From NCBI GenBank assembly GCA_030629005.1, contig DAOVPV010000001.1, positions 57,427 to 121,426 on the forward strand: a stretch of DNA of 64,000 bases, in the 5' to 3' direction. Below, in pieces: positions 1-64,000 of this stretch. How positions within the stretch are numbered: position 1 is the stretch's first letter; each line of letters begins with the position of its first letter. The translations under genes were made by a program, and so were the position numbers. The stretch is from a bacterium (lineage in GTDB: Bacteria; Babelota; Babeliae; Babelales; UASB340). The notes under the pieces are model-generated. The model was not told where the DNA came from and did not search any database. It worked only from the letters and a program-made list of their open reading frames with translations.

Positions 1-72
1 AGAGATATAAGAAAGGATCGATGTACTTAAAATAACAAAAAAAATACCCAACAAAAAAACTATTGCGCTCAT
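1..72 (-). CDS. partial CDS, N-terminus of an unidentified membrane protein (continues beyond window start)
   Basis: minus-strand ATG at 72..70 opens hydrophobic frame MSAIVFLLGIFFVILSTSILSYIS, still open at position 1. Confidence 0.3.
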   Translation of the reverse strand, partial: MSAIVFLLGIFFVILSTSILSYIS

Positions 73-223
73 TTAAACTTTCTTTCGTCATAAAAAACCA
101 TATTTTCAATTAAAAATAACAGTTTTTATGCTTTTTAAAAGTTTTTTGTTGATTTACAGTTGGGAATAATTTACTATTTGTAATAGGGATATGTTTGTAT
201 AAGTAATAAAAAACCGGTGAAAT

Positions 224-760
224 ATGTTTTTTTTAAAAAATAAAGACAAAATTATTAACCTAATGTCAATAACAATTGTTGTTATTGGCATTTCATTTTA
301 TTTTTTAAAAAAAAATCATTATAAGAACAAAATAAAAAAAGAAAGAATAGAGCATACAGCACAAATTAAACAAACCCAACAAATGCCACCAATTAAATTT
401 TCTAGCAAATTAAAAAGCCATAAAGCTTCTTATGACTATGAAAATTTAATCAATCTTATGGACGCCTGCAGAAAACTTAAACGTGAATTCTATTCTAATT
501 TCAATGAATTTACAAATAAAAAAAGCAATATAAAGACTCTAAAGAAGACATTAAAAAATTTAAAAATAGAACGGTCAATATTCAAGAGATATTTAAAAGA
601 TATTAACCTTTATAAGCAACGAAGAGAGCCAAACAGATTCAAAACATCACTTAGATATTATTTTAGAGTTCTAGACGAAGAAATTGGTGATTTTAAAAAA
701 ATGCTATCAAGATTTAACCTAAGCAAACTACATATAGAATCTGATGTTTCTTACACCTAA
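224..760 (+). CDS. hypothetical N-terminally membrane-anchored Lys/Asn-rich protein
   Basis: 178-aa ORF with one hydrophobic helix (SITIVVIGISFYF) then a helical K-rich region; segment SYDYENLINLMDACRKL resembles TFENYPELYEAMKKAY of ORF 10860..11432. Confidence 0.4.
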   Translation: MFFLKNKDKIINLMSITIVVIGISFYFLKKNHYKNKIKKERIEHTAQIKQTQQMPPIKFSSKLKSHKASYDYENLINLMDACRKLKREFYSNFNEFTNKKSNIKTLKKTLKNLKIERSIFKRYLKDINLYKQRREPNRFKTSLRYYFRVLDEEIGDFKKMLSRFNLSKLHIESDVSYT

Positions 761-768
761 TACAAAAC

Positions 769-1716
769 TTAAGAAATATTTCGTTTAAAAAATTTATCAA
801 TCTTTTTTTTGAAAGTTATTGGAAACTCTTTATGAGCCCTAGCATGAACACAAGGTGGAGTTATCCATATTTTTGATTTTTTAGATAAGACTCTTGTGTA
901 CATATTTACACTATCGTTAACATCTACAATAACATCGTTACATGAATGTATAAAAAAAATAGGTTGTTTTATTTTATCTATACCATCTATAATTGATACA
1001 TCATTCATACTACAATCTGCAACATAATTTGCCATTCTAATCAAAACAGGCGCAAACGGATATGCTGGAAGTCTAGATTTTTTCTTTAAAGCTCCATAGA
1101 TAACCTTATTAAGATCTGCAAAAGCAGCTTCAACCACAAGTCCATCACATAAATTAGAATCTCTTTTTAGCGCATCAATCGCCACGGCACCACCCATTGA
1201 TATACCAAGAACAAAAGTAGGCAAAGATTTAGAATAACAACCTTTTTGTTTAGTATTTCCCTTTAAAAAATCAACCGCTGCAAACAAATCCTTATACTCA
1301 TGACAGCCTAATGTTCTAAAACGCCCTCCACTCTTACCATGAGCCCTAAAATCAAATAATAATAAATTATAGTCAGTAAACAAATCTATTAGATCTCTCG
1401 CTTTTTCTTTACAACTTTGATAACCATGAGCAATAACAATATTACCAATAGCACCTCGCCTTTTTACAAGATAACCAGATAAGCGAATTCCATCTTTAGA
1501 ACTGAAAACAACAGACGTCAGGTCTGATCTTTTTAAAAGTTCACTTCTAACTTCTGCAGCAAAAACAGACAGCCTTTTCCCATCTTTTAATATTACATCA
1601 TAAGGCAAAGCCAATTTTTTAAATGCAAAGAAAGATATTATCAGTATTGATAATATGACAACAGGAAAAACAATATACAAAATAAATTTAAAAAAACCGT
1701 TCGAATGCCTTCTCAC
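769..1716 (-). CDS. membrane-anchored alpha/beta-fold hydrolase
   Basis: N-terminal TM helix; HG-type motif IAHGYQS; nucleophile elbow GISMGG; 4-nt overlap with the downstream HIT gene. Confidence 0.8.
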   Translation of the reverse strand: MRRHSNGFFKFILYIVFPVVILSILIISFFAFKKLALPYDVILKDGKRLSVFAAEVRSELLKRSDLTSVVFSSKDGIRLSGYLVKRRGAIGNIVIAHGYQSCKEKARDLIDLFTDYNLLLFDFRAHGKSGGRFRTLGCHEYKDLFAAVDFLKGNTKQKGCYSKSLPTFVLGISMGGAVAIDALKRDSNLCDGLVVEAAFADLNKVIYGALKKKSRLPAYPFAPVLIRMANYVADCSMNDVSIIDGIDKIKQPIFFIHSCNDVIVDVNDSVNMYTRVLSKKSKIWITPPCVHARAHKEFPITFKKKIDKFFKRNIS

Positions 1717-2084
1717 AATTTTAAACCACCCTTATATAAATCTTTACCAGCAAGAAAGTGCCAATGTAAATGAAAAACAGATTGCCCTGCCGCAGCGCCA
1801 TTATTTGAGATTAAATTAAAAGCGACAGGCTCAGTCAAATTGCTCTCTTGCCTAATCTTTTTAGAAAGATCTCTTGCAACGGCAACCATGTCCGCGATAA
1901 TTCCCAAATCATCATCACCAATAAAATTTATATTTTCAACATGCTTTTTAGAAAGAATTAAGTAATGATAAGGAGCCTTTGGATGGAGATCCTCTATAAC
2001 CAAAACTCTTTCTGTTTCGTATATAATGTTACTCGGAATCTCTTTATTGATTATTTTACAAAAAATACAATTCTGTTCGAACAC
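1713..2084 (-). CDS. HIT (histidine triad) family nucleotide hydrolase/transferase
   Basis: CIFCKII N-terminal motif and histidine triad HLHWHFL near the C-terminus. Confidence 0.9.
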   Translation of the reverse strand: MFEQNCIFCKIINKEIPSNIIYETERVLVIEDLHPKAPYHYLILSKKHVENINFIGDDDLGIIADMVAVARDLSKKIRQESNLTEPVAFNLISNNGAAAGQSVFHLHWHFLAGKDLYKGGLKL

Positions 2085-2110
2085 TCTTCTTCCCTAAAAA
2101 TATAAAAAGT

Positions 2111-2150
2111 CACCTGGCCGTGCCAGCCATAGCTGCTTTGCAGCGACGGC
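2111..2150. repeat. GC-rich trailer directly 3' of tRNA-Leu
   Basis: minus-strand reading after CCA: GCCGTCGCTGCAAAGCAGCTATGGCTGGCACGGCCAGGTG; sharp GC island in AT-rich DNA. Confidence 0.6.
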
Positions 2151-2237
2151 TGGTGCCGAAGGTCGGACTCGAACCGACACAGTGTCACCACTACGAGATT
2201 TTGAGTCTCGCGCGTCTACCAATTTCGCCACTTCGGC
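2151..2237 (-). tRNA. tRNA-Leu (anticodon CAA), CCA encoded
   Basis: reverse complement GCCGAAGTGGCGAAATTGGTAGACGCGCGAGACTCAAAATCTCG..GGTTCGAGTCCGACCTTCGGCACCA; long variable arm; anticodon loop CTCAAAA. Confidence 0.92.
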
Positions 2238-2320
2238 AATAAAAAACTATCGCAAGAATATGCTTTAATCTAACAAAACAGATATTATCGTCAAGAAAAT
2301 TATGGCCCAAATTTCATTAG

Positions 2321-3529
2321 CTATGTTAACATAGCCATATCAAATATAGGCAAATATATTGATAGCAACAGCAAAGAAATAATCAAACCAACAAAAATTA
2401 ATAATATCGGCTGAAATATTACCGTCAAAAGATTCAATTTCTGCCACAATAAACGAGAACAATATTGAGCAGAATTGTTTAACATTAAAGTCAAATTCCC
2501 AGATTTTTCGCCTACACCAACAAAAGCAATAATATCATCTGGAATAGATAAATTGCTCCCTTTCTGTAATGCATACTGCAAGCAAGCTCCACCAATCACA
2601 TCATTTTTAACTTTATACATGTTTTTTTTAATATATATATTATCTATTGTCTCTACAGAAATATCTAAGGCTCTCTTTAAATCAACTCCAGAATCTAAAA
2701 CAATAGCTAAAGACTCGAAAAACCTGGCTAAGTTATAATTGATAAAAATTTTATTTATAAAATAGGTTTTAAAAAACAACCAATCTATGATTTTTTTCAC
2801 CGCCGGCAGCTTAAGTAAAAACCGAATCAACAATAAAAATAAAAGAAATACAATAAAAATAAAAAAACTATACTCTGATCTTAATAACTTACTTATCTTA
2901 AAAACAAATACTGTCGCCTCCGGAAGCTCTTTATCAAAAGAAGTAAAAATAGATTCAAATTGCGGTATAACAAATACAAAAATACCCAGAATCAAAAAAA
3001 ATGAAAAAATAAGAGTCAAAACAGGTAACAACGCTGCGCTCTTTAATTTTTTAATCAACTCACACTTCTTTGTTAAATTATCAAAAATATTTTTAAATGA
3101 ATTTGCCAGTCCTCCAGAGTTTTCTGCAGCAGCAATCATGCTAACTTCTGCCATTGTAAAAACCCCCAAATATTTTTTTAAAGCAACAGAAAAACTATAA
3201 CCCGCCTTTAAATCCTCTATCAAATTTAAAACAACATTCTTAAAATTTTTATGTTTAATTTGCTTTAAAACAAGAGTCAGTGAATCAGCAAGCGGTAATC
3301 CGCTAGACAACAGGATATGTAAATATTCAAAAAAATAAACTTTTTCTTCTCGCTTTATTTTACCTGTAAAAAAATATGAAAAATCAAACCTCTTCTTAGT
3401 ATCCAATAAAGCAATACCTTTTTTTAGTAATCTTTCAGCAAGCAATCGCTCATCCTCAACCTGCTCACAACCACTAACCTCTCGACCATATACATCAATG
3501 CCCCGCCAAAAGAAATTCTTCATAAACAC
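2321..3529 (-). CDS. pilC: type IV pilus / type II secretion platform protein (PilC/GspF family)
   Basis: 402 aa; duplicated T2SS-F type organisation with 3 TM blocks; N-terminus FFWRGIDVYGREVSG..LLKKGIALLD typical of PilC. Confidence 0.85.
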   Translation of the reverse strand: MFMKNFFWRGIDVYGREVSGCEQVEDERLLAERLLKKGIALLDTKKRFDFSYFFTGKIKREEKVYFFEYLHILLSSGLPLADSLTLVLKQIKHKNFKNVVLNLIEDLKAGYSFSVALKKYLGVFTMAEVSMIAAAENSGGLANSFKNIFDNLTKKCELIKKLKSAALLPVLTLIFSFFLILGIFVFVIPQFESIFTSFDKELPEATVFVFKISKLLRSEYSFFIFIVFLLFLLLIRFLLKLPAVKKIIDWLFFKTYFINKIFINYNLARFFESLAIVLDSGVDLKRALDISVETIDNIYIKKNMYKVKNDVIGGACLQYALQKGSNLSIPDDIIAFVGVGEKSGNLTLMLNNSAQYCSRLLWQKLNLLTVIFQPILLIFVGLIISLLLLSIYLPIFDMAMLT

Positions 3530-3549
3530 AATCTCCCACCAAAAGAACT

Positions 3550-3819
3550 TTATTCTTTTAGGCCTAATTTTTTCAACAAGCTTTCATAATCCATATCATT
3601 TACATCTATTTTTATTTTTTTCTTTCTAAAAGTCCGACCAGATATTATACCTATTCGATCATTAGATATTCCAAGTTTTTTTGATAAAAGCTTTATAAGC
3701 TCAGCATTTGCCTTTCCCCGCTCTGGAACACTTTTAAGGTAACACTTTAAAATACCGGATTCTTCTAATACAAATCCCTGTCTACCCGCAGCTGTAATTA
3801 CGCTAATCTCAATAATCAA
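3550..3819 (-). CDS. DUF167 (YggU) family protein
   Basis: 89 aa; motif ERGKANAELIKLLSKKLGISNDRIGIISGRTFRKKKIKI matches the YggU pattern GKAN..L...L......I.I.SG..SR.K. Confidence 0.75.
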   Translation of the reverse strand: MIIEISVITAAGRQGFVLEESGILKCYLKSVPERGKANAELIKLLSKKLGISNDRIGIISGRTFRKKKIKIDVNDMDYESLLKKLGLKE

Positions 3820-3933
3820 AACAAACTCCCTATCATAAAAAATTATTTGCTAATCTTGATTGCCATATAATATATAATTTTTTATAATAGCAAATGAATA
3901 TTTTTACATTATTTGAAATTTTGTATTACTTTC

Positions 3934-4010
3934 GCGCCCATAGCTCAATTGGATAGAGTACCAGACTACGAATCTGGCGGTTAGAGGTTCGACTCCTCTT
4001 GGGCGCACCA
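3934..4010 (+). tRNA. tRNA-Arg (anticodon ACG), CCA encoded
   Basis: GCGCCCATAGCTCAATTGGATAGAGTACCAGACTACGAATCTGG..GGTTCGACTCCTCTTGGGCGCACCA; loop CTACGAA. Confidence 0.93.
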
Positions 4011-4047
4011 GTCTTCGCTCCTTCGGAGCTTCGCCTGGCTCGGCCAT
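4011..4047. repeat. GC-rich trailer directly 3' of tRNA-Arg
   Basis: GTCTTCGCTCCTTCGGAGCTTCGCCTGGCTCGGCCATC; shares module CGCTCCTTyGGAGCTTC with 4685-4702. Confidence 0.6.
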
Positions 4048-4094
4048 CTACACATTATAGGTCCAATGGTAACAAAAAATTAAAACGACATTTT

Positions 4095-4124
4095 GTCATC
4101 CTGAATTTATTTCAGGATCCAGTC
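4095..4124 (+). repeat. about 30-bp palindromic repeat (GTCATCCTGAAyTTrTTTCAGGATCCAGTC family)
   Basis: gtcatcctgaatttatttcaggatccagtc; internal hairpin ATCCTGAA/TTCAGGAT; other copies listed separately. Confidence 0.8.
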
Positions 4125-4174
4125 GTAAAAAAATAGACAAATTTAATTGAAATTTATAAATTTATTTAGTATTC

Positions 4175-4266
4175 GGAGAGATGGCTGAGTGGTCGAAAGC
4201 GCTTGCCTGCTAAGCAAGTATCTTGGGAAACCGGGATCGAGGGTTCGAATCCCTCTCTCTCCACCA
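4175..4266 (+). tRNA. tRNA-Ser (anticodon GCU), CCA encoded
   Basis: GGAGAGATGGCTGAGTGGTCGAAAGCGCTTGCCTGCTAAGCAAG..long variable arm..GGTTCGAATCCCTCTCTCTCCACCA. Confidence 0.92.
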
Positions 4267-4360
4267 CCCTACGCTCTTCGCCTTCGGCTTGTAGCTTCCA
4301 GCCTACGCCCAAGTGGCTACGGCGGACAAGACGGGTGACAGGCCAGTCTACGCCGCTTGG
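4267..4360. repeat. GC-rich mosaic trailer directly 3' of tRNA-Ser(GCU)
   Basis: modules CTACGCTCTTCGCCTTCGGCTTGTAG (4269-4294), CCTACGCCCAAGTGGCTACGGCGGACAAG (4302-4330) and GGGTGACAGGCCAGT (4333-4347), all repeated after the next tRNA-Ser. Confidence 0.7.
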
Positions 4361-4407
4361 AACAAACTACATATGGCACAGCTAGCTTTTTAAAGTTTTT
4401 TAATAAC

Positions 4408-4484
4408 TAGATCCTGAAACGAGTTCAGGATGACAGATTGGCATTGCTTTTTTTGTCATCCTGAATTTATTTCAGAATCCAGTC
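4408..4484. repeat. inverted pair of the 30-bp palindromic repeat
   Basis: reverse copy tagatcctgaaacgagttcaggatgac (4408-4433), 21-nt spacer, forward copy gtcatcctgaatttatttcagaatccagtc (4455-4484). Confidence 0.8.
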
Positions 4485-4543
4485 ATAAAAAAACTCCAAA
4501 TAAAGCACTGAAAAAAAATACCGTAACTAAATAAAATCAAATT

Positions 4544-4635
4544 GGAGAGGTGGCAGAGTGGTTGAATGCGACGGTCTTGAAAACCGTTATTCCTGGAAAC
4601 AGGAATCGGGGGTTCGAATCCCTCCCTCTCCACCA
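4544..4635 (+). tRNA. tRNA-Ser (anticodon UGA), CCA encoded
   Basis: GGAGAGGTGGCAGAGTGGTTGAATGCGACGGTCTTGAAAACCGT..long variable arm..GGTTCGAATCCCTCCCTCTCCACCA. Confidence 0.92.
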
Positions 4636-4773
4636 GTCTACGCTCTTCGCCTTCGGCTTGTAGTTTCGGGTGACAGGCCAGTTTACGCTCCTTTGGAGCT
4701 TCCAGCCTACGCCCAAATGGCTACGGCGGACAAGACGTCTGGCATGGCCATCTTTCGCCGCTCGACTTCGCCA
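4636..4773. repeat. GC-rich mosaic trailer directly 3' of tRNA-Ser(UGA)
   Basis: same modules as 4267-4360 in a different order (4638-4663, 4668-4682, 4685-4702, 4706-4734), plus a further GC-rich tail. Confidence 0.7.
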
Positions 4774-4922
4774 ACTTTTAGAACCCAATCCTCTAAAATA
4801 TTCTAAGTCTCAACTAGAAAAATAATCTTTATTCCTTAAATCTAGAAATAAATATTACTTATTTGTTAGCATAACGATTGTATAAATAAAATTACTTTTG
4901 ATATTCAGAAAAGGGAGAAAGT

Positions 4923-5459
4923 ATGAAAAAAAAATCAAACATTTTTTATCTGTGCTTTTTAATAACAATCGTTATATTCTGCGCAAACTTTACAGATGGA
5001 GCCAAAAAGGAAACGGAAACGCTAACTCCTGAATTTGTATCACTTCTAGAAGGAGAGGGTATTTTAACAGGAACAATATATGACGACAAAAATATAATTC
5101 CAGTAAAGGAGCTATCGTTTACAGGACATAGCAGAATAGGTGGCATAAGAAGAAACAGCGATGATTCTGTAAGCGTTCTAGATTTAACAAAAATAAAAGA
5201 ATTAAAAATATTAAAAGGCATATATGTTTCTCCTAGATATCAAGATAAAGAATATATCCTTGCACAAGTAACATCTGCAAATGGTGCAATTACAAAAGAC
5301 TTACTCATACCAAGAGATTTAGTTATTTGTGGAATCGCAACAGAAACTGAAATGGAAAAGGCTTGGTTTCTCAAAAAAACATCTCGAGTAGAAGTTAATA
5401 TAGAAAAAAATATACCAGTCATTGAAGCGCCAACTGTTATTTTAGAACAAACGAACTAA
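4923..5459 (+). CDS. hypothetical secreted protein
   Basis: 178 aa; N-terminal signal-like segment MKKKSNIFYLCFLITIVIFCANF; RBS GGGAGAAAGT before ATG; followed by a terminator. Confidence 0.5.
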   Translation: MKKKSNIFYLCFLITIVIFCANFTDGAKKETETLTPEFVSLLEGEGILTGTIYDDKNIIPVKELSFTGHSRIGGIRRNSDDSVSVLDLTKIKELKILKGIYVSPRYQDKEYILAQVTSANGAITKDLLIPRDLVICGIATETEMEKAWFLKKTSRVEVNIEKNIPVIEAPTVILEQTN

Positions 5460-5471
5460 AAACTACAAAAT

Positions 5472-5505
5472 AAAAAATGGCGAGAATTGATCTCGCCATT
5501 TTTTT
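5472..5505. terminator. bidirectional rho-independent terminator
   Basis: perfect 9-bp stem ATGGCGAGA/TCTCGCCAT with loop ATTGA, flanked by an A-run and a T-run; lies between convergent ORFs 4923..5459 and 5521..5655. Confidence 0.8.
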
Positions 5506-5520
5506 ATTGAAAAATATAAT

Positions 5521-5655
5521 TTAATTTGCAAACAATTGAGCTTCTAAATTATTAGATTCAACACCTTCAACTTCAACCTGCTGTTCAACATTTTCAGCCT
5601 TAAGGCCAAATCCTAATGTTAATAATAATAAAAATTTAGCAAAAATCTTTTTCAT
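5521..5655 (-). CDS. small secreted acidic peptide (44 aa; below the ORF-track size cutoff), last gene of the Hint operon
   Basis: AAGGA RBS 7 nt before ATG; MKKIFAKFLLLLTLGFGLKA signal-like segment then ENVEQQVEVEGVESNNLEAQLFAN; starts 11 nt after the stop of 5667..6290. Confidence 0.45.
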   Translation of the reverse strand: MKKIFAKFLLLLTLGFGLKAENVEQQVEVEGVESNNLEAQLFAN

Positions 5656-5666
5656 GCAATTATCCT

Positions 5667-6290
5667 TTATAAGCTAACTGTTTTAACGAATTTAAATCTT
5701 TTATTTCTAGAATATTTTTCAGCAAGTTGCATAACTCTAACAAAAACAAACAATCCTCTATTTCTAAAAAATCGCTCATTATCAAAGTGATATTCATTAT
5801 ACATAGCATCAAATGTAGGAACTAATTCTAACGGTACAAATTTCTTAAAATTATATTCTAAACCAGAATTCAAATCAGGATTATAATTAACCATAAAACA
5901 ATAAAAAAGTCTTTTTGCTACATTTTTATTTAAATAATGATTAGAAACCAAATAAATTATCATGGATAATAAAACCAAAACCGGAAATAGCTTAAGTATC
6001 TTTTTTCCATCAATTAAATCATCTCCGTTCATAGAACTCAAAATCATAAACTCTATGGGAAGAATAATAGGAATTAACGATACCACAAAAGAAATCCCCG
6101 TAAACCTTTCTCTTGCTTTATCAGAAGATTTTACAAAAACATCTTCCAAAAAATCCCATGGATAAGTTTCGTAATAAGAAATTTCTGCTTTAGTGTAATT
6201 TCTTACAACAAAAGAATTATTTGGTTTTATAACATTAAACGTTCCAAATAATAACAAAATAAAAATTATAGTTTTAAATTTAGTATTCAT
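5667..6290 (-). CDS. hypothetical membrane protein (signal peptide plus 2 TM), paralogous to 11493..12257
   Basis: shared C-terminal motif NYNPDLN..FVPLELVPTFDAMYNEY versus KYNPEIN..LVPEELHETFDDMYQDY. Confidence 0.5.
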   Translation of the reverse strand: MNTKFKTIIFILLLFGTFNVIKPNNSFVVRNYTKAEISYYETYPWDFLEDVFVKSSDKARERFTGISFVVSLIPIILPIEFMILSSMNGDDLIDGKKILKLFPVLVLLSMIIYLVSNHYLNKNVAKRLFYCFMVNYNPDLNSGLEYNFKKFVPLELVPTFDAMYNEYHFDNERFFRNRGLFVFVRVMQLAEKYSRNKRFKFVKTVSL

Positions 6291-6315
6291 AAAAATTCTC
6301 AGATTAAAACATTTG

Positions 6316-6828
6316 TTATTTTATAAAATTTATCCTAACAGTCGGAGTCCACTGCTCTTCTTTTTTAAATAGCTCAACCATTGTATTGGCAAAATCAGAT
6401 ACCTTTATATCTAATTTATCAAACTCCTGATAATCAAATGTATTTAATGCATCTATATCAATAGAAGCGCCACTTACATTTTCATTAGCCAAAATTTCTT
6501 CAAAAAATTTCTGAACTCTTGTCATTCGTGAAAGCAAAGATTCACTTGTGTCTACTTCATATCCACAAACAGTCAAACTTATTCCATCTCCTAAAAACAA
6601 AGCCTCTGCATTTATGTCCATTGGATCATCCGTTAATTCAAAAAGAACCTCATTTTCATTTAAATTCTGCAATATTTCAGAAAAGTTTTTAGCTATATTA
6701 CCACCAAAGTTTGTTCCTATTTTATACTTTACCCCTAATCCTGTAATATTAAATGATAAATCTATTTTTCTATCTAACTCTATAAAATCGCGTTTCAGAA
6801 TTATCTTAACTAAAATTGCTGTACTCAT
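6316..6828 (-). CDS. hypothetical cytoplasmic protein, tandem paralogue 2 (immunity-like candidate)
   Basis: 170 aa, no signal peptide; full-length similarity to 6825..7349 with a near-identical C-terminal region DIDALNTFD.QEFDKLDIKVSDFANTMVELFKK..QWTPTVRINFIK. Confidence 0.55.
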   Translation of the reverse strand: MSTAILVKIILKRDFIELDRKIDLSFNITGLGVKYKIGTNFGGNIAKNFSEILQNLNENEVLFELTDDPMDINAEALFLGDGISLTVCGYEVDTSESLLSRMTRVQKFFEEILANENVSGASIDIDALNTFDYQEFDKLDIKVSDFANTMVELFKKEEQWTPTVRINFIK

Positions 6829-7349
6829 TTTATAAAATTAATCCTAACTGTCGGAGTCCACTGATCATGTTTTTTAAATAACTCAACCATTGTATTGGCA
6901 AAATCAGACACCTTTATATCCAATTTATCAAACTCCTGACCGTCAAATGTATTTAATGCATCTATATCAACAGAAATACCTTTTACATTTTCATTGCCTA
7001 AAAGCTCTTTAAAAAAACACTGCAACCGAGTCATTCTTGAAAATAATGATTCACTTGTATCTATCTTAGACCCAAAAAGAGTCAATGTGATTCCATCACC
7101 TAAAAATAAAATATCTGCATCTGCACTTACTGGACTATCTAATAATTCTATAATTATTTCATTCTGTTGTGCGTCCTTAAGCAAATTATAAAATTTTGGC
7201 GACATATTTGAACCAATATCAAGCCCTAATTTATATTTTAAACCTAAAGAAACCAACCTGAAAGAAAAATCCATTTTTGTTGGGATATTACTTAAATTAT
7301 CTGTGCAATCTATTCTTACTAAAGATTTAATACTCATATTTAAAACCAA
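6825..7349 (-). CDS. hypothetical cytoplasmic protein, tandem paralogue 1 (immunity-like candidate)
   Basis: 174 aa; overlaps the next gene by 4 nt; begins 16 nt after the Hint-protein gene 7366..8412. Confidence 0.55.
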   Translation of the reverse strand: MVLNMSIKSLVRIDCTDNLSNIPTKMDFSFRLVSLGLKYKLGLDIGSNMSPKFYNLLKDAQQNEIIIELLDSPVSADADILFLGDGITLTLFGSKIDTSESLFSRMTRLQCFFKELLGNENVKGISVDIDALNTFDGQEFDKLDIKVSDFANTMVELFKKHDQWTPTVRINFIK

Positions 7350-7365
7350 TTATTTTTAATTTTTA

Positions 7366-8412
7366 CTAATTTAACGGCGTTACCTTATCCTCTATTCGCT
7401 GCCCTTTTTCATTATACTTAAAAGTATGTACATGGCCCTTCTCACTTTTACCTTCTTTAATATGATGTGACCTATACTTGCCGTTTCCTGTATTAATATC
7501 TGCTCTTGTTGCAGGTTTCCCTTCAGAATTATAAACAGTTTTAGACTCAACTGTTGTTTTATCAGCATTATCTAGCTTATAATGCCCAGAATCTGGCTCT
7601 GAAGTCTTTGGAGCCTTTGATGTTCCACTTGTTATGTTACAAGAATCACCTTCGGTTGGTTTATCATCATCGTCGTCGTCATTAGGTCCTTTTCCACCAT
7701 TACCACCACCACTTTCATTTTCAAACAATGAGGGGAAACTATCTTCAATTCCAAACCCAGAAGTATCGACACCTTCTTTCTCTAATTTTTTCTTTACAAT
7801 ATCTGCTAATATTTTTCCTGCAAATACCGCAAGAGTTGTACCTCCAAGCCACTTTACCGCAACACCTCCTACTCCCCAAGAAATAGTAAATAAAGTTAAT
7901 GTAACAGGCTCATTATGAAATAATATATGATTTTCATCATCCATCAAAGCTAAAAATAAACATTTATCCTTTATAGCAATATCATATAGCTTTATTTTTT
8001 TATCGATTTTTTCTGTAAAAATATCTTCTATTACTAAATTACCCAATTCTGGCGAAAATATAACATCACCTTCTTTTAGTTCAGAAGCTCTTACAAACTT
8101 ACAAATTTTACGGTTGTAAATCCTTTGTTTTAGACCATAAATACAAACCCCAGCTTTTGTTTTTATTACAACTAACTTATTTGTCTTTTTTGTTTGTATT
8201 TTTTCTATTTCTTTAGCATCAATTTCTATAGTTTTATCTTTTATACTATAAATTCCAACTAAATCTCCAGCCTTTAAATCCTCAACCTTTTTATGCCCCC
8301 CATCTCCCATTAAAACCTTTGTCCCTGGAAGCATCGCAATTGAAAAATTAAAAGACAAAACAGAAAATAAAATTATAAAAATTATTGCTTTTATATTTTT
8401 TTGCACAAACAA
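7366..8412 (-). CDS. secreted Hint-domain protein with post-Hint glycine-zipper TM segment and orphan C-terminal domain
   Basis: signal peptide (26 aa); Hint blocks MLPGTKVLMGDGGHKKVEDLKAGDLV .. FVRASELKEGDVI .. HILFHN (nt 7912..8334); then WGVGGVAVKWLGGTTLAVFAG; G/D-rich linker; basic C-terminal region. Confidence 0.7.
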   Translation of the reverse strand: MFVQKNIKAIIFIILFSVLSFNFSIAMLPGTKVLMGDGGHKKVEDLKAGDLVGIYSIKDKTIEIDAKEIEKIQTKKTNKLVVIKTKAGVCIYGLKQRIYNRKICKFVRASELKEGDVIFSPELGNLVIEDIFTEKIDKKIKLYDIAIKDKCLFLALMDDENHILFHNEPVTLTLFTISWGVGGVAVKWLGGTTLAVFAGKILADIVKKKLEKEGVDTSGFGIEDSFPSLFENESGGGNGGKGPNDDDDDDKPTEGDSCNITSGTSKAPKTSEPDSGHYKLDNADKTTVESKTVYNSEGKPATRADINTGNGKYRSHHIKEGKSEKGHVHTFKYNEKGQRIEDKVTPLN

Positions 8413-8415
8413 TCC

Positions 8416-9480
8416 TTAATATTTAAAAATTTGTAACTTGGCAACCTTGCCATCACTATTTTTTATTAAACAACCATCAAGACCAACCAAAGGTTCTTCC
8501 AAAACTAAATTATTTAAATCCAAAGAAGAATCTTCACTTATTTTCTCTTTAGCGCTAGGATCTATAAAATTTATATTTAATAAATTAATTGCATCCAATT
8601 CAGACTTAGCCTTTTTTTCTAATAAATAAGAAAATTTAAATGGAAGAAGATTTAAGTTTTTTAAATCTGAAAAAGAACTTAAGTTATAAGAACCCGCCAC
8701 CGATTCAAGTCTATTCGCAACTAAAAAAGAAATTTGCCATACAAATTCTACTAATGCGGCACTAAAAATTGCTGTTTTAGCAAAGTCTTTTAAAAAATTT
8801 TTAGGCTCAAGTAAATTATCAATTTTTTTAAAATCATATGACCAAACAAATAATCTAAAATGCCATCTCAACAAATTACTAATTACCACAGACTCTAATA
8901 AAAATTTTAAATGTTCCTTAGAAAAAATTCTTTTTAAATAAATATTCTTTTGTTTATCAAAGCTCTCCCTAAAAAATAAAGGCTGATCCTTAAGCTTAGC
9001 CAACTCAGAAGTAGCACCACTACTTAAATGAACACTATGTATTTTTTTTATCACAAAAAAATTACCCAAATCCGTAATAGTTTGACCTATTTTTAAATTT
9101 TTGGCTTTAACAAAACGAGCATCTAATATTAACTCAGCTAAAGATTTTAAAGAATTATTTTTTAAATCTTCAAAAGAAGTCTTTTTTATAGTATTTATAA
9201 GCGTTTCATTTATAATCTTTTTAGAAGAAGCATTAGAAAAAATTTGCTCCTCATTAGACAATAAAAATAGTTTTTTTGCACTAAATTTACTTTCTAACTC
9301 AAATAAAACCCATTTAGCACCACACTCAATAACATTAGATTTTAAACCAAATACAACAAAATCATCTGGCGCCTGTTCAGCTTCTACATTCAAGCTTTGT
9401 AATTTAAGAGAATGTTCACCTGCACCAGCATTTAAACTATTAAAAAGTAAAACCAATAAAATAAGTTTCAAAAATTTCAT
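8416..9480 (-). CDS. secreted hypothetical protein, possibly a degenerate Hint-like paralogue
   Basis: signal peptide MKFLKLILLVLLFNSLNA; ARFVKAKNLKIGQTITDLGNFFVIKKI resembles the W..A..LK.GD block of its neighbours; terminal HN absent. Confidence 0.4.
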   Translation of the reverse strand: MKFLKLILLVLLFNSLNAGAGEHSLKLQSLNVEAEQAPDDFVVFGLKSNVIECGAKWVLFELESKFSAKKLFLLSNEEQIFSNASSKKIINETLINTIKKTSFEDLKNNSLKSLAELILDARFVKAKNLKIGQTITDLGNFFVIKKIHSVHLSSGATSELAKLKDQPLFFRESFDKQKNIYLKRIFSKEHLKFLLESVVISNLLRWHFRLFVWSYDFKKIDNLLEPKNFLKDFAKTAIFSAALVEFVWQISFLVANRLESVAGSYNLSSFSDLKNLNLLPFKFSYLLEKKAKSELDAINLLNINFIDPSAKEKISEDSSLDLNNLVLEEPLVGLDGCLIKNSDGKVAKLQIFKY

Positions 9481-9495
9481 AAATTCCCCAATAAA

Positions 9496-10656
9496 TTACA
9501 AACCATAATCACCATCTACGCAATCCTTATCCTTCGCTTCAGGATCATATGGATCATCAACATGAGACCAATCCACCTGCTTATACTCGTAATCATAAGC
9601 ATCATCAACAATCTTATCAACCAACATTCCACCCTTCTTGCAAGCATAAAAAGATTGTCCGAAAACAATCCCAGCAACATCAATATCTTCACTTAAAGTT
9701 GTAATGTAATCTTTAATTTTCTTTAAAAATTTAATAATCGGCTCAGGCAATTTTTCCTTATATTCCGAAAGTGAATTTAAAATCGGCTTTATTATTTCCA
9801 TAAATTTATCTAAAGGGACATGTTCAGATATCTTTTTAACCAAGACGGATGATTCATGAGAAAAATTATCAAGACGATAAAGAACGGATGCGTGTATAGC
9901 AAATCCAAGAAATCCCCCAACCAAAACACCCACAAGGGTAGCTTTTGCAACCGTTTTTACAGATAATATACCTTTCTTATGAGACTTCCATGCTGCATAA
10001 CCACCACCTGCAATACCACCAATTAAAGCACCAATCCAGATACAAGTCAAAACACCAATATTATGAGTTAGAACATAATGACCTTCACTATCTATTAAAT
10101 AAAAAGTGTGATGCTCTTTCAATGAAAGTTCAACCAAATCAACTTTACTGTTAAATTCAACACGCTCTGCTTTAACAACCTCCAATTCATTATATTGCGA
10201 ACCTCTTATTCTATCTCCAACCTTTAAATCCCCCGCGCTAGCCCAAATTGCATTCAAAAAAAGATTTAGGTATTTTTCTTTACCTTTTTTTATACTATTT
10301 ATTAACTTTGGTTTTAACTTATGTAAAACATCCATTCTATAAAACTTTTGGTCCTCCCCAACCATTAATAAACCAGATTTACCATCGCTATCTCTCAACT
10401 CAAGTAAAATTGCAGATTTTGTACCACCATCTTTTACCATTAAATCAAGAACTTCTGTTTTATACAAACGACATTCTTCTTGATCTTCAGCCATTGATAT
10501 AACAGTGTCACCCTTCTTTAAATCTTGAACCATTTTAAATTCATTTTTACCCGTTTCAACAATAGACTCCGGAAGAAGGCCTGCAACAACGGTTCTTGAA
10601 TTTAACAAAAGCAGAATAAATAAAATTTTATAAAAAATACTTTTTACGTAAAACAC
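9496..10656 (-). CDS. secreted Hint-domain protein with post-Hint glycine-zipper TM segments and orphan C-terminal domain
   Basis: signal peptide; Hint blocks LLPESIVETGKNEFKMVQDLKKGDTV .. IWASAGDLKVGDRI .. HHTFYLIDSEGHYVLTHN (nt 10060..10578); then GALIGGIAGGGYAAW and LVGVLVGGFLGFAI. Confidence 0.75.
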   Translation of the reverse strand: MFYVKSIFYKILFILLLLNSRTVVAGLLPESIVETGKNEFKMVQDLKKGDTVISMAEDQEECRLYKTEVLDLMVKDGGTKSAILLELRDSDGKSGLLMVGEDQKFYRMDVLHKLKPKLINSIKKGKEKYLNLFLNAIWASAGDLKVGDRIRGSQYNELEVVKAERVEFNSKVDLVELSLKEHHTFYLIDSEGHYVLTHNIGVLTCIWIGALIGGIAGGGYAAWKSHKKGILSVKTVAKATLVGVLVGGFLGFAIHASVLYRLDNFSHESSVLVKKISEHVPLDKFMEIIKPILNSLSEYKEKLPEPIIKFLKKIKDYITTLSEDIDVAGIVFGQSFYACKKGGMLVDKIVDDAYDYEYKQVDWSHVDDPYDPEAKDKDCVDGDYGL

Positions 10657-10859
10657 GGAATCCCTTCAAAAATGTAAACTTAAAAGAAATTAAAACATGC
10701 TTTAGAATATTAAATAATATCGAAAAGTAAAGGCATTTTTGACAAAAAATAATTTCATAAAATATCAATTTTTAAAAATTTTATTTTACTTAAACTTTAC
10801 ATACCAAAAAAGAAATAGTAATTTAAGCCAAAAATTAACAAAAATCAAAGGAATTCATT

Positions 10860-11432
10860 ATGAAAAAATATTTTATAACATTATATTGTTTAACTCTTTT
10901 TGGAAATGTTTTTGCCACAGACAACCCAGTGAATTTACAAGAAATTTCCTCCACTAATAAAAAAGATGAACAAGCATTAGAAGAAATAATAGATAATTCT
11001 ATCATTCAATCAAAATTATCAAATTTAAAAGATAAAGTCTCAGACGCAATATCTGTGAAAAACTTAATTTACATAAGCATAATTGGTGCAATTGCATACA
11101 ACTATAATTTTATAATAAAGCATTCAAAGCAATTTTTAAAAAAGAAATACAATAAAAAAAGAGATTCAGTTCCTTATACAATACCATTAGATACACCACT
11201 GATTCATACATTTGAAAATTATCCAGAATTATATGAAGCAATGAAAAAGGCTTATGAAAATTTAACAACAACAAGACGACGATGCCTAGAAAGCTTAAAA
11301 AAGAAACTTGAAGATACAAACACGGAAGATATACGTAATGGTAAAAAACCATCAAAAAAAGATGCGTATAAATGCTTAATTGAGCAAATAAAAATATTTG
11401 AAGAAGATTACGGCAAAGCCGAAGAATTATAA
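10860..11432 (+). CDS. hypothetical signal-peptide / single-TM protein
   Basis: 190 aa; MKKYFITLYCLTLFGNVFA signal-like; TM LIYISIIGAIAYNYNFII; K/E-rich C-terminus. Confidence 0.45.
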   Translation: MKKYFITLYCLTLFGNVFATDNPVNLQEISSTNKKDEQALEEIIDNSIIQSKLSNLKDKVSDAISVKNLIYISIIGAIAYNYNFIIKHSKQFLKKKYNKKRDSVPYTIPLDTPLIHTFENYPELYEAMKKAYENLTTTRRRCLESLKKKLEDTNTEDIRNGKKPSKKDAYKCLIEQIKIFEEDYGKAEEL

Positions 11433-11435
11433 ATA

Positions 11436-11474
11436 AAAAGGCCTCCTACAAAATTTTATAGGTGGCCTTTTTTA
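11436..11474. terminator. hairpin terminator between convergent genes
   Basis: AAAAAGGCCTCCTA..TAGGTGGCCTTTTTT (one mismatch in the stem), A-run and T-run on either side. Confidence 0.6.
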
Positions 11475-11492
11475 TTATATTAATTATCTTTT

Positions 11493-12257
11493 TTAATCTC
11501 GAGTCACATTAACAATATTACGCACAACTTCATTAAAACGTTTTCCTTGTCTATTACGGTCTTTTCTCTTTTCTTTATATATTTCCCCTTTAACCTCATA
11601 TTCAATTTTTTCTATGATAAAATCATAAATATCTAGACAACATTCTTTTAAACCATCTTTACCACTATCTAAATAGTCTTGATACATATCATCAAATGTT
11701 TCATGTAATTCTTCAGGAACAAGCTCTCTTGTATTTAACTCATTAGCATCTTCGTTTATTTCAGGATTATACTTTTCAAAAAATAATTCGAAAATCCTTA
11801 TAATTTTTTCTCGTTTAATCTTTTTGGTTAAAAACAACCAAGAAATAAAATCTGCAGAAAAGAAACCAATAGCAGAACCAATCCCTATCAGAATAATACT
11901 TGTAGCTGCACCTTCAAAATCAAGACCAATTTTCTGATCCATAAAACATGAAAAACCAGCCGGAATAGCTAAAATTGCTTTACCAATATTTTTAGTTATG
12001 TTTTCTGTTTTTGAATCTGCAAGACCTAATTCTTTTATTAATATTTTTTCAAAATAACCCCACTTTTTATCTGAATAAAATTTTTTCATAGTTTTTGTTA
12101 AAGCTGTAGGATCCTTTTTTCCAGCCAATAAACCAGAAAAAGAAACTATCGAAATAGTCATTAATAAAACGAATAATTTAATATTATGCTTTGCCATATA
12201 ATCCTCGCCAACACCGCAGGTTAATAAAACACCGATTTCAAAAGGCAAATCTAGCAT
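11493..12257 (-). CDS. hypothetical membrane protein, paralogue of 5667..6290 (likely true start 12197)
   Basis: internal ATG at 12197 is preceded by GAGGA and yields signal-like MAKHNIKLFVLLMTISIVSFSGLLAG; shared YNP..N / VP.EL..TFD.MY..Y motif. Confidence 0.5.
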   Translation of the reverse strand: MLDLPFEIGVLLTCGVGEDYMAKHNIKLFVLLMTISIVSFSGLLAGKKDPTALTKTMKKFYSDKKWGYFEKILIKELGLADSKTENITKNIGKAILAIPAGFSCFMDQKIGLDFEGAATSIILIGIGSAIGFFSADFISWLFLTKKIKREKIIRIFELFFEKYNPEINEDANELNTRELVPEELHETFDDMYQDYLDSGKDGLKECCLDIYDFIIEKIEYEVKGEIYKEKRKDRNRQGKRFNEVVRNIVNVTRD

Positions 12258-12300
12258 TTTTATTTTTTATAAGCAAGAGGCTTTAAACTGCTAAAATTAA

Positions 12301-12330
12301 AAAAAGGGCTTTGCGTAAAGCCCTTTTTTT
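12301..12330 (-). terminator. rho-independent terminator after 12357..13139
   Basis: AAAAAGGGCTTTGCGTAAAGCCCTTTTTTT, GC stem GGGCTTT/AAAGCCC with flanking runs. Confidence 0.75.
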
Positions 12331-12356
12331 AAATATATTTACAAAATTTATTTTAT

Positions 12357-13139
12357 TTAGCTTCCTGGAAACCATTTATTTTTAACCCAAAGCCCTATAA
12401 CCACAGGCACAACAGAAACAACAATCCCCATTGCTTTAGATACTCCATCAGTAAACATTAAACCAATTGAATCCATTTTATTATTAAATAAATTATCCCA
12501 AAATCCAGTATTTAAACCAAGTTTTTGCTTAAACTCAATAGTTCCATCAATTTCACCTCTTAACTGTCCATACTCAGCTAAAACAGGTAAAATTTCATCT
12601 TTTCGTTCAACTACAGAATCTAAAAAAGCACCTGTTACCTTTGATGTACCAGTAACTAAAAGACCTATAAAAGAATCTGTTATTTTTTGAGCAACATCTA
12701 AGGGATAATAATGAGTTAATATCACATATAAAGGAACAACGATTAACATCGTCTCGATAAAGCCTTTTCTTGTAAACATGGCATCAACACGGCCAGCGGT
12801 CCAATTATAGCTTGTATTAATAACATTCCATGTCTTAGAAAGTACCGCCAATCTTTTTTCATTTTTTTTATGACTTACAACCTGTTCTAATTTTTTAGAA
12901 TAATGCTTTAAAGCTTCAGAAATAATTTTTCGTTCATCCGAACTAAAAGACCTTAAGCCATCTTTAGCAAAAGAACCATCATTTTCATCTTGAATGTATA
13001 ATGTTTTTTCAGGGTAAATTTCAGCAAAAGACCTCTCTGTTGTAATATTTGCTACAACAAAAGAAGATGTCATTGCTAAAATTATAAGAATTGTTCCGAA
13101 GATAACCTTTTTCATAATAAACCTCCAATTCATATTCAT
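12357..13139 (-). CDS. hypothetical membrane protein
   Basis: 260 aa; signal-like MKKVIFGTILIILAMTSSFVVA (from internal Met); several hydrophobic segments; no recognisable motif. Confidence 0.45.
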   Translation of the reverse strand: MNMNWRFIMKKVIFGTILIILAMTSSFVVANITTERSFAEIYPEKTLYIQDENDGSFAKDGLRSFSSDERKIISEALKHYSKKLEQVVSHKKNEKRLAVLSKTWNVINTSYNWTAGRVDAMFTRKGFIETMLIVVPLYVILTHYYPLDVAQKITDSFIGLLVTGTSKVTGAFLDSVVERKDEILPVLAEYGQLRGEIDGTIEFKQKLGLNTGFWDNLFNNKMDSIGLMFTDGVSKAMGIVVSVVPVVIGLWVKNKWFPGS

Positions 13140-13236
13140 TAAGTTACAAGTTTATTATCCCTCTTTAATGAAAAAGGACAAATGCTCTATCAATTGAAAG
13201 TGCGAATTGAAGATAAACTTCACGTTTTTATGATTT

Positions 13237-13257
13237 TCGGAAGAAACATTTAATGTT
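13237..13257 (+). repeat. copy 1 of recurrent motif TCGGAAGAAACATTTAATGTT
   Basis: exact 21-mer; contains the 6-1-6 palindrome AACATT-T-AATGTT; intergenic. Confidence 0.8.
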
Positions 13258-13344
13258 TTGGAATAAAATAAATATAAGCTTACAATGTGTAACAATTTCA
13301 ATGTGTAAACTTTTATCGAACAAGCAGGAAATAACCTTAAGAAA

Positions 13345-14097
13345 TTAATGATTCAAAAAATTATATAGATCTGTTTTATCTTCTAAAATATCATTCTCTT
13401 TATCAAAAGTATCCACAATCTGCCCATCTTTCATAAAATAGATAATATCTAAAATAGATTTTATAAAAGGCATATCATGACTACAAAGAACAACTGTAAC
13501 GCCATCTTTGACAAGGTCTTTTAAAACATTTTTAAATGAATTGGTGCTTTCCGGATCTAAAGCAGAAGTTGGTTCATCAAACAACAACAATTCTGGTTCA
13601 AGGCAAAGAGCTCTAGCAATTGCAACACGCTGCTTCTGTCCACCAGAGATATTCGCAGGATACTTGTTTGCCAGCTCCTTTATGTCCAAGGACTCTAAAA
13701 CAAGCTCCGTTTTAAGCAAAGCTTCTTCTTTTTTTCGTTTAAGAACATCAATTTGAGGGTGCAAACAATTTTGTAAAACTGTCATATGAGGGAAAAGATC
13801 AAAGTGCTGAGTTACAAAACCAATATGTTTCACTCTTTCGGCCAAAGAAAAATCTTTTATTCTTTTAGAGCCAAACTTTTTAGAACTTAAAGTTAATGTT
13901 CCTGAATAATTATTAATAAGATTACAAATACATTTTAAAAGTGTAGTTTTTCCAGATCCACTTCTTCCTATAAAAGAAGTAACCCTACCTTTTTTTATTT
14001 CAAAATTAACAGACTTTATAATCTTTTTTCCAGCGATCTCTACAACTATATTTTTAGCTTTCACCATGAGTAAGCCCCTTTTCAATTTTTTTAGCAA
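13345..14097 (-). CDS. polar amino acid ABC transporter ATP-binding protein
   Basis: Walker A GRSGSGKTT; signature ISGGQKQRVAIARAL; Walker B LLLFDEPTSALD; FDLFPHMTVLQN. Confidence 0.9.
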   Translation of the reverse strand: MLKKLKRGLLMVKAKNIVVEIAGKKIIKSVNFEIKKGRVTSFIGRSGSGKTTLLKCICNLINNYSGTLTLSSKKFGSKRIKDFSLAERVKHIGFVTQHFDLFPHMTVLQNCLHPQIDVLKRKKEEALLKTELVLESLDIKELANKYPANISGGQKQRVAIARALCLEPELLLFDEPTSALDPESTNSFKNVLKDLVKDGVTVVLCSHDMPFIKSILDIIYFMKDGQIVDTFDKENDILEDKTDLYNFLNH

Positions 14098-14728
14098 TAG
14101 CAGATATCGTTGTAGTTACAACCAAATAAAGAAATGCAAGAGAAAGAAATATCGGCATGGGCTGCAATAGTCTTGCATTTATATTTCCCCCAATACGAGT
14201 CATTTCAACTAATCCAATAACAGAAAGAATAGATGTATCTTTTATAAGAACAACCAACTCACTTGTAAGAGCCGGTAAAATATTTTTTAACATTTGTGGC
14301 AAAATTATATATCTCATACTAGAAAAGAAGTCATAACCCAAAACATAACAAGCATCCCATTGACCTTCTGGAATAGAATTAATTCCAGATCTTACAATCT
14401 CAGAAACATATGCAATAGAATTACAACCAAGCGCTAAAACACCTGCTGCAAATGGAGTTAAATTTATTCCCAAAAGATCCGGTAAAGCAAAGTAAACAAT
14501 AAGAACCTGTACATATAAAGGCGTTCCTCTAATTATCAAAACATAAAAATTTATAAAAGCAGAAATCCATTTTGTTTTAACTTTTTTGGAATTTAAAATA
14601 CCAAATAAAAGTCCTCCAGCTATTCCTATAGCCGTTGAAAGAACACCAACCTTTAAGGTTACAACCAGCCCCTTTAATAAAAAGGGAAAAGCATAAGATA
14701 ATAAATCAATAAGCTTACTATTTACCAT
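14054..14728 (-). CDS. polar amino acid ABC transporter permease
   Basis: 224 aa, multi-TM; His/Glu/Gln/Arg-type permease pattern (IIRGTPLYVQVLIVYFALP); operon with ATPase and binding protein. Confidence 0.85.
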   Translation of the reverse strand: MVNSKLIDLLSYAFPFLLKGLVVTLKVGVLSTAIGIAGGLLFGILNSKKVKTKWISAFINFYVLIIRGTPLYVQVLIVYFALPDLLGINLTPFAAGVLALGCNSIAYVSEIVRSGINSIPEGQWDACYVLGYDFFSSMRYIILPQMLKNILPALTSELVVLIKDTSILSVIGLVEMTRIGGNINARLLQPMPIFLSLAFLYLVVTTTISAIAKKIEKGLTHGES

Positions 14729-15494
14729 TACTAAACCACTTCTTCTCTAATTTTTTTATAGTTCCATCTTTTTTTAAACTTAAAACAATATTATTAATTT
14801 GCTCTATAAGCTTTTTATTTTCCTTTTTTATAGCAATACCATGTCCAAAATCTTGGTCTTGAGGATCTAAAGGTACATTTAAAATTTTTAATTCATTAAA
14901 TTTATTTTTTAAATCTTCTACGACCAACGTTTCTATTACACAGGCAACAGATTTTCTGTATTTAATGTCCATAATTAAATCCGATATTTCAGCTAATGGC
15001 TTTATATCAAGAAAATCAAATTTAGATAAAAACTCTTCTTGAATATTTCCAGCCTGAACAGACACAGTTTTGTTTTTGTAATCCTTTAAATCATCAATAG
15101 AATTTATATCCTCAGGAATCTCTCCCCAAAAGACCAATGGAAATTCCTTTTCTCCGTCTCCAGAATAATGAATCATTTCAACTTCTTTTTTCTTATCCTG
15201 AGTAATAGAAAGGCCTGCAATAATCAAATCTATTTTAGATTGCTTTAACGATATAACTAAAGCATCAAACGGCATATTCTTTACAACCAATTTTTTACCC
15301 ATTTTATCTGCAATAATTTGAGCCAAGTCAATATCAAAACCAATAACCTCGCCCATTGCATCCATAAATTCATATGGCACAAAACCTGAATTGGTACCCA
15401 CAACCAAAATTGAATCCTTATTAACTTGATTGTCTTTAAAGCATCCAACCAACAAAATAAGTGGCAGAAATAAAACAATTATTTTTTTAAACAT
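14718..15494 (-). CDS. amino acid ABC transporter substrate-binding lipoprotein (family 3)
   Basis: lipobox LLVGC; GFDIDLAQIIADKMGKKLVVKNMPFDALVISLKQSKIDLIIAGLSIT typical of family-3 binding proteins. Confidence 0.85.
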   Translation of the reverse strand: MFKKIIVLFLPLILLVGCFKDNQVNKDSILVVGTNSGFVPYEFMDAMGEVIGFDIDLAQIIADKMGKKLVVKNMPFDALVISLKQSKIDLIIAGLSITQDKKKEVEMIHYSGDGEKEFPLVFWGEIPEDINSIDDLKDYKNKTVSVQAGNIQEEFLSKFDFLDIKPLAEISDLIMDIKYRKSVACVIETLVVEDLKNKFNELKILNVPLDPQDQDFGHGIAIKKENKKLIEQINNIVLSLKKDGTIKKLEKKWFSNGK

Positions 15495-15570
15495 TAAAAA
15501 CCTTTTTAGAAAATTTTAGAATTAAGAAACAATATAACACATCTGATTGCAAATAATAAGCTATTAACAA

Positions 15571-15740
15571 GGACTTAGACCCCGCATCCAGTGCAGGGTA
15601 ACAAATTCAATAATATTAGACCGTTCGTAAGACCCATTCGACTTCGTGGCAAGCCACTACGCTCAGGGCGAACGGGAAACCGTACAAACCTGACCGTTCG
15701 CCCTGAGCGTAGCAACTTGTTGCGTAGTCGAATGGGTTTT
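15571..15740. repeat. GC-rich long imperfect palindromic element (MITE-like or structured RNA)
   Basis: nested inverted repeats ACCCATTCGACT (15632-15643)/AGTCGAATGGGT (15727-15738) and 19-bp CTACGCTCAGGGCGAACGG (15657-15675)/CCGTTCGCCCTGAGCGTAG (15694-15712); shares CCGTTCGCCCTG with the mutL insert. Confidence 0.7.
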
Positions 15741-15779
15741 ATCAAACTTATTCATATTAACAGCTTAAATAAAGGCTAT

Positions 15780-15825
15780 TGACAAACCCCCCTCACAAAA
15801 TGTATTATATGAATATATATTCATA
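15780..15825 (+). promoter_or_regulatory. putative sigma70 promoter plus 16-bp perfect palindrome upstream of the DUF5320/DUF134 operon
   Basis: TTGACA (15780-15785), 18-nt spacer ending in TG, TATTAT (15804-15809), then ATGAATATATATTCAT (15810-15825). Confidence 0.45.
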
Positions 15826-15862
15826 ATGATTTTATTATACTTAAAACAGAAGGGAAATAAAT

Positions 15863-16162
15863 ATGCCAAGATTTGATGGAACAGGACCTCGTGGCCTCGG
15901 TTCAAAAACAGGAAGAGGTCAAGGAAGATGTCAAAAAGGCGGTACCGAGGCTCAAAATCCAGGTTTTGGTCAAGGTAGAGGCGCAGGGCAAGGTCGTGGT
16001 CAAGGCTTAGGACAGGGACAAGGACAAGGTTTCGGCAAAGGGTTGGGGAATGGTTTTGGATATAGCCAAAATTTAGACTCACAAAGCAAACTTGAAGAGC
16101 TAAAGGCATACAAAGCTAGACTTGAAAGCGAAATTGCCGACTTAGAAAAACAAACAAAATAA
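15863..16162 (+). CDS. DUF5320 family protein
   Basis: hallmark N-terminus MPRFDGTGPRGLGSKTGRGQGRC; Gly/Gln/Arg-rich middle; C-terminal coiled coil LEELKAYKARLESEIADLEKQ. Confidence 0.8.
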   Translation: MPRFDGTGPRGLGSKTGRGQGRCQKGGTEAQNPGFGQGRGAGQGRGQGLGQGQGQGFGKGLGNGFGYSQNLDSQSKLEELKAYKARLESEIADLEKQTK

Positions 16163-16164
16163 AA

Positions 16165-16566
16165 ATGAGGTTTGGAATGAATAATATAAAAAAAATAACA
16201 AAAATAAGCTTAATTCTTGTATTTGGATTGCTAATAACAAAAGCATATTCAAGAAACTTTGATGGAACCGGTCCAAGAGGATTCGGTCCAAAAACCGGTT
16301 TAGAACAGGGAGACTGCCAAGAACCCAACAAAAATCAACCTAAAACGGAACGTTTTGGTCGTAAACAACGAAGAAATTATAAACAAAGACAAGATTTTAA
16401 AAGAAATAATACAAGAAATGGTGGACTTGGCTTAGGAATCAATCGCAATAAAAATCTTAATTCACAAAAAAAGATTAAAGCGTTAAAATCACATCAAATT
16501 GAAGTTCAAAAAAAGATTGATGATTTATCGGAAGAAACATTTAATATTAATGAAAATTTAAAATAA
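16165..16566 (+). CDS. DUF5320-like protein with N-terminal signal/anchor sequence
   Basis: ITKISLILVFGLLITKAYS then RNFDGTGPRGFGPKTGLEQGDC (same motif as the upstream gene); C-terminal coiled coil. Confidence 0.65.
   Translation: MRFGMNNIKKITKISLILVFGLLITKAYSRNFDGTGPRGFGPKTGLEQGDCQEPNKNQPKTERFGRKQRRNYKQRQDFKRNNTRNGGLGLGINRNKNLNSQKKIKALKSHQIEVQKKIDDLSEETFNINENLK
16528..16548 (+). repeat. copy 2 of recurrent motif (TCGGAAGAAACATTTAATATT, 1 mismatch)
   Basis: inside the 3' end of 16165..16566, ending 20 nt before the DUF134 start codon. Confidence 0.7.
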
Positions 16567-16567
16567 A

Positions 16568-16843
16568 ATGGTTCGCCCAAGAAAAAGACGTTTTTTAAGG
16601 GGAGACCCAAAGGTTTCATATTTCAAACCTAGAGGAATCCCCTTAAGATCTTTAATGGAAATATCTTTAGGCCCAGATGAATTTGAAGCGATCAAGCTTC
16701 ATGACGTTGATGGTCTAAATCAAACCGACTCTGCTAAACAAATGAAAATCTCTCAACCAACATTTGCAAGAATTTTAAACCGAGCATACAAAAAAATCGC
16801 AACTGCACTTGTTGAAGGCAAAGCTATAAAAATAGAAAAGTAG
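16568..16843 (+). CDS. DUF134 (UPF0251) family predicted DNA-binding protein
   Basis: MVRPRKRRFL..FKPRGIP..L..DEFEAIKLHDVDGLNQTDSAKQMKISQPTFARILNRAYKKIATALVEGKAI matches the DUF134 pattern with sigma-region-4-like HTH. Confidence 0.85.
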   Translation: MVRPRKRRFLRGDPKVSYFKPRGIPLRSLMEISLGPDEFEAIKLHDVDGLNQTDSAKQMKISQPTFARILNRAYKKIATALVEGKAIKIEK

Positions 16844-16847
16844 GCTT

Positions 16848-17087
16848 TTATAAGAAATGTTTTTTAGTAAAAGCCCGACCTGAACCAGACTTTAAGTATC
16901 GTTCAAAATTCATAGCCAACTTTATCCTATTAAAACCAAATAAAGATACTAATTTCCATGGCGCATACTTAGAAGTATAGATACCATCATCAGAATTATG
17001 TTCATTTAAACGACGTTTTAAATTATTTGTAAACCCAATGTAAACTTGATTAGTACTGATCGATTTTATTATATAAACGTAAAACAT
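16848..17087 (-). CDS. small GIY-YIG nuclease family protein
   Basis: 79 aa; FYVYII..VYIGFT (GIY..YIG), LKRRLNEHN, C-terminal FERYLKSGSGRAFTKKHF. Confidence 0.85.
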   Translation of the reverse strand: MFYVYIIKSISTNQVYIGFTNNLKRRLNEHNSDDGIYTSKYAPWKLVSLFGFNRIKLAMNFERYLKSGSGRAFTKKHFL

Positions 17088-17109
17088 TATTATTTCATTT
17101 TTAAATTAA

Positions 17110-17223
17110 GACTGTCCTCCACCGCTCTTACAAGCTATGGCGGACACCTACGACATTTTCTATTTATTATCAAATTAAAACCAACAAAATCACTGGCCCT
17201 GGCCGCCGTAGCCTTGGCGTAGG
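17110..17223. repeat. bipartite GC-rich spacer between tRNA-Gln and the GIY-YIG gene
   Basis: module A 17191-17223 (minus strand CCTACGCCAAGGCTACGGCGGCCAGGGCCAGTG), AT-rich gap, module B 17110-17154 containing GTCCGCCATAGC. Confidence 0.7.
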
Positions 17224-17297
17224 TGGCTGGGATGAGAGGATTCGAACCTCTGTTGACGGAACCAGAATCCGTAGTCCTGCCACTAGACGACATCCCA
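17224..17297 (-). tRNA. tRNA-Gln (anticodon CUG), CCA encoded
   Basis: reverse complement TGGGATGTCGTCTAGTGGCAGGACTACGGATTCTGGTTCCGT..GAGGTTCGAATCCTCTCATCCCAGCCA. Confidence 0.9.
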
Positions 17298-17335
17298 AAA
17301 ATAAACTAGATTCTAACAAATAAGGAGATTTTGTC

Positions 17336-17557
17336 ATGCAAAACAATAATAAAAAGAATAATCAAACAATTCTAAAAAAAATATTTGGTATATTGCTAAT
17401 TCTAATTGGAATCTTGGGACTATTTTTACCTTTTTTACAAGGCATCGTATTTATAACAGCTGGCATAATTCTTTTAGGTAATAAAAAACTGCTAAACTTT
17501 TCCAAAAGATATTATTCAAAAATTAAAGAATATTTCAAAAAAAAATTTAGAAAATAA
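17336..17557 (+). CDS. small two-TM membrane protein
   Basis: 73 aa; IFGILLILIGILGLFLPFLQGIVFITAGIILLG hydrophobic hairpin; basic tail; GGAG RBS upstream. Confidence 0.45.
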   Translation: MQNNNKKNNQTILKKIFGILLILIGILGLFLPFLQGIVFITAGIILLGNKKLLNFSKRYYSKIKEYFKKKFRK

Positions 17558-17576
17558 TAGGCATTCTTCTTTTATA

Positions 17577-17658
17577 ACTGGATCCTGAAACAAATTCAGG
17601 ATAACACGTGCAAGAAATTATCTAATTTGTCATCCTGAACTTGTTTCAGGATCCAGTC
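17577..17658. repeat. inverted pair of the 30-bp palindromic repeat
   Basis: reverse copy actggatcctgaaacaaattcaggataac (17577-17605), spacer, forward copy gtcatcctgaacttgtttcaggatccagtc (17629-17658). Confidence 0.8.
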
Positions 17659-17770
17659 ATATAATAAATTCATATAAATAATATGTAAAAGCATACAAGT
17701 AATTAAGGGCTGCCTTTTACAGCAGCCCCATAATCCCTAGCTATCCCCCCAAATTTTGGGTAATTTTTGT

Positions 17771-19582
17771 TTATTTAACTAGAGATCCTTGCAAATTATG
17801 AATATTACCCGGAGCATTTAATTCTTCTCCAAAAGCTTTAACTTCTTTTTCTAATTCAGGATATTTACCACAAAAGAAATACTCTATCGTTGGCCAATAT
17901 TCTTTTACAATATCAAAATTAGAAGATATTAAAGCTATACGTTTAGCAAAATTTTCTCTTACTGTTCTATATTTTTCATCTTCACCAAATGCAGCCAAAG
18001 AGATTTTATCAAAATTAAAAACAGTTTTTACTGTTTCTAACAAAGTTTTATTTTGTACTCGTTGCAAGAAACCATCTGAATAATCACTTGTCATTAAAGC
18101 CTGTAAAGCTTCTATTTCTTCAGTTACTATTCTTAATTGCTCTTCTATATCTACAACATCTTTTTTGTAATAACCAATAAGAACTTTATGATCTTCTAAA
18201 GCTCTTTTATTTATTAATCTACTAAATACACTCGAATTTCCATCTATGTATTCTTGAACTCTTATTACTTCTGCATAGACTTTATTAAGAGATCTTTCTA
18301 ATTCTTTTCTTTGTTTTAGTAAATCATTCAACCTTATATCTAAAGAATCAGAGCAAACAGGTTCTAAAAGAGTTTTAATATCTTGACCACTAATTTCTCG
18401 ACATTCTTCTACGAGTTTGTAAACAGCCGCTACTACATGTTTTATAATCTCTTTATAATCAACAAAGCTACCCTCTGTGCCAACAAAATAAATCCAGGCT
18501 TCACCATCATTGTCTTTTGAATTAAGATAAGCACCTGAAGCAACTGTAGCGACTAACAATCCTGGTTGACCATCAGATACCTTAACTTGACTTAAATCTG
18601 ATCCAAAATCCTTAGATCCAACAAAACCAAAAGATGTTGTTTGCCCATCAAGCTTTTTAAAATCTTCATATGAGCTAATACTAAAACGCTTAAATGAATC
18701 TGATGCAAAAATATCATCTGATGCTGGAACACTATAAAACTCAACAAAACCTTTTACAGAATTTTTAAAATCTTTTACAGAATCTGAAGATTTAACTTTA
18801 TCAAAACAAGCTCTAGCCATATTTTCATCACTAAAAACATAACCTACAGCTTTTGTTTCTTGTTCTTTAACTGTTAAGTTTTCAAAATCAACATCTTTAA
18901 AACCATTATTAAATGCTACAAACATGTCTTTTATAAATACTGCAAATTCTGGCTCAACAAAATCACCTAATTTGCCAAGAAGCTTTAATGCTGCATTTTG
19001 GCCTAAACTCTTATTTGTTATCATAAGTTTATATGTAAGAGCAGAAAACTCTATGACTTTTAAACTTTGATAGCCTTGCCCCAAGTCTGTTTTGTAAAGC
19101 ATGTAGCTTTTTAACAAAAATTCATCTATCGGAGTAAGTTCGCCATTTTCTGCTATACGCTGAACAAACCATCTAGCATAAGGAGGTATCCCTTCTAACA
19201 AAGCTTGAATATTTCCATTTTCTAAATATTCTTTAACTTTATTAATTGCAATATTAGCAGTAAGCATTTTTGCCAATCCTGCAAAACTAAAATCTTCAGC
19301 CTCACCAGAGTTGTCTCTTACAAAACCAGGTTTTATACCAGTAAATGACTCCGATAATTTACCATGTGCCGGATATCCCCAATCTAAAACCACCATAAAC
19401 CCAGCTCCGGGAATCGGGAACTCGAACTTAGTAGAATCAAAATAATCAAGATTATTTAAGTCCTGAGAAACTGGTGCTAAACTTGCATTAGCAGACACAA
19501 AGAATAAAACTAACAATAGATTAGTGAACAAAAACTTTTGTATTATATTTTTCACAAAAAGCCCCCAATTAAAATAACCCAA
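17771..19582 (-). CDS. large hypothetical secreted protein with C-terminal coiled coil
   Basis: 603 aa; N-terminal hydrophobic signal-like FLFTNLLLVLFFVSANA; no motif I recognise. Confidence 0.5.
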   Translation of the reverse strand: MGYFNWGLFVKNIIQKFLFTNLLLVLFFVSANASLAPVSQDLNNLDYFDSTKFEFPIPGAGFMVVLDWGYPAHGKLSESFTGIKPGFVRDNSGEAEDFSFAGLAKMLTANIAINKVKEYLENGNIQALLEGIPPYARWFVQRIAENGELTPIDEFLLKSYMLYKTDLGQGYQSLKVIEFSALTYKLMITNKSLGQNAALKLLGKLGDFVEPEFAVFIKDMFVAFNNGFKDVDFENLTVKEQETKAVGYVFSDENMARACFDKVKSSDSVKDFKNSVKGFVEFYSVPASDDIFASDSFKRFSISSYEDFKKLDGQTTSFGFVGSKDFGSDLSQVKVSDGQPGLLVATVASGAYLNSKDNDGEAWIYFVGTEGSFVDYKEIIKHVVAAVYKLVEECREISGQDIKTLLEPVCSDSLDIRLNDLLKQRKELERSLNKVYAEVIRVQEYIDGNSSVFSRLINKRALEDHKVLIGYYKKDVVDIEEQLRIVTEEIEALQALMTSDYSDGFLQRVQNKTLLETVKTVFNFDKISLAAFGEDEKYRTVRENFAKRIALISSNFDIVKEYWPTIEYFFCGKYPELEKEVKAFGEELNAPGNIHNLQGSLVK

Positions 19583-19836
19583 AATCCATTAATTTGAACA
19601 TTACAAAACACGATATTAGCACCGACGCAACATAACCTCAAACGCCCCCCAGCTACAGGCAATAATCGTTACACGCAGACTCATCCCAACAAAGCGTCAG
19701 AATGAAAAGCATACAAATAGAAATAAAGCGGTTGCATTTTTAGATCAATTGAATATTCTCAATATTAGGTAGTAATTAATTTGGAACTTATCCGCAAACT
19801 AATTCGGAATCGGGAACGCCCTTACGTATAGAAAGA

Positions 19837-21399
19837 TTGGAGAACTTCATGAATAAAAAAATTAATAATCAATTATTTTTAAAAAACAAAAAACAAAAAG
19901 TTTTTCTGTTTTTAATATCATTTTTATTAATTTTTCTAACTATTTCAACCATAATCTTCTTACGATATAGAAAAAAAACACAACAAGTAGAAATAATCCA
20001 AACAAAAGAACAACCGCCTGAAAAACTAACAATTTTCACCCATGGGTCGTTTGGATCACTAATGGGCTTAATAAACTTTTTTGATGTTATAAACGATGAT
20101 ATTAGTAAAACCAAATACAAAAAAATAATCTCTAAAATGCGCAAAGCCTCTGAATTTTATAGAGCTCAACCGATTATGCAAAGAGGACTTATAAAAATAG
20201 AACCTTCTTTTAACTTATCCTCATCACCAAATACCAATTTTGCAACATATCCACTTATAAAAGCCTATCAAAAGCTAGACAAAAACCTATACTCAAATCA
20301 ATTCAATAACAAATTCTACACATTTGGCTGGAGTGGCCTTTTAAGCCAAAGCAGACGACGCAAAGAAGCAATCCGTTTTTACAATGCATTATCTGAAGAG
20401 TTAAAAAAATTTAATAATCAAAAAACAACTCCAATAATAAGAATTATTAGCCATAGCCACGGTGGAAATTTAACTCTAAACCTTGCAGCGGTTCACACTG
20501 TAATCAATAACTTCAAAAACATCGACTCCATATTACACTCAGCAATAAACAACCATGCCAAAGAAACTTTGCGACTTATGTATGAAGAAATAAAAAAATT
20601 ACCCCAAAAATCAAATCTTAAAAAATTTAATAATCAAAAACGATACGACTATTTTCCGGAAGAAAAAAATATATCTATTGACGAATTCATAATGTTTGGC
20701 TGTCCAATTCAACATGAAACAGAAGCTTTTGTTTTGAATAACTTCTTTAAAAAAATTTATAATATTTATTCTGACGAAGATGTTATTCAAGATTTAGACG
20801 TATTTTCAACAAAAAAAGAAAGTAAACGAAGAATAAAAATAATTAAAAAAGTAGATCTATCAAAAATTCCACAAAGACCACAAATTGTTCAACTAAAAGT
20901 TATGAACGACAGAGAAATGCAAAAAACAATTATAAACGCACAAAAAACATTCAGTCTAAATACCACCAATACACAACAAAACAAACAAAGCGAAAGCTTT
21001 TGGAGAAAACTATTCTCACCTAGCAGACTTTTTTATAAAAAAGAAAAGGACCCAACTCACAAAGAATTATGGTTTATATCATGGGACAAATTTAAAGAAG
21101 ATTCCAATCAACCATTAGAATATTTACCATCAGTTATTTTTACACCATTAATTTTAAAATCTATAGAAAATATAACATCCCAAATAAATGATATAGATAT
21201 AAATATACGATTCACAAAAAAATATTTAAAAGTTTATGCATTCAAGCACAAAGAAAAAATAAAAACGCTTAAAAATAAAGCCTCTGTACCCAAGGCAATT
21301 TTAAATAACATAAAAGATCAGTTACTTAAATGGGCTCCAAACGAAATTTCAATTCAAAAACAATTTGATCTTATAAAAAGTTATCAAGCTAAAAATTAG
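19837..21399 (+). CDS. membrane-anchored putative lipase/esterase (alpha/beta hydrolase-like)
   Basis: TM VFLFLISFLLIFLTISTIIFL; TIFTHGSFGS (HG oxyanion-type) and RIISHSHGGNL (G/S-H-S-x-G-G nucleophile elbow). Confidence 0.55.
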   Translation: MENFMNKKINNQLFLKNKKQKVFLFLISFLLIFLTISTIIFLRYRKKTQQVEIIQTKEQPPEKLTIFTHGSFGSLMGLINFFDVINDDISKTKYKKIISKMRKASEFYRAQPIMQRGLIKIEPSFNLSSSPNTNFATYPLIKAYQKLDKNLYSNQFNNKFYTFGWSGLLSQSRRRKEAIRFYNALSEELKKFNNQKTTPIIRIISHSHGGNLTLNLAAVHTVINNFKNIDSILHSAINNHAKETLRLMYEEIKKLPQKSNLKKFNNQKRYDYFPEEKNISIDEFIMFGCPIQHETEAFVLNNFFKKIYNIYSDEDVIQDLDVFSTKKESKRRIKIIKKVDLSKIPQRPQIVQLKVMNDREMQKTIINAQKTFSLNTTNTQQNKQSESFWRKLFSPSRLFYKKEKDPTHKELWFISWDKFKEDSNQPLEYLPSVIFTPLILKSIENITSQINDIDINIRFTKKYLKVYAFKHKEKIKTLKNKASVPKAILNNIKDQLLKWAPNEISIQKQFDLIKSYQAKN

Positions 21400-21497
21400 A
21401 TTCTTACTAAAAAATGTGGTAATTTTTTAGCAAAATTGTATTCTATATTTTTAATGAACTTTGTTAATAAAGCTGTGAGTCGGTTTGGAGTTATATA

Positions 21498-23945
21498 ATG
21501 CATAAAAAATTTTCTTTAGGTGAAATTTTTCTCTCTATCTTTTTTTCATGTTGTTTATTTTTTTCACTATCAGCCCAAAAGCCGCTGAAAATTAATAAAA
21601 TTGTTATCCAAGGAAACAATCACGTGAAAAAGTACGTAATATTAAATAAATTACCATGGAAAATTGGCCAAGATTTTGATGAATCAAAAAGCAACATCGC
21701 CATCAATAACGTATATTCTTTAGGATATTTCAGACAGGTCAAAATAAAAACCGAAAGACTAAAACACCATAAAATTAATTTATATATAAAACTTGAAGAG
21801 AAAAAACTATTAGCAAAAATAGAATTTGAAGGTAATAAAATAATAAGCAGCAAAAAAATACGTGAAAAGTTAAATCTCGATAAACTAACAACGGTTGATG
21901 AAGAAACAGCTCACAGAATATCCAACAATATAAAAAAACTATACGCAGAAGAAAGCTTTCATAAAACAACAGTAGAAACAAAAATAATATCTGATCCAAA
22001 GACACCGGAAAAAGCAACGGCTAAATTTATCATAGACCAAGGACCTCGCTCCGTAATTAAAAGAGTAAATTTTGTTGGCAATACAAAAATACCAGATAGA
22101 AAATTGCGCAACATGGTAGGAACACAAGAAGAATGGTTACTTGGTTTTATTTCTGATGCTGGTAAATATAAAAAAGACGATTTGGAGATGGACAAACATA
22201 AAATAGAATTTTTATACCGCAACTTAGGATACTTGACAACAACTGTTCAAAAAACAGATTTAAAATATATAAACGGAGGTAAAGAAATAGAAGTTACTTT
22301 CTATATAAAAGAAGGCGATCAATTTATAATCTCCAAGATGAACATAATAGATGACTCGGATGACAAAAGTATTACAGAACAAGAGCAACTAGAATATATA
22401 GAACTAGAAGAAGGTCGGCCATACTCCCAGTCAAAAATAGCAGCATCTATTACAAACCTTAGAAACTTCTGGGGAACAAAGGGTTACATCAATGCCGACG
22501 TTTACCCACAAGTTAAACCAAACGAAGAAACAGATAGCGTAGAAATAGTATTTCATGTTGAAGTTGGGAAAAAACTATATACCAACAGAATAAACATAAC
22601 AGGAAATACCTACACAAGAGATAAAGTTATAAGAAGACAAATCGACATAGAAGAAGGTGACCTTATAACAACAAAAATACTAAACAGATCTAAAGCAAAC
22701 GTTGAATACCTAAGTTTTTTTGAACGAGACGGCGTTAATTGGAAAATTAATAGATTAAATGACACGGAAGCAAATTTAGAATTAAATGTAAAAGAAACAA
22801 AAACAGGCAATATCGGCGGTGGGCTATCTTATGGTAGTGATAAACTAAATCCAAGACCATCACTAAAAGGTCAATTTAGTGTTGAGAAAAAAAATCTACT
22901 AGGCTTAGGATTTGACGGTGGATTTTTAATGCAAGGAAACAGACATGGATTCCAACGTTTAGAAGCAACATATTTTGAACCAGCATTATTCGATTCAGAT
23001 GCATCGGTATTTGCAACATTCTATAAACGCTGGGAAGAATATGAACACTGGGCAAGTGTAGATGTTCTTCCAAAAGAAAGTACCGCCGGCGCAAGCGCAC
23101 GATTTGGTTTTTTACTCCCCAAGCTAGATAAACGCTTACAATTTGTAACAGAGCTCGGAGTTGAACACATAAAAAACAATCAACCTCACGCCATAGGACC
23201 AAACAGTGATATCTTTGAACCAATCGTAAGACAAAAATTCCAACAAGGAACTCTCTCCTGGCTAGGTCTTGATTTAATAAAAGATACGAGAAACCACAAA
23301 GTTTATCCAAATCATGGATACAGATTAATGTGGCACACAAAAATAGCTCCTCCTGCTATAAACGGAGAATATAGTTTTATAAAATCAGAAATAGAGGGTA
23401 GCTGGTATACTCCGCTTATTGGAGACGACAATTTAGTACTTATGGTTCATGCAAAAACAGGAGCCATAACAACTGTTGGTGGAACTTATATAGTAAAAAC
23501 CACAGATGTAAATAATGTTACAACGGAAAGCAGAAAGAATAAAATTATACCTTACAAAGAATTATTCCACATGGGTGGCCAGGATACAGTAAGAGGCTTT
23601 ACATGGGGTGGCATAGAACCTGCATGGATTACAAACAATCCATTAGGTGCAAAATATATGGTACAGTTTAATGCAGAATTAATCTTCCCTCTCATCCCCG
23701 ACTATTCCATGAAGGGACACGTATTCTACGATGCTGGTGCCGGTTGGGATACACCTAAAAGCGAAGTCCACAGGGATGGTTTTATTAAACGAGATAAATT
23801 TAAACTACGTCATGCTGTCGGTTTTGGTTTAAATCTTACACAACCAATGCCGGCTAAAATAGACTGGGGTTATAAGCTAGACAGAGACAAAGCTGCTGGT
23901 GAAAGTGCCCATGAATTCCATTTAAGCATGAATTATGCCTGGTAA
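21498..23945 (+). CDS. bamA: outer membrane protein assembly factor BamA (Omp85 family)
   Basis: 815 aa; signal peptide; repeated POTRA-like units (INKIVIQGNNHV.., IAKIEFEGNK.., IKRVNFVGNTK.., INRINITGNTYTRDKVIRR); C-terminal beta-barrel ending ..HLSMNYAW. Confidence 0.9.
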   Translation: MHKKFSLGEIFLSIFFSCCLFFSLSAQKPLKINKIVIQGNNHVKKYVILNKLPWKIGQDFDESKSNIAINNVYSLGYFRQVKIKTERLKHHKINLYIKLEEKKLLAKIEFEGNKIISSKKIREKLNLDKLTTVDEETAHRISNNIKKLYAEESFHKTTVETKIISDPKTPEKATAKFIIDQGPRSVIKRVNFVGNTKIPDRKLRNMVGTQEEWLLGFISDAGKYKKDDLEMDKHKIEFLYRNLGYLTTTVQKTDLKYINGGKEIEVTFYIKEGDQFIISKMNIIDDSDDKSITEQEQLEYIELEEGRPYSQSKIAASITNLRNFWGTKGYINADVYPQVKPNEETDSVEIVFHVEVGKKLYTNRINITGNTYTRDKVIRRQIDIEEGDLITTKILNRSKANVEYLSFFERDGVNWKINRLNDTEANLELNVKETKTGNIGGGLSYGSDKLNPRPSLKGQFSVEKKNLLGLGFDGGFLMQGNRHGFQRLEATYFEPALFDSDASVFATFYKRWEEYEHWASVDVLPKESTAGASARFGFLLPKLDKRLQFVTELGVEHIKNNQPHAIGPNSDIFEPIVRQKFQQGTLSWLGLDLIKDTRNHKVYPNHGYRLMWHTKIAPPAINGEYSFIKSEIEGSWYTPLIGDDNLVLMVHAKTGAITTVGGTYIVKTTDVNNVTTESRKNKIIPYKELFHMGGQDTVRGFTWGGIEPAWITNNPLGAKYMVQFNAELIFPLIPDYSMKGHVFYDAGAGWDTPKSEVHRDGFIKRDKFKLRHAVGFGLNLTQPMPAKIDWGYKLDRDKAAGESAHEFHLSMNYAW

Positions 23946-24011
23946 AAACACAAAATCAAGCATTTGATTTTTAAAAAAATATGAACTAATCTGGCCTTCT
24001 TAACAATTTAA

Positions 24012-24032
24012 TCGGAAGAAACATTTAATGTT
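24012..24032 (+). repeat. copy 3 of recurrent motif TCGGAAGAAACATTTAATGTT
   Basis: exact 21-mer; its ATG (24028) is the listed start of ORF 24028..24684. Confidence 0.8.
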
Positions 24033-24684
24033 GAGGACCATACTTATGAATAAAAATATTATTTCTAGCTTATTTTTAATTTTATTACTTAATATTAACA
24101 CATCCGTAAAACCGAAAACAGCCGTAGAAGAACTTCCTGAAGACTTATTTGAAGCTTATGAAGGCAAAGCCAATTCTCAAAAATATAAAAGCTTTAAAGA
24201 ATCCGAAAATTACGAAGACGAAAATACTGAAATAGAAAAATCTAGCGAAAAATTAGTTAAGACTCTAAAATTTCTAAAAAATTCTGAATACAATAAACAA
24301 GCTTCCGAAACTTTAAAAGAATCATTAAAAGAAAGCTCCAAAGAATTAGAATCTCAAGATAGAAAAGAAATCAATGATATTCTAAGAAAATTAATCAATA
24401 TTAAAAAAAACAAAAAAAGTTATTCTGAACAATCTGTAAAAAACACAATCTTAAATTCAATAAACAATTTAACCAGCTCCGTAAAAAATGTAACTAGCTC
24501 TACATCAAAACTAGTCTGTATAACAATAATAATATCTTTCGCATACATGAACAACATGCTTACAAGCCACGTACTCCTAGATATTATAGAAGAATTACAC
24601 TATGTAGTTAGATGGGGAGCATGGATCCAAATTGGAAGAGTTGCTCTTGTATCAATACCAATCATTGGTAGTTTCTTTGCGTAA
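24028..24684 (+). CDS. hypothetical secreted/membrane K/E-rich protein (alternative start 24046)
   Basis: 218 aa; signal-like MNKNIISSLFLILLLNINTSV; charged helical middle; hydrophobic C-terminus. Confidence 0.45.
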   Translation: MLRTILMNKNIISSLFLILLLNINTSVKPKTAVEELPEDLFEAYEGKANSQKYKSFKESENYEDENTEIEKSSEKLVKTLKFLKNSEYNKQASETLKESLKESSKELESQDRKEINDILRKLINIKKNKKSYSEQSVKNTILNSINNLTSSVKNVTSSTSKLVCITIIISFAYMNNMLTSHVLLDIIEELHYVVRWGAWIQIGRVALVSIPIIGSFFA

Positions 24685-24754
24685 TTAAAAATCAACTATT
24701 CAATATTTATTATTTTTTATAAACTAAACTTTAATTTAAATTAGGACAGCGTTT

Positions 24755-25375
24755 ATGAAAAAAATATTTATTCTTTTAATCAATCTTTTTTTGCTATTCA
24801 ATTTTGGAATCGCAAAAGAAAAAACAAATCCATTTTCTAAAATAGAAATAACAAGCAACAAAGCCATTGGTAAAAAAGATAACAATCAAGAAAACATTCT
24901 AATCTTTACTTATCTAGAAAATGTGAATATTAATTTTGCAGATAATAGTACAGCAAAGTGTAAAGAGTTAACCATCGAACTTGATACAAAAAAAAAATCA
25001 AACCCTAAAGAAGTAAAAATTACACAAAAAAATATCGATCTTGGTCCGATAACAAAAATAACTTTAAACAAAAATATTTTAATCTCACAAGCTAATAGAA
25101 AAATAAAAGCAGATAACGCAATCTTTTTACCAAATAAAAAAATATGCAATCTTTCCGGGAATATCGAAATAAAACAAGAAAAAAACAATTCTAAAGATCT
25201 ACCAATAACAACAAAATGTAACAAAGCAACTTTAAATTTAGAAACAGATCAAGTTTTATTCGAAGGAAAAACAGATCAACCTGTAAGTACAATAATATCA
25301 TTACAAAATTACCCTAGTCTAATCAAAACAAATAATCGAAAAAAACATTTAATGTTAAAGAAAAAAAATAAATGA
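24755..25375 (+). CDS. periplasmic OstA/LptA-like protein (tentative)
   Basis: signal peptide; repeated beta-strand pattern (IEITSNKAIG.., KCKELTIELD.., KIKADNAIFLPNKKICNLSGNIEI.., KCNKATLNLETDQVLFEGK) as in LptA/LptC-type jellyrolls; located after bamA. Confidence 0.45.
   Translation: MKKIFILLINLFLLFNFGIAKEKTNPFSKIEITSNKAIGKKDNNQENILIFTYLENVNINFADNSTAKCKELTIELDTKKKSNPKEVKITQKNIDLGPITKITLNKNILISQANRKIKADNAIFLPNKKICNLSGNIEIKQEKNNSKDLPITTKCNKATLNLETDQVLFEGKTDQPVSTIISLQNYPSLIKTNNRKKHLMLKKKNK
25336..25356 (+). repeat. copy 4 of recurrent motif (TCGAAAAAAACATTTAATGTT, degenerate left half)
   Basis: palindrome AACATTTAATGTT intact; ends 15 nt before the mutL ATG. Confidence 0.6.
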
Positions 25376-27291
25376 ATAAGATAAAAATATTATCACCCGA
25401 ACAAGCCGCAAAAATTGCAGCTGGAGAAGTTATAGAACGTCCATCTAATATCATAAAAGAAATAATAGAAAACTCTATAGACGCCAAAAGTACACAAATT
25501 AGTTTATACATAAAAGAAGCCGGCAAAAAATTAATTAGAATCGTAGACAATGGTACGGGTATGAATTTTAAAGATGCGCTATTGTGCTTTGCAAATCATG
25601 CAACCAGCAAAATAAATTCTATCGATGATTTAGAACAAATAAATTCTTTTGGCTTTAGAGGAGAAGCTCTATCTAGTATTAATGCAGTAAGCAAAGTAAC
25701 TCTTATTACAAAAACTAAATCGCAAGAGTTAGGAACAAAAATAGAATACACTGAAAATAAAGTATTATCCCAAGAAGAAACATCTTGTCCTGTTGGAACA
25801 GATCTACAAGTAAAAGAACTTTTTTACAACATCCCTGCCCGCAAAAAATTTTTAAAACAAGATGAAACAGAATGGAATCAAATTTTAAATATTTTTCAGG
25901 CTTTCTGCTTAAGCAATATTAATATTCACTTTAAATTATTTAAAGATGAAAGAATTGTAATAAATGCACCGGCAACAAAAAAACTACAAGATCGCACAGC
26001 CCAACTCTGGGGGCATAATTTTAGTCAAAATTTAATACAACTTAAAAATGATAGTGCTGATAAAATTGCAGCAAAAAATAATATTAAACTCACAGGCTCA
26101 ATTTCTAATCATAATTTTTGGCGATATGGAAGACAACAAATCTTCTTTTTTGTTAATGGTAGATACATAAAAAATACCGACCTAAACAAAGCATTGTTAA
26201 AGGGCTACACAGGAGTTTTACCCCCAGCAAGATTTCCTGCAGGTTTTATTTTTTTAGACGTTCCTAGTGATTTTGTAGACATCAACGTACATCCCAAGAA
26301 AGAAGAAGTTAGGTTTTTAAAACCAAATACCGTATCAAATATATTACAAAGATTTGTTAAAGAAACTTTAGATAGTAACGTTAGAAGTTTATTTGGTAGA
26401 GATGACAATGTTATGAATCCTAATATAGCTGTACCGTTTGATGAAAAAACAAACAGCTCCCCGTTCGCCCTGCCGTGCCCGACGAAGCCTTGCGCGAAGT
26501 CTGGGAGTAACCAACATAGCGTTAGCGAAGGTGGTTGTATCGAAGGGTCTAACCGAACGGCCCAAGCTCCACTTAACCTCAACACCTTTTACAATCCTAA
26601 TCAAGAATTAACAGAAACAAAAATTAGACAAAATACTCTTCGCCCACGCGAATTGGAATATGAGAAAACACAAACAACAATTTCTTCTCAAGAGAGCTCT
26701 CAACCAGAAGCAAATTTTAAAATAATTGGACAATATCTAAAAACATATATAATCACTCAAAATGGCGATAACTTAATTATTCTTGATCAACACGCAGCAC
26801 ATGAGCGAATAATCTATGATGAAATAACAAAAAACTTTGAGCAAAAATCTGGAATCAAATCAATGTTTCCTGAAATAATCAACTTAAATTCCCAGGAAAT
26901 AGAAAAAATAACTCTGGCACAAGAATTTTTATTAAACCAGGGGATAGGAATCGAAGTCTTTGGTAAAAACCAAATCGCCATAAAATCTAGTCCACCCAAA
27001 ATACAAAATCAATCCTTAAAAGAGCTAATTTTTGAAATCTTAGAGTTTATAAAAGAAAATGAAGCTCTAGATCAAGAAATATTCAGAAAAAAGCTCAACG
27101 ATAGAATACATGCTCAAATTGCATGCAAATCTGCAGTCAAAGCTGGTGATATTTTAACATTTGAGCAAATGGAAGAAATCGTTAAAAAACTACAAAAAAC
27201 TCAAAACCTTCTAACTTGCCCTCATGGCCGGCCAACAACATGGATTTTGAATAAACATAATATTGAAAAACAATTTAAAAGAAAATTGTAA
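25372..27291 (+). CDS. mutL: DNA mismatch repair protein MutL (endonuclease type) with in-frame GC-rich insert in the linker
   Basis: GHKL ATPase N-terminus (IAAGEVIERPSNIIKEIIENSIDA, DNGTGM, FGFRGEAL); C-terminal DQHAAHERIIYDE endonuclease motif; ATGA overlap with the upstream gene. Confidence 0.95.
   Translation: MNKIKILSPEQAAKIAAGEVIERPSNIIKEIIENSIDAKSTQISLYIKEAGKKLIRIVDNGTGMNFKDALLCFANHATSKINSIDDLEQINSFGFRGEALSSINAVSKVTLITKTKSQELGTKIEYTENKVLSQEETSCPVGTDLQVKELFYNIPARKKFLKQDETEWNQILNIFQAFCLSNINIHFKLFKDERIVINAPATKKLQDRTAQLWGHNFSQNLIQLKNDSADKIAAKNNIKLTGSISNHNFWRYGRQQIFFFVNGRYIKNTDLNKALLKGYTGVLPPARFPAGFIFLDVPSDFVDINVHPKKEEVRFLKPNTVSNILQRFVKETLDSNVRSLFGRDDNVMNPNIAVPFDEKTNSSPFALPCPTKPCAKSGSNQHSVSEGGCIEGSNRTAQAPLNLNTFYNPNQELTETKIRQNTLRPRELEYEKTQTTISSQESSQPEANFKIIGQYLKTYIITQNGDNLIILDQHAAHERIIYDEITKNFEQKSGIKSMFPEIINLNSQEIEKITLAQEFLLNQGIGIEVFGKNQIAIKSSPPKIQNQSLKELIFEILEFIKENEALDQEIFRKKLNDRIHAQIACKSAVKAGDILTFEQMEEIVKKLQKTQNLLTCPHGRPTTWILNKHNIEKQFKRKL
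26455..26570 (+). repeat. GC-rich palindromic element inserted in frame within mutL
   Basis: abrupt GC island; termini CCGTTCG (26461)/CGAACGG (26560) are inverted; AGCTCC occurs on both sides (26455-26460, 26565-26570); encodes SSPFALPCPTKPCAKSGSNQHSVSEGGCIEGSNRTAQAP. Confidence 0.7.
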
Positions 27292-27383
27292 AAAAATACT
27301 CATTGAATAAAACACCCTCCAGACTTTAAATCCAAAGTTGTATATAAATATTTAAAAGAATTAGAAACAGTTTAATTTTTAAA

Positions 27384-28736
27384 TTATCCTAGCAAAACTC
27401 TTTCTTCCGGATACTTATACAAAGCATGCACTTGTTTTTTACGCAACGCCAAAACAAGTGTCAACGCACCCGCTCTTCCCATAATCATAGAAAGTACTAA
27501 TACAATTTTTCCAGGAATAGAAATATATGGAGTAATACCTGTAGAAAAACCAGTAGTGGAAAATGCAGCAACAGACTCAAATAAAACATCCATAAAACCA
27601 AATTCTGGATCCGTTAACAATAAAATGAAAGTCGTAATCGCAATCCAACCTAAAGATAAAGCAATAATAACTGTGGTTTTAAAAATCTGCTCCGCAGCAA
27701 TACTTCTTCCAAAAATTTCCACTGTATCTTTATTTTTAATAGTAGCTATAACAGTCGTAATAAAAATGGCAAAAGTTGTTACTTTTACACCACCGCCAGT
27801 AGAAGAAGGACTAGCACCAATAAACATCAATATCAATAATATTAATAATATCGGCATACCCAGCTTGCTCATCTCAACAATTTCGAATCCAGCAGTTCTA
27901 GATACTACTGATATAAAAAATGAATTAAAAATCTGATCCCAAATTCCCAACCCTCGCAAACAGTTTGTCCGCTCTAATATAAAAAACATTACTGTTCCTA
28001 AAAAAATTAAAATCGCTGATGACACTAACACTATTCTTGTATGAAGAGATATAGTTATTTTTTTAGGATCTTCGTTCCACCAATTTTTTATAAATAAAAT
28101 AATATTTTTACCAAATTCATACCAAACTATAAAACCAAGGCCTCCCAAAAAAACCAAAATTGCCATTATAAAGAGAGGAAAACTACTTTTATTTAAATAA
28201 ATAATACCTGGTTCAAATAAAGAAAGCCCGGCATTGCAAAAAGCACTTACAGAATGAAAAATCGCATAAAAAAGAGCATCTGTCTCTGGTAAAATTTTGC
28301 TAAACGGAATATACAAAACAAATGCACCAATGGCCTCTACCATAAAGGTAAATCCTATTATCAACTTTAAAAATGTTTTTATTTTTCCTGAAAATTCAAA
28401 ATCTAAAATCTTCCCAGCAACAAATTTTGTAACTAAACTTAAATTTAAAACCAGCGATACCAAAAATAAGGACAAAGTCATCAATCCCAAACCACCAATC
28501 TGCACAAGGGCTAAAATCACACATTGGCCAAAAAATGAAAAATATGACATTGGCACCATTTTCAATCCAGTAACACAAGTTGAAGATGTTGCGGTAAAAA
28601 AAATATCTATTAATGGAATATCAACAACTCTGGAAATAGGCAAAGACAACAAAAAAGCACCCGCAGTTATAATAAATAAAAAAGACAATAATAAAATTCG
28701 GCCTGGAGAAATTTTTAAAATTTTTAGAGCAGCCAT
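27384..28736 (-). CDS. trkH: TrkH/KtrB family cation (potassium) transporter
   Basis: 450 aa polytopic; repeated pore-loop motifs (TSSTCVTGL, SAFCNAGLSL, SRTAGF, GGVKVTT, FSTTGFSTG). Confidence 0.85.
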   Translation of the reverse strand: MAALKILKISPGRILLLSFLFIITAGAFLLSLPISRVVDIPLIDIFFTATSSTCVTGLKMVPMSYFSFFGQCVILALVQIGGLGLMTLSLFLVSLVLNLSLVTKFVAGKILDFEFSGKIKTFLKLIIGFTFMVEAIGAFVLYIPFSKILPETDALFYAIFHSVSAFCNAGLSLFEPGIIYLNKSSFPLFIMAILVFLGGLGFIVWYEFGKNIILFIKNWWNEDPKKITISLHTRIVLVSSAILIFLGTVMFFILERTNCLRGLGIWDQIFNSFFISVVSRTAGFEIVEMSKLGMPILLILLILMFIGASPSSTGGGVKVTTFAIFITTVIATIKNKDTVEIFGRSIAAEQIFKTTVIIALSLGWIAITTFILLLTDPEFGFMDVLFESVAAFSTTGFSTGITPYISIPGKIVLVLSMIMGRAGALTLVLALRKKQVHALYKYPEERVLLG

Positions 28737-28866
28737 ATATAACCTTTTTTTTAAATTATAAAATACAAACGATGTAACAGTATACTAAAACATATGTCTG
28801 AATAAAATAGAGTAACAAATTCGTTGTTTTAACACGAGTTTCTCATAAAAAACAAAGATAAAAAAT

Positions 28867-29874
28867 TTATCTATTTTCCCATTCCAGAGCTGAATGTATA
28901 ATGTTTTCTAAATTAGAATAACTAGGCTCCCAATTTAAAATAGATTTTATTTTTTTATTATCAGCAATTAAAGTATCCACATCACCCGCTCTACGAGCAA
29001 AAACTTCTATATTAGCCTCTTGCCCAGCTTCCTTTTCAGCAGCCGTTATTAATTCTTTAACAGAATAACCATGCCCAGTACCCAAATTAAAAACCTGAGA
29101 TTTCTTTTCTTTAATCAAATATTCAAAAGCCAACAAATGTGCAAGTGCTAAATCTTTTACATGAATATAATCTCGAATACACGTGCCATCTGGAGTATTA
29201 TAATCATCGCCAAATATTTTAAATGTCTTTTTATTTTTAATAGCACGAAGTAATAACGGAATTATGTGAGTCTCTGGAATATGTTGCTCCCCTAAATTAT
29301 TTTTAGGATCGGCACCTGCCGCATTAAAATAACGCAAAGAAATATATTTTAAATCATAAGCTTGAGCATAATCTTGCAAAACATATTCTACGATTAATTT
29401 ATTTTTACCATACGGGCTAATTGGCGCATATGGATGAGCTTCATCTATAGGAACTTTTACAGGATTACCATAAACCGCACAACTTGAAGAAAAAATAAAA
29501 TTCTTAACACCATGCTTTATCATGGTATCTAAAAACTTAATAGTTTTTACAACATTATTGTCATAAAATTCAGCCGGGTTTGTTACAGAAACACCAACTT
29601 CTATAAAAGCCGCAAAGTGCATAACTGCGTCTATTTTGTATTTTTCAAAAACAGATTCTAGTAAATTAGTATCTGCAAAATCTCCTACTATCAATTTTGC
29701 AAAATCATGATCGAATTTTTGCTTGTATATCAATTTATCAATAATTATTATTTCATAGCCTCTTTGATTTAGTAAATATGCGGTATTTGAACCTATGTAA
29801 CCAGCCCCTCCCAAAACAAGAATCGTTTTTTTCATACTAATCTCCGCTCTTTGCATACTTTTTATCAAAAACAT
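28867..29874 (-). CDS. galE: UDP-glucose 4-epimerase GalE (likely true start 29835)
   Basis: MKKTILVLGGAGYIGS Rossmann motif preceded by GGAG RBS; SSSCAVYG; YGKNK (YxxxK). Confidence 0.9.
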   Translation of the reverse strand: MFLIKSMQRAEISMKKTILVLGGAGYIGSNTAYLLNQRGYEIIIIDKLIYKQKFDHDFAKLIVGDFADTNLLESVFEKYKIDAVMHFAAFIEVGVSVTNPAEFYDNNVVKTIKFLDTMIKHGVKNFIFSSSCAVYGNPVKVPIDEAHPYAPISPYGKNKLIVEYVLQDYAQAYDLKYISLRYFNAAGADPKNNLGEQHIPETHIIPLLLRAIKNKKTFKIFGDDYNTPDGTCIRDYIHVKDLALAHLLAFEYLIKEKKSQVFNLGTGHGYSVKELITAAEKEAGQEANIEVFARRAGDVDTLIADNKKIKSILNWEPSYSNLENIIHSALEWENR

Positions 29875-29920
29875 ATATTTTTGATATTATAAAACAAAAT
29901 TGAAATAAAAAATAAAATAT

Positions 29921-31174
29921 TTGGGAGCAAATATGATAAACAGAGTTCGCGGCACACAAGATATTCTAGATTTGACGCTATACAACTTTGTATTGGATAA
30001 AATAAAAGAACATACGCAACTTTACAACTTTACACATATAGAAACACCAATACTAGAATATACAAAATTATTTTTTCATTCACTCGGCTCCACAACAGAT
30101 ATAGTTTCTAAAGAAATGTATACATTCCCTGCGAAATCAGAAGAGGAAAGCATCTGTCTACGACCAGAAGCAACATCCGGTATCATTAGAGCATATCACG
30201 AAAATAGAATTGAAGAAAAACCATTTAAAACATTTAGCTACGGCCCCATGTTCAGAAGAGAGCGTCCACAAAAAGGTCGCTGGAGACAATTTGACCACCT
30301 AAACTTTGAAGTAATAAATACAGCTTCTATTGCTCAAGATGCCCTATTCATAAAAATGTTAGACTCATTTTTTTCTGACAAATTAAATTTAGAAAATTAC
30401 GTTCTAAAATTAAATTATCTTGGATGTAGCAAAGATAGAAAACAACACAAAAAAGCTTTAAAAAATTACTTGGATAAAGTTGATTCTAAAATTTGCGACA
30501 CATGCAAAGTAAGAAAAGACGCTAATATTCTAAGGATCTTTGACTGTAAAAATGATACATGCCAAAAAGTATATGAAAATGCCCCTAAACTTACAGCCTT
30601 TTTATGTGATGAATGCAACTCTGAATGGAAAGATATTAAAGAAAAATTGCAAATATTGTCTGTTAACTTTATTGAAGACCCAAAACTAGTACGTGGTCTA
30701 GATTATTATAACAAAATTGTTTTTGAATTTGCATCTCCACTTTTAGGCGCACAAAGTACATTCTGCGGAGGTGGCAGATATTCACTAGGAAAAGATGTTG
30801 GTGCAAAAGAAAATTTCCCATGTGTCGGCGCAGCCATTGGATTTGGAAGATTATTACTTTTAACAGAACAAAACATAAACAATTTAAACCTTCCAACACA
30901 GCCCGCTCTTTATTTAATAATACCGATGGACAAAAAACAATATGACCTGTCTCTAATATTAGCTGACGAGCTAACAGCAAATAAATTTTGTGTAGATGTT
31001 TTATTAGAAGGAAATTCTATAAAAAGCATGATGCGCAAGGCGAATAAAGTTGGGGCAAAAAAGGTTTTAATTATCGGCGAAGATGAACAACAAACCGGTA
31101 CCGTAACGGTTAAAAATATGCAAACCGGAGAGGGTGTTAAAGTTAAACAGGCTGAAATTTTAAAACATTTGTAA
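29921..31174 (+). CDS. hisS: histidine--tRNA ligase (likely ATG start at 29933)
   Basis: VRGTQDIL, LRPEATSGIIRAY, YGPMFRRERPQKGRWRQFDHLNFEVI class II motifs. Confidence 0.93.
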   Translation: MGANMINRVRGTQDILDLTLYNFVLDKIKEHTQLYNFTHIETPILEYTKLFFHSLGSTTDIVSKEMYTFPAKSEEESICLRPEATSGIIRAYHENRIEEKPFKTFSYGPMFRRERPQKGRWRQFDHLNFEVINTASIAQDALFIKMLDSFFSDKLNLENYVLKLNYLGCSKDRKQHKKALKNYLDKVDSKICDTCKVRKDANILRIFDCKNDTCQKVYENAPKLTAFLCDECNSEWKDIKEKLQILSVNFIEDPKLVRGLDYYNKIVFEFASPLLGAQSTFCGGGRYSLGKDVGAKENFPCVGAAIGFGRLLLLTEQNINNLNLPTQPALYLIIPMDKKQYDLSLILADELTANKFCVDVLLEGNSIKSMMRKANKVGAKKVLIIGEDEQQTGTVTVKNMQTGEGVKVKQAEILKHL

Positions 31175-31876
31175 TTAAAAAACTTTATTGATAACTATTA
31201 TAAAAAATAACAATAAAGAAACAAAGAACACAGAATCAAACCTATCTAAAAGCCCTCCATGACCAGGCAATAAGACACCTGTATCCTTTAAACCTTTTAT
31301 TCTTTTTAACTTAGATATAAAAATATCACCCAAAAAAGAAACTATTGTTACCAAAAAAGAAAATAATAACAAAACCCAAATAGATTTCAAATATAAAACA
31401 AAAGGAAAACTCTTTATTCCCGGCAATACAAAAATATTGAATAATAAAACAAATACATAACCACCAAACAACCCCTCCCAAGATTTACCAGGACTTATAG
31501 AAGGACAAATCTTATGCTTACCAATAAATTTACCTAGAATATATCCACCTGTATCTGCAATCCAAGACACAATAAATGGATACAATGGGAAAATAAAATC
31601 TTGCGATCTATAACAAAATGCTAAATAAATTAAAATTAATATTGGCAAAATCGGATAAAAAAAAGATATTAGCCAAAACTTATAATTATAAATTGAAAAA
31701 TCTATTAACCTTGACCATTCAAAGAATAATATTATTAACAACAATGCAAACAAAATAAAAACAAATAATAGCAAAGAATGAAAATAAGCCGCAAAAAAAC
31801 AAAAACCTAAAATTGAGCTCGTCAAAAATCTTTTTAAATTCTCATTATTTAAATTTAGTTTCATTTTTATACACAA
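31175..31876 (-). CDS. cdsA: phosphatidate cytidylyltransferase
   Basis: SPGKSWEG and GDIFISKLKRIKGLKDTGVLLPGHGGLLDRFDS signature. Confidence 0.9.
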   Translation of the reverse strand: MCIKMKLNLNNENLKRFLTSSILGFCFFAAYFHSLLLFVFILFALLLIILFFEWSRLIDFSIYNYKFWLISFFYPILPILILIYLAFCYRSQDFIFPLYPFIVSWIADTGGYILGKFIGKHKICPSISPGKSWEGLFGGYVFVLLFNIFVLPGIKSFPFVLYLKSIWVLLLFSFLVTIVSFLGDIFISKLKRIKGLKDTGVLLPGHGGLLDRFDSVFFVSLLLFFIIVINKVF

Positions 31877-32615
31877 TCTTTCTTAAACATAAACCACAAG
31901 CATCAGCCTTCGTTAAAATCTGATTTGGACTTGGATTATTTAATATATTTTCTAAATATTCTAAAGACTTGCTCTCTTGTCGAGCTAAATCCAAAGCATA
32001 ACCAACCATACGTCTTATTTGAAATCTTAGAAAAGACTTTCCCCTAATTTCTACTCTTAATAAATTATACTTATCAAATTTCTTGACCGTTATACTATCT
32101 ATTTTTTTTATAGTTGACCTTGTATCTGTTTTATCCATCTTACAAAATGAACCAAAATCATGCTCCCCAACATACAAATTTAATGCAATATGAAATTTTT
32201 CTAAATCAACAAAATCCATAAACTTATAATAACAACCAAATCTAGCAAGAAATGGATTAGGCCTCTTCAAAAATAAATGATAATAATATGTTTTTTGTGC
32301 AACCTTATACATTGGGTGAAAATCGCTACAAACCTTTTCTAATGATCGAATAAAAATAGACTTTGGCAAAATCCGATTCCATACTTCAAGAATATATTCT
32401 TCTGGCAAATCAAGACTTGTTACTGCGCGTGCAACCTGACCAAAAGCATGAACACCTGAATCGGTCCTGGAAGCTCCACATATAGAGACTTCGGATTTAA
32501 AAGCATGTTCAAATGTTTTTTTTAAATGCGCCTGAACAGTCGAACCATTAGGTTGCTGCTGCCATCCACAAAAGTCTGTTCCATCATAAGCAACTACAAT
32601 TTTATAATTCTGCAT
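31845..32615 (-). CDS. truA: tRNA pseudouridine(38-40) synthase TruA
   Basis: YDGTDFCGWQQQ and GASRTDSGVHA catalytic Asp motif. Confidence 0.92.
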   Translation of the reverse strand: MQNYKIVVAYDGTDFCGWQQQPNGSTVQAHLKKTFEHAFKSEVSICGASRTDSGVHAFGQVARAVTSLDLPEEYILEVWNRILPKSIFIRSLEKVCSDFHPMYKVAQKTYYYHLFLKRPNPFLARFGCYYKFMDFVDLEKFHIALNLYVGEHDFGSFCKMDKTDTRSTIKKIDSITVKKFDKYNLLRVEIRGKSFLRFQIRRMVGYALDLARQESKSLEYLENILNNPSPNQILTKADACGLCLRKIVYKNETKFK

Positions 32616-32667
32616 GAAAACAATCGCCCCAAAAAAAATAATACGTTTTATACTAATATAAAATTTT

Positions 32668-32741
32668 ACTATTGATACAAATTAGAAACCCCCATCCCGA
32701 CAAGAAAGTCTGGGACAGGGGAAATGGAGGTTATCAATAGT
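32668..32741 (-). terminator. GC-rich hairpin terminator embedded in a longer inverted repeat
   Basis: minus strand CCCCTGTCCCAGAC-TTTCTT-GTCGGGATGGGGG followed by TTTCTAATTT; outer arms ACTATTGATA (32668-32677)/TATCAATAGT (32732-32741); downstream of the glycosyltransferase gene. Confidence 0.55.
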
Positions 32742-32802
32742 AATCTTAGAAAGATTATAAACTAGTTATAAATAAAATGCAATATGATTTTTGAAATTTA
32801 AA

Positions 32803-33960
32803 TTAATTTCTTACCACTGTAGCAGACAGTTTTTTGAAAATTTCAAAATAACTATCCTGAACTCTACTAATAGAAAAACTTTGCTTAATCAAATTCAAAT
32901 TTTCTTTACCAATCTGCATAGAAAAATCTTGATCGCAATAAAATTTTTCCATAGCCCGAGACAAGGCTAAAGGATTTCCAGGGCACACCAACAGTGCATT
33001 TACACCATCAACCAAGACATCATGTTTCGGAGAATATGTTGTACTTATAACAGGCAACCCAAAAGCCATCGCTTCCAAAAGAGCAATGGACAACCCTTCA
33101 CTTTTAGATGAAATAGCAAAGCAATCAAATATATTAAAATATGGATATGGATTATTCGCTGCACCAGCAAAAACAACATCTTCAACCAAACCCAAATCTT
33201 GAGTTAACTTTCTTAACTCACCATAACAACGACCACCCCCAACCAAACACAATTTTACATTTTTAGCCACACTTCCATTACAATTTGTATTTGTTTGATT
33301 TAAGTTATTTTTAAATATATAGAAGGCTCTTATTAGTAAATCATAAGATTTTATTTTTTCTAATCTTCCAACAGCACCTATTATAAAATCACGTTGCAAG
33401 AACCCAAGCTCAACCCTATTTAACTTACTAATATTTTTTTTAATATAATTTATATCTATAGCGTTGGGAATAACAACAGTCTTTTTTTCCAAGGCATCTT
33501 TATAAGAACAAAATGTTTTTATAAAACCATTTTTAGTATTATTAGAGACAGCTACATAAATATCTGCATCAAGCAAATTAATCCGTTCTAAAATCTTACG
33601 AATTTTACCATCGTGTAAAAAATTGCTATGAAGATCACAAACAACGGGAATACTCAAAGACTTTGCAACAAACTTAGAAAAAAAATTAGCAAACCATAAA
33701 GAAGAATGTATTACATCCGGTTTAATATCTTTTATGATTCTTCTTAATTTTAAATAAGATAAAAAATCATATTTATTTAATAAACCGGTAATGTGAAATG
33801 TTTTTATTCCAAGATTTTGAATTTTTTCTAAATTTGGCCCCGGATAAAAATAAGCAACGTAGTGCACATGCTCTGAATTTTTATCAACCCTCAAAAAATT
33901 GAGTAGGGCCGATTCGGCCCCACCGATTTTTAAACTTGTAATGACATGAAAAATTTTCAT
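32803..33960 (-). CDS. glycosyltransferase family 4 (GT-B fold)
   Basis: N-terminal KIGGAESAL; C-terminal SKSEGLSIALLEAMAFGLPVISTT (E-x7-E). Confidence 0.85.
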   Translation of the reverse strand: MKIFHVITSLKIGGAESALLNFLRVDKNSEHVHYVAYFYPGPNLEKIQNLGIKTFHITGLLNKYDFLSYLKLRRIIKDIKPDVIHSSLWFANFFSKFVAKSLSIPVVCDLHSNFLHDGKIRKILERINLLDADIYVAVSNNTKNGFIKTFCSYKDALEKKTVVIPNAIDINYIKKNISKLNRVELGFLQRDFIIGAVGRLEKIKSYDLLIRAFYIFKNNLNQTNTNCNGSVAKNVKLCLVGGGRCYGELRKLTQDLGLVEDVVFAGAANNPYPYFNIFDCFAISSKSEGLSIALLEAMAFGLPVISTTYSPKHDVLVDGVNALLVCPGNPLALSRAMEKFYCDQDFSMQIGKENLNLIKQSFSISRVQDSYFEIFKKLSATVVRN

Positions 33961-33971
33961 TCTAAAAAGAC

Positions 33972-36227
33972 TTACTCAATACCGTCAGATCCTGACATAT
34001 CATATTCTTTATCAAAAAAACTTTGCAGCCTTTTGCTTCTGGATGGATGTCTTAATTTTCTTAATGCTTTTACCTCTATCTGTCTTATACGTTCACGAGT
34101 AACAGAAAAGTCTTTTCCTACTTCTTCTAAAGTATGTTCAGATGCAACATCTATTCCAAATCGCATCTTCAAAACCTTTTCTTCTCTCGGCGTAAGAGAT
34201 TTTAAAACCTCACGAACCTTTTCTTTTAAATCATCATTAACAACAGCATCCATTGGAGTATATTCATTTTCATCTTCGATAAAGTCTTTAAGATAAATAT
34301 CATCACTATCTCCAACAGGAGTTTCTAAAGATACAGGTTCTTTAGAAATTTTTATTATGTTTTTTATTTTCTTTTCATCTAAATCTAATTCTTTTGCAAG
34401 CTCACTAAAAGAAGGCTCTCGACCATGCTCTTGCATATAAATTCTTGTAATCTTATTAATTTTACTTAAAGTTTCAACCATATGAACCGGAACACGAATC
34501 GTTCTTGATTGATCAGCAATCGCCCTTGTAATAGCCTGCCTAATCCACCATGTTGCATATGTTGAAAATTTAAATCCTCGTTCAAACTCAAATTTTTCAA
34601 CAGCCTTTAAAAGACCAATGTTACCTTCTTGAATTAAATCCAAGAAATGCAGCCCTCTGTTTATATATTTTTTTGCAATATTAACAACCAGCCTTAAATT
34701 TGCTCGAGCCAAATTATCTTTAGCTTCTTTATCTTTTTTTTGCGCAACTATAAATTGTTTATAGTACTTATTAATTTTATCCAGACTAATACCAGCTTCA
34801 TTTTCGCTCTTTTTAATAACCTTACCTGACATTCTAATCTGCAATTCCAATTCTTCTATTAATTTTAAATCCTGTTCTGCCGGTTTTTTTAGTCCCTTAT
34901 AAAATTTGAGCTTATCTTCTCCTGATTTTATTTCGTCTTCACGCTCTTTAATTTTACTTGCTATTTTTTCTATTTTTTTACCAAACTTGTGAATAAGTTT
35001 ATTTGCGAATTTAATACTCTTAATAAACTGAATGCTATTCTTTTTATTCTCTTCAATCTCTGCAAGCATTTTTTTCTTTGAAGATTCATAATTAAGCTTA
35101 CTTCGATAAAACTTATAAATCTTTTCTTCGTTAGTTATAAATTTCTTAAGATCAACAAGAATCTTTAAAAAATTCTTTTTTTCTTCTTCAAATCTTGGAG
35201 CATTATCCTCATCAAAATCTGAAAACTGAATTAAATCTTTCAAAATTAAAGGATCTTTTATTAGCTTCTCTTCAAGAGAGGCTAAATCTTTTATAACAAA
35301 TGGAAAATGTGCAATCGCATCTATAAAGCTGCGTTTTACTTCAGCAATCGTATCTGCAATAACTTTTTCTGTTATTTTATTTAATAACGGAATCTTACCA
35401 ATCTCTTTTAAATATAATTTTACAGGATCATTTAACTGTGAAGGTTCTGCAAATCCTCGTAATTTTTCCATTTCCTTCGAAGAAAAATTCTCCGTAGAAA
35501 ATGTAATCTTGTCTATAGAAGATTTTATATCTATAGGAGACTCTTTTTCATCGTCTTTCCCAAAACCAGTTAACCCTTCAGTTTGGGATTCAAGCTCTTC
35601 TTTAGATAATAAATCTATATCTTCGGTTTCAAATATATGTAATAACTCATTAACACTTTCTTCTATAAGTCTATATTTACGGGAAAATGCCGTAACTTCT
35701 TCTATGCTCAAAACACCGAGTCTTTTACCCTTCGAAACTAACAATTTTACCTTGTTATCAATATCTACTAAAGACAAATTCTTTTCGGCTTTGGATGCCT
35801 TAGAATCAAGAGACTCTTTTCCTTTTCTACCAACCCTTTTTTCAACAGGCTTACTAATTTTCTTTTTCTTAACTGTAACATCAGCAATAACACTGATCTT
35901 TTTTTCAATCGTTTTTTTCTTTACAGGCTGTTTTTTTTCAACCGCCTTTTTAACCAACTTTTTATTCGCTGTTTTCTGTTTTTTTACAGCCTTCGATGTA
36001 GTCTTTGTTTCTTTTTTTAGAATGGTTTTAACACTTTTTTTAATTTTGCCAACAACCTTTTCCAATGCTGTTTTCTTTTTCTTTACCACAACATTACCTT
36101 TTGTAACGCTTTTTGTTTTCTTCTTTGTAGCTACAACCTTACCCTTTGACTGCTTTTTAGTTTTAGAAGCAACCTTTACAGCTTTTTTAACTATTTTTTT
36201 TACAACTTTCTTTGTATTTTTTTTCAT
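33972..36227 (-). CDS. rpoD: RNA polymerase sigma-70 factor RpoD with about 135-aa lysine-rich N-terminal extension
   Basis: regions 2-4 conserved ([56 protein letters not shown]; [30 protein letters not shown]); ATGA overlap with dnaG. Confidence 0.95.
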
Positions 36228-38017
36228 ATCAACCCCCTAGTTTCAATTCCGCTCTTCAGCCGTGTAAACAGCTCTAACAACTTTTTAACTCTTTCATCAT
36301 TGCCACCATTTTTTGCATCTTGTATTTTGAATTTAACATCTTGTACAATTTGCTTCCAATTCTTTTTAGAAAACAACATTAACAATTCATCAAACGCATC
36401 TTTAGATATATTTGAATCATATTTGAGGCTACATGCTGTAACCCAATCTTTATTTTCCTGCTCTAGAAATTCAACTAAAAGTCGCGTTGATCTTGCTGTA
36501 TTATCATTGTTCTCTCCAACAAAATCATCCACCCTTTTTAACAAAACTTGAATATAATCAGAAAAATACCGTCTCAAGTCTTGAGGAACAAAAAGCTCTT
36601 CTTTTCCAAGATTGTTTATTATAGCAGAAAATATTCGTTCCTCCAAAACAGGAACAACTAAACCATCTTTGGCAACTATATCGCTATCAACAAGCTTATT
36701 ACCTACAATCTTACTATCAACAATCAACCTAGAACGTTCACCAAAAATCATAGAATTTAGAGATGTCGAAGATATACCCATATATTTAGCAGCGCGTTGC
36801 ACTAATATTTCCCGCTTCAATGGATCATTTATTTTAGCAATTAACTGCAAAACCTTACGCCCTGCAACCATTTGCTTAGATAAAACATTTTCTGAAAAAT
36901 TCACCAATGTGATATCTATAAAAAACTCAAACACAGATTTAGTCGAACTTAACAAAGAATCTAAACTACCATTTTTTTCTAGAAAATCAGCCGGATCTAT
37001 CTTTGCAGGCAACGTTACAATTTTCAATTCCAAATCTACATCCCAACATAGCCCAACAAGACGTAACATCGCCTTTTGCCCCGCATCATCACCGTCATAA
37101 ACAACATTAACAGTATATACAAACCTAGATAACATTCTAAGATGAGCTTCTGTACAGGCTGTACCAAGAGTTGCAACAACATTTTTGTACCTATACTTTG
37201 CCATACTAACACAATCAGTATAGCCTTCAACAAGAAATACATCTTTTTTTTCTTGCATATGACTTTTTGCCAAGTCTAAGCCAAATAAAAGCTTACCTTT
37301 TAAAAACCACAATGACTCTTTGCTATTATAATATTTTGCTCGAGTATCCTCTTTTCTAAATACACGCCCTCCAAAACCACAACAACGAGACATAATGTCA
37401 TGTATCGGGAAAATTATTCGCTCTTCAAATGGAGAATACAAGACAGAATGTCCCTGAATAAGTATGCCCGCTTCAACGAAATCTTTAACCAGAAATCCTA
37501 AACTATTCGCCTGCCTTAACATACTTCCAATATTTTTTACTCCACCTGGAAAATATCCAATCTTGAAGTATTCTATATCAACTTTATCTATATTTCGATC
37601 TACCAAATATTGCAAAGCACTTTGGCTTTCCAACAGTTTTCCATTAAGCCAACTAGAAAAAAACTTACAAACCCCAAAATAATTATCTTTAGCAGCAAAC
37701 CTTGAATCAAATTTATTAAAAAACTTATCTTTAATTTCGCTTGGCAAGTCTATACCATACTTTTCAATAAGATACTTCGCCGCTTCAATTTGAGATAAAT
37801 TCTCCTTTTGTGCAATAAAGGAAACAATATCACCTTTAGCATGGCATCCAAAACAATAAAAAATTTGTTTATCGGGACTCACCGTAAAAGAAGCTTCTTT
37901 TTCATAGTGAAAAGGACAAGGCCCCTTCCAATAATTACCAGCAACCTTTAAAGGAACATATTCAGAAATAAGATCTAAAATAGAAATATTATTCTTTAAA
38001 TAATTAAATAAAGGCAT
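36224..38017 (-). CDS. dnaG: DNA primase
   Basis: zinc finger [30 protein letters not shown]; Toprim EGYTDCVS .. [10 protein letters not shown]. Confidence 0.93.
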
Positions 38018-38023
38018 ACAAAG

Positions 38024-38797
38024 CTACTTTTTAATTCGAATATAAGCCAAACATAAACTTGAAAAAACAATAATTGCTAATGCTACCAATTGATAATAAG
38101 AAAACAAGGAAAAATTAAAAACAAAATCCCTATCTCCTCTAAAAAAATCTATAACTATTCTAGATACACTTAACAAAATCAAAAATAAAAATAACAACTC
38201 TCCATCTTTGTATCGAAAAAATTTTGCTCTAAAATAAATAATCGCAAAAATAAAAAATGCCGCCAAGCTAGAATATAGTTGCGTAGGATGCAACGAAACT
38301 CCCAATGGAGCTAAACCGTCAGGATTCTTAAAAACCACCGAAAAAAAACAATCCGCGCTAGTCACCTTACCATAACAACACCCTGCAAGAAAGCAACCAA
38401 TACGCCCAAACCCTTCCATGAGAGGGGCATAAATAGCAACAACATCAAGCAAAGACAAAACCTTTATTTTTTTTATCTTCAAATAAATAAAAGTAGAAAT
38501 TAACACGCCGACAACAGAACCTAAAATTCCAAACCCACCAACCCAAGGATAAAAAACTTGTAATACATCATCCTTGAAAGAATCCCACTCATATAAAGCA
38601 AAAATAATTCGACCACCAACAATTCCAGCCAATAACCCAATAAATAATGTATTTAAAAACACCTCATCAGAAATCAATTTAATTCTTTTAGGATTTTTAT
38701 AGAGAAAATATACGAAAAACAAAAAACCCACAGCTATCATAACACCGTAACTGTGGATCCAAATCGGACCAAAAATATGAAGTAACCTTGGACACAT
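38024..38797 (-). CDS. lgt: prolipoprotein diacylglyceryl transferase
   Basis: polytopic 257 aa; GRIGCFLAGCCYGK and HPTQLYS motifs. Confidence 0.9.
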   Translation of the reverse strand: MCPRLLHIFGPIWIHSYGVMIAVGFLFFVYFLYKNPKRIKLISDEVFLNTLFIGLLAGIVGGRIIFALYEWDSFKDDVLQVFYPWVGGFGILGSVVGVLISTFIYLKIKKIKVLSLLDVVAIYAPLMEGFGRIGCFLAGCCYGKVTSADCFFSVVFKNPDGLAPLGVSLHPTQLYSSLAAFFIFAIIYFRAKFFRYKDGELLFLFLILLSVSRIVIDFFRGDRDFVFNFSLFSYYQLVALAIIVFSSLCLAYIRIKK

Positions 38798-38807
38798 AAT
38801 ATTCTTT

Positions 38808-38884
<77 letters not shown>

Positions 38885-38971
38885 ATAAAATTCAAACTAA
38901 TCTTAATCTTGCCCTAATTATAGGACCGTATATCTCTTTGTCAACCATTGTTAGAGTAAAGTAATGATTTT

Positions 38972-40319
38972 CTATTTAACAATCTTACCTTCCTTAACAA
39001 GCCTATGAAACTTATTTCCAACAAAAAAAGCAATAACAACCCAAATGCTAACCAAACCTAAAGAAAGAATTGTACCATAATACAATAAAGCGATAGGAGT
39101 TCTCTTTAGAAATTCATTAAAACCGGAACCCATTGCCTTTGCACCCCTTGCACCAAACATATCAATCCAACCCTTAGCCTTAAACTTTGCATCACGACTA
39201 GTTGGAATATACACAACCTCTTTTGCCGGATTATTTAAAGCATAACTTAAACCTTTAGCGATAACTACAACACCAAAAGTAAGCCAAAGCATATTTTGTC
39301 CTGTTAAAAGATCCAATTTTATAAAACCATATAAAACTGAAATCGAAACACCTATAGCAATAGGAAACACTAATAACGAAACCCTTATTCCAAACTTCTT
39401 TATTAAATAACCGGTTCCGAAAAGAGCAATTACAAGTGCCAAAACATTTGTAGCCATCCCAAACATTCCCATAAAGGAAGTTAAACCCTCTCTTGTTGCA
39501 TACTCTGGCAATGCTTGCGCCTGCATCTTCATTTGATAATCAACAATTGTTGTTACTATTTCATAAAACGCTACAAGTAGAAAAACACCAAATAAATATG
39601 GTCTCGTAGTAACCAACTTCAAACCTCTGAAAAAGCCTGTTTTCCTCTCTGAAGGTAAATCTTGTTTTCCACCAATCAACTCATCTTCCGGCATAACCAT
39701 TCTAAAGTGACGAATAACTAACATAACAGCCACAATACATAGTGTTGCAATGGCAAATAACAATGGTAAACCCAATAAATGCGCATTCCAAGACAAAAAT
39801 GGACCGATAATTGCACCTAATTGAGCTCCAGCAATAATTAAAAAATATCCTCTTTTTGCAGATGCAGCATCAGTCGTACTTGCAACAAAGGACCAAAAAA
39901 GAGCAATCATAATGGAACCATAACTCTCAATTAAAACATAGGAAACCCAACCCAAAATTTTAATAAATGAATAATAAGAAGATTCCGGTTCACCAAAGGG
40001 AAAAGATATAAATATTGTAAACAGCGCAAAAAAAGTCGCATAGAAAGTTCAAATAATATAAAAAAGCTGATGTCTATGAAACATATCAACTAATTTACTA
40101 TAAACTAAAACTAAAATAGAAATAACAACCAAAGAGAGCATTTTAGCATAAGGCTGGTTCTGCCCGCCGACAACGTTAAAAAAAAAATCCGTCTTTCAAT
40201 GTTTTTAAAAGCCAGTATCCACCAACCGTAAAGAAAAAAGCTAATGCAAGAAGGCTAAATTTCGCTACCTCTTTATTACTTAAATCCTTACCAAAAAACC
40301 TAAAAAACCGCGTAAACAT
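38972..40319 (-). pseudogene. tlc: ATP/ADP translocase (NTT/Tlc) paralogue disrupted by a frameshift and a nonsense codon
   Basis: colinear with 40466..41815 from ATG 40319; +1 frameshift in a 10-nt A run (plus strand 40178-40187) and in-frame TGA at 40051..40049; only the 327-aa tail (38972..39955) remains an ORF. Confidence 0.8.
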
Positions 40320-40409
40320 AAATCTTACACTTTCTTTTAAAATGGTTACCTTTTTTTATCAAAAGAAAATATAACATATAAAATAAATTTAAAATTTAAA
40401 ATTTAAAAT

Positions 40410-40437
40410 AATAAAAAAGGCCGACGTTTTGTCGACC
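40410..40437 (-). terminator. rho-independent terminator after tlc
   Basis: minus strand GGTCGAC-AAAAC-GTCGGCC followed by TTTTTTATTATTT. Confidence 0.7.
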
Positions 40438-40465
40438 TTTATATTTTCAATGAATAAAATTGTTA

Positions 40466-41815
40466 TTACTCAACAATTTTACCTTCAGAAGTTAGACGTT
40501 CGAACTTACTACTTACAAAGAATGCAGCGACAATCCAAAAACCAATAAAACCTAAAGATAAAATTGTACCATAAGCTAACAATGCGTGAGGAGAAGCTTT
40601 TAATGAGTCTGTAAACGCAGCACCCAATGCTTTAGAACTTCTGCTGCCAAACATATCTATCCAACCCTTAGACTTAAATTTAACGTCCTTACTTGTTGGA
40701 ATATACATCATTTCTTTTGCAGGATTATTCAAAGCATAACTAAGTCCTTTAGCGATCATCATAACACCAAAGGTTGCCCATAGCATCATCATAGGATTAA
40801 AGTTACCCCATGAGTAAGATGCATACAGTCCGGCTACGGCAGTACCCAAAACTATTGGAAATGTTAATAAACAAAACCTAAGACCAAGTTTTCTCATCAT
40901 GTAACCAGTACCAAGTAAAGCCATAAGGAAAGCTAAAGTGTTTGCAGCCATACCAAATACACCCAAGAAAGCTGTTAAAGATTCTCTAGAAGCATACTGA
41001 GGCAACGCCTGAGCTTGCATTTTCATTTGATAATCAACAATTGTTCCGACTACTTCATAGATTGTAACAACAGCAAAAATTCCTAATAAATATGGCCTTG
41101 TTAATAAAAGCTTTAACCCCTCCATAAAACCAGTTTTCTTAGCAGTAGAAGTTGTTTCTGGTTTGCCTAGTTCTAGTTGTTCTGTAGGTATAACTGCCAT
41201 AAAACGCTTGACAACAAACATCATCATAACAATTCCAAGACTTCCAATAACAAAAAGAGTCCTTAGTCCCAAGACTTCAGCATTTGTTGCCATGAATGGT
41301 CCGAAAATAGCACCAACCTGGGCACCAACAACAACTAAAGAATAACCTTTTTTTGCTGTTTTTGCATCAGAAACACTAGCCGTAAATGACCAAAAAAGAG
41401 CAACAACTATAGAACCAAAACTTTCTATAATAAAGTAAGTTGCCCAACCAAAAAACTTTAAAATTGAGGGATTTAATGCACCAGGTCCAGAAACCGGCAA
41501 ACCTATAACATAGGCAACTATGGCAAATAAAACAGCATATATGGATCCCAAAACATAAAATAGATTGTGCTTTTTAACAATATCTACAAGTTTTGAATAG
41601 ACCATAACCAGCAAACCAACGATAACAACTGATAACATCTTTGCTGTAGGTTGAAACGTTCCGCCAACTGTACTAAAGAAAAAACCATCTTTTAATGGAC
41701 GCAGTAACCAATAAGTCCCGATTATAAAGAAGAAAGTCATAGAAAGTAACCCATACTTCTTTATCTCGTCATTGTTCAAATCTGGCCAAAAAAACTTGAT
41801 TATCCTGGATAACAT
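40466..41815 (-). CDS. tlc: ATP/ADP translocase (nucleotide transporter, NTT/Tlc family)
   Basis: 449 aa, about 12 TM; family-typical segments LRPLKDGFF, IESFGSIVVALFWSF, YALNNPAKEMMYIPTSKDVKFKSKGWIDMFG as I recall them from rickettsial/chlamydial NTTs. Confidence 0.85.
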   Translation of the reverse strand: MLSRIIKFFWPDLNNDEIKKYGLLSMTFFFIIGTYWLLRPLKDGFFFSTVGGTFQPTAKMLSVVIVGLLVMVYSKLVDIVKKHNLFYVLGSIYAVLFAIVAYVIGLPVSGPGALNPSILKFFGWATYFIIESFGSIVVALFWSFTASVSDAKTAKKGYSLVVVGAQVGAIFGPFMATNAEVLGLRTLFVIGSLGIVMMMFVVKRFMAVIPTEQLELGKPETTSTAKKTGFMEGLKLLLTRPYLLGIFAVVTIYEVVGTIVDYQMKMQAQALPQYASRESLTAFLGVFGMAANTLAFLMALLGTGYMMRKLGLRFCLLTFPIVLGTAVAGLYASYSWGNFNPMMMLWATFGVMMIAKGLSYALNNPAKEMMYIPTSKDVKFKSKGWIDMFGSRSSKALGAAFTDSLKASPHALLAYGTILSLGFIGFWIVAAFFVSSKFERLTSEGKIVE

Positions 41816-41857
41816 AAAATCTCCTATAATAAAATAAATTAAATAAACATTTCACTC

Positions 41858-41904
41858 AAAAAAGAAAAACTCCTCGCCCCAAAAACAAAAATGGCGACAA
41901 GGAG
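41858..41904 (-). promoter_or_regulatory. terminator-like hairpin plus T-run inside the tlc 5' leader (possible attenuator)
   Basis: minus strand CTCCT-TGT-CGCC..loop..GGCG-AGGAG followed by TTTTTCTTTTTTGAG, ending about 40 nt upstream of the tlc ATG; no upstream minus-strand gene to terminate. Confidence 0.4.
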
Positions 41905-42033
41905 ATTACAATTATATCAAAAAGAAAATATCAATCAATCTAATTTTTCCATTTTTATTAAAACTTTATCCCAAAATACATGGTTTTAAGGTTGTTTTTA
42001 GATTTTTTAATACTAATAACACAAATATATTTA

Positions 42034-42071
42034 TTTCCTATTAGAAATATTGCTATAATCCTAATAGGAAA
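42034..42071 (+). promoter_or_regulatory. extended -10 promoter bracketed by an 11-bp perfect inverted repeat (operator-like)
   Basis: TTTCCTATTAG (42034-42044) .. TGCTATAAT (42051-42059) .. CTAATAGGAAA (42061-42071); 43 nt upstream of ORF 42114. Confidence 0.5.
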
Positions 42072-42113
42072 CTTTTTGTATTAAAGTTTGAGGATTTTTT
42101 AATTAACATAATA

Positions 42114-43421
42114 ATGCACTTTGGGGGAGCTATGAAAATTAAAATTGGCTATTTTTATCTATTTACGCTTAATTTTATTTTATTCTCAAGTTTATTTTCA
42201 ATCCCCAAAATGACAATCGTTCTTGTTATAGACCAATTTGCCTATAGCTATATAGAAAAATTAAATAAAAATTTTAACTATGCCCTAAAAGATCTATTGG
42301 AAAACGGTGTAAATATAACGAATGCACACCATCCACACGGAACGCCCTCTACAGCAACAGGACACACGGCCCTTAGTACCGGTGTATTTGCTAAAGATCA
42401 TGGTATCATTAATAACAGCTGGTTTACACTTAGTGGTAAAAAAATCAAATGTGATGATGATAATTCAAAAAAAACTCTTGTTTTTGGAAAAGGTAACAAC
42501 CTACAAAGCTATGGTAAAAGTGCAAAAAACGTACTGCGCACAAATATTACAAACAAATTTGTACAAAAATATCCAAATTATAAAACCTATTCTATCTCTT
42601 TAAAATCTCGTGCAGCCATAGGAATGTCTGGAAAAAAGGGAAAACCAATTTGGTTTGATAAAAACACAGGTGAATTTACAAGTTCAAAGGCATTTTTTGA
42701 TCAAAAACCTGATTGGATTGCAAACTTTAACAAAAATTACAATATCAATAACCGTATAAAAAATTATACATGGAGTTTATTTTATCCAGCCGAAAGCAAA
42801 TATTATAATTTTGATTTTATAAACTTTCATAAAGAAACCAATTACAAACACGTCCAAGACAACAAAACTCTTATTAATGATAAAACGTTAAAGAATTATT
42901 ATAAAAGCATCTCAGATGCCCCAAACTACCCAGACTTTATAAAAACACCTTTAGCTAATAAGATGATATTAGATTTTAGTCAAAATTGCATAGACAATAA
43001 TTTTAAAAACAAGCCCATACTTTTGTGGATTTCACTTTCTCCACTAGACCACTTGGGACATATTTATGGACCAGATAGTATAGAAACTACAGATATGATT
43101 TATCATCTTGATAAACAAATACAAGAATTCATGCAATTTCTTAACAAGAAAATAGGAGAAGAAAATATTTTATTTGTTTTAACAGCAGATCATGGTATTA
43201 AACGCAACGTAGAGATAAGCCAAAGAATGGGTTTTGATGCCCATAGAATAGACATTCACAAACTAACAAAAGAAATAAACTCTTTTATCAAAAATAAATA
43301 TAATATAAAAAACATCTTGTATAAAATTAAGACATCTCAATGTTATTTAGATAAAAAAATAAAAAACTTATCAGAAAAAACAAAAATCCAAATAATAAAA
43401 GACATAAAAAAATTATTTTGA
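42114..43421 (+). CDS. alkaline-phosphatase-superfamily nucleotide pyrophosphatase/phosphodiesterase, N-terminal 435-aa part of a split gene
   Basis: signal-like N-terminus; VIDQF.. and HPHGTPSTATGHTALSTGVFAKDHGIINNSWF (metal-ligand/nucleophile Thr region); LTADHG. Confidence 0.75.
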   Translation: MHFGGAMKIKIGYFYLFTLNFILFSSLFSIPKMTIVLVIDQFAYSYIEKLNKNFNYALKDLLENGVNITNAHHPHGTPSTATGHTALSTGVFAKDHGIINNSWFTLSGKKIKCDDDNSKKTLVFGKGNNLQSYGKSAKNVLRTNITNKFVQKYPNYKTYSISLKSRAAIGMSGKKGKPIWFDKNTGEFTSSKAFFDQKPDWIANFNKNYNINNRIKNYTWSLFYPAESKYYNFDFINFHKETNYKHVQDNKTLINDKTLKNYYKSISDAPNYPDFIKTPLANKMILDFSQNCIDNNFKNKPILLWISLSPLDHLGHIYGPDSIETTDMIYHLDKQIQEFMQFLNKKIGEENILFVLTADHGIKRNVEISQRMGFDAHRIDIHKLTKEINSFIKNKYNIKNILYKIKTSQCYLDKKIKNLSEKTKIQIIKDIKKLF

Positions 43422-43774
43422 GTAAACCAGGAATATATAAAGTCTATACATATGACGAGTTAAAAAATACAAATTTTGAATTTGATGCCATAGAAAATTT
43501 TTATAAACAACAACTTTATCCAAAAAGATCTGGCCAAATTTTTATAATTCCAAATAAATATTCAACAGTAACTAATAAAAAAATAGGCACTGCTCACAGA
43601 TCTGGACATAAGTGCAATACACATGTTCCGTTAATAATTTATCAAAAAAACAAATATTCAAATAAAACAATAAACAAAAAAACATGGATACCTCAAGTAC
43701 CTGCAACCCTCGCAAAAATATTAAAAATAGAAAAACCAAAAGATTGTCAATTTGAATTAATTAAACTCGACTAA
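43418..43774 (+). CDS. C-terminal part of the same phosphodiesterase gene (other frame)
   Basis: GTAHRSGHKCNTHVPLIIY matches the C-terminal metal-binding region of the family; the frames abut at A7/T4 runs (43406-43419). Confidence 0.6.
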   Translation: MSKPGIYKVYTYDELKNTNFEFDAIENFYKQQLYPKRSGQIFIIPNKYSTVTNKKIGTAHRSGHKCNTHVPLIIYQKNKYSNKTINKKTWIPQVPATLAKILKIEKPKDCQFELIKLD

Positions 43775-43804
43775 TTTTGAGAAAATTTTAATAAATAAAA
43801 AAAC

Positions 43805-44620
43805 GTGATATGTTTAAAGTTTAATCAGAAAATTTTAATGAACTTGGTAAAAAAATTTATTATAAATAAAATCATACTTAGTCTAATTTTTTTATCAGGT
43901 TGTACTTTTTTTAATAAAACAAACAAAAATAAAGAGGTAATAAAAAATATGTCAGAACATAAAAAAACAATCTTTACTTTTTTGAGTGCACCTGGAGGTG
44001 GCAAGGGAACATTAGCTCAAAAAGCCATTGATAAACTAAATTTTATAGTTCTTTCTACCGGAGATCTATTCAGACAATATATTGCAAACTCAACAAATAT
44101 TGGACTAGAATTAAAAAAATACATGGACAAAGGAGAACTTGTTCCCGATGAGCTTGTAATAAGCATGGTAAAAGAATGGCTATTATCAATTAAAGACTCT
44201 GACAAACCTATAATTCTAGATGGTTTTCCAAGAACATCTGTTCAAGCAAAAAAATTAATCGAACTTCTTCAAAAAAACTTGCCTGAATTTGGATTTAGAG
44301 TAATAAAATTAGAAACACCTCAAGAAGAAATTACCGAACGTTTAATTAACAGACGAGTTTGTCCAAACAAAGAATGTCAGGCTGTTTATAATACTTCTAT
44401 GCCAGAAATAACAGAAGGTAAATGTTTAAAGTGTGACACCCAGCTTATTCAAAGAGCTGATGACAAACCAGAAATTATTAAAGAACGCTTCGACGTTTAT
44501 TATAAAAATGAAAAAGAACTAATTAATGCTTACGAATCTGAAGGTATTGATATAGAAACGATAAATGTTTCTAAAAAAACACCTAATACCATATTACAAA
44601 ACTTCACAGATATTTTGTAA
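43805..44620 (+). CDS. adk: adenylate kinase (zinc-lid type), possibly with N-terminal lipoprotein signal extension; core alternatively starts at 43949
   Basis: P-loop SAPGGGKGT, LSTGDLFR, GFPRT, lid CPNKEC..CLKCD; upstream in-frame MNLVKKFIINKIILSLIFLSGC (lipobox LSGC). Confidence 0.88.
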   Translation: MICLKFNQKILMNLVKKFIINKIILSLIFLSGCTFFNKTNKNKEVIKNMSEHKKTIFTFLSAPGGGKGTLAQKAIDKLNFIVLSTGDLFRQYIANSTNIGLELKKYMDKGELVPDELVISMVKEWLLSIKDSDKPIILDGFPRTSVQAKKLIELLQKNLPEFGFRVIKLETPQEEITERLINRRVCPNKECQAVYNTSMPEITEGKCLKCDTQLIQRADDKPEIIKERFDVYYKNEKELINAYESEGIDIETINVSKKTPNTILQNFTDIL

Positions 44621-44667
44621 TTACAAATATTTACATAATAAAAATTAAGCCAAATGCTAATATTTGA

Positions 44668-45975
44668 TTAACTATTATCCAAAGAATCGTGCGTAAGATC
44701 ATGGATGATCATCTTCTCTGCAACTCTTGAAAATAATGGAGCCGAAATTTGTGATGCCCACCAACCTGCACCCTTTGGTTCTTTTACAAAAATAATAATA
44801 ACACGTCTATAATCATCTTTTTCTATAATACCAGCAAAAGAATAAATGTGATCTTTTTTCGAATATTGCCCATCTTTAAATACCCTTGCTGTACCGGTTT
44901 TACCCATAACCCTAAATCCCTCTAAATTTTTAGAAAATTTAGAGCCAATAGCTTCTAAAATATCCTTCATATCATCTATTGTTTTAGATTTATAAATCTT
45001 TTTTCTAAAACTATTTTTTATCTTTACAGGTTCTTTCACCAAAAAGGGTTCGACTAAATATCCACCATTAGCAATTACAGAAAAGGCCTTGCCCAGTTGC
45101 AATAACGTTGCCATAAGTTCATAACCAAAAGACATCACTATTAGCGATGATTTAGACCAATTTCTTGGTGGATTTAAAAAACCGTCTCTTTCTCCAGGGA
45201 AAGCAATTCCTGTTTTTTGACCAAATCCTAATCGCCATAAATGCGTATAAAACTTAGGACCAAGCCGACTAGCTACTTTCGCTATACCAACATTACTAGA
45301 AAACCTTATAACATCCGAAAATGATAAAATATCAACAGACTTCCAATTTTCAACCCTAAATCTATTTATATAGGCAACTTTCCCTTCACAATCTATTTGT
45401 TCATCAGGAGTTACAACACCTTCTTCTAAGGCAACAAGAGCTGTAAAAGTTTTAATAACAGAACCAAACTCATAACACTCCGTAACAATTCTATTTTTTG
45501 TATTCTCTATATTCTTAATAGAACCAACATTCGGGTCAAAGCCTGGATAGTTTGCCATTACAAGAATTTCCCCGGTATCAGGATTCATAATTAAAACAGA
45601 ACCATCTTTTGCATCAAACTGTTTTACAGTTTTTTCAAGCTCTTGCTCTGCTAAAAATTGCAATTTTGAGTCTAAAGTTAAAATAACAGGATCACCCTTA
45701 CAACCAGTTTCAACTATTTTCTTATCAAAATAAAAAGAGCCAGCCCGAGCATCCTTTTTTATTTCAACAACAGAAGGCTGACCTTTTAAACGGCTATTAA
45801 AATAAAGCTCCGTACCAGCTAAGCCAACATTGTCTACATCAGTAAATCCAACAATCGGACTTGCACAGGCGTGAGGATAAAATCGAGACGGCTCTGTCAT
45901 AAAATGAATATCTTTTAATTCTTGTTTTTTTAACCAATTAAAACGCTCTTCTTGCAAATGGCGCTCCATCCACAA
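44668..45975 (-). CDS. ftsI: penicillin-binding protein transpeptidase (FtsI/PBP3-like), C-terminal 435-aa part of a frameshift-split gene
   Basis: SxxK (GSVIKTF), SxN (SSNVG), KTGT (GKTGTA) all intact. Confidence 0.85.
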   Translation of the reverse strand: MWMERHLQEERFNWLKKQELKDIHFMTEPSRFYPHACASPIVGFTDVDNVGLAGTELYFNSRLKGQPSVVEIKKDARAGSFYFDKKIVETGCKGDPVILTLDSKLQFLAEQELEKTVKQFDAKDGSVLIMNPDTGEILVMANYPGFDPNVGSIKNIENTKNRIVTECYEFGSVIKTFTALVALEEGVVTPDEQIDCEGKVAYINRFRVENWKSVDILSFSDVIRFSSNVGIAKVASRLGPKFYTHLWRLGFGQKTGIAFPGERDGFLNPPRNWSKSSLIVMSFGYELMATLLQLGKAFSVIANGGYLVEPFLVKEPVKIKNSFRKKIYKSKTIDDMKDILEAIGSKFSKNLEGFRVMGKTGTARVFKDGQYSKKDHIYSFAGIIEKDDYRRVIIIFVKEPKGAGWWASQISAPLFSRVAEKMIIHDLTHDSLDNS

Positions 45976-45988
45976 AAATTTTGTATGC

Positions 45989-46348
45989 TTAGACTTTTGA
46001 ATTCTTGTATATACATGCTTGTAATTTTTTTTTCAAAAACGTCAATGTCTTGTTTTTTTCTTGAAATTGTTTGGGCAAAATAAATGCAGAATAAGTCTGA
46101 ATATTTAAAGCTAAAGGATTTTTTCCCGTTCTATCATACACCTTTCCGCGACTTGGACTAGTTTTTAATTCAACTAAATACTGCTGATTCGCTAAGTTTT
46201 TGAAAAAATTTTTACCATAAATTTGCAATATATATAATCTGGTAAAAATTATCAGATAAAACAAAATAAAAACAAAAAAAACAATCACAACTCTCGGTTT
46301 ATAATCATTTTTAAACATAAAAACTTTTATCCTTTTTTTTAATATCAT
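45989..46348 (-). CDS. ftsI: FtsI N-terminal part (TM anchor and start of dimerisation domain)
   Basis: RVVIVFFVFILFYLIIFTRLYILQI TM; SPSRGKVYDRTGKNPLA typical PBP N-terminal motif; reading frame lost at an A9 run (plus strand T9 at 46025-46033). Confidence 0.75.
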   Translation of the reverse strand: MILKKRIKVFMFKNDYKPRVVIVFFVFILFYLIIFTRLYILQIYGKNFFKNLANQQYLVELKTSPSRGKVYDRTGKNPLALNIQTYSAFILPKQFQEKNKTLTFLKKKLQACIYKNSKV

Positions 46349-46610
46349 GAGTAAATGTTTTAATTTGAGATAATTTTAACTCATGAAAATCAAATTTTTC
46401 TTCAGCAATATTCTTAATTCTCTTAAAGTCTTTTAATTTAAACAATTCTACCAAGAGCATATTTTTTTTTCGTTTTAATTTCAAATTTTTCTTTTCTAAA
46501 CGCTGTTTTTCATAATTAAGTTTTATTAATAAATTGTGTTGATAAATTTTAATAAAAACAAAAAACAAACAAATAAAAAACAATCCCGAAAAAAAACTAC
46601 TTCTTGTCAT
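46311..46610 (-). CDS. ftsL: cell division protein FtsL-like
   Basis: 99 aa bitopic: short N-terminus, one TM (FFSGLFFICLFFVFIKI), coiled coil; immediately upstream of ftsI. Confidence 0.6.
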   Translation of the reverse strand: MTRSSFFSGLFFICLFFVFIKIYQHNLLIKLNYEKQRLEKKNLKLKRKKNMLLVELFKLKDFKRIKNIAEEKFDFHELKLSQIKTFTHDIKKKDKSFYV

Positions 46611-46672
46611 TGTACTATATCCAATCTAAGTTCCTTTATTATACAAAAGAATAAAAGCACTCAAAAAAACTA

Positions 46673-47752
46673 TTATAATCTTTGATGTTTTGCTGTACTT
46701 AAACAAACTAAAAGACTATCTGGCTTTAGATTTATAGCCAAAAGCCGATGGTCTCTCTTACTTTTTTCCCTCATAACCCAAATTGAAAATACCACAGACA
46801 TTATTATCAACAATATCCCAATTAACATCCTTATTTTACTAGTACCTGCTTTTATTAAGTAATAAAGCCCAGCAGCCAAAATTAAAACAACATACAGCTT
46901 GTAAAAAGCAAATCCACCTAAAAATGGCTGTATAAAATATATGGACATACCCAATAAAACAAATCCAAAAAACTTTTTAACTTCAACCATCCACATTCCA
47001 GCTTTAGGTAACATAGTAAGAGACGTTGAAAATGTTCCAACTAAAATCAATAATAATCCCATTCCCAGAGCAAAGAAAAACAATGTAAAAAAACCAACTA
47101 TTGGACTACCAGCTTTCGTAACAAAACCCAAAAGTATGGCCAAAGATGGTGTTAAACATGGCGACGCAATAGACCCTGAAATTAAACCAAATAAAAAACT
47201 ATAGAAATAAGATCCACCAACACGAACGCCCTGCCTACGAATTAAAAAACCTGGCATTTTTATTTCATAAAAACCAAACATCGAAAACGCTAAGTAAATA
47301 AAAAAACAAACTATAAATAATATAAGCCAAGGATTAGAAAGCCACTGCCCAAAAATTATAGTCGTTGTAGCAGCAATATAACCAAGAAGTGCATAAACAG
47401 TACTAATGCCCAAAACATAACTTAATGACAACAAAAAGTTTTTAAAAACAGAAGACGTTGCCTGCGTCTGCAAAATACCCAAAGTAACCGGTATCATCGG
47501 ATAAACACATGGAGTAAAACTGGTAATAATACCTATTAAAAATGCCATAATGAATAAAACCAATATTGATTTCTCTGGCGAAAATATTCGTTTTAAATTT
47601 TCTAAACTAAAAAAAGAAACCTTTTGTTTTGTAATCGTATCGTTAGATGATGACAAAACATTACCAGCATTAGTAACTTTACTTGTTAAAATTGATAAAA
47701 AAACAACCAGAAGCAAACAAAGCCAACCGTTTTTCCTAACTACTCCAACCAC
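46673..47752 (-). CDS. CcdA/DsbD-type thiol:disulfide electron-transfer membrane protein
   Basis: polytopic; FTPCVYPMIPVT and second-half SPCLTPSL cysteine motifs characteristic of the DsbD beta/CcdA core; no fused thioredoxin domain. Confidence 0.8.
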   Translation of the reverse strand: MVGVVRKNGWLCLLLVVFLSILTSKVTNAGNVLSSSNDTITKQKVSFFSLENLKRIFSPEKSILVLFIMAFLIGIITSFTPCVYPMIPVTLGILQTQATSSVFKNFLLSLSYVLGISTVYALLGYIAATTTIIFGQWLSNPWLILFIVCFFIYLAFSMFGFYEIKMPGFLIRRQGVRVGGSYFYSFLFGLISGSIASPCLTPSLAILLGFVTKAGSPIVGFFTLFFFALGMGLLLILVGTFSTSLTMLPKAGMWMVEVKKFFGFVLLGMSIYFIQPFLGGFAFYKLYVVLILAAGLYYLIKAGTSKIRMLIGILLIIMSVVFSIWVMREKSKRDHRLLAINLKPDSLLVCLSTAKHQRL

Positions 47753-47969
47753 CCTTAAACCCTTTCTTTTTATTTTTTATTAAAAAAATTTAGTTTCATA
47801 TTTTAAATTATATTTAAGTAAAAAATATTATCCATCAAAAAATTTAACCAATCAACAAATAGGAAAATAGAAACTTTATTGCTTAACTTAAGTTTAACTT
47901 TTGTTAAGCTTCTTATGTTTAAAACTTATTCGGGAATTAATAAATATTTTTCTATAAAAAAGGAAATGT

Positions 47970-49424
47970 ATGAATGCCATAAAAAACGTAACATTAATCT
48001 TATGCCTATTTTTCTTAGTCGGTTGCCTAAATTACTCCTCCACAAAAAATCTCAAAAAATTAGACGCAAGTACAGTAACATTAAATGATAATACATATCC
48101 TGTTGTTATAATTGGAGGAGGTTTTGCAGGACTTACAGCTGGTCTCTACTTAAGCCAAGCAAATATAAAACACGTTGTAATAGAAGGTCCCGAGCCAGGA
48201 GGCGCAATAACAGCATCTCATTCTGTTTGTAATTGGCCGGGAGAAAAAAACATCACCGGTGTAAATTTAGCAAATAAACTAAAAGATCATGCCGTAAGTA
48301 GCGGCACAAATATTTTAAATACATTTGTCGAATCTGTAGATTTCTCTGTATGGCCATATTTAATAAAAACCAAAAATCAAAATATTAAAGCCTTATCATG
48401 CATAATTACAACGGGCTCAACAGCTAACTTTTTAAACATACCAGGCGAATCTGAATATTTTGGCCGAGGTGTATCCAAATGTGCAACTTGTGATGGTCCT
48501 TTTTATAAAAATAAAACAGTTGCAATTATTGGAGGCGGAAACACAGCGATAACAGATGCCTTATATTTATCTAACATTGCTAAAAAAATATACCTAATCG
48601 TAAGAAGAGGTGTACTACGGGCTTCAGGAAGATCTACTCAAACAGTTAAAAACAAAAAAAACATCGAAATATTATACAATACTAATGTAAAAGAAGTACT
48701 TGGAGATAACAACAAAGTTACAACCCTAAAAATTTTTAATAACAAAAACAACACGATATCAGAACTTCCTGTTGATGGAATGTTCTTAGCCATAGGAGCA
48801 ATCCCAAATACAACTCTTTTTGAAAACAAACTAGAATTAGATAAAAGTGGTCACATAATAACCCAAAAGCACCAAAATACATCCAAGCAAGGTATTCTTA
48901 CAGCTGGAGATGTAAATGAACCAGAGTATAAACAATTAATAATAGCAGCAGGCCAAGGTGCTAAGGCTGCAATGCAGGCTCAAAAGTTTTTAGATAAAAT
49001 AGGCTTTGTCTCTGAAAATTCAAGAGTTCTAAGTGAAAAACAAGAAACAAGTCAAAAAATACAACCTACACTAGAGAAAAAACAAGCTTCAAAAACTTTT
49101 GGCTCTGTTTTAGAAATAACAAGTCCACGACAATTCCAAAAAGAAATATTAGATTATGATGGTAAAGTTGTTGCAGACTTTTATGCCCATTGGTGCTACC
49201 CATGCAAAATGATGCATCCAATAATAGAAAAACTAGCTAAAGATTTAAAATCTATAAAATTTGTTAAAGCTGATATTTCTAATATTGACGCCTTAGGCAA
49301 TGTCTGGGGAATAAGGGGTGTGCCAACATTCATTTTATTTGAAAATGGAAAAGAGGTTCATCGCTTCTCCGGCGGAAGAAACGAAGATGACTTCAGGGCA
49401 ATTATTGAAGAAAAGCTAAAATAA
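47970..49424 (+). CDS. thioredoxin reductase-thioredoxin fusion protein with lipoprotein signal peptide
   Basis: lipobox LVGC (MNAIKNVTLILCLFFLVGC); GGGFAGLTAG FAD motif; CATCDG redox centre; GGGNTAITDA NADPH motif; C-terminal Trx domain with WCYPCK and GVPT. Confidence 0.85.
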   Translation: MNAIKNVTLILCLFFLVGCLNYSSTKNLKKLDASTVTLNDNTYPVVIIGGGFAGLTAGLYLSQANIKHVVIEGPEPGGAITASHSVCNWPGEKNITGVNLANKLKDHAVSSGTNILNTFVESVDFSVWPYLIKTKNQNIKALSCIITTGSTANFLNIPGESEYFGRGVSKCATCDGPFYKNKTVAIIGGGNTAITDALYLSNIAKKIYLIVRRGVLRASGRSTQTVKNKKNIEILYNTNVKEVLGDNNKVTTLKIFNNKNNTISELPVDGMFLAIGAIPNTTLFENKLELDKSGHIITQKHQNTSKQGILTAGDVNEPEYKQLIIAAGQGAKAAMQAQKFLDKIGFVSENSRVLSEKQETSQKIQPTLEKKQASKTFGSVLEITSPRQFQKEILDYDGKVVADFYAHWCYPCKMMHPIIEKLAKDLKSIKFVKADISNIDALGNVWGIRGVPTFILFENGKEVHRFSGGRNEDDFRAIIEEKLK

Positions 49425-49454
49425 CCTACAACATTTATTTCAAATTGTATACTG

Positions 49455-49483
49455 AAAGGCACTAATCTAGGTGCCTTTTTTCT
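49455..49483 (+). terminator. rho-independent terminator
   Basis: AAAGGCAC-TAATCTAG-GTGCCTTTTTTTCTTT. Confidence 0.7.
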
Positions 49484-49543
49484 TTAATATATTTTGTGCT
49501 ATAGTAAATTCTCATTTTTAGGGATAAATCTTAGGGGGATTTT

Positions 49544-51112
49544 ATGCAAAAAAGTTTAAATAAACTTATTAAATTTATATTAATAGTAATAATTCTAAAT
49601 CCAACAAACATATTAATGGCTGCTTTTTGGGGCAGCAACTTCGGGCAGTATACACGATCGCAATCAACAGAATGGACACTAAGAGAATCTGATATTCCAA
49701 CCAATCCAGAACTCATAACAATTAATGGCAAAAATCTAGAAAACATTTTCGATATAACAGAAAGAAACATTCAAGCCCTATATACAAAAATAGATGAATG
49801 GAGGCGTTATATAGCTGGTATCGAAAATAGAATAGTAGAATTAGAAAAAGACAAAAAGAAAAATAATCTACACATTGTTAAATCTAGAATGGAAAACTAC
49901 AGAAAAAAAGTCGAAGCACTAGAACAAGAAATAGTAAACCAACAAGAACTTAGAAAGGCTGCCCTAGCACAAATTACAGATATAAAAGCAACTGAGGCTA
50001 AAACTGAAATTATGGCAGAAGAAAACGACAAAAATAGAGATAATGAAATAAAAAAAGTTCAAGAAGGTATTAAAACATTTATCAATGAAACATTAAAAAA
50101 AGAAAACCTAGAAAAAACCGGAATATTTGCAGCTCTTACAACAGCAGGCATAACAGCAGCATACTATGGCAGCAAACTCGGCTTCAATTTACTGCAAGCA
50201 TATATTAATCAACCAACTCTTATTCGAGAATCAAACAAATTGGGTTTAAAACAAAATTTAAAACAATTTTGGAATCACAAAATATTAAGTAAACCAATTA
50301 TAGAAGCAAAAATAGAAGAAGTGATATTGAGCCCAGATCATAAAACAAGCTTAAGTAATTTTGCATATGATACAAAAAGAACTCATGAAAATCGCTTAAA
50401 CTTTAGAAACGCACTATTTTACGGTGAACCAGGAACAGGTAAAACCATGTTCGCAAAAAGACTCGCTAAATATTGTAACATGGATTATGCGATACTTTCT
50501 GGAGCAGATTTCTCACAATTTAAAGACGGTAAAGATATCGAAGAACTACACAAGTTTTTTGATTGGGCACAACATAGCAAACAAGGTCTTATTGTTTTCA
50601 TAGATGAAGCAGATTCATTTTTAAGAAAAAGAAAAGATTTAACAAACAAAGCAATAAACTTAATAAATGCCTTCCTGTCTCGTACAGGTGAATCTTCTAA
50701 TAAAATCATGTTTATATTTGCAACAAACCACCCGGAAATATTAGATCCTGCAGTTATGAGTAGAATACACAGTAAAATAAACTTTCCAGCACCAGAAACC
50801 AATGAACGAAAACAAATCCTAGATTTATATTTAGAAAAATATATTAAAAATGATACTAAAACAGTAAAAATAAATGGACAAAAAACAACTAGACAAATAT
50901 ATATGCAACCAGAAATAGATTCTAACTTCATAAATCATTTAGCTCAAAAAACAGATGGGTTTTCTGGTAGAGATTTAAGCCAAACCGTTTTAGATATGCA
51001 AATTAGTGCATACAACAGAGGCAATGATGTTCTTACAAAAGAGATGGCAGAACAAGCTATAGATCAAAAAATTAGAGAAGCTAGAGAACTCAAAGATATG
51101 TATGCAAGCTAA
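49544..51112 (+). CDS. ATAD3-like AAA+ ATPase (coiled coil, TM segment, AAA domain)
   Basis: Walker A GEPGTGKT, Walker B IVFIDEAD; long stretches resemble human ATAD3A as I recall it ([11 protein letters not shown] / [18 protein letters not shown] / [18 protein letters not shown] / [40 protein letters not shown] / [29 protein letters not shown]). Confidence 0.7.
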   Translation: [522 protein letters not shown]

Positions 51113-51127
51113 GTAAAAATTAAAGTT

Positions 51128-51171
51128 CAAAAATGAAAAAGGACGCCTTCCATGTTCAAAAAAAGGCGCCC
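51128..51171 (-). terminator. rho-independent terminator after trxB
   Basis: minus strand GGGCGCCTT..AAGGCGTCC followed by TTTTTCATTTTTG. Confidence 0.6.
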
Positions 51172-51252
51172 AAAATTAAGGGGACTATACTATACTACAT
51201 ATATCTATAAAAACAAGACTTATTTTAATTTTTTTTAAAATAAATTTTGCAG

Positions 51253-52170
51253 TCATTTTTTAGACAAATATTTTTGACAATCAAGAGCAGACATTGCACC
51301 AAACCCAGAAGCAATTATCGCCTGTTTATAAATGAAATCTGCAACATCTCCTGCAGCAAAAACACCGTCTTTAGAAGTAGTAGTTTTACCAGTCAAAACA
51401 ACATAACCGTAATCATCTAAATCTATCTGTGATTTTAAATAATCAGTATTTGGCTTCATACCAATTGCGATAAAAAGACCTTCGGCTTGAATAACTTTTG
51501 TATCACCAGTCTTTTGATGCTCTATTGTAACTTTTGTCATACGCAAACCATCACCATCTATCTTCTTAACTAAAGAATTGTAAATAACATTTACTTTTTG
51601 ATTTTCTAGAACTTTATCTTTAATTGGATCTGTTGCCGTTAACTCCTCTAAAAGATGTATTATCGTTACACTTTTTGCAAAATGAATTAAATGCTCTGCT
51701 TCTACAACGGCGCTATCACCACCACCAACAACAATTATATCTTTATCTTGAAAAAATGGAGCATCGCATGTAGCACAAACAGAAACGCCCTTTGCCCAAT
51801 ATTTTTGTTCACCGGGAATATTTAGTTTTTTGTGACTAGCCCCAGAAGCTATTATTACAGATTCGGTTTCAATCTCTTTGCCTAATTTTGTAAAAATCTT
51901 ATAAGGTTTAACAGAAAAATCAACGCGCTCTACCGTATCAGAAATTATTTTGCAACCAGAAGCTTTAGCATGTTCTTTCATGTCCATCATAAGTTTAAAG
52001 CCCATAACTTCTTTTAATCCTGGCCAATTTTCAACCTTAGTAGTTGTAGTAAGTTGACCACCCGGTTGCATACCTTCAATCAAAAGTGGTTCAAACTTAG
52101 CTCTGCCCAAATAAATACCGGCAGTTAATCCCGCAGGACCAGAACCTATAATCACAACTCGTTCAGCCAT
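51253..52170 (-). CDS. trxB: thioredoxin-disulfide reductase
   Basis: 305 aa; GSGPAGLTAG, CATCDAPFF, GGGDSAVVEA, GDVAD. Confidence 0.93.
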   Translation of the reverse strand: MAERVVIIGSGPAGLTAGIYLGRAKFEPLLIEGMQPGGQLTTTTKVENWPGLKEVMGFKLMMDMKEHAKASGCKIISDTVERVDFSVKPYKIFTKLGKEIETESVIIASGASHKKLNIPGEQKYWAKGVSVCATCDAPFFQDKDIIVVGGGDSAVVEAEHLIHFAKSVTIIHLLEELTATDPIKDKVLENQKVNVIYNSLVKKIDGDGLRMTKVTIEHQKTGDTKVIQAEGLFIAIGMKPNTDYLKSQIDLDDYGYVVLTGKTTTSKDGVFAAGDVADFIYKQAIIASGFGAMSALDCQKYLSKK

Positions 52171-53500
52171 TATTTTCCTTTTCTGTAATTTTTTCTTTTA
52201 AGTTCTTCCAAAATTCAATGCGACGTTTAAGCTCTTTTTCAAAACCCAAATCTCCAGGACTATAGTATATACTTCCTTTTAATTCTTCCGGCAAATAATC
52301 TTGACCCGAGTAATGATATCTAAACTCATGGTCATATTTATAATCTTTACCATACCCCAAGTCTGACATAATCTTAGATTCAGAATTACAAATATTTAAT
52401 GGTACAGGTGAATTTTTTTTATCTCTAACATCTTTTATAGCATCGCTTATTGCAATATAAGCACTATTAGATTTTGGAGCTGTTGCTAAGTAAACAACAA
52501 GTTGAGACAAATTTATTCTGCATTCAGGAAGACCTAAAAACTCTACAGCTTGCCTTGTTGCTATCGCTTGCACAATAGCATCCGGATCTGCAAGCCCAAC
52601 ATCTTCACTTGCTATAACGGTTAATCTTCTACAAACAACTAACGGATCGGCACCCGATTCTATCAATCTCGCCAACCAATAAACACTTGCTTGAACATCA
52701 GAACCTCGAATGGATTTTTGCAAAGCAGATAGTAAATTATAATGCTGCTCTCCATTTTTATCATAAGAAAATTTTCTGGTAGATAGAATTTGTTTTATAA
52801 TATCAATTGTAATAATAGTGCAATTCGTTACAACACCACTAGAAATATTAGAAGCCATTTCCATAATATTTATAATATTTCTGGCATCACCATTAGAATA
52901 ATTAATTAACGCAGCCCTTGCATCATCATCTATCAAAACTTGCTTATTAAGTTCTTTATAATAATCTAAAATTTTATTAATAATATTATTTAAATCGGAA
53001 TCCTTAAGCTGACTTAATGTATAAACAGAACAACGGCTTAACAGAGCAGAATTTATTGCAAAGCTAGGATTTTCTGTTGTAGCACCAACAAGAATTAATA
53101 AACCCAACTCTATCGGCTTTAAAAATAAATCTTGCTGTGATTTATTAAACCTATGAATTTCATCAACAAACAAAATTAATGGCTTGTTTCCAAAATTAAC
53201 TTCTTTACGAGCTAAATCTATAATTTCCTTCACATCTTTAACACCATTAAAAGCTGCATGAAAGGAAATAAATTTTCGTTCTGTTATATGTGCTATAACA
53301 TTTGCAAGAGTTGTTTTACCAGTTCCAGGCGGTCCCCAGAAAATCATACTGCCAAAACTATCAGCTTGAATTAATTTTCTAAATATAGAATCTTTATTCA
53401 ATAAATGATCTTGTCCAAAGATGCCATCCAATACTTTTGGACGGATTCTTTCTGATAACGGTTTTATATTTTTTTTAAAAAGAGAAAGTTGTGCATCCAT
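52163..53500 (-). CDS. rarA: replication-associated recombination protein A (RarA/MgsA)
   Basis: [37 protein letters not shown], C-terminal MgsA-type [17 protein letters not shown]. Confidence 0.92.
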   Translation of the reverse strand: [445 protein letters not shown]

Positions 53501-53587
53501 AATTTATTACTTTTGTTTAAATGTTATTAATTTTATTTAAATATTAAAATTAATAATAAATAGATGCAAATAAATTTAAAATCCAAC

Positions 53588-54271
53588 TTAGGTAATACTA
53601 AATAACTCAGATAAAATAAAATTTAAATTACAAGAAGAATTCCAATCCATCATCCCTAAATAATCAATAGAAACAAAATCTCCAACACAAGTGCTAAAAA
53701 CATTAGGAGAATTCGTTGGAAAAATTAAAGGAAATTTAATATAAAAAGTTTGCTCATTTATTTTTGCTGTTAAAATAAGCGTAAAATCATCTGTAATGTT
53801 AATTGCCATAAGACTTGTATTATCTAAAATTTCTTGATCCTGATAATCATATATAAATTTCAATACATTAGAAACATATTCTCGATTTTGTTCTAAGCAA
53901 GTTCTAAAATTTTCATCTATAATCACAAAATCACTATCATTTGATTCTAATGTAACAAATTCAATCTCACTTTTTCTTCTCACAAGATCAAATAAAAGAT
54001 CTTCTAAACTAACGAAAAAAGTTTCTAATGAAAGTTCCTCTTGTGAAAAAACATCTCCAGGATAATCTGTACCAGATTCTGAACCAAAGCAAGTAGAAGA
54101 TTGTTCTGAATTAGGAGCACTAGCCGATAAGGAACTAATACCATCAAAAATATCTCTTGAATCTGCAGAAACAAAAGACCTTAATCTTCTTGATTGTGCA
54201 TCCAAACTTGATGTTATAAAAAAAACAAAAATTAAAATTTTGATATAAAAAGAAATTTTCATAAAATCCAT
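53588..54271 (-). CDS. hypothetical secreted acidic protein
   Basis: 227 aa; signal-like ISFYIKILIFVFFITSSLDA; no recognisable motif. Confidence 0.45.
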   Translation of the reverse strand: MDFMKISFYIKILIFVFFITSSLDAQSRRLRSFVSADSRDIFDGISSLSASAPNSEQSSTCFGSESGTDYPGDVFSQEELSLETFFVSLEDLLFDLVRRKSEIEFVTLESNDSDFVIIDENFRTCLEQNREYVSNVLKFIYDYQDQEILDNTSLMAINITDDFTLILTAKINEQTFYIKFPLIFPTNSPNVFSTCVGDFVSIDYLGMMDWNSSCNLNFILSELFSIT

Positions 54272-54329
54272 AAAAAATAATGTTGTTTATAAAAAAATTA
54301 ATTTACTGGCCGAGCCATACTATATTAAA

Positions 54330-54569
54330 CTAAAAATGCCTTTTAGCAAAAGACCGACCTGAACCAGATTTTAAATACCTTTCAAACTCTTGAGCTTTTA
54401 TTTTATCAGCAAAGGCAATATATGTTTCTAATCTCCAAGGCTTTAATTTCGCAGTATGTTTAGACATAGAGCTGTTATGATAAAGTAAACGCTTTTTCAA
54501 ATCAACGGTTATACCAGTATATCTTCTATCTGGATTATCAATAGATTGAATTATATAAACGTAATGCAT
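54330..54569 (-). CDS. small GIY-YIG nuclease family protein (paralogue of 16848..17087)
   Basis: 79 aa; HYVYIIQS..RYTGIT, LKKRLLYHN, FERYLKSGSGRSFAKRHF. Confidence 0.85.
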   Translation of the reverse strand: MHYVYIIQSIDNPDRRYTGITVDLKKRLLYHNSSMSKHTAKLKPWRLETYIAFADKIKAQEFERYLKSGSGRSFAKRHF

Positions 54570-54595
54570 CCAAATTACCTTCTAGATATCAAAAT

Positions 54596-54706
54596 AGTCC
54601 GCCTTCGTGATACTTCGGCGTGACAGCCTTCGCACCGTCTTCTATAAATATTATTTTTAAAATAAATACCTTTACTGGCTCGCCAAGCCGTAGCTTTAGC
54701 GAAGGC
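54596..54706. repeat. bipartite GC-rich spacer between tmRNA and the GIY-YIG gene
   Basis: module A 54674-54706 (minus strand GCCTTCGCTAAAGCTACGGCTTGGCGAGCCAGT), AT-rich gap, module B 54596-54643. Confidence 0.7.
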
Positions 54707-55089
54707 TGGTGGAGGCGATGGGAGTCGAACCCATGTCCGCAACGCATTCAATTTCAAGCACTACATGTTTATCTCTCGAATATACTCTTACTTCACCTCA
54801 AGAGCAAAGAAAGAAGTAAAAGCCGGTTTAGTGATTTTCGCTTCATACAAAACCAAAAAATCTATAAAGCGAGTTCTATCTTGTTTAATACGAGCCAGTT
54901 CCACTGATAGACATGCTTCACTGACAAGACCTACTAATAGCTATTATTAGCAGACAGCGGTAGCCCCTGTAGGAATACCGGTATTAACTAAGTTTGCACT
55001 TATTAATTCGTATGATTTTTACAAGCTCCCATACAAAACTCGACATGCTCTCAAAACGTCAAACATCACGTCGAAACCGTGACGCCCCC
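54707..55089 (-). ncRNA. ssrA: tmRNA (SsrA)
   Basis: 5' GGGGGCGTCACGGTTTCGACG..; 3' ..GGGTTCGACTCCCATCGCCTCCACCA; acceptor pairing includes the G3-U wobble; internal tag frame GCA AAC .. TGC followed by TAA TAA TAG. Confidence 0.9.
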
Positions 55090-55317
55090 AGAAATTTCAA
55101 AGAATCATTAAAGCTTATATATTTTAAAGCATTTATCTAAATATAAGGAAACTAAAATACTGTCTAATTGTCAAGCAGAACGCTAATTATAACTTAATAA
55201 TAAGATAAAAACAGAGCTTTTTACAAAATATGATATAATTGTAAAACTCTTAATTAAGAATAGTTTTATAGGTTATATCGAATAAAAACTCAAAAATAGA
55301 TAATATTTAAAATAATT

Positions 55318-56121
55318 ATGATAAAAAAACAGCAAAACTTGCGCCCTCCACACCAAAGGCCAGCTAAGAAAAAACAGTTTGGTCAACACTTTTTAAAAAA
55401 TTTTTCTGTTGTTGAAAATATGATAAAAAAAGTAAAAGTAACAAAAGAAACTAGAGTTTTAGAGATTGGCTGTGGTGACGGTTTTTTGACAAAAGCTATT
55501 TTAAACTTAACAAATTGCAAAGAACTTTTTGTTTATGAAATAGATCCAGAATGGGCCGAGTATGTTAAAAATACAGTAAAATCCCCTAAGCTTAAAATTA
55601 ATGTCGAAAATATTTTGGATGTAGATCTAAGCAAACTTCAAAATCTAAAACCCTGGGTATTGCTTGCAAACCTTCCTTATCAAATAACATTTCCAATTTT
55701 CTATTTAATACAAAAAAATAGAAATCTGTTCAAAGAAGGTGTTGTTATGATACAAGAAGAAGTTGCACAAAAAATTGTAGCGAAATCGGGTAGAAGCTTT
55801 AGTGCAACATCTATATTCTTACAACATTACTTTGACTTCAAACTAATGGAAAAAATAGGGTCCGAAAATTTTGTACCACCACCAAAAGTAGACTCTAGGT
55901 TGATTCACTTTAAACCAAAAGAAACGGTAACAAAAATTAAAGACGAAGAAAAATTTTGGAAATTTTTAAGATTATGCTTTATTTCTCCAAGAAAAACTTT
56001 AACCAATAATTTAAGACAAACTCACTATGATCTTGCAAAAATACCAGAAAATATTTTAAAACTCAGAGCTCAACAAATGACTTTTGACGATTTTATTAAA
56101 ATTTGGGAATTATTTCTTTAA
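55318..56121 (+). CDS. rsmA: 16S rRNA (adenine1518/1519-N6)-dimethyltransferase
   Basis: FGQHFL, EIGCGDGFLT SAM motif, ANLPYQIT. Confidence 0.92.
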   Translation: MIKKQQNLRPPHQRPAKKKQFGQHFLKNFSVVENMIKKVKVTKETRVLEIGCGDGFLTKAILNLTNCKELFVYEIDPEWAEYVKNTVKSPKLKINVENILDVDLSKLQNLKPWVLLANLPYQITFPIFYLIQKNRNLFKEGVVMIQEEVAQKIVAKSGRSFSATSIFLQHYFDFKLMEKIGSENFVPPPKVDSRLIHFKPKETVTKIKDEEKFWKFLRLCFISPRKTLTNNLRQTHYDLAKIPENILKLRAQQMTFDDFIKIWELFL

Positions 56122-56870
56122 AAATTAATCTAAAAAGGGAACACATGAAAAATAAACTCTTTATTCTGTTTTTAAGTTGTTTTTGTTTTTTACCACAAAT
56201 GAATGCAATATTCCGAGGCTGCCTCATGCCAGAACAAATAAAAGAAAGACACTTAAACCTTGCGGGTGTTTTTGATTTTGTTTGTCCAGAAACTCAAGAA
56301 CCAATCTTAAGTTTTGAAGAACGCAGACTGTTTTTATTAACAAAATTTTTAGGTTCAATATCAAAAAAACAACTTGGAGAAAATGTATTAGAACGCATTG
56401 AATACTATAACTGTTTTTTCCAAGTATCAAATAAAAACTTAGATAGAGCAGAAGTAACCATTGTTTTTAATCCAGAAACAAAAGAACTGATTTTAACAAA
56501 AGAAGAACAAATTATATTTTATTATTTTGATGAAAATACAATAAAACATAAAACTTTACCTAAAGAATTATCTGAAGAAATATTAGAAAAATTACAAAGA
56601 ATAAACGAAAATTTATCTGAAAAATTTGATTTCTATCGAGAAATGCGTCATAAAAAAAGAGTTTTTGAAGCTAAAACATATATTAAAACTCGAACAGAAT
56701 TTAATCCATTCGCTCCAGACGAGCCAAGAAGAGAGGATGAAGAAGACTTTCAACGAAATCAAGCCGAATTAATTAGAATATTTGGCAACCAACGAAAAGA
56801 ACAAACTATAAAAAGAAGTAAGTCTTCTAGAAGAAGAGAAATTGTTGAAAAACTAGAAGAACGACGCTAA
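56103..56870 (+). CDS. hypothetical secreted protein (likely start at internal MKNKLF)
   Basis: signal-like MKNKLFILFLSCFCFLPQMNA; charged C-terminus; no recognisable motif. Confidence 0.45.
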   Translation: MGIISLKINLKREHMKNKLFILFLSCFCFLPQMNAIFRGCLMPEQIKERHLNLAGVFDFVCPETQEPILSFEERRLFLLTKFLGSISKKQLGENVLERIEYYNCFFQVSNKNLDRAEVTIVFNPETKELILTKEEQIIFYYFDENTIKHKTLPKELSEEILEKLQRINENLSEKFDFYREMRHKKRVFEAKTYIKTRTEFNPFAPDEPRREDEEDFQRNQAELIRIFGNQRKEQTIKRSKSSRRREIVEKLEERR

Positions 56871-56871
56871 T

Positions 56872-56901
56872 AAAAAAAGGGAGCTTCGCACTCCCTTTTT
56901 T
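56872..56901. terminator. bidirectional rho-independent terminator
   Basis: AAAAAAAGGGAG-CTTCGCA-CTCCCTTTTTT between convergent genes. Confidence 0.8.
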
Positions 56902-56906
56902 ACTTC

Positions 56907-57587
56907 TTATTTTTTTAAAAAATCAAAAACAAACTTAGTCCAATTCTCCATATTTTCATAATACTCAGACAGTTCTTGCAATGTTAAAAGATTACCAGAC
57001 TTTAATTCTGATTTTACCTTTATATCTTGAGAATCACCTTTTAATAAATAAACAAAACCAACATGAACTTTGCCAACATCATTAGAATCATCATTTAAAA
57101 TACCAATAGGCTCTACTTTTAAATCTCCCGAATATTCAACTTCTTCCAAAAACTCTCTTTTTGCCCAAGCTGAAATATCGGAACCAGACAAGTCTTCTTC
57201 TCTTATATGCCCACCAATTCCAAGAGAATATAAATTTTGTAACCGAACTTCACTAGCCTTAGACTGACGTTGCATTAAAAAGTATTTATCTTCAAAATTA
57301 AAAATTAAATATGGAATTATTTGCTTATAATTTGGATCTATCTCCATTTGAGAACGCCACAAAAACTCTTTTTTATCTTCTATTAAATTTTGATAATAAT
57401 TAAAATCAACTTTTTCTAAACCAGAAATAACTTTTTCCCCAAAAAGCACATCTCGCTTTATAACTAATATTTTTTCATCTTCTTTTTTTACAAAAACATT
57501 CTTCGAATCAAGATTCTTTGAGTCAAGACTCTTTGAATCGAGATTCGTTGAATCGAGATTCGTTGAATTAACTTTTTGACTTTGCAT
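56907..57587 (-). CDS. NUDIX-family hydrolase with N-terminal pentapeptide-repeat extension
   Basis: Nudix box GGHIREEDLSGSDISAWAKREFLEEVEY; N-terminal STNLD/SKSLD/SKNLD repeats. Confidence 0.75.
   Translation of the reverse strand: MQSQKVNSTNLDSTNLDSKSLDSKNLDSKNVFVKKEDEKILVIKRDVLFGEKVISGLEKVDFNYYQNLIEDKKEFLWRSQMEIDPNYKQIIPYLIFNFEDKYFLMQRQSKASEVRLQNLYSLGIGGHIREEDLSGSDISAWAKREFLEEVEYSGDLKVEPIGILNDDSNDVGKVHVGFVYLLKGDSQDIKVKSELKSGNLLTLQELSEYYENMENWTKFVFDFLKK
57506..57570. repeat. 15-bp in-frame tandem repeat (about 4.3 units)
   Basis: gaatcaagattcttt / gagtcaagactcttt / gaatcgagattcgtt / gaatcgagattcgtt / gaatt. Confidence 0.85.
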
Positions 57588-57698
57588 AAAATTACCCCGC
57601 TTACTAAATTTTCAAATTATTTAATAAGCAAGGTAACACAAACAAAATAGTAAGTCTCTTGTTATTATAGGGCTATTTTGCTACCAACCATACTTCGA

Positions 57699-59093
57699 CT
57701 ACACAGCAACATCTTTTATCAAATCTAACCATAAAGTATCTTTTACAAATGTAGTTTTATAATAAGAATAATCTATTCCTGAAACAGGAAAGTATATCGA
57801 AAGCCCACTTGCTGCTGCAAACTTTTTACCTGCAGTTTTTGCAATTACAGCGGCATCTATAACCTTCATACCTAAAGAAAGCTCATTTTTTAAATTAATA
57901 AGACTTGTCTTTAATGCTGGATTACTAAGACCATTTAAAGATCTACTTATTTGGTTTGATAATTCCGAATAAAAAGAACGTATATCTACATAGCTTCTAT
58001 TGGTAAATTGAATCGATGTTCGCCTGGCTATTCTAATCAAGTTTCTAACATAATTCGCAGAATGTTTTTTAGCATTATTAACACCAACTACAATTCTATT
58101 AATACTATGCTTTATATTATCCATCTGTTCTAAATCCACAGCTGATTGTGTATAAAAATCTATCCTGTTTTTATAATAATTGTGATATGTAACAACAGAA
58201 TTTTTTACCAAATCTAATGGAGAAAGAATTTCAGACTTCATTGCTCCGAATAATTCTATATAATTCCAACCATATGCAAGCTCAACCTCCTGAGAACTCA
58301 ACATATATTTAGCATAATCTTTTACCAAATAACCAACTTCCACCATAGACATTAAACAGGCATCCATTCCAAAAACATCTAATTTTTTGTTGTTTAAAAC
58401 CTTAGTTTTTATCTGCTTTAATGCTTCAAGAAGCTCTTCGTTATTCAAATATGTTCGAGTGTGTTCGTTAAATAAAATACCCCTATGACCATGATCTAAG
58501 ATTGAAAAATCAAACTCATCAGACATACCTAACTTTTCGGTTAGTAAACTATCTATTTTTATAGGCAAACTATCTTCAGAGAAATTCTGCTCTTCTAAAT
58601 ATTCAGTTGAATTTATATCATACTCAGATAAATTTATATTTTGCTCAAAACCCAAACCTAAACTATTGACACCCCCAGCTCCAGGTCTTCTTTGCCAAAC
58701 AGGATCTAAAATACCAACCCCATGGTTCCATAAAATTAAAAATTTCTTATTTGCAGGATACGCCTTAACAGCCCAATCCATAGAATCTACAAGATCTTTA
58801 ACATTAGTACCATCACTGCTTACCGGTGAATAAGACTCTAATTTTATCTGATTCTTCAAAATCCTATACCTCCAAATACCATCCTTTCCAGGCTGATACC
58901 ACTGAACCAAAATATTTAAATTATTATCAGATCCAATTTTGGACATAGAATACAAATTTTGAGTTGCAAACCTACTTAAGTTATTTTTTGCCTGCACATA
59001 AATTAAAACCGTCCAATCTGCTGTAGCAAGAACAATGTTAAAAAATAAAACTGGCAAAAACAAAAGCAATTTTAGATTATACCTCTTTTTCAT
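57699..59093 (-). CDS. secreted clostripain-like (C11 family) cysteine peptidase
   Basis: signal peptide; WTVLIYVQAKNNL start typical of C11; WNHGVG (catalytic His region); FGMDACLMSMVEV (catalytic Cys region). Confidence 0.75.
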   Translation of the reverse strand: MKKRYNLKLLLFLPVLFFNIVLATADWTVLIYVQAKNNLSRFATQNLYSMSKIGSDNNLNILVQWYQPGKDGIWRYRILKNQIKLESYSPVSSDGTNVKDLVDSMDWAVKAYPANKKFLILWNHGVGILDPVWQRRPGAGGVNSLGLGFEQNINLSEYDINSTEYLEEQNFSEDSLPIKIDSLLTEKLGMSDEFDFSILDHGHRGILFNEHTRTYLNNEELLEALKQIKTKVLNNKKLDVFGMDACLMSMVEVGYLVKDYAKYMLSSQEVELAYGWNYIELFGAMKSEILSPLDLVKNSVVTYHNYYKNRIDFYTQSAVDLEQMDNIKHSINRIVVGVNNAKKHSANYVRNLIRIARRTSIQFTNRSYVDIRSFYSELSNQISRSLNGLSNPALKTSLINLKNELSLGMKVIDAAVIAKTAGKKFAAASGLSIYFPVSGIDYSYYKTTFVKDTLWLDLIKDVAV

Positions 59094-59378
59094 GATCCCT
59101 TCCCCCTCAATCTTTATGAATTCTAACTGCGCACTACCGCACCCCTAATTCACAATAAGAAATTTTGACAAAGAAAATCAACTTAACTGTTTTTATCTTA
59201 AAAAAAGCCTTTTTAGATTATAATTTTCTATTGGAAATTTTATTTCACATGATATGTTTTTTGAGCAAAAACAATACAAAAAAAATTTTTCGGTTTCATC
59301 TGAAAGCTTAAAAGATAAATTTTCTTATCTCTTAAACAAAATTGAATTTGTTGTTTTAATAAGCTAAAATTATTTGAG

Positions 59379-59408
59379 GTCATCCTAAACCTGCTTCAAG
59401 GTCCAGTC
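59379..59408 (+). repeat. degenerate copy of the 30-bp palindromic repeat
   Basis: gtcatcctaaacctgcttcaaggtccagtc. Confidence 0.6.
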
Positions 59409-59471
59409 TTATAATTTTCCCATTTTGCAGCAAGCTGCGGGAAATTAACCTTAAAAACAAAAAGGTAACAA

Positions 59472-61919
59472 ATGAACTACAATTTTTTAGAAATAGAAAA
59501 AAAATGGCAAAAATATTGGGAAAATAATCCATATTATAATGCTAAAGACAATAAAAACTTAAAAAAATTTTATTGCTTAGATATGTTTCCATATCCATCT
59601 GGCTCTGGCCTACACATAGGGCATTGGAAAGGCTATGTCTTTTCTGATCTTTATGCACGAAAAAAGTTTTTACAAGGATACAACGTTTTACATCCAATGG
59701 GATGGGACGCATTTGGTCTTCCTGCAGAAAACTACGCAATTAAAAACAAAATTCATCCTAAAAAAGCAACCGCTGATAATATTACTGTTTTAAAAAAACA
59801 AATCAAACAAATGGGGGCGATCTATGACTGGACAAAAGAAATAAATACAACAGACCCTAACTATTATAAATGGACACAATGGATTTTTTTACAAATGTTT
59901 AAAAAAGGCCTTGCATACGAAGAGAACATGCCGATAAACTGGTGTCCTTCTTGCTTAACAGGCCTTGCCAACGAAGAGGTTATTTCTGGTGAGTGTGAAA
60001 GATGCGGAACTAAGGTTGAAAAGAAAAATATAAGACAATGGGTCCTAAAAATTACAGAATATGCAGAAAAATTACTTGATGGCCTCGATAATTTAGAATG
60101 GCCAAAGAAAGTAAAACTAATGCAAAGAAATTGGATTGGCAAAAGTAAAGGAGCGAATGTAATTTTTAAAACAAAAAACGGATTAAGTCTGCCAGTTTTT
60201 ACAACTAGACCAGACACCCTATTTGGTGCAACTTTTATGGTAATGGCTCCAGACCACGATTTGGTTAACAAGCTTATAACAACTAAACAAAAAAACGAGG
60301 TTAAAAAATACCAAGAAGAAGTTGCGCTCTTAAGCGAAATAGACAGAACCGCAGAAAACAAAGAAAAAACGGGTATATTCACAGGTTCTTATGCAATAAA
60401 CCCTGTAAACAAGAAACAAATTCCAATTTGGCTATCAAGCTATGTTTTAAAACATTATGGCACAGGCACAATTATGTGTGTTCCTGCTCACGATCAACGA
60501 GATTTTGACTTTGCAACAAAGTTCAATATAGAAATAACTCCAGTGATAGAAAATAAAAAGTTAGATGACAAATATTACAATAAAAACAACAATTTAATAA
60601 AAGCAATGGAACTGGACGGTGTTTTAATAAATTCCGAAAAATTTAATGGTCTGGAAGCAAAGACTGCTGGCGCAAAAGCAATTGTAAAATCTTTATCCAA
60701 AAACAAAATCGCCGAATTTAAAACCACATATAAATTAAGAGATTGGATATTTTCAAGACAACGCTACTGGGGTGAACCAATTCCAATCATCCATTGTCCC
60801 AAATGTGGTATTGTACCAGTTCCAGAAGATCAACTTCCAGTACTTTTACCTGAAGTAAAAAATTATCAACCATCAGGTACAGGTGAATCTCCATTAGCAA
60901 ACATAGAAAGTTTTGTTAATACAATATGTCCAAAATGCTCAGGAAAAGCCAAACGAGAAACTAATACCATGCCTCAATGGGCAGGATCTTGCTGGTATTT
61001 TTTACGTTATCCAAATCCAAACTTAAAAGATAAAGCCTTTGATCCAGAAGAAATGAAATACTGGCTTCCAGTCGATTTTTATATTGGTGGAATAGAACAC
61101 GCAGTGTTGCATTTATTATATTCTAGATTCTACATAAAAGTGCTTTATGACCTTGGATATTTAAACTTTGACGAACCATTTACACAATTATTTAATCAAG
61201 GAATGGTTTGTATGTATTCAGAAAAATCTGGTCGTGTAGAAAAAATGTCCAAATCTAAAGGAAATGTTATAAGCCCTGATGACATGATTGCAGAATATGG
61301 TACAGATGCATTGCGAATGTATATTCTGTTTATGGGCCCACCAGAAGATAATGTAGTTTGGCAAACAGATTCTATTAAAGGTGTAAAAAACTTTTTAAAT
61401 AGACTGTGGGTTTATTTAACAACACCAGAAAATATAATATCTGATCAGGAAAGTATTTCTGAAGAATCTCTAAAACGATTTCACATATTCTTAAAAGAAT
61501 TCGAGACAAGAATAGAAAACTTTAAAACAAATACCGCAGTATCTGCAGCAATGGAATACTTGAACGATTTAACTGGTAAAAAATTAAAAATAAATAAAGA
61601 AATTCTTGAACAGCTATTAGTTGCTATTTCCACTATGGTTCCGCACTTTTCTAGTGAATTAACAGAAAAACTATTAAATAAAAAACTAGAAAATTTATAT
61701 TTTCCTAAATACAATCCAAAACTAGCACAGGTAAATGAAATAGAAATAGCAATTCAAATAAATGGCAAACTAAGAGGTACTATAAATACCACAAAAGACA
61801 CCGACCAAGAATTATTAGAACTTCAAGCCAAAGAAGTTATACAAAAATGGTTAGTCGATAAAAAAATAGTAAAAGTAATTTATGTTTCAAATAGATTATT
61901 AAATTTTGTAATAAAATAA
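59472..61919 (+). CDS. leuS: leucine--tRNA ligase
   Basis: 815 aa; HIGH (GLHIGHW) and KMSKS motifs; editing-domain region present. Confidence 0.95.
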
Positions 61920-61920
61920 A

Positions 61921-61950
61921 GACTAGATCCTGAACTTGTTTCAGGATCTC
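61921..61950 (-). repeat. copy of the 30-bp palindromic repeat (inverted orientation) directly after the leuS stop
   Basis: gactagatcctgaacttgtttcaggatctc. Confidence 0.75.
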
Positions 61951-61973
61951 TTCCTATAGAAAGGATAAGAGAC

Positions 61974-62633
61974 GTGAAATTTTTCTTAGATACAGCAAAC
62001 ATAGAATTAATAAAAGAATGGATACCAACAGGACTTGTTGATGGTGTCACAACAAACCCAAGTCTTATTGCAAAAGAAGGTGGCAATATAAAAGATATCT
62101 TATTAGAAATATGCAAAATAGTTGACGGAGATGTCAGCATAGAAGTTGTAGAAAAATCACCGGAAAAAGTTTACGAACAAGCCAAACAAATTAGTAATTT
62201 AGCCAAAAATGTTATTGTAAAAATTCCATTCGCCAAAGAATATTTACCTGTAATATCAAAGTTATCTAAAGAAGGTATAAAACTAAACATCACACTAATA
62301 TTCTCACTAACTCAAGCACTTTTAGTCTCAAAGCTTGGAGTGGCATACGTATCTCCATTTATTGGCAGATGGGATGATATAGATATAGATGGAATGGACC
62401 TAGTAAAAAACTTAGTAACAATGAAAAAAAACTACAACTTTAAAACTGAAATACTTGCAGCATCAATTCGAAACGTAATACATTTACAAAAATGTATTCT
62501 ATACGGTGCTGATGTTGCAACAATACCACCAAAGCTTCTTGATAAATTGTTTAACCATCCATTAACATTACAAGGCATAGAAAAATTCGACAACGACTGG
62601 AAAAAACTTGCGAAAACGGATTTATTTAATTAA
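61974..62633 (+). CDS. transaldolase type 3B / fructose-6-phosphate aldolase (GTG start)
   Basis: MKFFLDTANIELIKEW..GVTTNPSL; Schiff-base lysine context VIVKIPF. Confidence 0.9.
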   Translation: MKFFLDTANIELIKEWIPTGLVDGVTTNPSLIAKEGGNIKDILLEICKIVDGDVSIEVVEKSPEKVYEQAKQISNLAKNVIVKIPFAKEYLPVISKLSKEGIKLNITLIFSLTQALLVSKLGVAYVSPFIGRWDDIDIDGMDLVKNLVTMKKNYNFKTEILAASIRNVIHLQKCILYGADVATIPPKLLDKLFNHPLTLQGIEKFDNDWKKLAKTDLFN

Positions 62634-62733
62634 AATTTAAAATAACTATTGCATATTTTAAATCCAATATTATATTATCATTACGTTTGTAAATAAAAAA
62701 TATAAACATATTAATTTTCAAGGAAGAGGACAC

Positions 62734-63021
62734 ATGAACTTTCTTTATATAAATGAAGAATTATCGGAAGAAACATTTAATGTTAACAAAAAATTAGAGT
62801 TACTAACTGAGAATATTTCTTTATTAGCCAATGACGACGATAACCTTAAAAATAATCTTGACGATAAAGATTTCGACGACAAAGATTTCGATGACAAAGA
62901 TTTCAATGATGACGATTTCGACGATGACAAAGATTGGAATGACGATGATGAAGATTGGGATGACGAAGACGAAGACGATGATGACGACGACGATGAAGAC
63001 GATGACGACGATGACAACTAA
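62734..63021 (+). CDS. hypothetical extremely acidic repeat protein
   Basis: 95 aa; DDKDF pentapeptide repeats then a poly-D/E tail; GGAAGAGGA RBS upstream; terminator-like hairpin downstream; coding status uncertain because of low complexity. Confidence 0.4.
   Translation: MNFLYINEELSEETFNVNKKLELLTENISLLANDDDNLKNNLDDKDFDDKDFDDKDFNDDDFDDDKDWNDDDEDWDDEDEDDDDDDDEDDDDDDN
62764..62784 (+). repeat. copy 5 of recurrent motif TCGGAAGAAACATTTAATGTT
   Basis: exact 21-mer, here inside ORF 62734..63021 (read as SEETFNV). Confidence 0.8.
62860..63018. repeat. 15-bp tandem repeats grading into a GAY/GAR low-complexity tract
   Basis: gacgataaagatttc / gacgacaaagatttc / gatgacaaagatttc / aatgatgacgatttc, then a (gac/gat/gaa)n tract. 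Confidence 0.8.
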
Positions 63022-63117
63022 CCGTTTATATTAAAAGACAAAAAGGGTTCGCGTTAGAGTGAGCCCTTTTTTATTTATATATATCGCCCAAAGATTATGT
63101 AAAAAAAACACATCGCA

Positions 63118-63879
63118 TTAATCAATTAAAATATTTTCAACAATATTAAACGAAACTTGCTTATAAGTATTATCTCGTAACGCTAACAATAAATCTCCAT
63201 TGCTCAAAACTTTCGTAAACTTACCATTAATTATAGTGCCATCAAATTTATGTACTGATATCTTTTTATTAACTAAATAATCTAATTGAAATTTCCAATA
63301 ATTAAAGATCTTATCAAAATCTAAACTCAACCAATCATCATAAAACTTATCAATTGAAACAAGAATATCCTTTAATAAATCTTCTTTATCTATTTTTTGA
63401 TCTAATATCTCAGATAAACTATATGCTTTAAAATTTAGATTTTTATCTTTTATAGAATTATTAACATTTATTGCAAAACCAAAGATTATTCCCAAAATTT
63501 TGCTATCCTGCCAAACAACAGTAGATAAAATGCCACCGACCTTACCATCTTGATAATAAAAATCGTTTGGCCATTTTAATTTTACATCAAATTTTTCTAA
63601 AACTTTTAATATACCAGATGTTATAGCCATATTAAGTTGAATTAACCTTAAGCCCAAATCTTTTTTAGAAATATTATCTAAATTTTTTGGTTTTAATAAA
63701 ATTGTAATCGCAAGTTGATCTTTATCGAAACTCCAAAGCCTACCCTGACGCCCACGTGTAAATTCATGCTCTTCTGCTATAAAAACAGAACCGTCGGGGA
63801 CTGTATTTATGTTTTCTTTTGCCCAATCTATAGAATTATAAACTTTTGATTTTCGAAAAATCTTTGAACCAATCGTCAT
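63118..63879 (-). CDS. birA: biotin--[acetyl-CoA-carboxylase] ligase (no N-terminal HTH)
   Basis: TRGRQGRLW biotin-binding loop; KWPNDFYY. Confidence 0.88.
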   Translation of the reverse strand: MTIGSKIFRKSKVYNSIDWAKENINTVPDGSVFIAEEHEFTRGRQGRLWSFDKDQLAITILLKPKNLDNISKKDLGLRLIQLNMAITSGILKVLEKFDVKLKWPNDFYYQDGKVGGILSTVVWQDSKILGIIFGFAINVNNSIKDKNLNFKAYSLSEILDQKIDKEDLLKDILVSIDKFYDDWLSLDFDKIFNYWKFQLDYLVNKKISVHKFDGTIINGKFTKVLSNGDLLLALRDNTYKQVSFNIVENILID

Positions 63880-64000
63880 ATTTTATATTTAACTTCTCTT
63901 TTGGCAGAACGCAAAATATCTCGTTCTTTTAATTCTCGTTTTTTACTTGCAGCCTTTTTATGCTTACCAATACCAAGTTCTATCTTAACCAATCCCCTAT
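63876..64000 (-). CDS. smpB: partial SsrA-binding protein SmpB (C-terminal 40 aa; gene continues beyond window end)
   Basis: frame open from 63998: RGLVKIELGIGKHKKAASKKRELKERDILRSAKREVKYKI then TGA overlapping the birA ATG (ATGA); matches the SmpB C-terminal pattern ..lalaKGKk..dKR...K.Rd..Re. Confidence 0.55.
   Translation of the reverse strand, partial: RGLVKIELGIGKHKKAASKKRELKERDILRSAKREVKYKI

Follow-up and report, generated by a model that had tools for sequence, protein, structure and literature searches.

In the ToxI/ToxN system, tandem structured units lie upstream of a nuclease gene, and the palindromic elements of Rickettsia, like BIME-type repeats, form shuffled palindromic mosaics with occasional in-frame insertions. 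The E. coli gene yhbQ, which encodes a small nuclease of the Slx1-like/UPF0213 type, presumably does not adjoin a tRNA. Closest to the loci considered here are the REPIN/RAYT systems, in which inverted doublets of short imperfect palindromes form long hairpins, the cognate nuclease gene lies between its own repeats and is inherited vertically under purifying selection, and non-autonomous copies of the repeats occur elsewhere in the genome (PMC3116915, PMC5581495). The GIY-YIG gene segB of phage T4 is located among or beside tRNA genes and depends on their conserved flanks (PMC2330249). Minimal stand-alone Slx1-like proteins without an auxiliary domain have also been described, and a TrmH fusion is known among the prokaryotic Slx1-like domains (PMC1564403). 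Islands mobilized by tyrosine integrases likewise use the 3' ends of tRNA and tmRNA genes. Features of several of these systems meet in two small cassettes of the window, that is, the whole 64-kb stretch of bacterial DNA analyzed here, which has a GC content of 30.8%.

All parts of the first cassette lie on the minus strand. Its upstream anchor is a tRNA-Gln(ctg) with an encoded CCA end (17224..17297; ARAGORN, and Rfam RF00005 at 59.4 bits). About 13 nt upstream of this tRNA is a promoter-like site (17310..17337; ATGACA, 16 nt, TG-TAGAAT), which, judged by its consensus match (10 of 12 positions in a consensus scan), would be the only good candidate promoter for the tRNA-Gln-element-ORF unit. 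Module A of element 1 (17191..17223, 73% GC; delimited by sequence and covariance-model alignment) begins with the base directly after the CCA and runs from the 5' strand of helix P1, CCTACGCC, through GCTACGGCGG to a small hairpin, GGCC-AGG-GCC(AGT); read on the opposite strand, where the covariance model has a plus-strand match at 17195-17228, it resembles the hairpin of module B. It is followed by the AT-rich loop of P1 (17155..17190, 14% GC) and then by module B (17110..17154, 58% GC), which is supported by a covariance-model match of 51.1 bits at 17114-17224 and by helix covariation, and which contains the 3' strand of P1 (CGTAGG, 17147-17152) and the hairpin P3 (17114-17145, GTCCGCC-ATAGC-loop-GCGGT-GGAGGAC). 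The GIY-YIG ORF 1 (16848..17087, 79 aa, 28% GC; Pfam PF01541, E = 6e-17, 62.1 bits) starts 22 nt past module B.

The second cassette, also on the minus strand, is anchored by the tmRNA gene with its CCA end (54707..55089; ARAGORN, and Rfam RF00023 at 163 bits). Element 2 (54597..54706; covariance-model match of 58.2 bits, E = 1.7e-9; RNA fold z = -2.6) consists of module A (GCCTTCGC..GCTACGGCTTGGCGAGCCAGT, 54669-54706), an AT loop with 4% GC (54641-54668) and module B (GCGAAGGC-TG-P3 hairpin, 54597-54640), and leads to the GIY-YIG ORF 2 (54330..54569, 79 aa; PF01541, E = 5e-15, 56.0 bits). Just past the stop codon of ORF 2 there is a partial repeat of the 3' part of module A (TATGGCTCGGCCAGTAAA, 54302..54319), recognized by eye in this sequence and in the downstream regions of other loci; thus, module B and ORF 2 stand between direct repeats, as is also the case in the homologous loci L003 and L033. 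The two ORFs are the only GIY-YIG copies that tblastn finds in the window, and no further ORF is part of either cassette. A covariance model built from the spacers of other organisms and run with its filters off matches the window in exactly two places, at 58 and 51 bits (E of about 1e-9 for element 2 and about 4e-8 for element 1).

A sequence-only reading of this DNA had described the order tRNA-Gln, module A, AT gap, module B and ORF, and had seen the same order, strand and spacing at the tmRNA locus (54330-55089) with a nuclease judged to be about half identical. This description holds throughout: the measured identity of the two proteins is 53% (42/80, E = 2e-25), and both end in FERYLKSGSGRxFxKxHF. 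Its pairing of GC-rich modules with a nuclease gene is also real, but the modules are not restricted to the two cassettes. ORF-less tails of the module A type, recognized by sequence comparison, follow the tRNA-Leu (2106..2150, minus strand, GCCGTCGC-TGCAAAGCA-GCTATGGCTGGCACGGCCAGG) and the tRNA-Arg (4011..4055, plus strand, GTCTTCGC-TCCTTCGGA-GCTTCGCCTGGCTCGGCCA). Behind the tRNA-Ser(gct) is a chain of GC-rich modules (4267..4364, plus strand; 61-nt repeat D14, alignment A4), in which every internal unit begins after a CCA and block b (about 4297-4333) comes nearest to module A of cassette 1, and behind the tRNA-Ser(tga) the same modules occur in another order (4636..4776, plus strand; repeat and alignment comparison). 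In its 64 kb, the window thus counts 2 complete elements and 4 tails behind tRNAs, besides 2 GC-rich sites of related sequence.

Comparable variation is seen across the homologous loci. Element copies without an ORF lie behind 9 of 24 tRNAs that have no nuclease gene; some elements are complete yet have no ORF, and there are tandem arrays with 2 to 5 units (L071, L060, L080, L024, L026 and L020). The modules also vary in their arrangement relative to the ORF, which is A-ORF-B in L025, L029 and L043, and the ORF is inverted in L021. Related units also occur away from tRNAs, one of them in frame within a linker of the mutL ORF.

The tRNA-type gene, the GC-rich element and the nuclease gene constitute a real recurrent unit. 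Among the 80 best-scoring of at least 573 homologous matches, a sample that therefore covers only this nuclease subfamily, a tRNA or tmRNA lies upstream of the ORF on the same strand in 67 loci, which decisively removes the prospect, entertained in the sequence-only reading, that GIY-YIG homologues elsewhere would lack such a context. In 65 of the 67 it ends 55-410 nt upstream, the other 2 being tmRNAs added by Rfam; against an assumed expectation of 3%, adjacency in 65/80 corresponds to a binomial P of about 4e-84. Most of the remaining loci have a remnant ending in CCA upstream of the ORF. The anchors used in these 80 loci comprise isoacceptors for at least 13 amino acids as well as tmRNA, and of 62 element copies next to a tRNA, 48 start at offset 0 from the CCA and 9 at +3. 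The three-part unit occurs in more than ten bacterial phyla, its carriers including Dependentiae, CPR groups, Alphaproteobacteria, Verrucomicrobiota, Planctomycetota and Fibrobacterota; culturable bacteria that have it are Bradyrhizobium, Sneathiella, Aquisalinus luteolus and Reyranella soli, among others.

The spacer itself, an element about 90 nt in length, is conserved across phyla, with an AT-rich P1 loop whose length and sequence vary between loci. Its building block is an imperfect palindrome, GTCCGCC-GWAGC-loop-GCGAAG-GCGGAC, roughly 30 nt long and present in inverted copies; modules A and B, as the plus-strand match of the covariance model shows, are two such inverted copies, which could jointly form the long outer helix P1. 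Pairing in the helices P1, P2 and P3 reaches 91.4%, a share that drops to 30-52% with a slid partner strand, and their covariation score is 0.262, against at most 0.052; none of 500 shuffles reached the observed pairing or covariation. The five word copies within the element all covary mutually. Across the loci the covariance-model matches range from 51 to 80 bits, with 90 sense-strand matches in 516 kb, and about 78 of 80 loci have the repeats next to the nuclease gene. The modules have 58-73% GC, while the loops have 4-14% and the ORFs a GC3 of about 22%; as the ORFs and loops have drifted to host composition, this difference points to constraint on the modules rather than to recent transfer, and the conservation and covariation of the modules point to a specific functional sequence.

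Several identities for the element were considered and set aside. With Rfam 15 in gathering mode nothing beyond the tRNA and tmRNA genes is matched, and in E-value mode two elements give nothing near threshold, which rules out a known RNA family. A tRNA-like mimic receives no call from ARAGORN or from the Rfam tRNA model. A self-cleaving HDV-like leader was rejected by inspection, since in some loci just 3-6 nt separate P3 from the start codon, leaving no room for the closing strand of such a fold. An intrinsic terminator was likewise discarded, T-run terminators having been absent. A search of full-text literature and motif-discovery papers, with subscription journals largely outside its scope, returned no published description of a tRNA-element-nuclease unit.

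By sequence and predicted structure, the protein is a minimal GIY-YIG nuclease domain of the Slx1/UPF0213 type. Its PF01541 scores of 62.1 and 56.0 bits compare with a cut-off of 22.6, and V4, Y5, Y16, G18, R26, H30, N31 and E62 are invariant in an alignment of 24 sequences; of these, we take Y5 and Y16 to be the GIY/YIG-type tyrosines and, together with Arg26 and the metal-binding Glu62, to have the catalytic roles familiar from the family. An AlphaFold2 model of the ORF 1 protein (pLDDT 92.2) has the order beta-beta-alpha-beta-alpha-alpha, and Foldseek places it nearer to Slx1 (TM 0.70-0.73) than to the I-TevI catalytic domain (TM 0.55). A profile search of the PDB agrees, with 1zg2 at 8e-11, SLX1 at 5e-9 to 1e-6 (7wme at 5e-9) and 1ywl among the matches, against 0.29 for I-TevI. 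On these comparisons, the protein belongs closer to the Slx1/UPF0213 branch (COG2827) than to that of UvrC or of homing endonucleases. The family comprises 4,811 cluster representatives at 50% identity (E <= 1e-10); NCBIfam holds no specific match and PADLOC no defence or toxin-antitoxin match. A dN/dS of 0.02-0.2, at dS that is saturated or nearly so, shows strong purifying selection on the nuclease gene. The start of these ORFs is often called too far upstream, with the gene model running across the element and sometimes into the tRNA, and databases contain false N-termini as a result.

The distribution of the cassette combines long residence with occasional movement. In a neighbour-joining tree of 80 residues the protein clades mix phyla and tRNA identities, and an element subtype, TCCTGCTTCGC, tracks one protein clade. 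Several diverged nuclease paralogues, at different tRNAs, may share a genome. The cassette is kept at orthologous sites across whole genera; for example, the tRNA-Ala(ggc) site is occupied in all of Bradyrhizobium and its relatives. A single query found no cassette among 72,556 plasmids, and 2.9 million viral contigs gave one close match only, in a chromosomal Reyranella-like region. Close relatives yielded no empty site: in a metagenome scan, the 3' half of the tRNA-Gln gave 14 cassette-free loci, none of them syntenic or closely related. Transposition was rejected for the cassette with protein P0097, the exact occurrences of which share one downstream context and have different integrase islands upstream. 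Co-conversion of the tRNA together with the cassette was also dismissed, the adjacent tRNAs following host phylogeny along their whole length.

These patterns bear on two earlier suggestions. The first, that the cassettes mark tRNA integration sites in the sense of integrases, fails: no integrase or duplicated tRNA 3' segment was found around either cassette, and where integrase islands do occur they insert between tRNA and cassette, displacing the cassette along with a 3' fragment of the tRNA. The second, a mobile unit, survives in part. Mobility over long evolutionary time is supported by the mixing of phyla and tRNAs among the sequences and by the ORF-less copies, chains and arrays, but a conserved right end is missing: downstream repeats appear in about 10 of 82 loci (they are real in L003, L033, L063 and cassette 2), no general right end or target-site duplication was detected, and a loose regular expression was no commoner downstream than in control regions. 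In this respect, the cassette is unlike a two-ended transposon. The scarcity on plasmids and in viruses, the purifying selection and the genus-wide orthology are equally compatible with a selfish element and with a host gene that has a conserved leader.

The best explanation, which we hold tentatively at a probability of about 0.45, is that of a long-resident cassette in which a nuclease and its palindromic repeats ride on tRNA transcription units in a REPIN/RAYT-like manner. Each locus would then be one copy of a widespread composite element at tRNA and tmRNA 3' ends. No terminator-like site and no T-run terminator was found between tRNA and ORF; as element and ORF have no convincing promoter of their own either, they most likely owe their transcription to read-through that starts at the promoter of the tRNA. 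The 3' strand of P3, in many loci the presumed ribosome-binding site, is proposed to mask the start of translation and keep it low. As the trans-acting enzyme of the hairpin repeats, the nuclease would, given its Slx1-like and presumably structure-specific nature, most likely nick or cut the hairpin or cruciform DNA of its own repeats, after which recombinational repair may copy and homogenize the repeats and, rarely, set repeats and gene behind another tRNA gene. On such a scheme, which for the cleavage and copying steps we infer from the arrangement of the repeats and the kind of enzyme, the ORF-less copies, chains and tandem arrays would be the residue of copying, as with RAYT transposases and REPINs; the cassette would be inherited vertically over genus-level times, with moves between tRNA sites and between phyla being rare.

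Alternatively, the element might be a structured cis-acting RNA by which a nuclease gene of benefit to the host is able to ride on the transcript of a tRNA. Here P1, directly after the CCA, would mark the precursor cut for normal tRNA maturation, P3 would hide the ribosome-binding site, the alternative pairings would act as a translational switch, and the nuclease would serve in DNA repair, unrelated to the repeats. Much of the anatomy agrees with this: the element is always in sense with tRNA and ORF and has an exact junction with the CCA, its conservation is confined to the upstream side, and the interval between tRNA and ORF has no terminator. In 25 of 70 loci, P3 ends no more than 12 nt from the start codon, placing its 3' strand, GAAGGAGG, at ribosome-binding-site distance, and the mutually exclusive pairings (regions 1:2, 2:3 and 3:4) all covary. 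The stems have stayed GC-rich although the genome has 31% GC, a typical trait of structured RNAs, and the gene is vertically stable under strong purifying selection, with plasmid and phage copies not found apart from the one close, chromosomal-like viral match. Nevertheless, this proposal must treat ORF-less copies as decayed leftovers, although elements that are complete but for the ORF exist, as do chains and tandem arrays with 2 to 5 units, and it sits poorly with the variable module order (including A-ORF-B), the inverted ORF of L021, the units away from tRNAs and even within a mutL ORF, and the several diverged paralogues at different tRNAs of one genome. In the element helices, G.U pairs show no excess over A.C (39 against 29), a count that is indecisive between an RNA and a DNA role. 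Overall, we regard it as rather unlikely.

More doubtful still is a direct coupling of nuclease and RNA, in which the tRNA promoter would yield a surplus of element RNA that holds back the nuclease or is its substrate. The two could then form a type III toxin-antitoxin-like pair, or the nuclease could be a tRNA-trailer-processing enzyme on which the tailed tRNAs depend; either way, nuclease activity or the maturation of tailed tRNAs would be tied to tRNA transcription. Tandem structured units upstream of a nuclease gene recall ToxI/ToxN, extra ORF-less units lie behind other tRNAs, and the cassette is stable under strong selection. A conserved TGG after the repeats is able to pair with the CCA. 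The tracking of protein clade by element subtype would also be expected, but physical linkage suffices for such co-variation, and the want of any PADLOC defence or toxin-antitoxin family match speaks against the coupling. To our knowledge, no GIY-YIG enzyme acts on, or is regulated by, RNA, and this too weighs against it. A hint of RNA metabolism among prokaryotic Slx1-like domains comes from the TrmH fusion (PMC1564403).

A free-standing homing endonuclease would cleave the 3' flanks of tRNAs that have no cassette, on sister or incoming DNA, with double-strand-break repair copying the cassette in and the conserved tRNA serving as one homology arm, for which SegB in the T4 tRNA gene cluster is a precedent (PMC2330249). 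The adjacency of a GIY-YIG nuclease to tRNA genes, the mixing of phyla and tRNA identities in protein clades and the direct module A repeats around module B and ORF in L003, L033 and cassette 2 would all follow. This idea, in substance floated by the sequence-only reading, is contradicted in its classical form by the protein, which as a whole is a 79-aa catalytic domain with no DNA-binding domain; SegB is much longer and has a DNA-binding region. Orthologous positions that are stable across genera, saturated dS and dN/dS far below 1 are at odds with a cycle of gain, decay and loss, adjacent tRNAs that track host phylogeny over their full length leave no trace of co-conversion, tRNA-Gln genes with an identical 3' half elsewhere carry nothing, and the gene is nearly absent from viruses and was not found on plasmids. 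We therefore give homing little chance. Finally, that unrelated small ORFs happen to lie beside tRNA-type genes whose GC-rich stretches are trailers or terminators, for which the GC-rich tails after most tRNAs of the window, with or without an ORF, might be invoked, is refuted by a context kept in 67/80 loci of many phyla, by covariation and covariance-model matches of 51-80 bits, by the absence of T-run terminators, and by purifying selection on ORFs with a confident GIY-YIG fold.

If confirmed, the REPIN/RAYT-like cassette would be a very common genomic unit overlooked by annotation (with some 4,800 protein clusters when grouped at 50% identity), with a new conserved structured element of about 90 nt outside Rfam. 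It would provide a concrete, testable context for the enigmatic bacterial Slx1/UPF0213 mini-nucleases, and a second, independent partnership of a nuclease with palindromic repeats beside REPIN/RAYT. It would also raise the question of how tRNA 3' maturation handles a stable helix right after the CCA. Were the RNA-coupled alternative true, the cassettes would amount to a 'tRNA-tail addiction' system and to the first case of a GIY-YIG enzyme under the control of a structured RNA.

Set against the known systems, the cassette protein has the fold and catalytic core of the Slx1-like/UPF0213 group (COG2827, YhbQ/YazA-type) and of eukaryotic SLX1, and is like the minimal Slx1-like variant without an auxiliary domain (PMC1564403). 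It differs in the C-terminal motif of its own subfamily, (F)E(R/K)YLKSGSGRxFxKRH, in the fixed tRNA-element-ORF context, which is not described for YhbQ/YazA, and in having neither an Slx4-like partner nor a zinc finger. Unlike SegB, which is phage-borne and is not known to have a GC-rich palindromic element or fixed CCA junction, the cassette gene is a stable chromosomal one with next to no copies in viral contigs. Although they share tRNA and tmRNA 3' ends with the integrative islands, the cassettes have no integrase and no flanking duplicate of the tRNA 3' end. The shuffled modules of the tRNA-Ser tails parallel the mosaics of Rickettsia palindromic elements and BIMEs, and the unit in the mutL linker parallels their in-frame insertions, but the repeats here belong to a different sequence family; they are GC-rich within a genome that is AT-rich, lie behind tRNAs and are accompanied by a nuclease gene. 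The likeness to REPIN/RAYT extends to the inverted palindromic doublets, the placement and inheritance of the nuclease gene and the non-autonomous copies, with nuclease and repeats as putative partners in the cassettes. The enzyme, in contrast, is a GIY-YIG nuclease rather than an HUH/Y1 (IS200/IS605-type) transposase; there are several diverged paralogues per genome with few repeats, as counted in the sequence examined, and these repeats, instead of being scattered between genes, are fixed to the base that follows the CCA of a tRNA or tmRNA.

Two cassettes of the same build lie on the minus strand of the window, one anchored at a tRNA-Gln(ctg) gene (17224-17297) and the other at the tmRNA gene (54707-55089), both called by ARAGORN and Rfam. 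As the sequence-only reading had described, the parts follow in the same order and on the same strand at both loci: tRNA or tmRNA, GC-rich module, AT-rich gap, second GC-rich module and a 79-aa ORF (16848-17087, Pfam GIY-YIG E = 6e-17; 54330-54569, E = 5e-15), with the first module beginning at the base directly after CCA. The two proteins, 53% identical, are the only GIY-YIG copies within the window. The modules were found at both nuclease loci but are not exclusive to them: related GC-rich tails also stand behind the tRNA-Leu, tRNA-Arg and both tRNA-Ser genes, leaving tRNA-Met as the only tRNA in the window without one. Against a window GC content of 30.8%, the modules reach 58-73%, the gaps 4-14% and the ORFs 28-31% (GC3 near 22%); that the modules stay GC-rich while ORFs and loops have drifted fully to low GC points to selection on them rather than recent import.

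The tRNA-type anchor extends well beyond this genome. A protein search found hundreds of related proteins about 80 aa long, whose named sources are Dependentiae and Alphaproteobacteria. Their alignment, used to scan one genome per species, yielded 573 confirmed loci; the analysis kept the 80 that scored best. These span Dependentiae/Babeliales, several candidate-phyla-radiation groups, Alpha-, Gamma- and Deltaproteobacteria, Verrucomicrobiota, Lentisphaerota, Planctomycetota, Fibrobacterota, Armatimonadota, KSB1 and Tectomicrobia. At 65 of these 80 loci, ARAGORN detects a tRNA or tmRNA gene on the strand of the ORF and ending 55-410 nt ahead of it (binomial P ~4e-84, assuming 3% expected by chance), with at least 13 amino-acid identities among the adjacent tRNAs; Rfam adds two upstream tmRNAs that ARAGORN missed. 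Sorted by upstream context, the 13 loci without a called tRNA or tmRNA comprise a tRNA 3' fragment (T-arm, acceptor, CCA) immediately upstream of the spacer element (L057, L061), a CCA-ending sequence there (L001, L008, L039, L040, L050, L051), a contig edge (L032), a tandem array starting at a tRNA-Ser 1.2 kb upstream (L071), an element preceded by CTCA instead of CCA (L056), an upstream module A alone, with neither tRNA nor CCA remnant (L029), and an ORF inverted relative to tmRNA and element (L021). Cassettes preceded by only a tRNA 3' fragment can be explained by insertion, since a phage-type integrase island lies between tRNA and cassette in L099 (1579-2760) and L100, while in L102 an HTH_17 gene separates the two; the downstream DOPA-dioxygenase neighbour is constant in all three. 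At one Babeliales cassette (L002:2825-2840) the adjoining tRNA-Gln has no encoded CCA (...CCCAG|CTTTCGC), which may reflect loss of one CCAG by slippage; the element would then abut the discriminator base.

A single spacer plan is common to all phyla. CCA is followed by GCCTTCGC with a variable extension (5' strand of helix P1), the small hairpin P2 (GCTWCGGCTGG-CASG-CCAGCC), a variable linker, the complement of the extension with GCGAAGGC (3' strand of P1), TG, and the hairpin P3 (GTCCGCC-GWAGC-loop-GCGAAG-GCGGAC); module A comprises the P1 5' strand and P2, and module B the P1 3' strand, TG and P3. In 23 aligned spacers, trimmed by hand, pairing within this structure reaches 91.4% (30-52% with slid partners), and its covariation score is 0.262, against at most 0.052; 13 pairs are altered on both sides, and the observed values were reached in none of 500 shuffles. 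A covariance model made from this alignment, home-made and hence with rough E-values, and biasing alignments fitted to it towards its own structure, matched exactly the two cassette loci in the window with filters off (58 and 51 bits), and gave 90 sense-strand matches in the 516 kb of window and loci. Of 62 tRNA-adjacent copies, 48 begin directly behind CCA and nine, all of the TCCTGCTTCGC subtype, begin 3 nt further on; a TGG able to pair with CCA is found after the repeats. No Rfam family matches the element.

Read antisense and together with the CCA of the tRNA, module A fits the portion of the model that describes P3. The element is therefore a doublet, in which a single imperfect palindrome of ~30 nt appears twice, as module A and, inverted, as module B. 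The GCTWCGG segment is 84% paired with the P3 5' strand (covariation score 0.20), and the first word 100% paired with that segment (0.27); from these extra covarying pairings it follows that the element is one word in five copies of alternating orientation, evolving in concert. Either an attenuator-like RNA with mutually exclusive pairings or DNA repeats kept alike would fit this, and the count of G.U against A.C in the 90 copies (39 to 29) favours neither. Directly ahead of tRNA-Gln stands a promoter-like site (extended -10), no terminator-like site was found between tRNA-Gln or tmRNA and the respective ORF, and the sole internal promoter-like match is weak and without room for a leader. In 25 of 70 loci P3 ends at most 12 nt upstream of the start codon, and there the only candidate ribosome-binding site is its 3' strand (GAAGGAGG or GAAGGCGG). 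We infer co-transcription of tRNA and ORF and translational masking of the latter. A purely RNA-leader role for the element would accord with such masking but seems rather doubtful beside the copies that have no ORF to lead; a coupling of the nuclease to RNA, close to the link with tRNA-type transcripts proposed earlier, would share the co-transcription and appears improbable.

Among 24 tRNA-type genes with no GIY-YIG gene downstream, nine still have the motif directly behind CCA, and complete ORF-less elements occur in L074 and L052. Four to five complete elements stand in tandem after tRNA-Ser(cga) at L071:1776-2270, with the ORF 1.2 kb from the tRNA, and two or three units in L060, L080, L024, L026 and L020. 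The tails of the window's two tRNA-Ser genes combine shared blocks in differing mosaic order, every internal block again beginning after CCA. The usual order tRNA-A-B-ORF has a variant in which the hairpin is closed first and the GCTACGG-P2 piece follows P3 (e.g., L027, L037, L058), and gives way to A-ORF-B in L025, L029 and L043. There is no general conservation 3' of the ORF across the compared loci; roughly ten, including cassette 2 (54302-54319), have partial repeats there. At L013:5206-5583 there is a second complete cassette (element plus 80-aa GIY-YIG ORF), 2 kb downstream from the first, with ...ACGCCA and no tRNA upstream and a 481-aa ORF between the two. In L037, L046 and L058 a partial or frameshifted GIY-YIG-like stretch immediately 3' of the intact ORF suggests tandem duplicates or decaying copies.

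Other repeats are seen in the window. Within a 639-aa MutL-like ORF (25372-27291), a GC-rich in-frame stretch (26446-26574, plus strand) holds two P3-palindrome-like units (CGAC-GAAGC-CTTGC-GCGAAG-TC and CCAAC-ATAGC-GTTA-GCGAAG-GTGG); it lies in the linker between N- and C-terminal domains, encodes ...SSPFALPCPTKPCAKSGSNQHSVSEGGCIEGSNRTAQAP..., and recalls the Rickettsia palindromic elements inserted into genes. A near-perfect intergenic 116-nt hairpin (15627-15742; dG -88.5 kcal/mol, z = -10.5) carries module-A-like words (CTTCGTGGCAAGCCACTACGC) with no adjoining tRNA. A separate AT-rich palindromic family (TTTGTCATCCTGAAyTTrTTTCAGGATCCAGTC) is present at 4092-4144, 4396-4454 (inverted), 4452-4504, 17567-17606 (inverted), 17626-17678, 59382-59413 and 61927-61958; two copies precede the tRNA-Ser genes by 30-40 nt, and tRNA-Gln has an inverted pair ~270-380 nt ahead of it. 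The word ATCGGAAGAAACATTTAATGTT (13234-13277, 16525-16568, 24009-24052, 25333-25376, 62754-62796) is often found directly ahead of a start codon, as at the DUF134 gene (16568) and at mutL (25372). Some copies read in frame as ...SEETFNV..., but others have stop codons in front of them, so the word probably serves as a signal in DNA or RNA and not as a peptide motif. Periodic repeats of 9-21 nt at 62830-63017 encode an Asp/Glu-rich acidic tract (GACGAyAAAGATTTC...).

Its profile matches, predicted fold and invariant residues place the protein with the minimal Slx1-like proteins of prokaryotes treated in PMC1564403. PDB profile search returned UPF0213 BH0048 (8e-11), several SLX1 nuclease domains (5e-9 to 1e-6) and EF2693, with I-TevI far weaker; the AlphaFold2 model (pLDDT 92) matches Slx1 at TM 0.70-0.73 and 27-34% identity, and 24 aligned sequences show no variation at Arg26, Glu62 or the GIY/YIG-type tyrosines Y5 and Y16. 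The family numbers 4,811 representatives at 50% identity (E <= 1e-10), with no specific NCBIfam or PADLOC match. Many database homologues (P0121-P0195) bear false N-terminal extensions of 25-90 aa, which are translated GC element (..SEALAKEG.., ..SFSEGG.., ..ATAGKPA..) or tRNA T-arm (RGFESLPLRH), gene callers having run through the element into the tRNA. Within orthologous groups (Bradyrhizobium and relatives at tRNA-Ala(ggc), alphaproteobacterial tRNA-Pro and tRNA-Thr groups, a Dependentiae-like tRNA-Lys-Glu group, and Sneathiella), dN/dS lies between 0.02 and 0.2 and dS is saturated or nearly so, indicating long residence and strong constraint. In a neighbour-joining tree of 82 proteins, weak at such short length, clades mix phyla and tRNA identities, and one with the TCCTGCTTCGC subtype unites Verrucomicrobiales, several Alphaproteobacteria and Tectomicrobia at tRNA-Ser, Val, Gly and Tyr. 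Over their full length the adjacent tRNAs match host phylogeny, which means that the cassette did not take its tRNA with it. Only one close relative was found among 2.9 million viral contigs, in a chromosomal-looking Reyranella-type region, and none among 72,556 plasmids. Classical homing, in line with the mobile unit first proposed, could draw on the mixed clades, but given the long residence under strong constraint it is quite improbable.

The best reading, to which we assign a probability of roughly 45% and which overlaps with its rivals as they do with one another, is that of a long-resident chromosomal palindrome doublet with an Slx1-type nuclease at tRNA-type 3' ends: the cassette would probably be expressed from the tRNA promoter, the nuclease would act on hairpin or cruciform DNA formed by its own repeats, and repair would then copy the repeats. 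Neither GIY-YIG/UPF0213 genes at tRNA 3' ends nor the element are described in the full-text literature and RNA-motif discovery papers searched, a body that leaves out most subscription journals. What appears new is the composite unit, together with its tRNA anchoring and the structured element; the superfamily to which the protein belongs is already known, as is the broad concept of a nuclease that has cognate palindromic repeats. The closest working analogy for such a pairing is the REPIN/RAYT system, in which palindromic repeat doublets go with an associated tyrosine transposase.

Follow-up and report, generated by a model that had tools for sequence, protein, structure and literature searches.

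An in-frame GC-rich structured repeat in the mutL gene of a Dependentiae bacterium

The mutL gene of an AT-rich intracellular bacterium of the Dependentiae (genome 31% GC) carries a short GC-rich segment within its coding sequence, which raises the question of whether this segment is native to the gene or was inserted into it, and, if inserted, what it is and why it is found there. The gene occupies positions 25372–27291 of the forward strand in the window, the 64-kb stretch of DNA that was analysed. Translation and a Pfam scan bear out the preliminary description, in which an intact open reading frame of 639 amino acids with ATPase motifs and an endonuclease motif was reported. The product has a GHKL ATPase domain (HATPase_c_3, PF13589), a DNA_mis_repair domain (PF01119) and a MutL_C domain (PF08676). 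In addition, LDQHAAHERIIYDE and the endonuclease motif DQHA(X)2E(X)4E are found in the translated mutL, and these features together place the protein in MutL.

The GC-rich island, including the element and its flanking AGCTCC direct repeats, covers 26455–26570 (+ strand). In 100-nt windows, GC content rises from about 0.25–0.33 to 0.49–0.59 across 26400–26599, and in 80-nt windows it peaks at 0.625 against a mean of 0.308 for the whole window. The GC profile and the sequence itself thus confirm the abrupt switch from AT-rich to GC-rich DNA, over about 110 nt of the linker, that had been noticed at the outset. The element proper (26461–26560) is 100 bases long and about 60% GC, compared with 31% for the genome. 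It begins with CCGTTCG (26461–26467) and ends with CGAACGG (26554–26560), forming a 7-nt terminal inverted repeat, and AGCTCC is present at 26455–26460 and again at 26565–26570; the positions of the inverted termini are as first given. The element is open in four of its six reading frames, and the insert peptide SSPFALPCPTKPCAKSGSNQHSVSEGGCIEGSNRTAQAP is found in the MutL translation.

The element represents a short structured repeat in composite form, with the conserved arms CCGTTCGCCCTG(AG)...TCGAAGGGTC..CGAACGG. The 5' arm, CCGTTCGCCCTG, lies at 26461–26472 (+), its first 7 nt being the terminal inverted repeat, and the identical 12-mer is found in more than 120 stretches of other genomes. 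It is followed at 26473–26505 (+), between CCCTG and AG, by an extra 33-nt hairpin module, CCGTGCCCGA-CGAAGC-CTTGC-GCGAAG-TCTGGG, which defines the long form of the repeat. The reverse complement of this module resembles tRNA trailers. AG and the central hairpin UA-ACCAAC-AUAGC-GUUA-GCGAAG-GUGGUU-GUA, of the family type 'UA...GUA', occupy 26506–26539 (+). The 3' arm TCGAAGGGTC, a TAAC spacer and the terminal inverted repeat CGAACGG, as delimited by sequence and comparison of copies, complete the element at 26540–26560 (+). The word palindromic, applied to the element from the start, is apt for the 7-nt terminal inverted repeat, the 4-bp CCCT/AGGG helix and the internal hairpins, but not for the whole, which folds no better than shuffled sequences (z = 0.12 as RNA, −1.1 as DNA). 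The central hairpin alone (26506–26541) stands out in the fold test with z = −2.8, its stem being interrupted by mismatches.

The window contains three occurrences of the 12-mer CCGTTCGCCCTG (26461+, 15694+ and 15664−), where shuffled sequences would lead one to expect 0.01. Three copies of the element family are present in these 64 kb, including one inverted dimer. The left half of this intergenic doublet is a short-form copy, CCGTTCGCCCTGAG-CGTAGTGGCTTGCCACGAAG-TCGAATGGGTCTTACGAACGG, at 15621–15675 (− strand), and the right half is a second short-form copy at 15694–15741 (+ strand), both recognized from sequence and fold; the entire doublet folds with z = −9.5. The proposed tie between the mutL insert and the intergenic element at 15.6 kb is real, since both arms match, beyond the 12-mer. 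An Rfam scan of the window at the gathering threshold returned tRNAs and tmRNA only, and no match for the element. A separate repeat in the window, TGTC-ATCCTGAA-loop-TTCAGGAT-CCA, has all the features of CGTC-type REPs.

Arms of this family, enclosing a covarying hairpin, form mostly intergenic multi-copy repeats in at least eight phyla. A scan of species-representative genomes yielded at least 120 stretches from many phyla, and several genomes had multiple matches among the matches listed. The element had been described as a sequence family distinct from the Rickettsia palindromic elements, in what seemed to be a different lineage; the family is not lineage-specific, as its arms recur across many phyla. 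Of 131 matches, 116 have AG as the unspecified dinucleotide that follows CCCTG, and the unspecified alignment columns 19 and 47 covary (CG 24, GC 14, UA 10, unpaired 0). Because a MAFFT alignment lost the inner-stem register, per-sequence folding and this explicit pair count were used instead of a covariance model; by such folding, the central segments of family members are hairpins of varied sequence. Intergenic copies made up 14 of 16 in low-GC genomes. The arms CCGTTCGCCCTG(AG) and TCGAAGGGTC can pair as CCCU/AGGG plus tandem G.A/A.G, and in the Dependentiae they are extended by the terminal inverted repeat CCGTTCG/CGAACGG. A permissive E-value Rfam scan of eight element-carrying loci gave generic-hairpin noise only, and no description of the family was found in the literature searched by DNA words and peptide words. 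The family is the source of 'PFALSLSKG / LRQAQGER / FDKLRANG'-type peptides, which we take to be common in spurious ORFs of metagenome assemblies.

Two other identities were considered for these sequences and rejected. A hammerhead ribozyme reading of CUGAG...CGAAG fails at the G8-equivalent position, which is variable and base-paired, and at the 3' core, which differs from the hammerhead consensus. An integron attC reading (GTCTAAC resembling RYYYAAC) fails because its core sites would be wrongly ordered and copies do not conserve the TCTAAC spacer.

Orthologues of MutL were then aligned, as the preliminary description had suggested. Among 22 of them the segment is present in some and absent from most, which supports the in-frame insertion of a repeat-family member in the linker between the MutL domains. 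None of them offers a clean empty site for comparison: even the nearest orthologues share only about 65–70% identity and their linkers cannot be aligned, so that the boundaries and length of the insertion are approximate. Five copies with the arms and architecture of the window copies lie inside one mutL gene (locus L001), and the family is represented as well in mutL of L003, L130, L133, L134, L135 and L136. These copies occupy differing positions and both orientations, always in frame; the family has thus entered Dependentiae mutL repeatedly, at three loop or linker sites. The 5' 48 nt of the element are 90%, 90% and 81% identical to two copies in L001 and the copy in L133, while the third codon positions of mutL in these comparisons are 51–54% (L001) and 30% (L133) identical. 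All long-form copies observed, with their 33-nt module, lie within mutL genes (two in L001, one in L133), and an analogous module is present in L139 at the same site as the 33-nt module. A profile of the forward-frame insert peptide, too insensitive a probe for short forms, matched only the MutL clusters P0008 and P0001 among 1.84 billion representatives, plus a spurious repetitive protein (P0121). When metagenomes were scanned with a 21-mer taken from the 33-nt module, only two matches turned up, both by chance and in unrelated coding sequences, one of them hemB-like; the collection evidently lacks these genomes. Because most orthologues lack the segment, copies occur elsewhere in both orientations, and its nucleotides are over-conserved relative to third codon positions, these sequence comparisons confirm it as an inserted repeat copy and not native linker.

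The structural setting was examined in an AlphaFold model, in which the folded MutL domains comprise residues 1–343 and 447–639. The linker between them (residues 344–446) is modelled without secondary structure at a pLDDT of about 30, and the insert, at residues 362–400 approximately, lies within this stretch, so that the expected placement in a disordered interdomain linker is upheld by the prediction. The other insertion sites in mutL map by alignment to loops after residue 115 and at residues 225–238 of the model. On this model the insert position is compatible with the MutL fold, in the loop or linker placement that is also characteristic of Rickettsia palindromic elements (RPEs).

The element at 26461–26560 is therefore probably one copy of a REP/MITE-like repeat that is small, structured and non-autonomous, and is carried in frame as a tolerated passenger in the MutL linker. 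Its arms enclose a variable hairpin, to which the long form adds the second, 33-nt hairpin module between CCCTG and AG. The copy landed in the sense orientation within the disordered linker and, being open in the mutL frame, adds some 35–39 residues there and leaves the protein intact.

The family is over-represented in mutL. It is present in 9–10 of 120 Dependentiae MutL and in none of 120 RpoD orthologues (Fisher p = 0.0016), and about one in 160 other genes in the examined Dependentiae loci carries it, these loci having been partly chosen for MutL inserts. A search for the element inside other coding sequences, run in the fetched loci as well as in RpoD, yielded one in-frame copy, in an unrelated 462-aa ORF of L136. 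Two unrelated repeat families, the element family and CGTC-type REPs, enter mutL. The over-representation may reflect loops and a linker that tolerate inserts, and possibly the hitch-hiking of altered mismatch-repair alleles, as has been suggested before for REPs in repair genes. The confinement of the long form to mutL is odd for a freely dispersing repeat.

The same facts could be read as retention for a function, for example with a DNA or RNA hairpin modulating MutL expression or the locus acting as a contingency (mutator-switch) locus through deletion and re-insertion; nucleotide conservation would then reflect selection in place and not recent arrival. The element is far better conserved than neutral sites of its host gene, the family is more frequent in mutL than in RpoD or the genes nearby, the long form is restricted to mutL, one mutL holds up to five copies, and a mutator idea was raised for REPs in repair genes by Di Nocera and colleagues (PMC3733652). 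Tolerance, however, accounts better than one specific function for two orientations, three sites and two unrelated repeat families, and most orthologues carry no insert at all. Promoter and terminator scans around the mutL insert gave counts at chance level, and the reading frame is always preserved, so that, judging from the sequences, the alleles are probably active. Retention for a function is accordingly unlikely. A wider proposal, which we regard as quite improbable, is that the CCGTTCGCCCTGAG-hairpin-TCGAAGGG unit is an unrecognized, structure-constrained nucleic-acid module of many phyla, and that its capture by mutL in the Dependentiae is not passive, the element and altered mismatch-repair alleles promoting each other. 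The module would be defined by its tandem G.A helix, covarying closing pair and modular nested hairpins, and mutual promotion might take the form of mutator hitch-hiking or of reversible, hairpin-mediated changes in the MutL linker.

It is very unlikely that the segment is a native GC-rich linker, or an ancient, vertically inherited insertion that has come to evolve like any other coding sequence. P0003, P0008 (copy c5) and P0051 have related elements in about the same part of the linker, which would allow one old insertion with many losses at this site, but most orthologues lack the element, including P0006 and P0007, which were judged close by alignment and not by a tree, and the same sequence is intergenic and found in other positions and orientations. 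Neutral decay under vertical inheritance could not leave 81–90% nucleotide identity where third codon positions are only 30–54% identical. A chimeric join in mutL is scarcely credible: repeats can mis-join contigs, and a second assembly of this sample does divide the window between two scaffolds, but that junction lies elsewhere, the reading frame runs unbroken through the element, both MutL domains align collinearly with those of orthologues, an identical 639-aa protein is encoded on a 127-kb contig of an ENA assembly that appears to be separate from the window assembly, and analogous in-frame mutL copies occur in many independent samples.

A tolerated repeat copy can be compared with several known systems. 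RPEs are short in-frame repeats in protein-coding genes of an intracellular AT-rich bacterium and are also intergenic (Ogata et al., 2000, as summarised in PMC10969869). The element resembles them, by description and not by sequence, in being in frame in an AT-rich intracellular host, in adding a peptide at fold-compatible sites and in having intergenic copies. The parallel with RPEs drawn initially stands as far as in-frame copies, both orientations, several mutL sites and one unrelated ORF are concerned, but not in gene range: RPEs, at about 150 nt, enter many unrelated genes, whereas the present family, at about 100 nt, is concentrated in mutL, with one other coding sequence. The host belongs to the Dependentiae, a different phylum from that of Rickettsia, and the arms are common to many phyla.

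REPs occur in replication and repair genes, and repair genes are often the only decorated coding sequences in a species (Di Nocera et al., 2013; PMC3733652). mutL is absent from the genes listed in that study, and peptides typical of the element family are absent from its supplements. Like GTAG- and CGTC-tagged REPs, the family consists of small, mostly intergenic hairpin repeats that are spread across phyla and may often form inverted dimers, as at 15.6 kb, and whose intragenic copies prefer DNA-repair genes, and many members carry GTAG or CGTC adjoining the central hairpin. The central hairpins of the family conform to the REP palindrome (20–40 nt, stem of 6–9 bp, loop of 4–5 nt). The window copy departs from the REP tag, with GAG-TAAC (GTAA) and GTA-TCGAAGG and neither an AT-start stem nor a CCA tail, and the conserved arms of 12–14 nt and 9–10 nt with tandem G.A fall outside the published REP definition.

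REPIN/RAYT systems were reportedly described in 2010 by Nunvar and in 2011 by Bertels and Rainey. They share with the present family inverted doublets of hairpin repeats, like that at 15.6 kb, and the lack of target duplication. They differ in two respects: REPINs are usually species-specific in sequence, whereas the arms here are conserved across phyla, and a scan of 40 window ORFs showed neither a RAYT nor a transposase-type Pfam match. The very AT-rich mitochondrial genomes of yeast likewise contain GC-rich hairpins that invade coding regions, the mobile GC clusters and 'byp' elements; these, however, disrupt the frame and the ribosome bypasses them, whereas the present element is in frame. 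Translational bypass is neither needed nor possible in mutL, because the element is open in frame and a hop between the AGCTCC repeats would land on ACT TAA. In comparison with MITEs, the 7-nt terminal inverted repeat is present, AGCTCC flanks the window copy only, and no parent IS was seen in the window. No target duplication is consistent across the compared copies; AGCTCC was rejected as one, since other copies lack it and a 110-nt insertion so bounded would break the frame. The Coxiella element QMITE2 has 7–11-nt direct repeats, 23–29-nt terminal inverted repeats and an IS1111 target, and was suggested to influence expression of neighbouring DNA-repair genes (PMC5896051). It is similar, again by description and not by sequence, in being small, REP-cored and hosted by an intracellular bacterium, in existing as a full-size and a small version, and in having relatives in distant phyla and occasional in-frame copies; its direct repeats, terminal inverted repeats and IS1111 targeting are not displayed by the present element.

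Spread of the passenger repeat may have relied on either a hairpin-recognizing single-strand enzyme of the RAYT/HUH type acting in trans or recombination between copies, and probably did not proceed by classical cut-and-paste with target duplication. By analogy, in-trans mobilization by a single-copy HUH tyrosine transposase would be the most plausible mechanism; with no transposase or RAYT among the scanned window ORFs and no consistent target duplication, this step is one that we infer purely.

The element is a new example of a known phenomenon, as both in-frame palindromic repeats (RPEs) and a REP bias toward DNA-repair genes were already known. Such repeats are unmentioned in the Dependentiae genome papers checked and in a full-text search, and the present case brings to the Dependentiae the in-frame 'selfish DNA in genes' familiar from the RPEs of Rickettsia. 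mutL, the canonical mutator gene, is added to the replication and repair genes decorated by REPs, at an unusual density of up to five copies per gene. If element and altered repair alleles did promote each other, the preference of REP-type repeats for DNA-repair genes, long noted but unexplained, would acquire a mechanism. The analysis also exposes a repeat family with arms nearly invariant across at least eight phyla and a covarying hairpin, without an Rfam entry, the recognition of which would allow gene callers to avoid false ORFs and annotators to flag decorated proteins.

The mutL gene of the window (25372-27291, + strand) encodes a protein of 639 amino acids with LDQHAAHERIIYDE in its translation and the Pfam domains of MutL. 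All of the best MutL and RpoD relatives are labelled Dependentiae/Babeliales (TM6), and the host is therefore assigned to this group. The window has an overall GC content of 30.8%, and the 100-nt GC fraction across approximately 26455-26570, within mutL, is 0.49-0.59 against a background of 0.25-0.33, equal to the level over the window's tRNA genes. All coordinates and sequence strings reported for this island in the preliminary description were exact when checked against the window sequence. Gene ends and starts repeatedly bear a conserved motif of approximately 25-44 nt, ATCGGAAGAAACATTTAATGTT (13234-13277, 16525-16568, 24009-24052, 25333-25376 and 62754-62796); one copy directly precedes the start codon of mutL.

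By comparison with related copies, the element at 26461-26560 was parsed into a 5' arm CCGTTCGCCCTG (26461-26472), an extra hairpin module of 33 nt (26473-26505), an AG junction (26506-26507), a central hairpin of 32 nt (26508-26539), a 3' arm TCGAAGGGTC (26540-26549), a TAAC spacer (26550-26553) and the terminal inverted repeat CGAACGG (26554-26560). Copies containing the 33-nt module are termed long forms, and those lacking it short forms. In the predicted fold, two inner hairpins are enclosed by an outer helix of CCGTTCG/CGAACGG and CCCT/AGGG. The full element displayed no excess stability over shuffled sequences (RNA z = 0.12; DNA z = -1.1), and the central hairpin is the only part that stands out from them (z = -2.8). 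Four of the six reading frames through the element are open.

The window contains the 12-mer of the 5' arm three times, where shuffled sequences predict 0.01 occurrences. Two intergenic short-form copies, at 15621-15675 (- strand) and 15694-15741 (+ strand), constitute an inverted doublet (fold z = -9.5); both of their arms match those of the mutL copy, which confirms the kinship first proposed between the insert and this 15.6-kb element. The segment is missing from most of 23 aligned Dependentiae MutL proteins. The relative P0008 (806 aa) has five copies, confirmed at the DNA level in locus L001. One beta-hairpin loop in the ATPase domain holds two of them, in opposite orientations, and the linker holds the other three, whose orientations are mixed; two of the five are long forms, with the same 33-nt module at an unchanged internal position. 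Upstream of this multiply decorated mutL, L001 also contains a near-perfect palindrome of approximately 190 nt (2301-2494) made of TGTCATCCCGGACTTGATCCGGGATC-type units, which gave spurious plant-miRNA matches in Rfam. DNA-verified mutL copies were likewise found in L003 (P0009), L130 (P0003), L133 (P0051; a long form on a contig of 47% GC), L134 (P0077; a variant with CCCTGAG/TCGAAGGG replaced by TCCCGAG/TCGAGGGA), L135 (P0028; at least three in the gene and one just upstream) and L136 (P0052; a bare basic unit).

Over its first 48 nt, the window copy is 90% identical to each of the two L001 long forms and 81% identical to the L133 long form, whereas the mutL domains on either side share only 51-54% (L001) and 30% (L133) of their third codon positions. 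With this difference in conservation, the element cannot be old linker sequence evolving neutrally; it is either a recent derivative of some conserved source or under constraint as a nucleotide sequence. No target-site duplication was consistent across the compared copies. Among these, the AGCTCC repeat flanks only the window copy, and an insertion bounded by it would measure 110 nt, a length not divisible by three. Overall, the initial interpretation as an in-frame repeat copy is supported, with related copies in mutL of relatives.

An AlphaFold model of the window MutL was built from the 23-sequence alignment (mean pLDDT 69), in which the N- and C-terminal domains are well folded. Residues 344-446 form a continuous stretch with pLDDT of approximately 30 and without secondary structure. 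The insert, at approximately residues 362-400, falls inside this stretch, in the disordered linker where it had been placed. The other two sites at which orthologues have insertions correspond to loops of the model, one after residue 115 (between strands 108-114 and 121-127) and the other at 225-238 (between strands 221-223 and 239-245). The mutL linker of another relative, P0010 (L132, 8192-8437), contains a composite GC-rich block of 246 nt (68% GC). This block mixes several different repeats, including CCGTTCGTCCCG and GTCATCCCGG... types; thus, different repeat families pile up at one permissive site.

Of the 120 best MutL matches, 9-10 carry signature peptides of the family (eight DNA-verified), and 3-5 further proteins carry other GC-rich repeats. 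None of 120 RpoD orthologues carried the family, despite a long variable N-terminal region (Fisher p = 0.0016 for MutL vs RpoD); four regex matches in RpoD were rejected as family copies, being a conserved RpoD motif. Several loci were picked for their MutL inserts, which inflates the mutL count and leaves the near-absence elsewhere unaffected: in approximately 200 kb of Dependentiae DNA, the only copies outside mutL were the window doublet, the upstream copy in L135 and two in L136, one intergenic and one in frame, in reverse orientation, in an unrelated 462-aa ORF (...ITLRQAQGDRE...). Among the copies found, the long form occurs in mutL only, and a long-form peptide profile run against 1.84 billion representatives retrieved the P0001 and P0008 clusters only. 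The concentration of the family in mutL is striking and deserves follow-up.

The pattern CCGTTYGCCCTG-N15-45-TCGAAKGGKY, scanned against one genome per species, matched at least 120 stretches. We estimate a chance expectation of approximately 30-40 at uniform composition, and some of the listed stretches are therefore chance matches. AG directly follows CCCTG in 116 of the 131 matches listed, at positions left free by the pattern. In 48 aligned simple copies, the free columns 19 and 47 are CG in 24, GC in 14, UA in 10 and unpaired in none. The central segments are hairpins that differ widely in sequence; that of the Dependentiae locus L018 is AT-rich. These three features of the sequences show that, despite the chance background, the family is real beyond Dependentiae. 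Hosts among the matches listed include Sphingomonadales, Burkholderiales, Xanthomonadales-type genera, Legionella, Nitrospira, Dehalococcoidia, Verrucomicrobia, Myxococcota and Campylobacterota; several of these genomes have multiple loci or tandem copies, and 14 of 16 listed copies in genomes below 46% GC are intergenic. Five of six matches in IMG/VR viral contigs look genuine, and in one of these (L139) CCCTG and AG are separated by a CGTAGC...GCGAAG hairpin, the architecture of the window long form. The simplest member, the basic unit, is CCGTTCGCCCTGAGCYTGTCGAAGGG. Its six-frame translation yields PFALSLSKG and VRPELVEG from one strand and LRQAQGER, FDKLRANG and STSSGRT from the other, peptides which we take to be frequent among the spurious ORFs predicted in metagenome assemblies. 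The element matched no Rfam family, and a full-text literature search with its DNA or peptide words found nothing relevant. The near-invariant arms across phyla also merit follow-up.

Every tRNA gene of the window except tRNA-Met (five of six), and also the tmRNA gene, has a GC-rich hairpin trailer directly after the encoded CCA, at 2109-2150 (-), 4011-4048 (+), 4267-4372 (+), 4636-4790 (+), 17191-17223 (-) and 54675-54706 (-). They share the consensus CCA-NNC-TWCGC-loop-GCTWYG-NNGG(-CACGGCCAGG), which the 33-nt module and the central hairpin of the mutL element both fit in reverse complement; the trailers thus have building blocks in common with the insert. A second repeat, TGTC-ATCCTGAA-loop-TTCAGGAT-CCA, is intergenic in the window and often in inverted pairs (4094-4121, 4396-4439 (rc), 4454-4493, 17567-17606 (rc), 17628-17655 and 61927-61962). 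It has all the features stated for CGTC REPs and fits the definition of this superfamily, that of RPE-4, RPE-6 and dRS3; in other Dependentiae MutL proteins (P0004 and P0009) it is in frame as CHPELVSGSS.

Other features of the window were also observed. A block of minus-strand ORFs at 5667-10656, two with Pretoxin-HINT domains (7366-8412 and 9496-10656) and with small tandem-duplicate ORFs that are 81% identical (6318-6617 and 6827-7126), looks like an array of polymorphic-toxin and immunity cassettes. Adjacent TLC ATP/ADP translocase paralogues (38972-39955 and 40466-41815; DNA 71% identical over 300 nt) would fit a life as an energy parasite in a eukaryotic host. The tmRNA (54707-55089, -) has the predicted tag peptide ANLVNTGIPTGATAVC, with a C-terminus that is unusual compared with the common ...LAA ending. 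A 15-nt-periodic repeat (62830-63017) encodes an Asp/Glu-rich low-complexity stretch of the ORF 62734-63021. In the ENA assembly ERZ23498683, scaffold_48 ends with the genes from the start of the window (1-3900), and the far end of the window is on scaffold_32 (L126 and L128), with the junction near the tRNA and repeat cluster at approximately 3.9-4.8 kb; we therefore infer that the window comes from another assembly of this population, one of greater contiguity.

The classic in-frame palindromic repeats are the RPEs (review PMC10969869). The GTAG- and CGTC-tagged superfamilies comprise REPs from more than 80 species in eight phyla, and RPE-4, RPE-6 and the neisserial dRS3 have been equated with CGTC REPs (Di Nocera et al. 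2013, PMC3733652). In that study, replication and repair genes (uvrABCD, recBCD, polA, dnaE2, ligase) disproportionately hold intragenic REPs and are often the only decorated CDS of the species, and mutator phenotypes were speculated for decorated repair genes. It makes no mention of mutL or mutS, and the supplements contain no peptides of this family. The published Dependentiae genome descriptions of Babela and Chromulinavorax mention no palindromic or GC-rich repeats. The mutL element thus joins a kind already known, in which REP/RPE-type repeats sit within the reading frame of a DNA-repair gene.

The mutL segment is one copy of a structured repeat that normally lies between genes; it is placed in frame within a disordered linker, MutL stays intact, and related copies have entered mutL many times. 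The copy would be carried as a tolerated passenger. Spread of the family via a RAYT-like hairpin-recognising enzyme acting in trans, or via recombination, is suggested by the lack of a target duplication, the inverted dimers and the GTAG/CGTC-like tags, which occur in many family members; no such enzyme was found among the 40 window ORFs scanned. The bias towards mutL may reflect the tolerance of its loops and linker to inserts, weaker selection on mismatch repair in an intracellular lineage, or the hitch-hiking of altered mismatch repair alleles.

Follow-up and report, generated by a model that had tools for sequence, protein, structure and literature searches.

ATAD3 is essential in animals and in Plasmodium, and it is mutated in human mitochondrial disease. 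The family is characterized by an oligomeric complex, hexameric or of megadalton size, that spans both mitochondrial membranes. Its ATPase lies in the mitochondrial matrix, and its stalk occupies the intermembrane space and reaches the outer membrane (PMC13249166). Published descriptions of ATAD3 concern animals, plants and protists alone; bacteria go unmentioned even in a 2026 ATAD3 paper that claims to be the first on a unicellular organism. Our own literature search, which included ATAD3 in combination with Dependentiae, TM6, HGT or LECA, returned no statement of bacterial ATAD3 homologues. The automatic KEGG-style annotation of JGI already labels some of the bacterial proteins considered here "ATAD3A/B"; the novelty of the present work is recognition and analysis, not first database detection.

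The gene analyzed here was found in a window (the whole stretch of DNA examined, 64,000 nucleotides) of a Dependentiae (TM6, 'Candidatus Babelota') bacterium. A preliminary description, made from the letters alone, had reported an open reading frame of 522 aa at 49544-51112 and called its product a full-length homologue of ATAD3. The reading frame is exactly as claimed, and all the announced parts were recovered: an N-terminal hydrophobic segment, a helical and partly heptad stalk, a Gly/Ala-rich segment (weakly hydrophobic) and a C-terminal AAA domain. The features are distributed as follows:

49454 to 49479, + strand: terminator-like hairpin and T-run after the upstream TrxR-Trx gene (10-bp stem with 4 GC pairs, T-rich tail)
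49497 to 49505, + strand: extended -10-like motif TGcTATAGT, read by eye; the motif was not called by the scan
49533 to 49539, + strand: Shine-Dalgarno-like AGGGGGA, 4 nt 5' of the ATG, by direct reading
49544 to 51112, + strand: complete coding sequence of the bacterial ATAD3-family AAA+ ATPase, ATG start, 522 aa plus stop
49544 to 49624, + strand: residues 1-27, signal peptide of Sec type or signal anchor, with an n-region rich in Lys, a hydrophobic core and LMAA as c-region
49625 to 49726, + strand: residues 28-61, linker, probably flexible, of low confidence (AlphaFold2 pLDDT <50 at residues 19-43)
49727 to 50092, + strand: residues 62-183, long charged helical stalk, export predicted (AlphaFold2, partial heptad periodicity)
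50120 to 50179, + strand: residues 193-212, Gly/Ala/Thr-rich membrane segment, homologue of the ATAD3 TM (hhalign, hydropathy)
50180 to 50410, + strand: residues 213-289, ATAD3-specific juxtamembrane linker with Q-P-T-L-I-R-E-S-N (hhalign)
50411 to 50848, + strand: residues 290-435, AAA alpha/beta core (Pfam, alignment), which also holds sensor-1 N395, the FDWA typical of the family and an insertion of one residue at 344
50423 to 50446, + strand: Walker A, G294-T301, in the AAA core
50498 to 50530, + strand: residues 319-329, pore-loop-1 region, of outgroup-type length and with glycine G329 retained
50591 to 50608, + strand: Walker B, I350-E355, in the AAA core
50762 to 50764, + strand: Arg finger R407, in the AAA core
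50849 to 51109, + strand: residues 436-522, beta-hairpin insert and helical lid with GFSGRD (R476), ATAD3-type

This is a native, chromosomally stable gene of the Dependentiae bacterium. A codon-usage comparison had been proposed as a check; the usage proved native, with GC, GC3 and codon usage all at most 1 SD from the genes of the window. The gene lies between TrxR-Trx and TrxB, and the order PBP2-DsbD-TrxR/Trx-[ATAD3-like gene]-TrxB-RarA is kept in orthologues, at 52-62 % identity. The hairpin between the TrxR-Trx gene and the ATAD3-like gene suggests that the latter is its own transcription unit.

By sequence comparison, the 522-aa protein is a true and specific member of the ATAD3 family, a classical-clade AAA+ ATPase. 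Pfam places PF00004 (AAA) on residues 291-415 (E 3e-26). Eukaryotic ATAD3 ranked directly behind Dependentiae proteins in a protein search (E ~1e-55, 60-80 % coverage), with bit scores of ~205 against animal and plant ATAD3 compared to 52-78 against FtsH, p97 or PAN. BLASTP against eukaryotic ATAD3 gave 29-35 % identity over query residues 92/117-515. The ATAD3 of Diaphorina citri (P0076) aligned with 32 % identity over query 117-511 (E 8e-66) and contains TEGLSGREIAK; the strings that the preliminary description had given as human ATAD3A are present in retrieved animal ATAD3 such as this one, a match well outside what chance would produce. Identity over the AAA module is 35.6 % between bacterial and eukaryotic members and ~25 % to outgroups. 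Fifteen alignment columns are common to the bacterial and eukaryotic members and different in the outgroups, and the 1-residue insertion at residue 344 occurs in both groups of members and is absent from all outgroups. Neighbour-joining (NJ) trees with FtsH, Cdc48 and PAN as outgroups recovered the ATAD3-like clade, bacterial and eukaryotic, with bootstrap 200/200, and 100/100 in a second tree; FtsH/Cdc48-type loci from a genome-collection scan served among the outgroups. The likeness is thus clearly not confined to the Walker motifs, and the protein is not placed with FtsH, CbbX or p97.

Profile comparison indicates that homology to eukaryotic ATAD3 is demonstrable only from about residue 183 onwards (TM, linker, AAA and lid). 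Aligned by hhalign, the bacterial and eukaryotic profiles match with probability 100 % (E 9.6e-96) over query 183-522, and the TM and linker outside the P-loop core, query 186-290, match ATAD3 244-346 with probability 99.7 % (E 1.2e-25). Comparison of the stalk (30-190) with ATAD3 1-236 gave a probability of 0.9 %, like a reversed control (0.2 %), i.e. no detectable homology. The Pfam family ATAD3_N (PF12037) has no match on the query even at E <= 1; it passes in 9 of 41 bacterial relatives, only through the last 50-120 of its 265 profile positions, which are TM and linker. The term "full-length" is therefore an overstatement, since no homology to the N-terminal region of ATAD3 is detectable in the first 190 residues. 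The stalk, helical and partly heptad, resembles that of ATAD3 by analogy, and common descent of the two is not demonstrable.

The architecture was examined further on the AlphaFold2 model (mean pLDDT 85), which has long helices at 62-103 and 106-183. The heptad a/d contrast of the stalk exceeds that of shuffles (z = 3.6) and is strongest at residues 60-105. Signal-peptide cleavage and topology were assessed by eye and with simple scales rather than with a trained predictor. The N-terminal hydrophobic segment has a best 17-residue Kyte-Doolittle mean of 2.18 at residues 12-28; this Sec-type N-terminus recurs across the bacterial family and is absent in eukaryotic ATAD3. The central segment (193-209) lies at the same spacing from Walker A as the ATAD3 TM. 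It is weakly hydrophobic, its mean on the same scale (1.10) being more than 1 SD under the bacterial family mean (1.55; eukaryotic mean 1.78), so that stop-transfer is not assured in this particular protein; many bacterial members have a strongly hydrophobic segment there. Among bacterial relatives the linker residues P224, L226 and E229 are invariant or nearly so. The catalytic residues (Walker A K300, Walker B D354/E355, sensor-1 N395 and Arg finger R407) are intact, and invariant in 41 bacterial relatives. Pore loop 1 has K-D in place of the canonical aromatic-hydrophobic pair.

The preliminary description spoke of "a bacterial copy"; the protein is actually one member of a very large and deeply diversified bacterial family. 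The family numbers 628 representatives at E <= 1e-30, and 112 non-redundant bacterial-type sequences (>100 clusters at 50 % identity) fall into at least ten deep subfamilies. Wherever a bacterial member has a named source, this is Dependentiae, TM6 or Babeliales. Two paralogues are found in assembly GCA_001468925.1, so that one genome has at least two; no tandem paralogue was seen within ±10 kb at 68 metagenome loci. The bacterial lineage nearest to eukaryotes, X3 (P0085, P0097, P0098, P0123-P0125), has loci showing identities of only 30-45 % to Dependentiae loci, and the spermidine synthase adjoining an X3 gene has no closely related named match. A search of viral contigs yielded no ATAD3-like relative, which leaves a giant-virus route without support. 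About half of the other bacterial subfamilies have the ATPase gene translationally coupled to a second gene, whose product is predicted to be exported, helical and C-terminally anchored, as would fit an envelope complex. The orthogroup of the query is without this partner gene; the partner ORFs match no Pfam family and have no similarity to the N-terminal halves of the ATPases.

The origin of the family was considered in the light of these data. Eukaryotic ATAD3 (animals, plants, Apicomplexa, oomycetes, Rhizaria and choanoflagellates; Amoebozoa, Discoba and Metamonada are outside this sampling) forms one clade without any bacterial sequence, with bootstrap 82-98; bootstrap values along the NJ backbone of the bacterial subfamilies are <30. 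Bacterial and eukaryotic ATAD3 appear to have separated before animals, plants and SAR (stramenopile, alveolate, rhizarian) protists diverged. Rooted with outgroups, or without them by MAD (minimal ancestor deviation; 60/60 replicates), the trees put eukaryotes within the bacterial radiation and in no case bacteria within the eukaryotes, a weak indication that eukaryotic ATAD3 nests among the bacterial members. The pore-loop glycine and the outgroup-type loop length are kept in bacterial proteins and outgroups and missing in 172/172 eukaryote-type sequences, and bacterial diversity (mean identity 38.5 %) is larger than eukaryotic (48.7 %); to judge from the alignment, the bacterial form retains ancestral states. 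One tentative scenario, which we rate as possible but rather doubtful, is that ATAD3, which is essential for organizing the inner membrane of mitochondria, is neither a eukaryotic invention nor an alphaproteobacterial inheritance, and that it passed from an older bacterial family, now in Dependentiae-like intracellular parasites, to the stem eukaryote by horizontal transfer before LECA. If this is true, the bacterial proteins would be the living ancestral form, with a Sec-exported stalk, the pore-loop glycine kept and often a separate partner subunit. An ancient transfer from eukaryote to bacterium, followed by radiation into many fast-evolving paralogues and gain of Sec signals, is quite conceivable, though we would stop short of calling it probable. 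The two roots, the loop states lost in all 172 eukaryote-type sequences and the larger bacterial diversity argue against it, but the faster evolution of parasites could by itself draw both of these roots in among the bacteria, and the monophyly of eukaryotes with a weak backbone is compatible with a sister relationship. The restriction of named bacterial members to Dependentiae, all known representatives of which rely on eukaryotic hosts (PMC6561590), also favours it. Being about origin, this reading can stand together with the envelope mechanism described below. The preliminary description had proposed host-to-bacterium transfer or an ancestral relationship. A recent transfer from a protist host, giving an isolated xenologue, would suit a parasite living inside eukaryotes; it is however very improbable in view of the native codon usage, the synteny kept among orthologues, the size and depth of the bacterial family, the single eukaryotic clade, the ancestral states and the eukaryote-specific glycine deletion, which bacterial proteins do not have.

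Concerning function, we infer that the protein is probably a native ATAD3-family member working as an ATP-driven, envelope-spanning scaffold or remodeller of the bacterium's own envelope. The Dependentiae envelope comprises two membranes, inner and outer, and material is present in the periplasm (PMC6561590). The protein would be synthesized with a Sec signal peptide, and export would thereby carry its ~165 N-terminal residues into the periplasm, most of them forming one long helix, in part a coiled coil, that measures up to ~18 nm. Segment 193-212, rich in Gly and Ala, would halt transfer and anchor the protein in the inner membrane, and the ATPase ring would assemble on the cytoplasmic face of that membrane. 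In a bacterium, which has no mitochondria, this inner-membrane/periplasm topology would be equivalent to the mitochondrial placement of ATAD3, and it is because the topology would be the same that a scaffold or remodeller may be expected, acting on the two membranes of the bacterium through membrane contact, or lipid or protein organization. A role as polypeptide-threading unfoldase would not be expected of a protein without the canonical aromatic pore loop.

Two other readings of function and identity were weighed. The preliminary description had named both host mitochondria and the bacterium's own envelope as possible sites of action; the envelope is the better supported, and an effector role is possible but less so. 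As a secreted effector, the protein would leave the cell after Sec export, its ATAD3-like segment would enter host mitochondrial membranes, and it would mimic or perturb host ATAD3 and remodel mitochondria around the parasite. As is generally known, a eukaryote-like protein in an intracellular bacterium is often an effector; signal peptides are found at the N-terminus across the family, and the weakly hydrophobic central segment of the query might fail to stop transfer. Moreover, a Dependentiae parasite causes the host mitochondrion to wrap it, and 44 % of its proteins have signal sequences (PMC6561590). We nevertheless consider this unlikely: the protein has no counterpart of the ATAD3 region for outer-membrane and ER contacts, the strongly hydrophobic central segment of many members should keep them in the inner membrane, the partners encoded by translationally coupled genes are anchored at the C-terminus, the orthogroup is stable with conserved synteny to housekeeping envelope and redox genes, and the catalytic residues are invariant over at least ten old subfamilies, unlike those of fast-evolving effectors. 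As for a generic bacterial AAA protein (FtsH-, Cdc48- or CbbX-like, or an IetA-like anti-phage ATPase) resembling ATAD3 in the AAA fold only, the chance is negligible. A Foldseek search of the PDB returned only generic AAA folds (FtsH, PAN, p97), because the copy searched holds no solved ATAD3 structure, and NCBIfam/PADLOC give 78 bits for FtsH and 80 bits for IetA. These scores are far under family cut-offs (FtsH 78 against 600, CbbX 19 against 459) and concern the AAA module only; protease domain, second AAA domain and IetS-type neighbour are all absent, and the match to ATAD3, at ~205 bits, extends beyond the AAA core. The defence-system (IetA) reading was rejected, with 66 bits for NF042959 against a cut-off of 510 and 80 bits for PADLOC IetA over the AAA module alone.

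The protein would give Dependentiae, parasites pressed against host mitochondria, an unrecognized envelope-spanning machine, or, less likely, a candidate mitochondria-directed effector. A large bacterial sister or parent family with ancestral character states makes the origin of ATAD3 testable by better phylogenetics. Its proteins are intron-free and shorter, and may lend themselves better to structural and biochemical work.

Compared with known systems, IetA has a single AAA module like the bacterial protein, at generic scores of 66-80 bits, but only the AAA domain matches, under the NCBIfam cut-off, and no IetS-like protease is adjacent. Cdc48/p97/VAT combine an N domain with two AAA modules, whereas the bacterial protein has one Walker A and scores 63 bits on TIGR01243 (cut-off 803). 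FtsH is closer: it is the best structural match, with a classical-clade AAA module, and shares the succession of N-terminal hydrophobic segment, periplasmic region, second membrane segment and cytoplasmic ATPase, together with the SG[SA]DF motif and the pore-loop length. It differs by its M41 protease domain with HExxH, the bacterial protein ending at the lid (522) with no peptidase Pfam match; identity of the AAA modules is ~25 %, TIGR01241 gives 78 bits against 600, FKDG stands in place of the aromatic pore loop MFVG and GFSGRD in place of GFSGAD (FtsH/Cdc48), and the bacterial protein falls in a separate clade with 100 % bootstrap. With respect to ATAD3, the bacterial protein opens with a Sec-type signal peptide, shows no detectable homology to the ATAD3_N coiled coils in its stalk, is without the proline-rich motif and the proposed outer-membrane TM1, and is the shorter of the two, at ~500-520 aa compared with 580-650. 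The pore-loop glycine and SGADF are kept in it where eukaryotes have TGGDVAPLG with one residue deleted, and the bacterial family has multiple paralogues per genome and, in many subfamilies, a separate coupled gene for an exported partner. Both nevertheless have the same order of parts, namely helical stalk, Gly/Ala-rich segment ~100 residues before Walker A, GKPSLVRE(S/T)SR-type linker, AAA core and lid. They share FDWA, the 1-residue insertion after FDWA-x, NAFL·RTG, GFSGR[DE] and a single Arg finger, and neither has the canonical aromatic pore loop. The predicted topology with respect to the energised membrane is also ATAD3-like, with the ATPase on the matrix or cytoplasm side and the stalk between two membranes (PMC13249166 for ATAD3).

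The 522-aa ORF of the preliminary description was confirmed at exactly its coordinates. It lies among the following features of the window:

38975-40320 (-) and 40466-41815 (-): tandem TLC-type ATP/ADP translocase genes
47970-49424 (+): TrxR-Trx fusion (Pyr_redox_2 + Thioredoxin), the gene upstream of the query
49454-49479: terminator-like hairpin between the preceding gene and the query gene
4 nt 5' of the query start: Shine-Dalgarno-like AGGGGGA
49544-51112 (+): query gene
54707-55089 (-): tmRNA, full-length, 163 bits
2154-2237, 3934-4007, 4175-4263, 4544-4632, 17227-17297 and 38811-38884: six tRNA genes

With the hairpin on its 5' side and a convergent gene on its 3' side, the query gene is probably monocistronic. 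The codon-usage comparison proposed at the outset was run: GC (0.306), GC3 (0.199) and codon usage are all typical of the window (GC ~31 %). The neighbourhood (two TLC translocases, adenylate kinase, PBP2, DsbD, TrxR-Trx fusion, TrxB, RarA, tmRNA) is a housekeeping set for an energy parasite, and the order PBP2-DsbD-TrxR/Trx-(query gene)-TrxB-RarA is found again around orthologues (52-62 % identity) in other assemblies. Assembly GCA_001468925.1 carries both an orthologue (P0005) and a 588-aa paralogue (P0019).

The TrxR-Trx fusion, whose N-terminus MNAIKNVTLILCLFFLVGC resembles a lipoprotein signal (LVGC lipobox), adjoins DsbD and is kept in the orthologous loci L085 and L157; export of an NAD(P)H-type flavoprotein would be unusual. 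TLC-type ATP/ADP translocases are a hallmark of energy parasites, and the two copies share 56 % identity. The first shows an apparent frameshift near residue ~45 (tblastn match split over two frames), which may be an assembly or sequencing difference because the gene is intact (448 aa) in the corresponding ENA scaffold, L083. As judged by the tmRNA and the six tRNAs, the window is an ordinary bacterial chromosome segment.

The human ATAD3A strings given in the preliminary description occur near-verbatim in retrieved animal ATAD3 proteins, which align with the query at 29-35 % identity across ~400 residues (E 1e-54 to 1e-66). With the query sequence alone, Pfam gives the AAA domain only, the NCBIfam models for FtsH, PAN, Cdc48, IetA and CbbX score 19-78 bits, all far under cut-offs, and, as the PDB has no ATAD3 entry, searching it by sequence or by fold brings up p97/VAT, FtsH and PAN. 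In a 5.8-billion-protein search, ~70 Dependentiae/TM6/Babeliales proteins come first, and every match after them is a true eukaryotic ATAD3 (E ~1e-55, coverage 60-80 %, PF12037 + PF00004). A profile of 41 bacterial sequences matches one of 22 eukaryotic ATAD3 over query residues 183-522 (probability 100 %, E 9.6e-96); residues 186-290 alone, which lie outside the P-loop core and comprise both membrane segment and 'PTLIRES' linker, reach 99.7 % (E 1.2e-25). When true FtsH, archaeal Cdc48 (D1 and D2) and PAN-like genes serve as outgroups, bacterial and eukaryotic ATAD3-like proteins form one clade on a long stem (NJ bootstrap 200/200 and 100/100). AAA-module identity is 35.6 % between bacterial and eukaryotic members versus ~25 % between either and the outgroups. 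Both share 15 conserved columns that differ in the outgroups, among them FDWA, NAFL·RTG and SGR[DE] replacing SGAD, and an insertion of one residue (query position 344) found in no outgroup. The profile, tree, shared-column and insertion evidence thus clearly argues against a similarity limited to the Walker motifs, or a place among generic bacterial AAA families.

Several giant proteins that reach 1,500-2,100 aa and contain 4-6 AAA modules in tandem (P0243, P0245, P0249, P0259, P0263, P0277, P0294, P0307) match the query as strongly as true family members because module scores add up; their architecture is not ATAD3-like.

The layout first described for the protein holds: an N-terminal hydrophobic segment is followed by

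residues 62-103 and 106-183: long helices (AlphaFold2 model, mean pLDDT 85)
residues 193-212: Gly/Ala-rich segment
residues 291-415: AAA domain

Catalytic residues are intact, and the heptad contrast of the stalk exceeds shuffles (z = 3.6). The description as a "full-length" homologue stands for the membrane segment, linker, AAA domain and lid, and fails for the N-terminal coiled-coil region. Profile comparison of stalk residues 30-190 with the N-terminal 236 residues of ATAD3 showed no detectable similarity (probability 0.9 %; reversed control 0.2 %). PF12037 (ATAD3_N) has no match on the query and matches 9 of 41 bacterial relatives solely via its C-terminal 50-120 positions, i.e. membrane segment and linker. 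Eukaryotic ATAD3 lack Sec-type signal peptides, whereas the bacterial proteins begin with segments resembling them: a Lys/Arg n-region, a 12-18-residue hydrophobic core and small-residue c-regions (VYA, ANA, AQS among them). The query is best filed as a bacterial ATAD3-family branch with a different, probably Sec-exported N-terminal half.

An exhaustive search (50 %-identity representatives) gave 628 proteins at E <= 1e-30, a few multi-AAA giants among them; filtering reduced these to a non-redundant set of 112 bacterial-type and 38 eukaryote-type sequences. Bacterial subfamilies share a mean identity of 38.5 % and are nearly as distant from each other as from eukaryotes. Taxon-named bacterial members are all Dependentiae, TM6 or Babeliales; two others bear just the label 'bacterium'. 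Among the 68 loci of a family-specific metagenome scan, the 27-47 % GC ones are of bacterial type, with signal peptides, and the ones above 50 % GC of eukaryote type; no relative was encoded on the viral contigs searched. Native composition, conserved synteny and this large bacterial family contradict the host-to-bacterium transfer initially suggested, as an isolated or recent import.

Marine metagenome contigs of high GC (>0.55) carry eukaryote-type ATAD3 (L125:462-2231, L113:3798-8633, L122, L115, L131) with SGGDV·PLG, an ATAD3_N-type 'DLERAAK' start and no signal peptide; they are presumably from picoeukaryotes. The L113 open frame (1,612 aa) may be a fusion or an unspliced gene.

Eukaryote-type sequences, covering animals, plants, a choanoflagellate, Cryptosporidium, Cystoisospora, Marteilia, oomycetes and MMETSP protists, form one clade (bootstrap 82-98) with no bacterial sequence inside. 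The family is given a polarity by two rare changes: the residue-344 insertion unites bacterial and eukaryotic members, and deletion of the pore-loop-1 glycine (G329) marks the eukaryote-type ones. This glycine and the outgroup-type loop length are retained in 99 % of bacterial members, whereas both are deleted in 172 of 172 eukaryote-type sequences; judged by these characters, the bacterial form has departed less from the ancestral state, and a crown eukaryote of the groups sampled cannot have been the source of the bacterial proteins. Rooted with outgroups, or without them by MAD (60 of 60 resamplings), the tree has the eukaryotic clade within the bacterial radiation, never the reverse, with backbone bootstrap <30 and a MAD ambiguity index of 0.999; fast evolution in parasites could give the same picture. 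In our reading the bacterial/eukaryotic split would be older than the eukaryotic diversity sampled; as to the direction of transfer, there is a modest lean towards a bacterial-type ancestor.

A small bacterial lineage (P0085, P0097, P0098, P0123, P0124, P0125; GC ~38 %) tends, without support, to adjoin the eukaryotic clade. The gene context of P0085 (L081:8001-9320) is bacterial: T2SS-F, Fic, NUDIX, spermidine synthase.

ATAD3 is described from animals, plants and protists and is missing from fungi. No paper in the searchable literature links it with Dependentiae or bacteria, and it goes unmentioned in the Chromulinavorax genome paper. The similarity was latent in databases, since JGI automatic annotation tags several of these bacterial proteins 'ATAD3A/B'. 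The bacterial ATAD3-like gene is a real feature, one that clearly matters to how ATAD3 arose and works, and to Dependentiae biology.

Dependentiae have two membranes with periplasmic material (PMC6561590). A Sec signal and ~165 exported residues, followed by the membrane segment homologous to that of ATAD3, would give an N-out/C-in topology, with a helical stalk in the periplasm (120 helical residues, ~18 nm if extended) and the ATPase ring on the cytoplasmic face. The central segment of the query is weakly hydrophobic (best 17-residue Kyte-Doolittle mean 1.10; family mean 1.55 ± 0.35), which makes its complete export conceivable; a periplasmic or an effector role could follow, the effector role being judged unlikely. 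Among relatives, the proposed mode of action draws support from a partner ORF of 400-600 aa that precedes the ATPase gene in ~17 of ~37 bacterial-type loci with room upstream, for example:

L087:5727-7004
L156:4602-6011
L157:4481-5950
L159:4679-6001

It also occurs in L096, L099, L101, L102, L108, L110 and others, overall in roughly half of the bacterial ATAD3-like subfamilies other than the query's, and is absent from the query locus and its orthogroup. Often overlapping the ATPase gene by 4 nt (ATGA), i.e. translationally coupled, it encodes a protein in which a signal peptide is followed by a charged helical body and, close to the C-terminus, one hydrophobic segment; this protein falls into no Pfam family and does not resemble the N-terminal halves of the ATPases.

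Where FtsH has FV and VAT has YY/WV as the canonical aromatic-hydrophobic pair of the pore loop, the bacterial proteins have K-D/E and eukaryotes G-x, a replacement which argues for a scaffold or remodeller and against classical polypeptide threading. The topology proposed for the bacterial protein would reproduce the arrangement of ATAD3 in mitochondria (PMC13249166).
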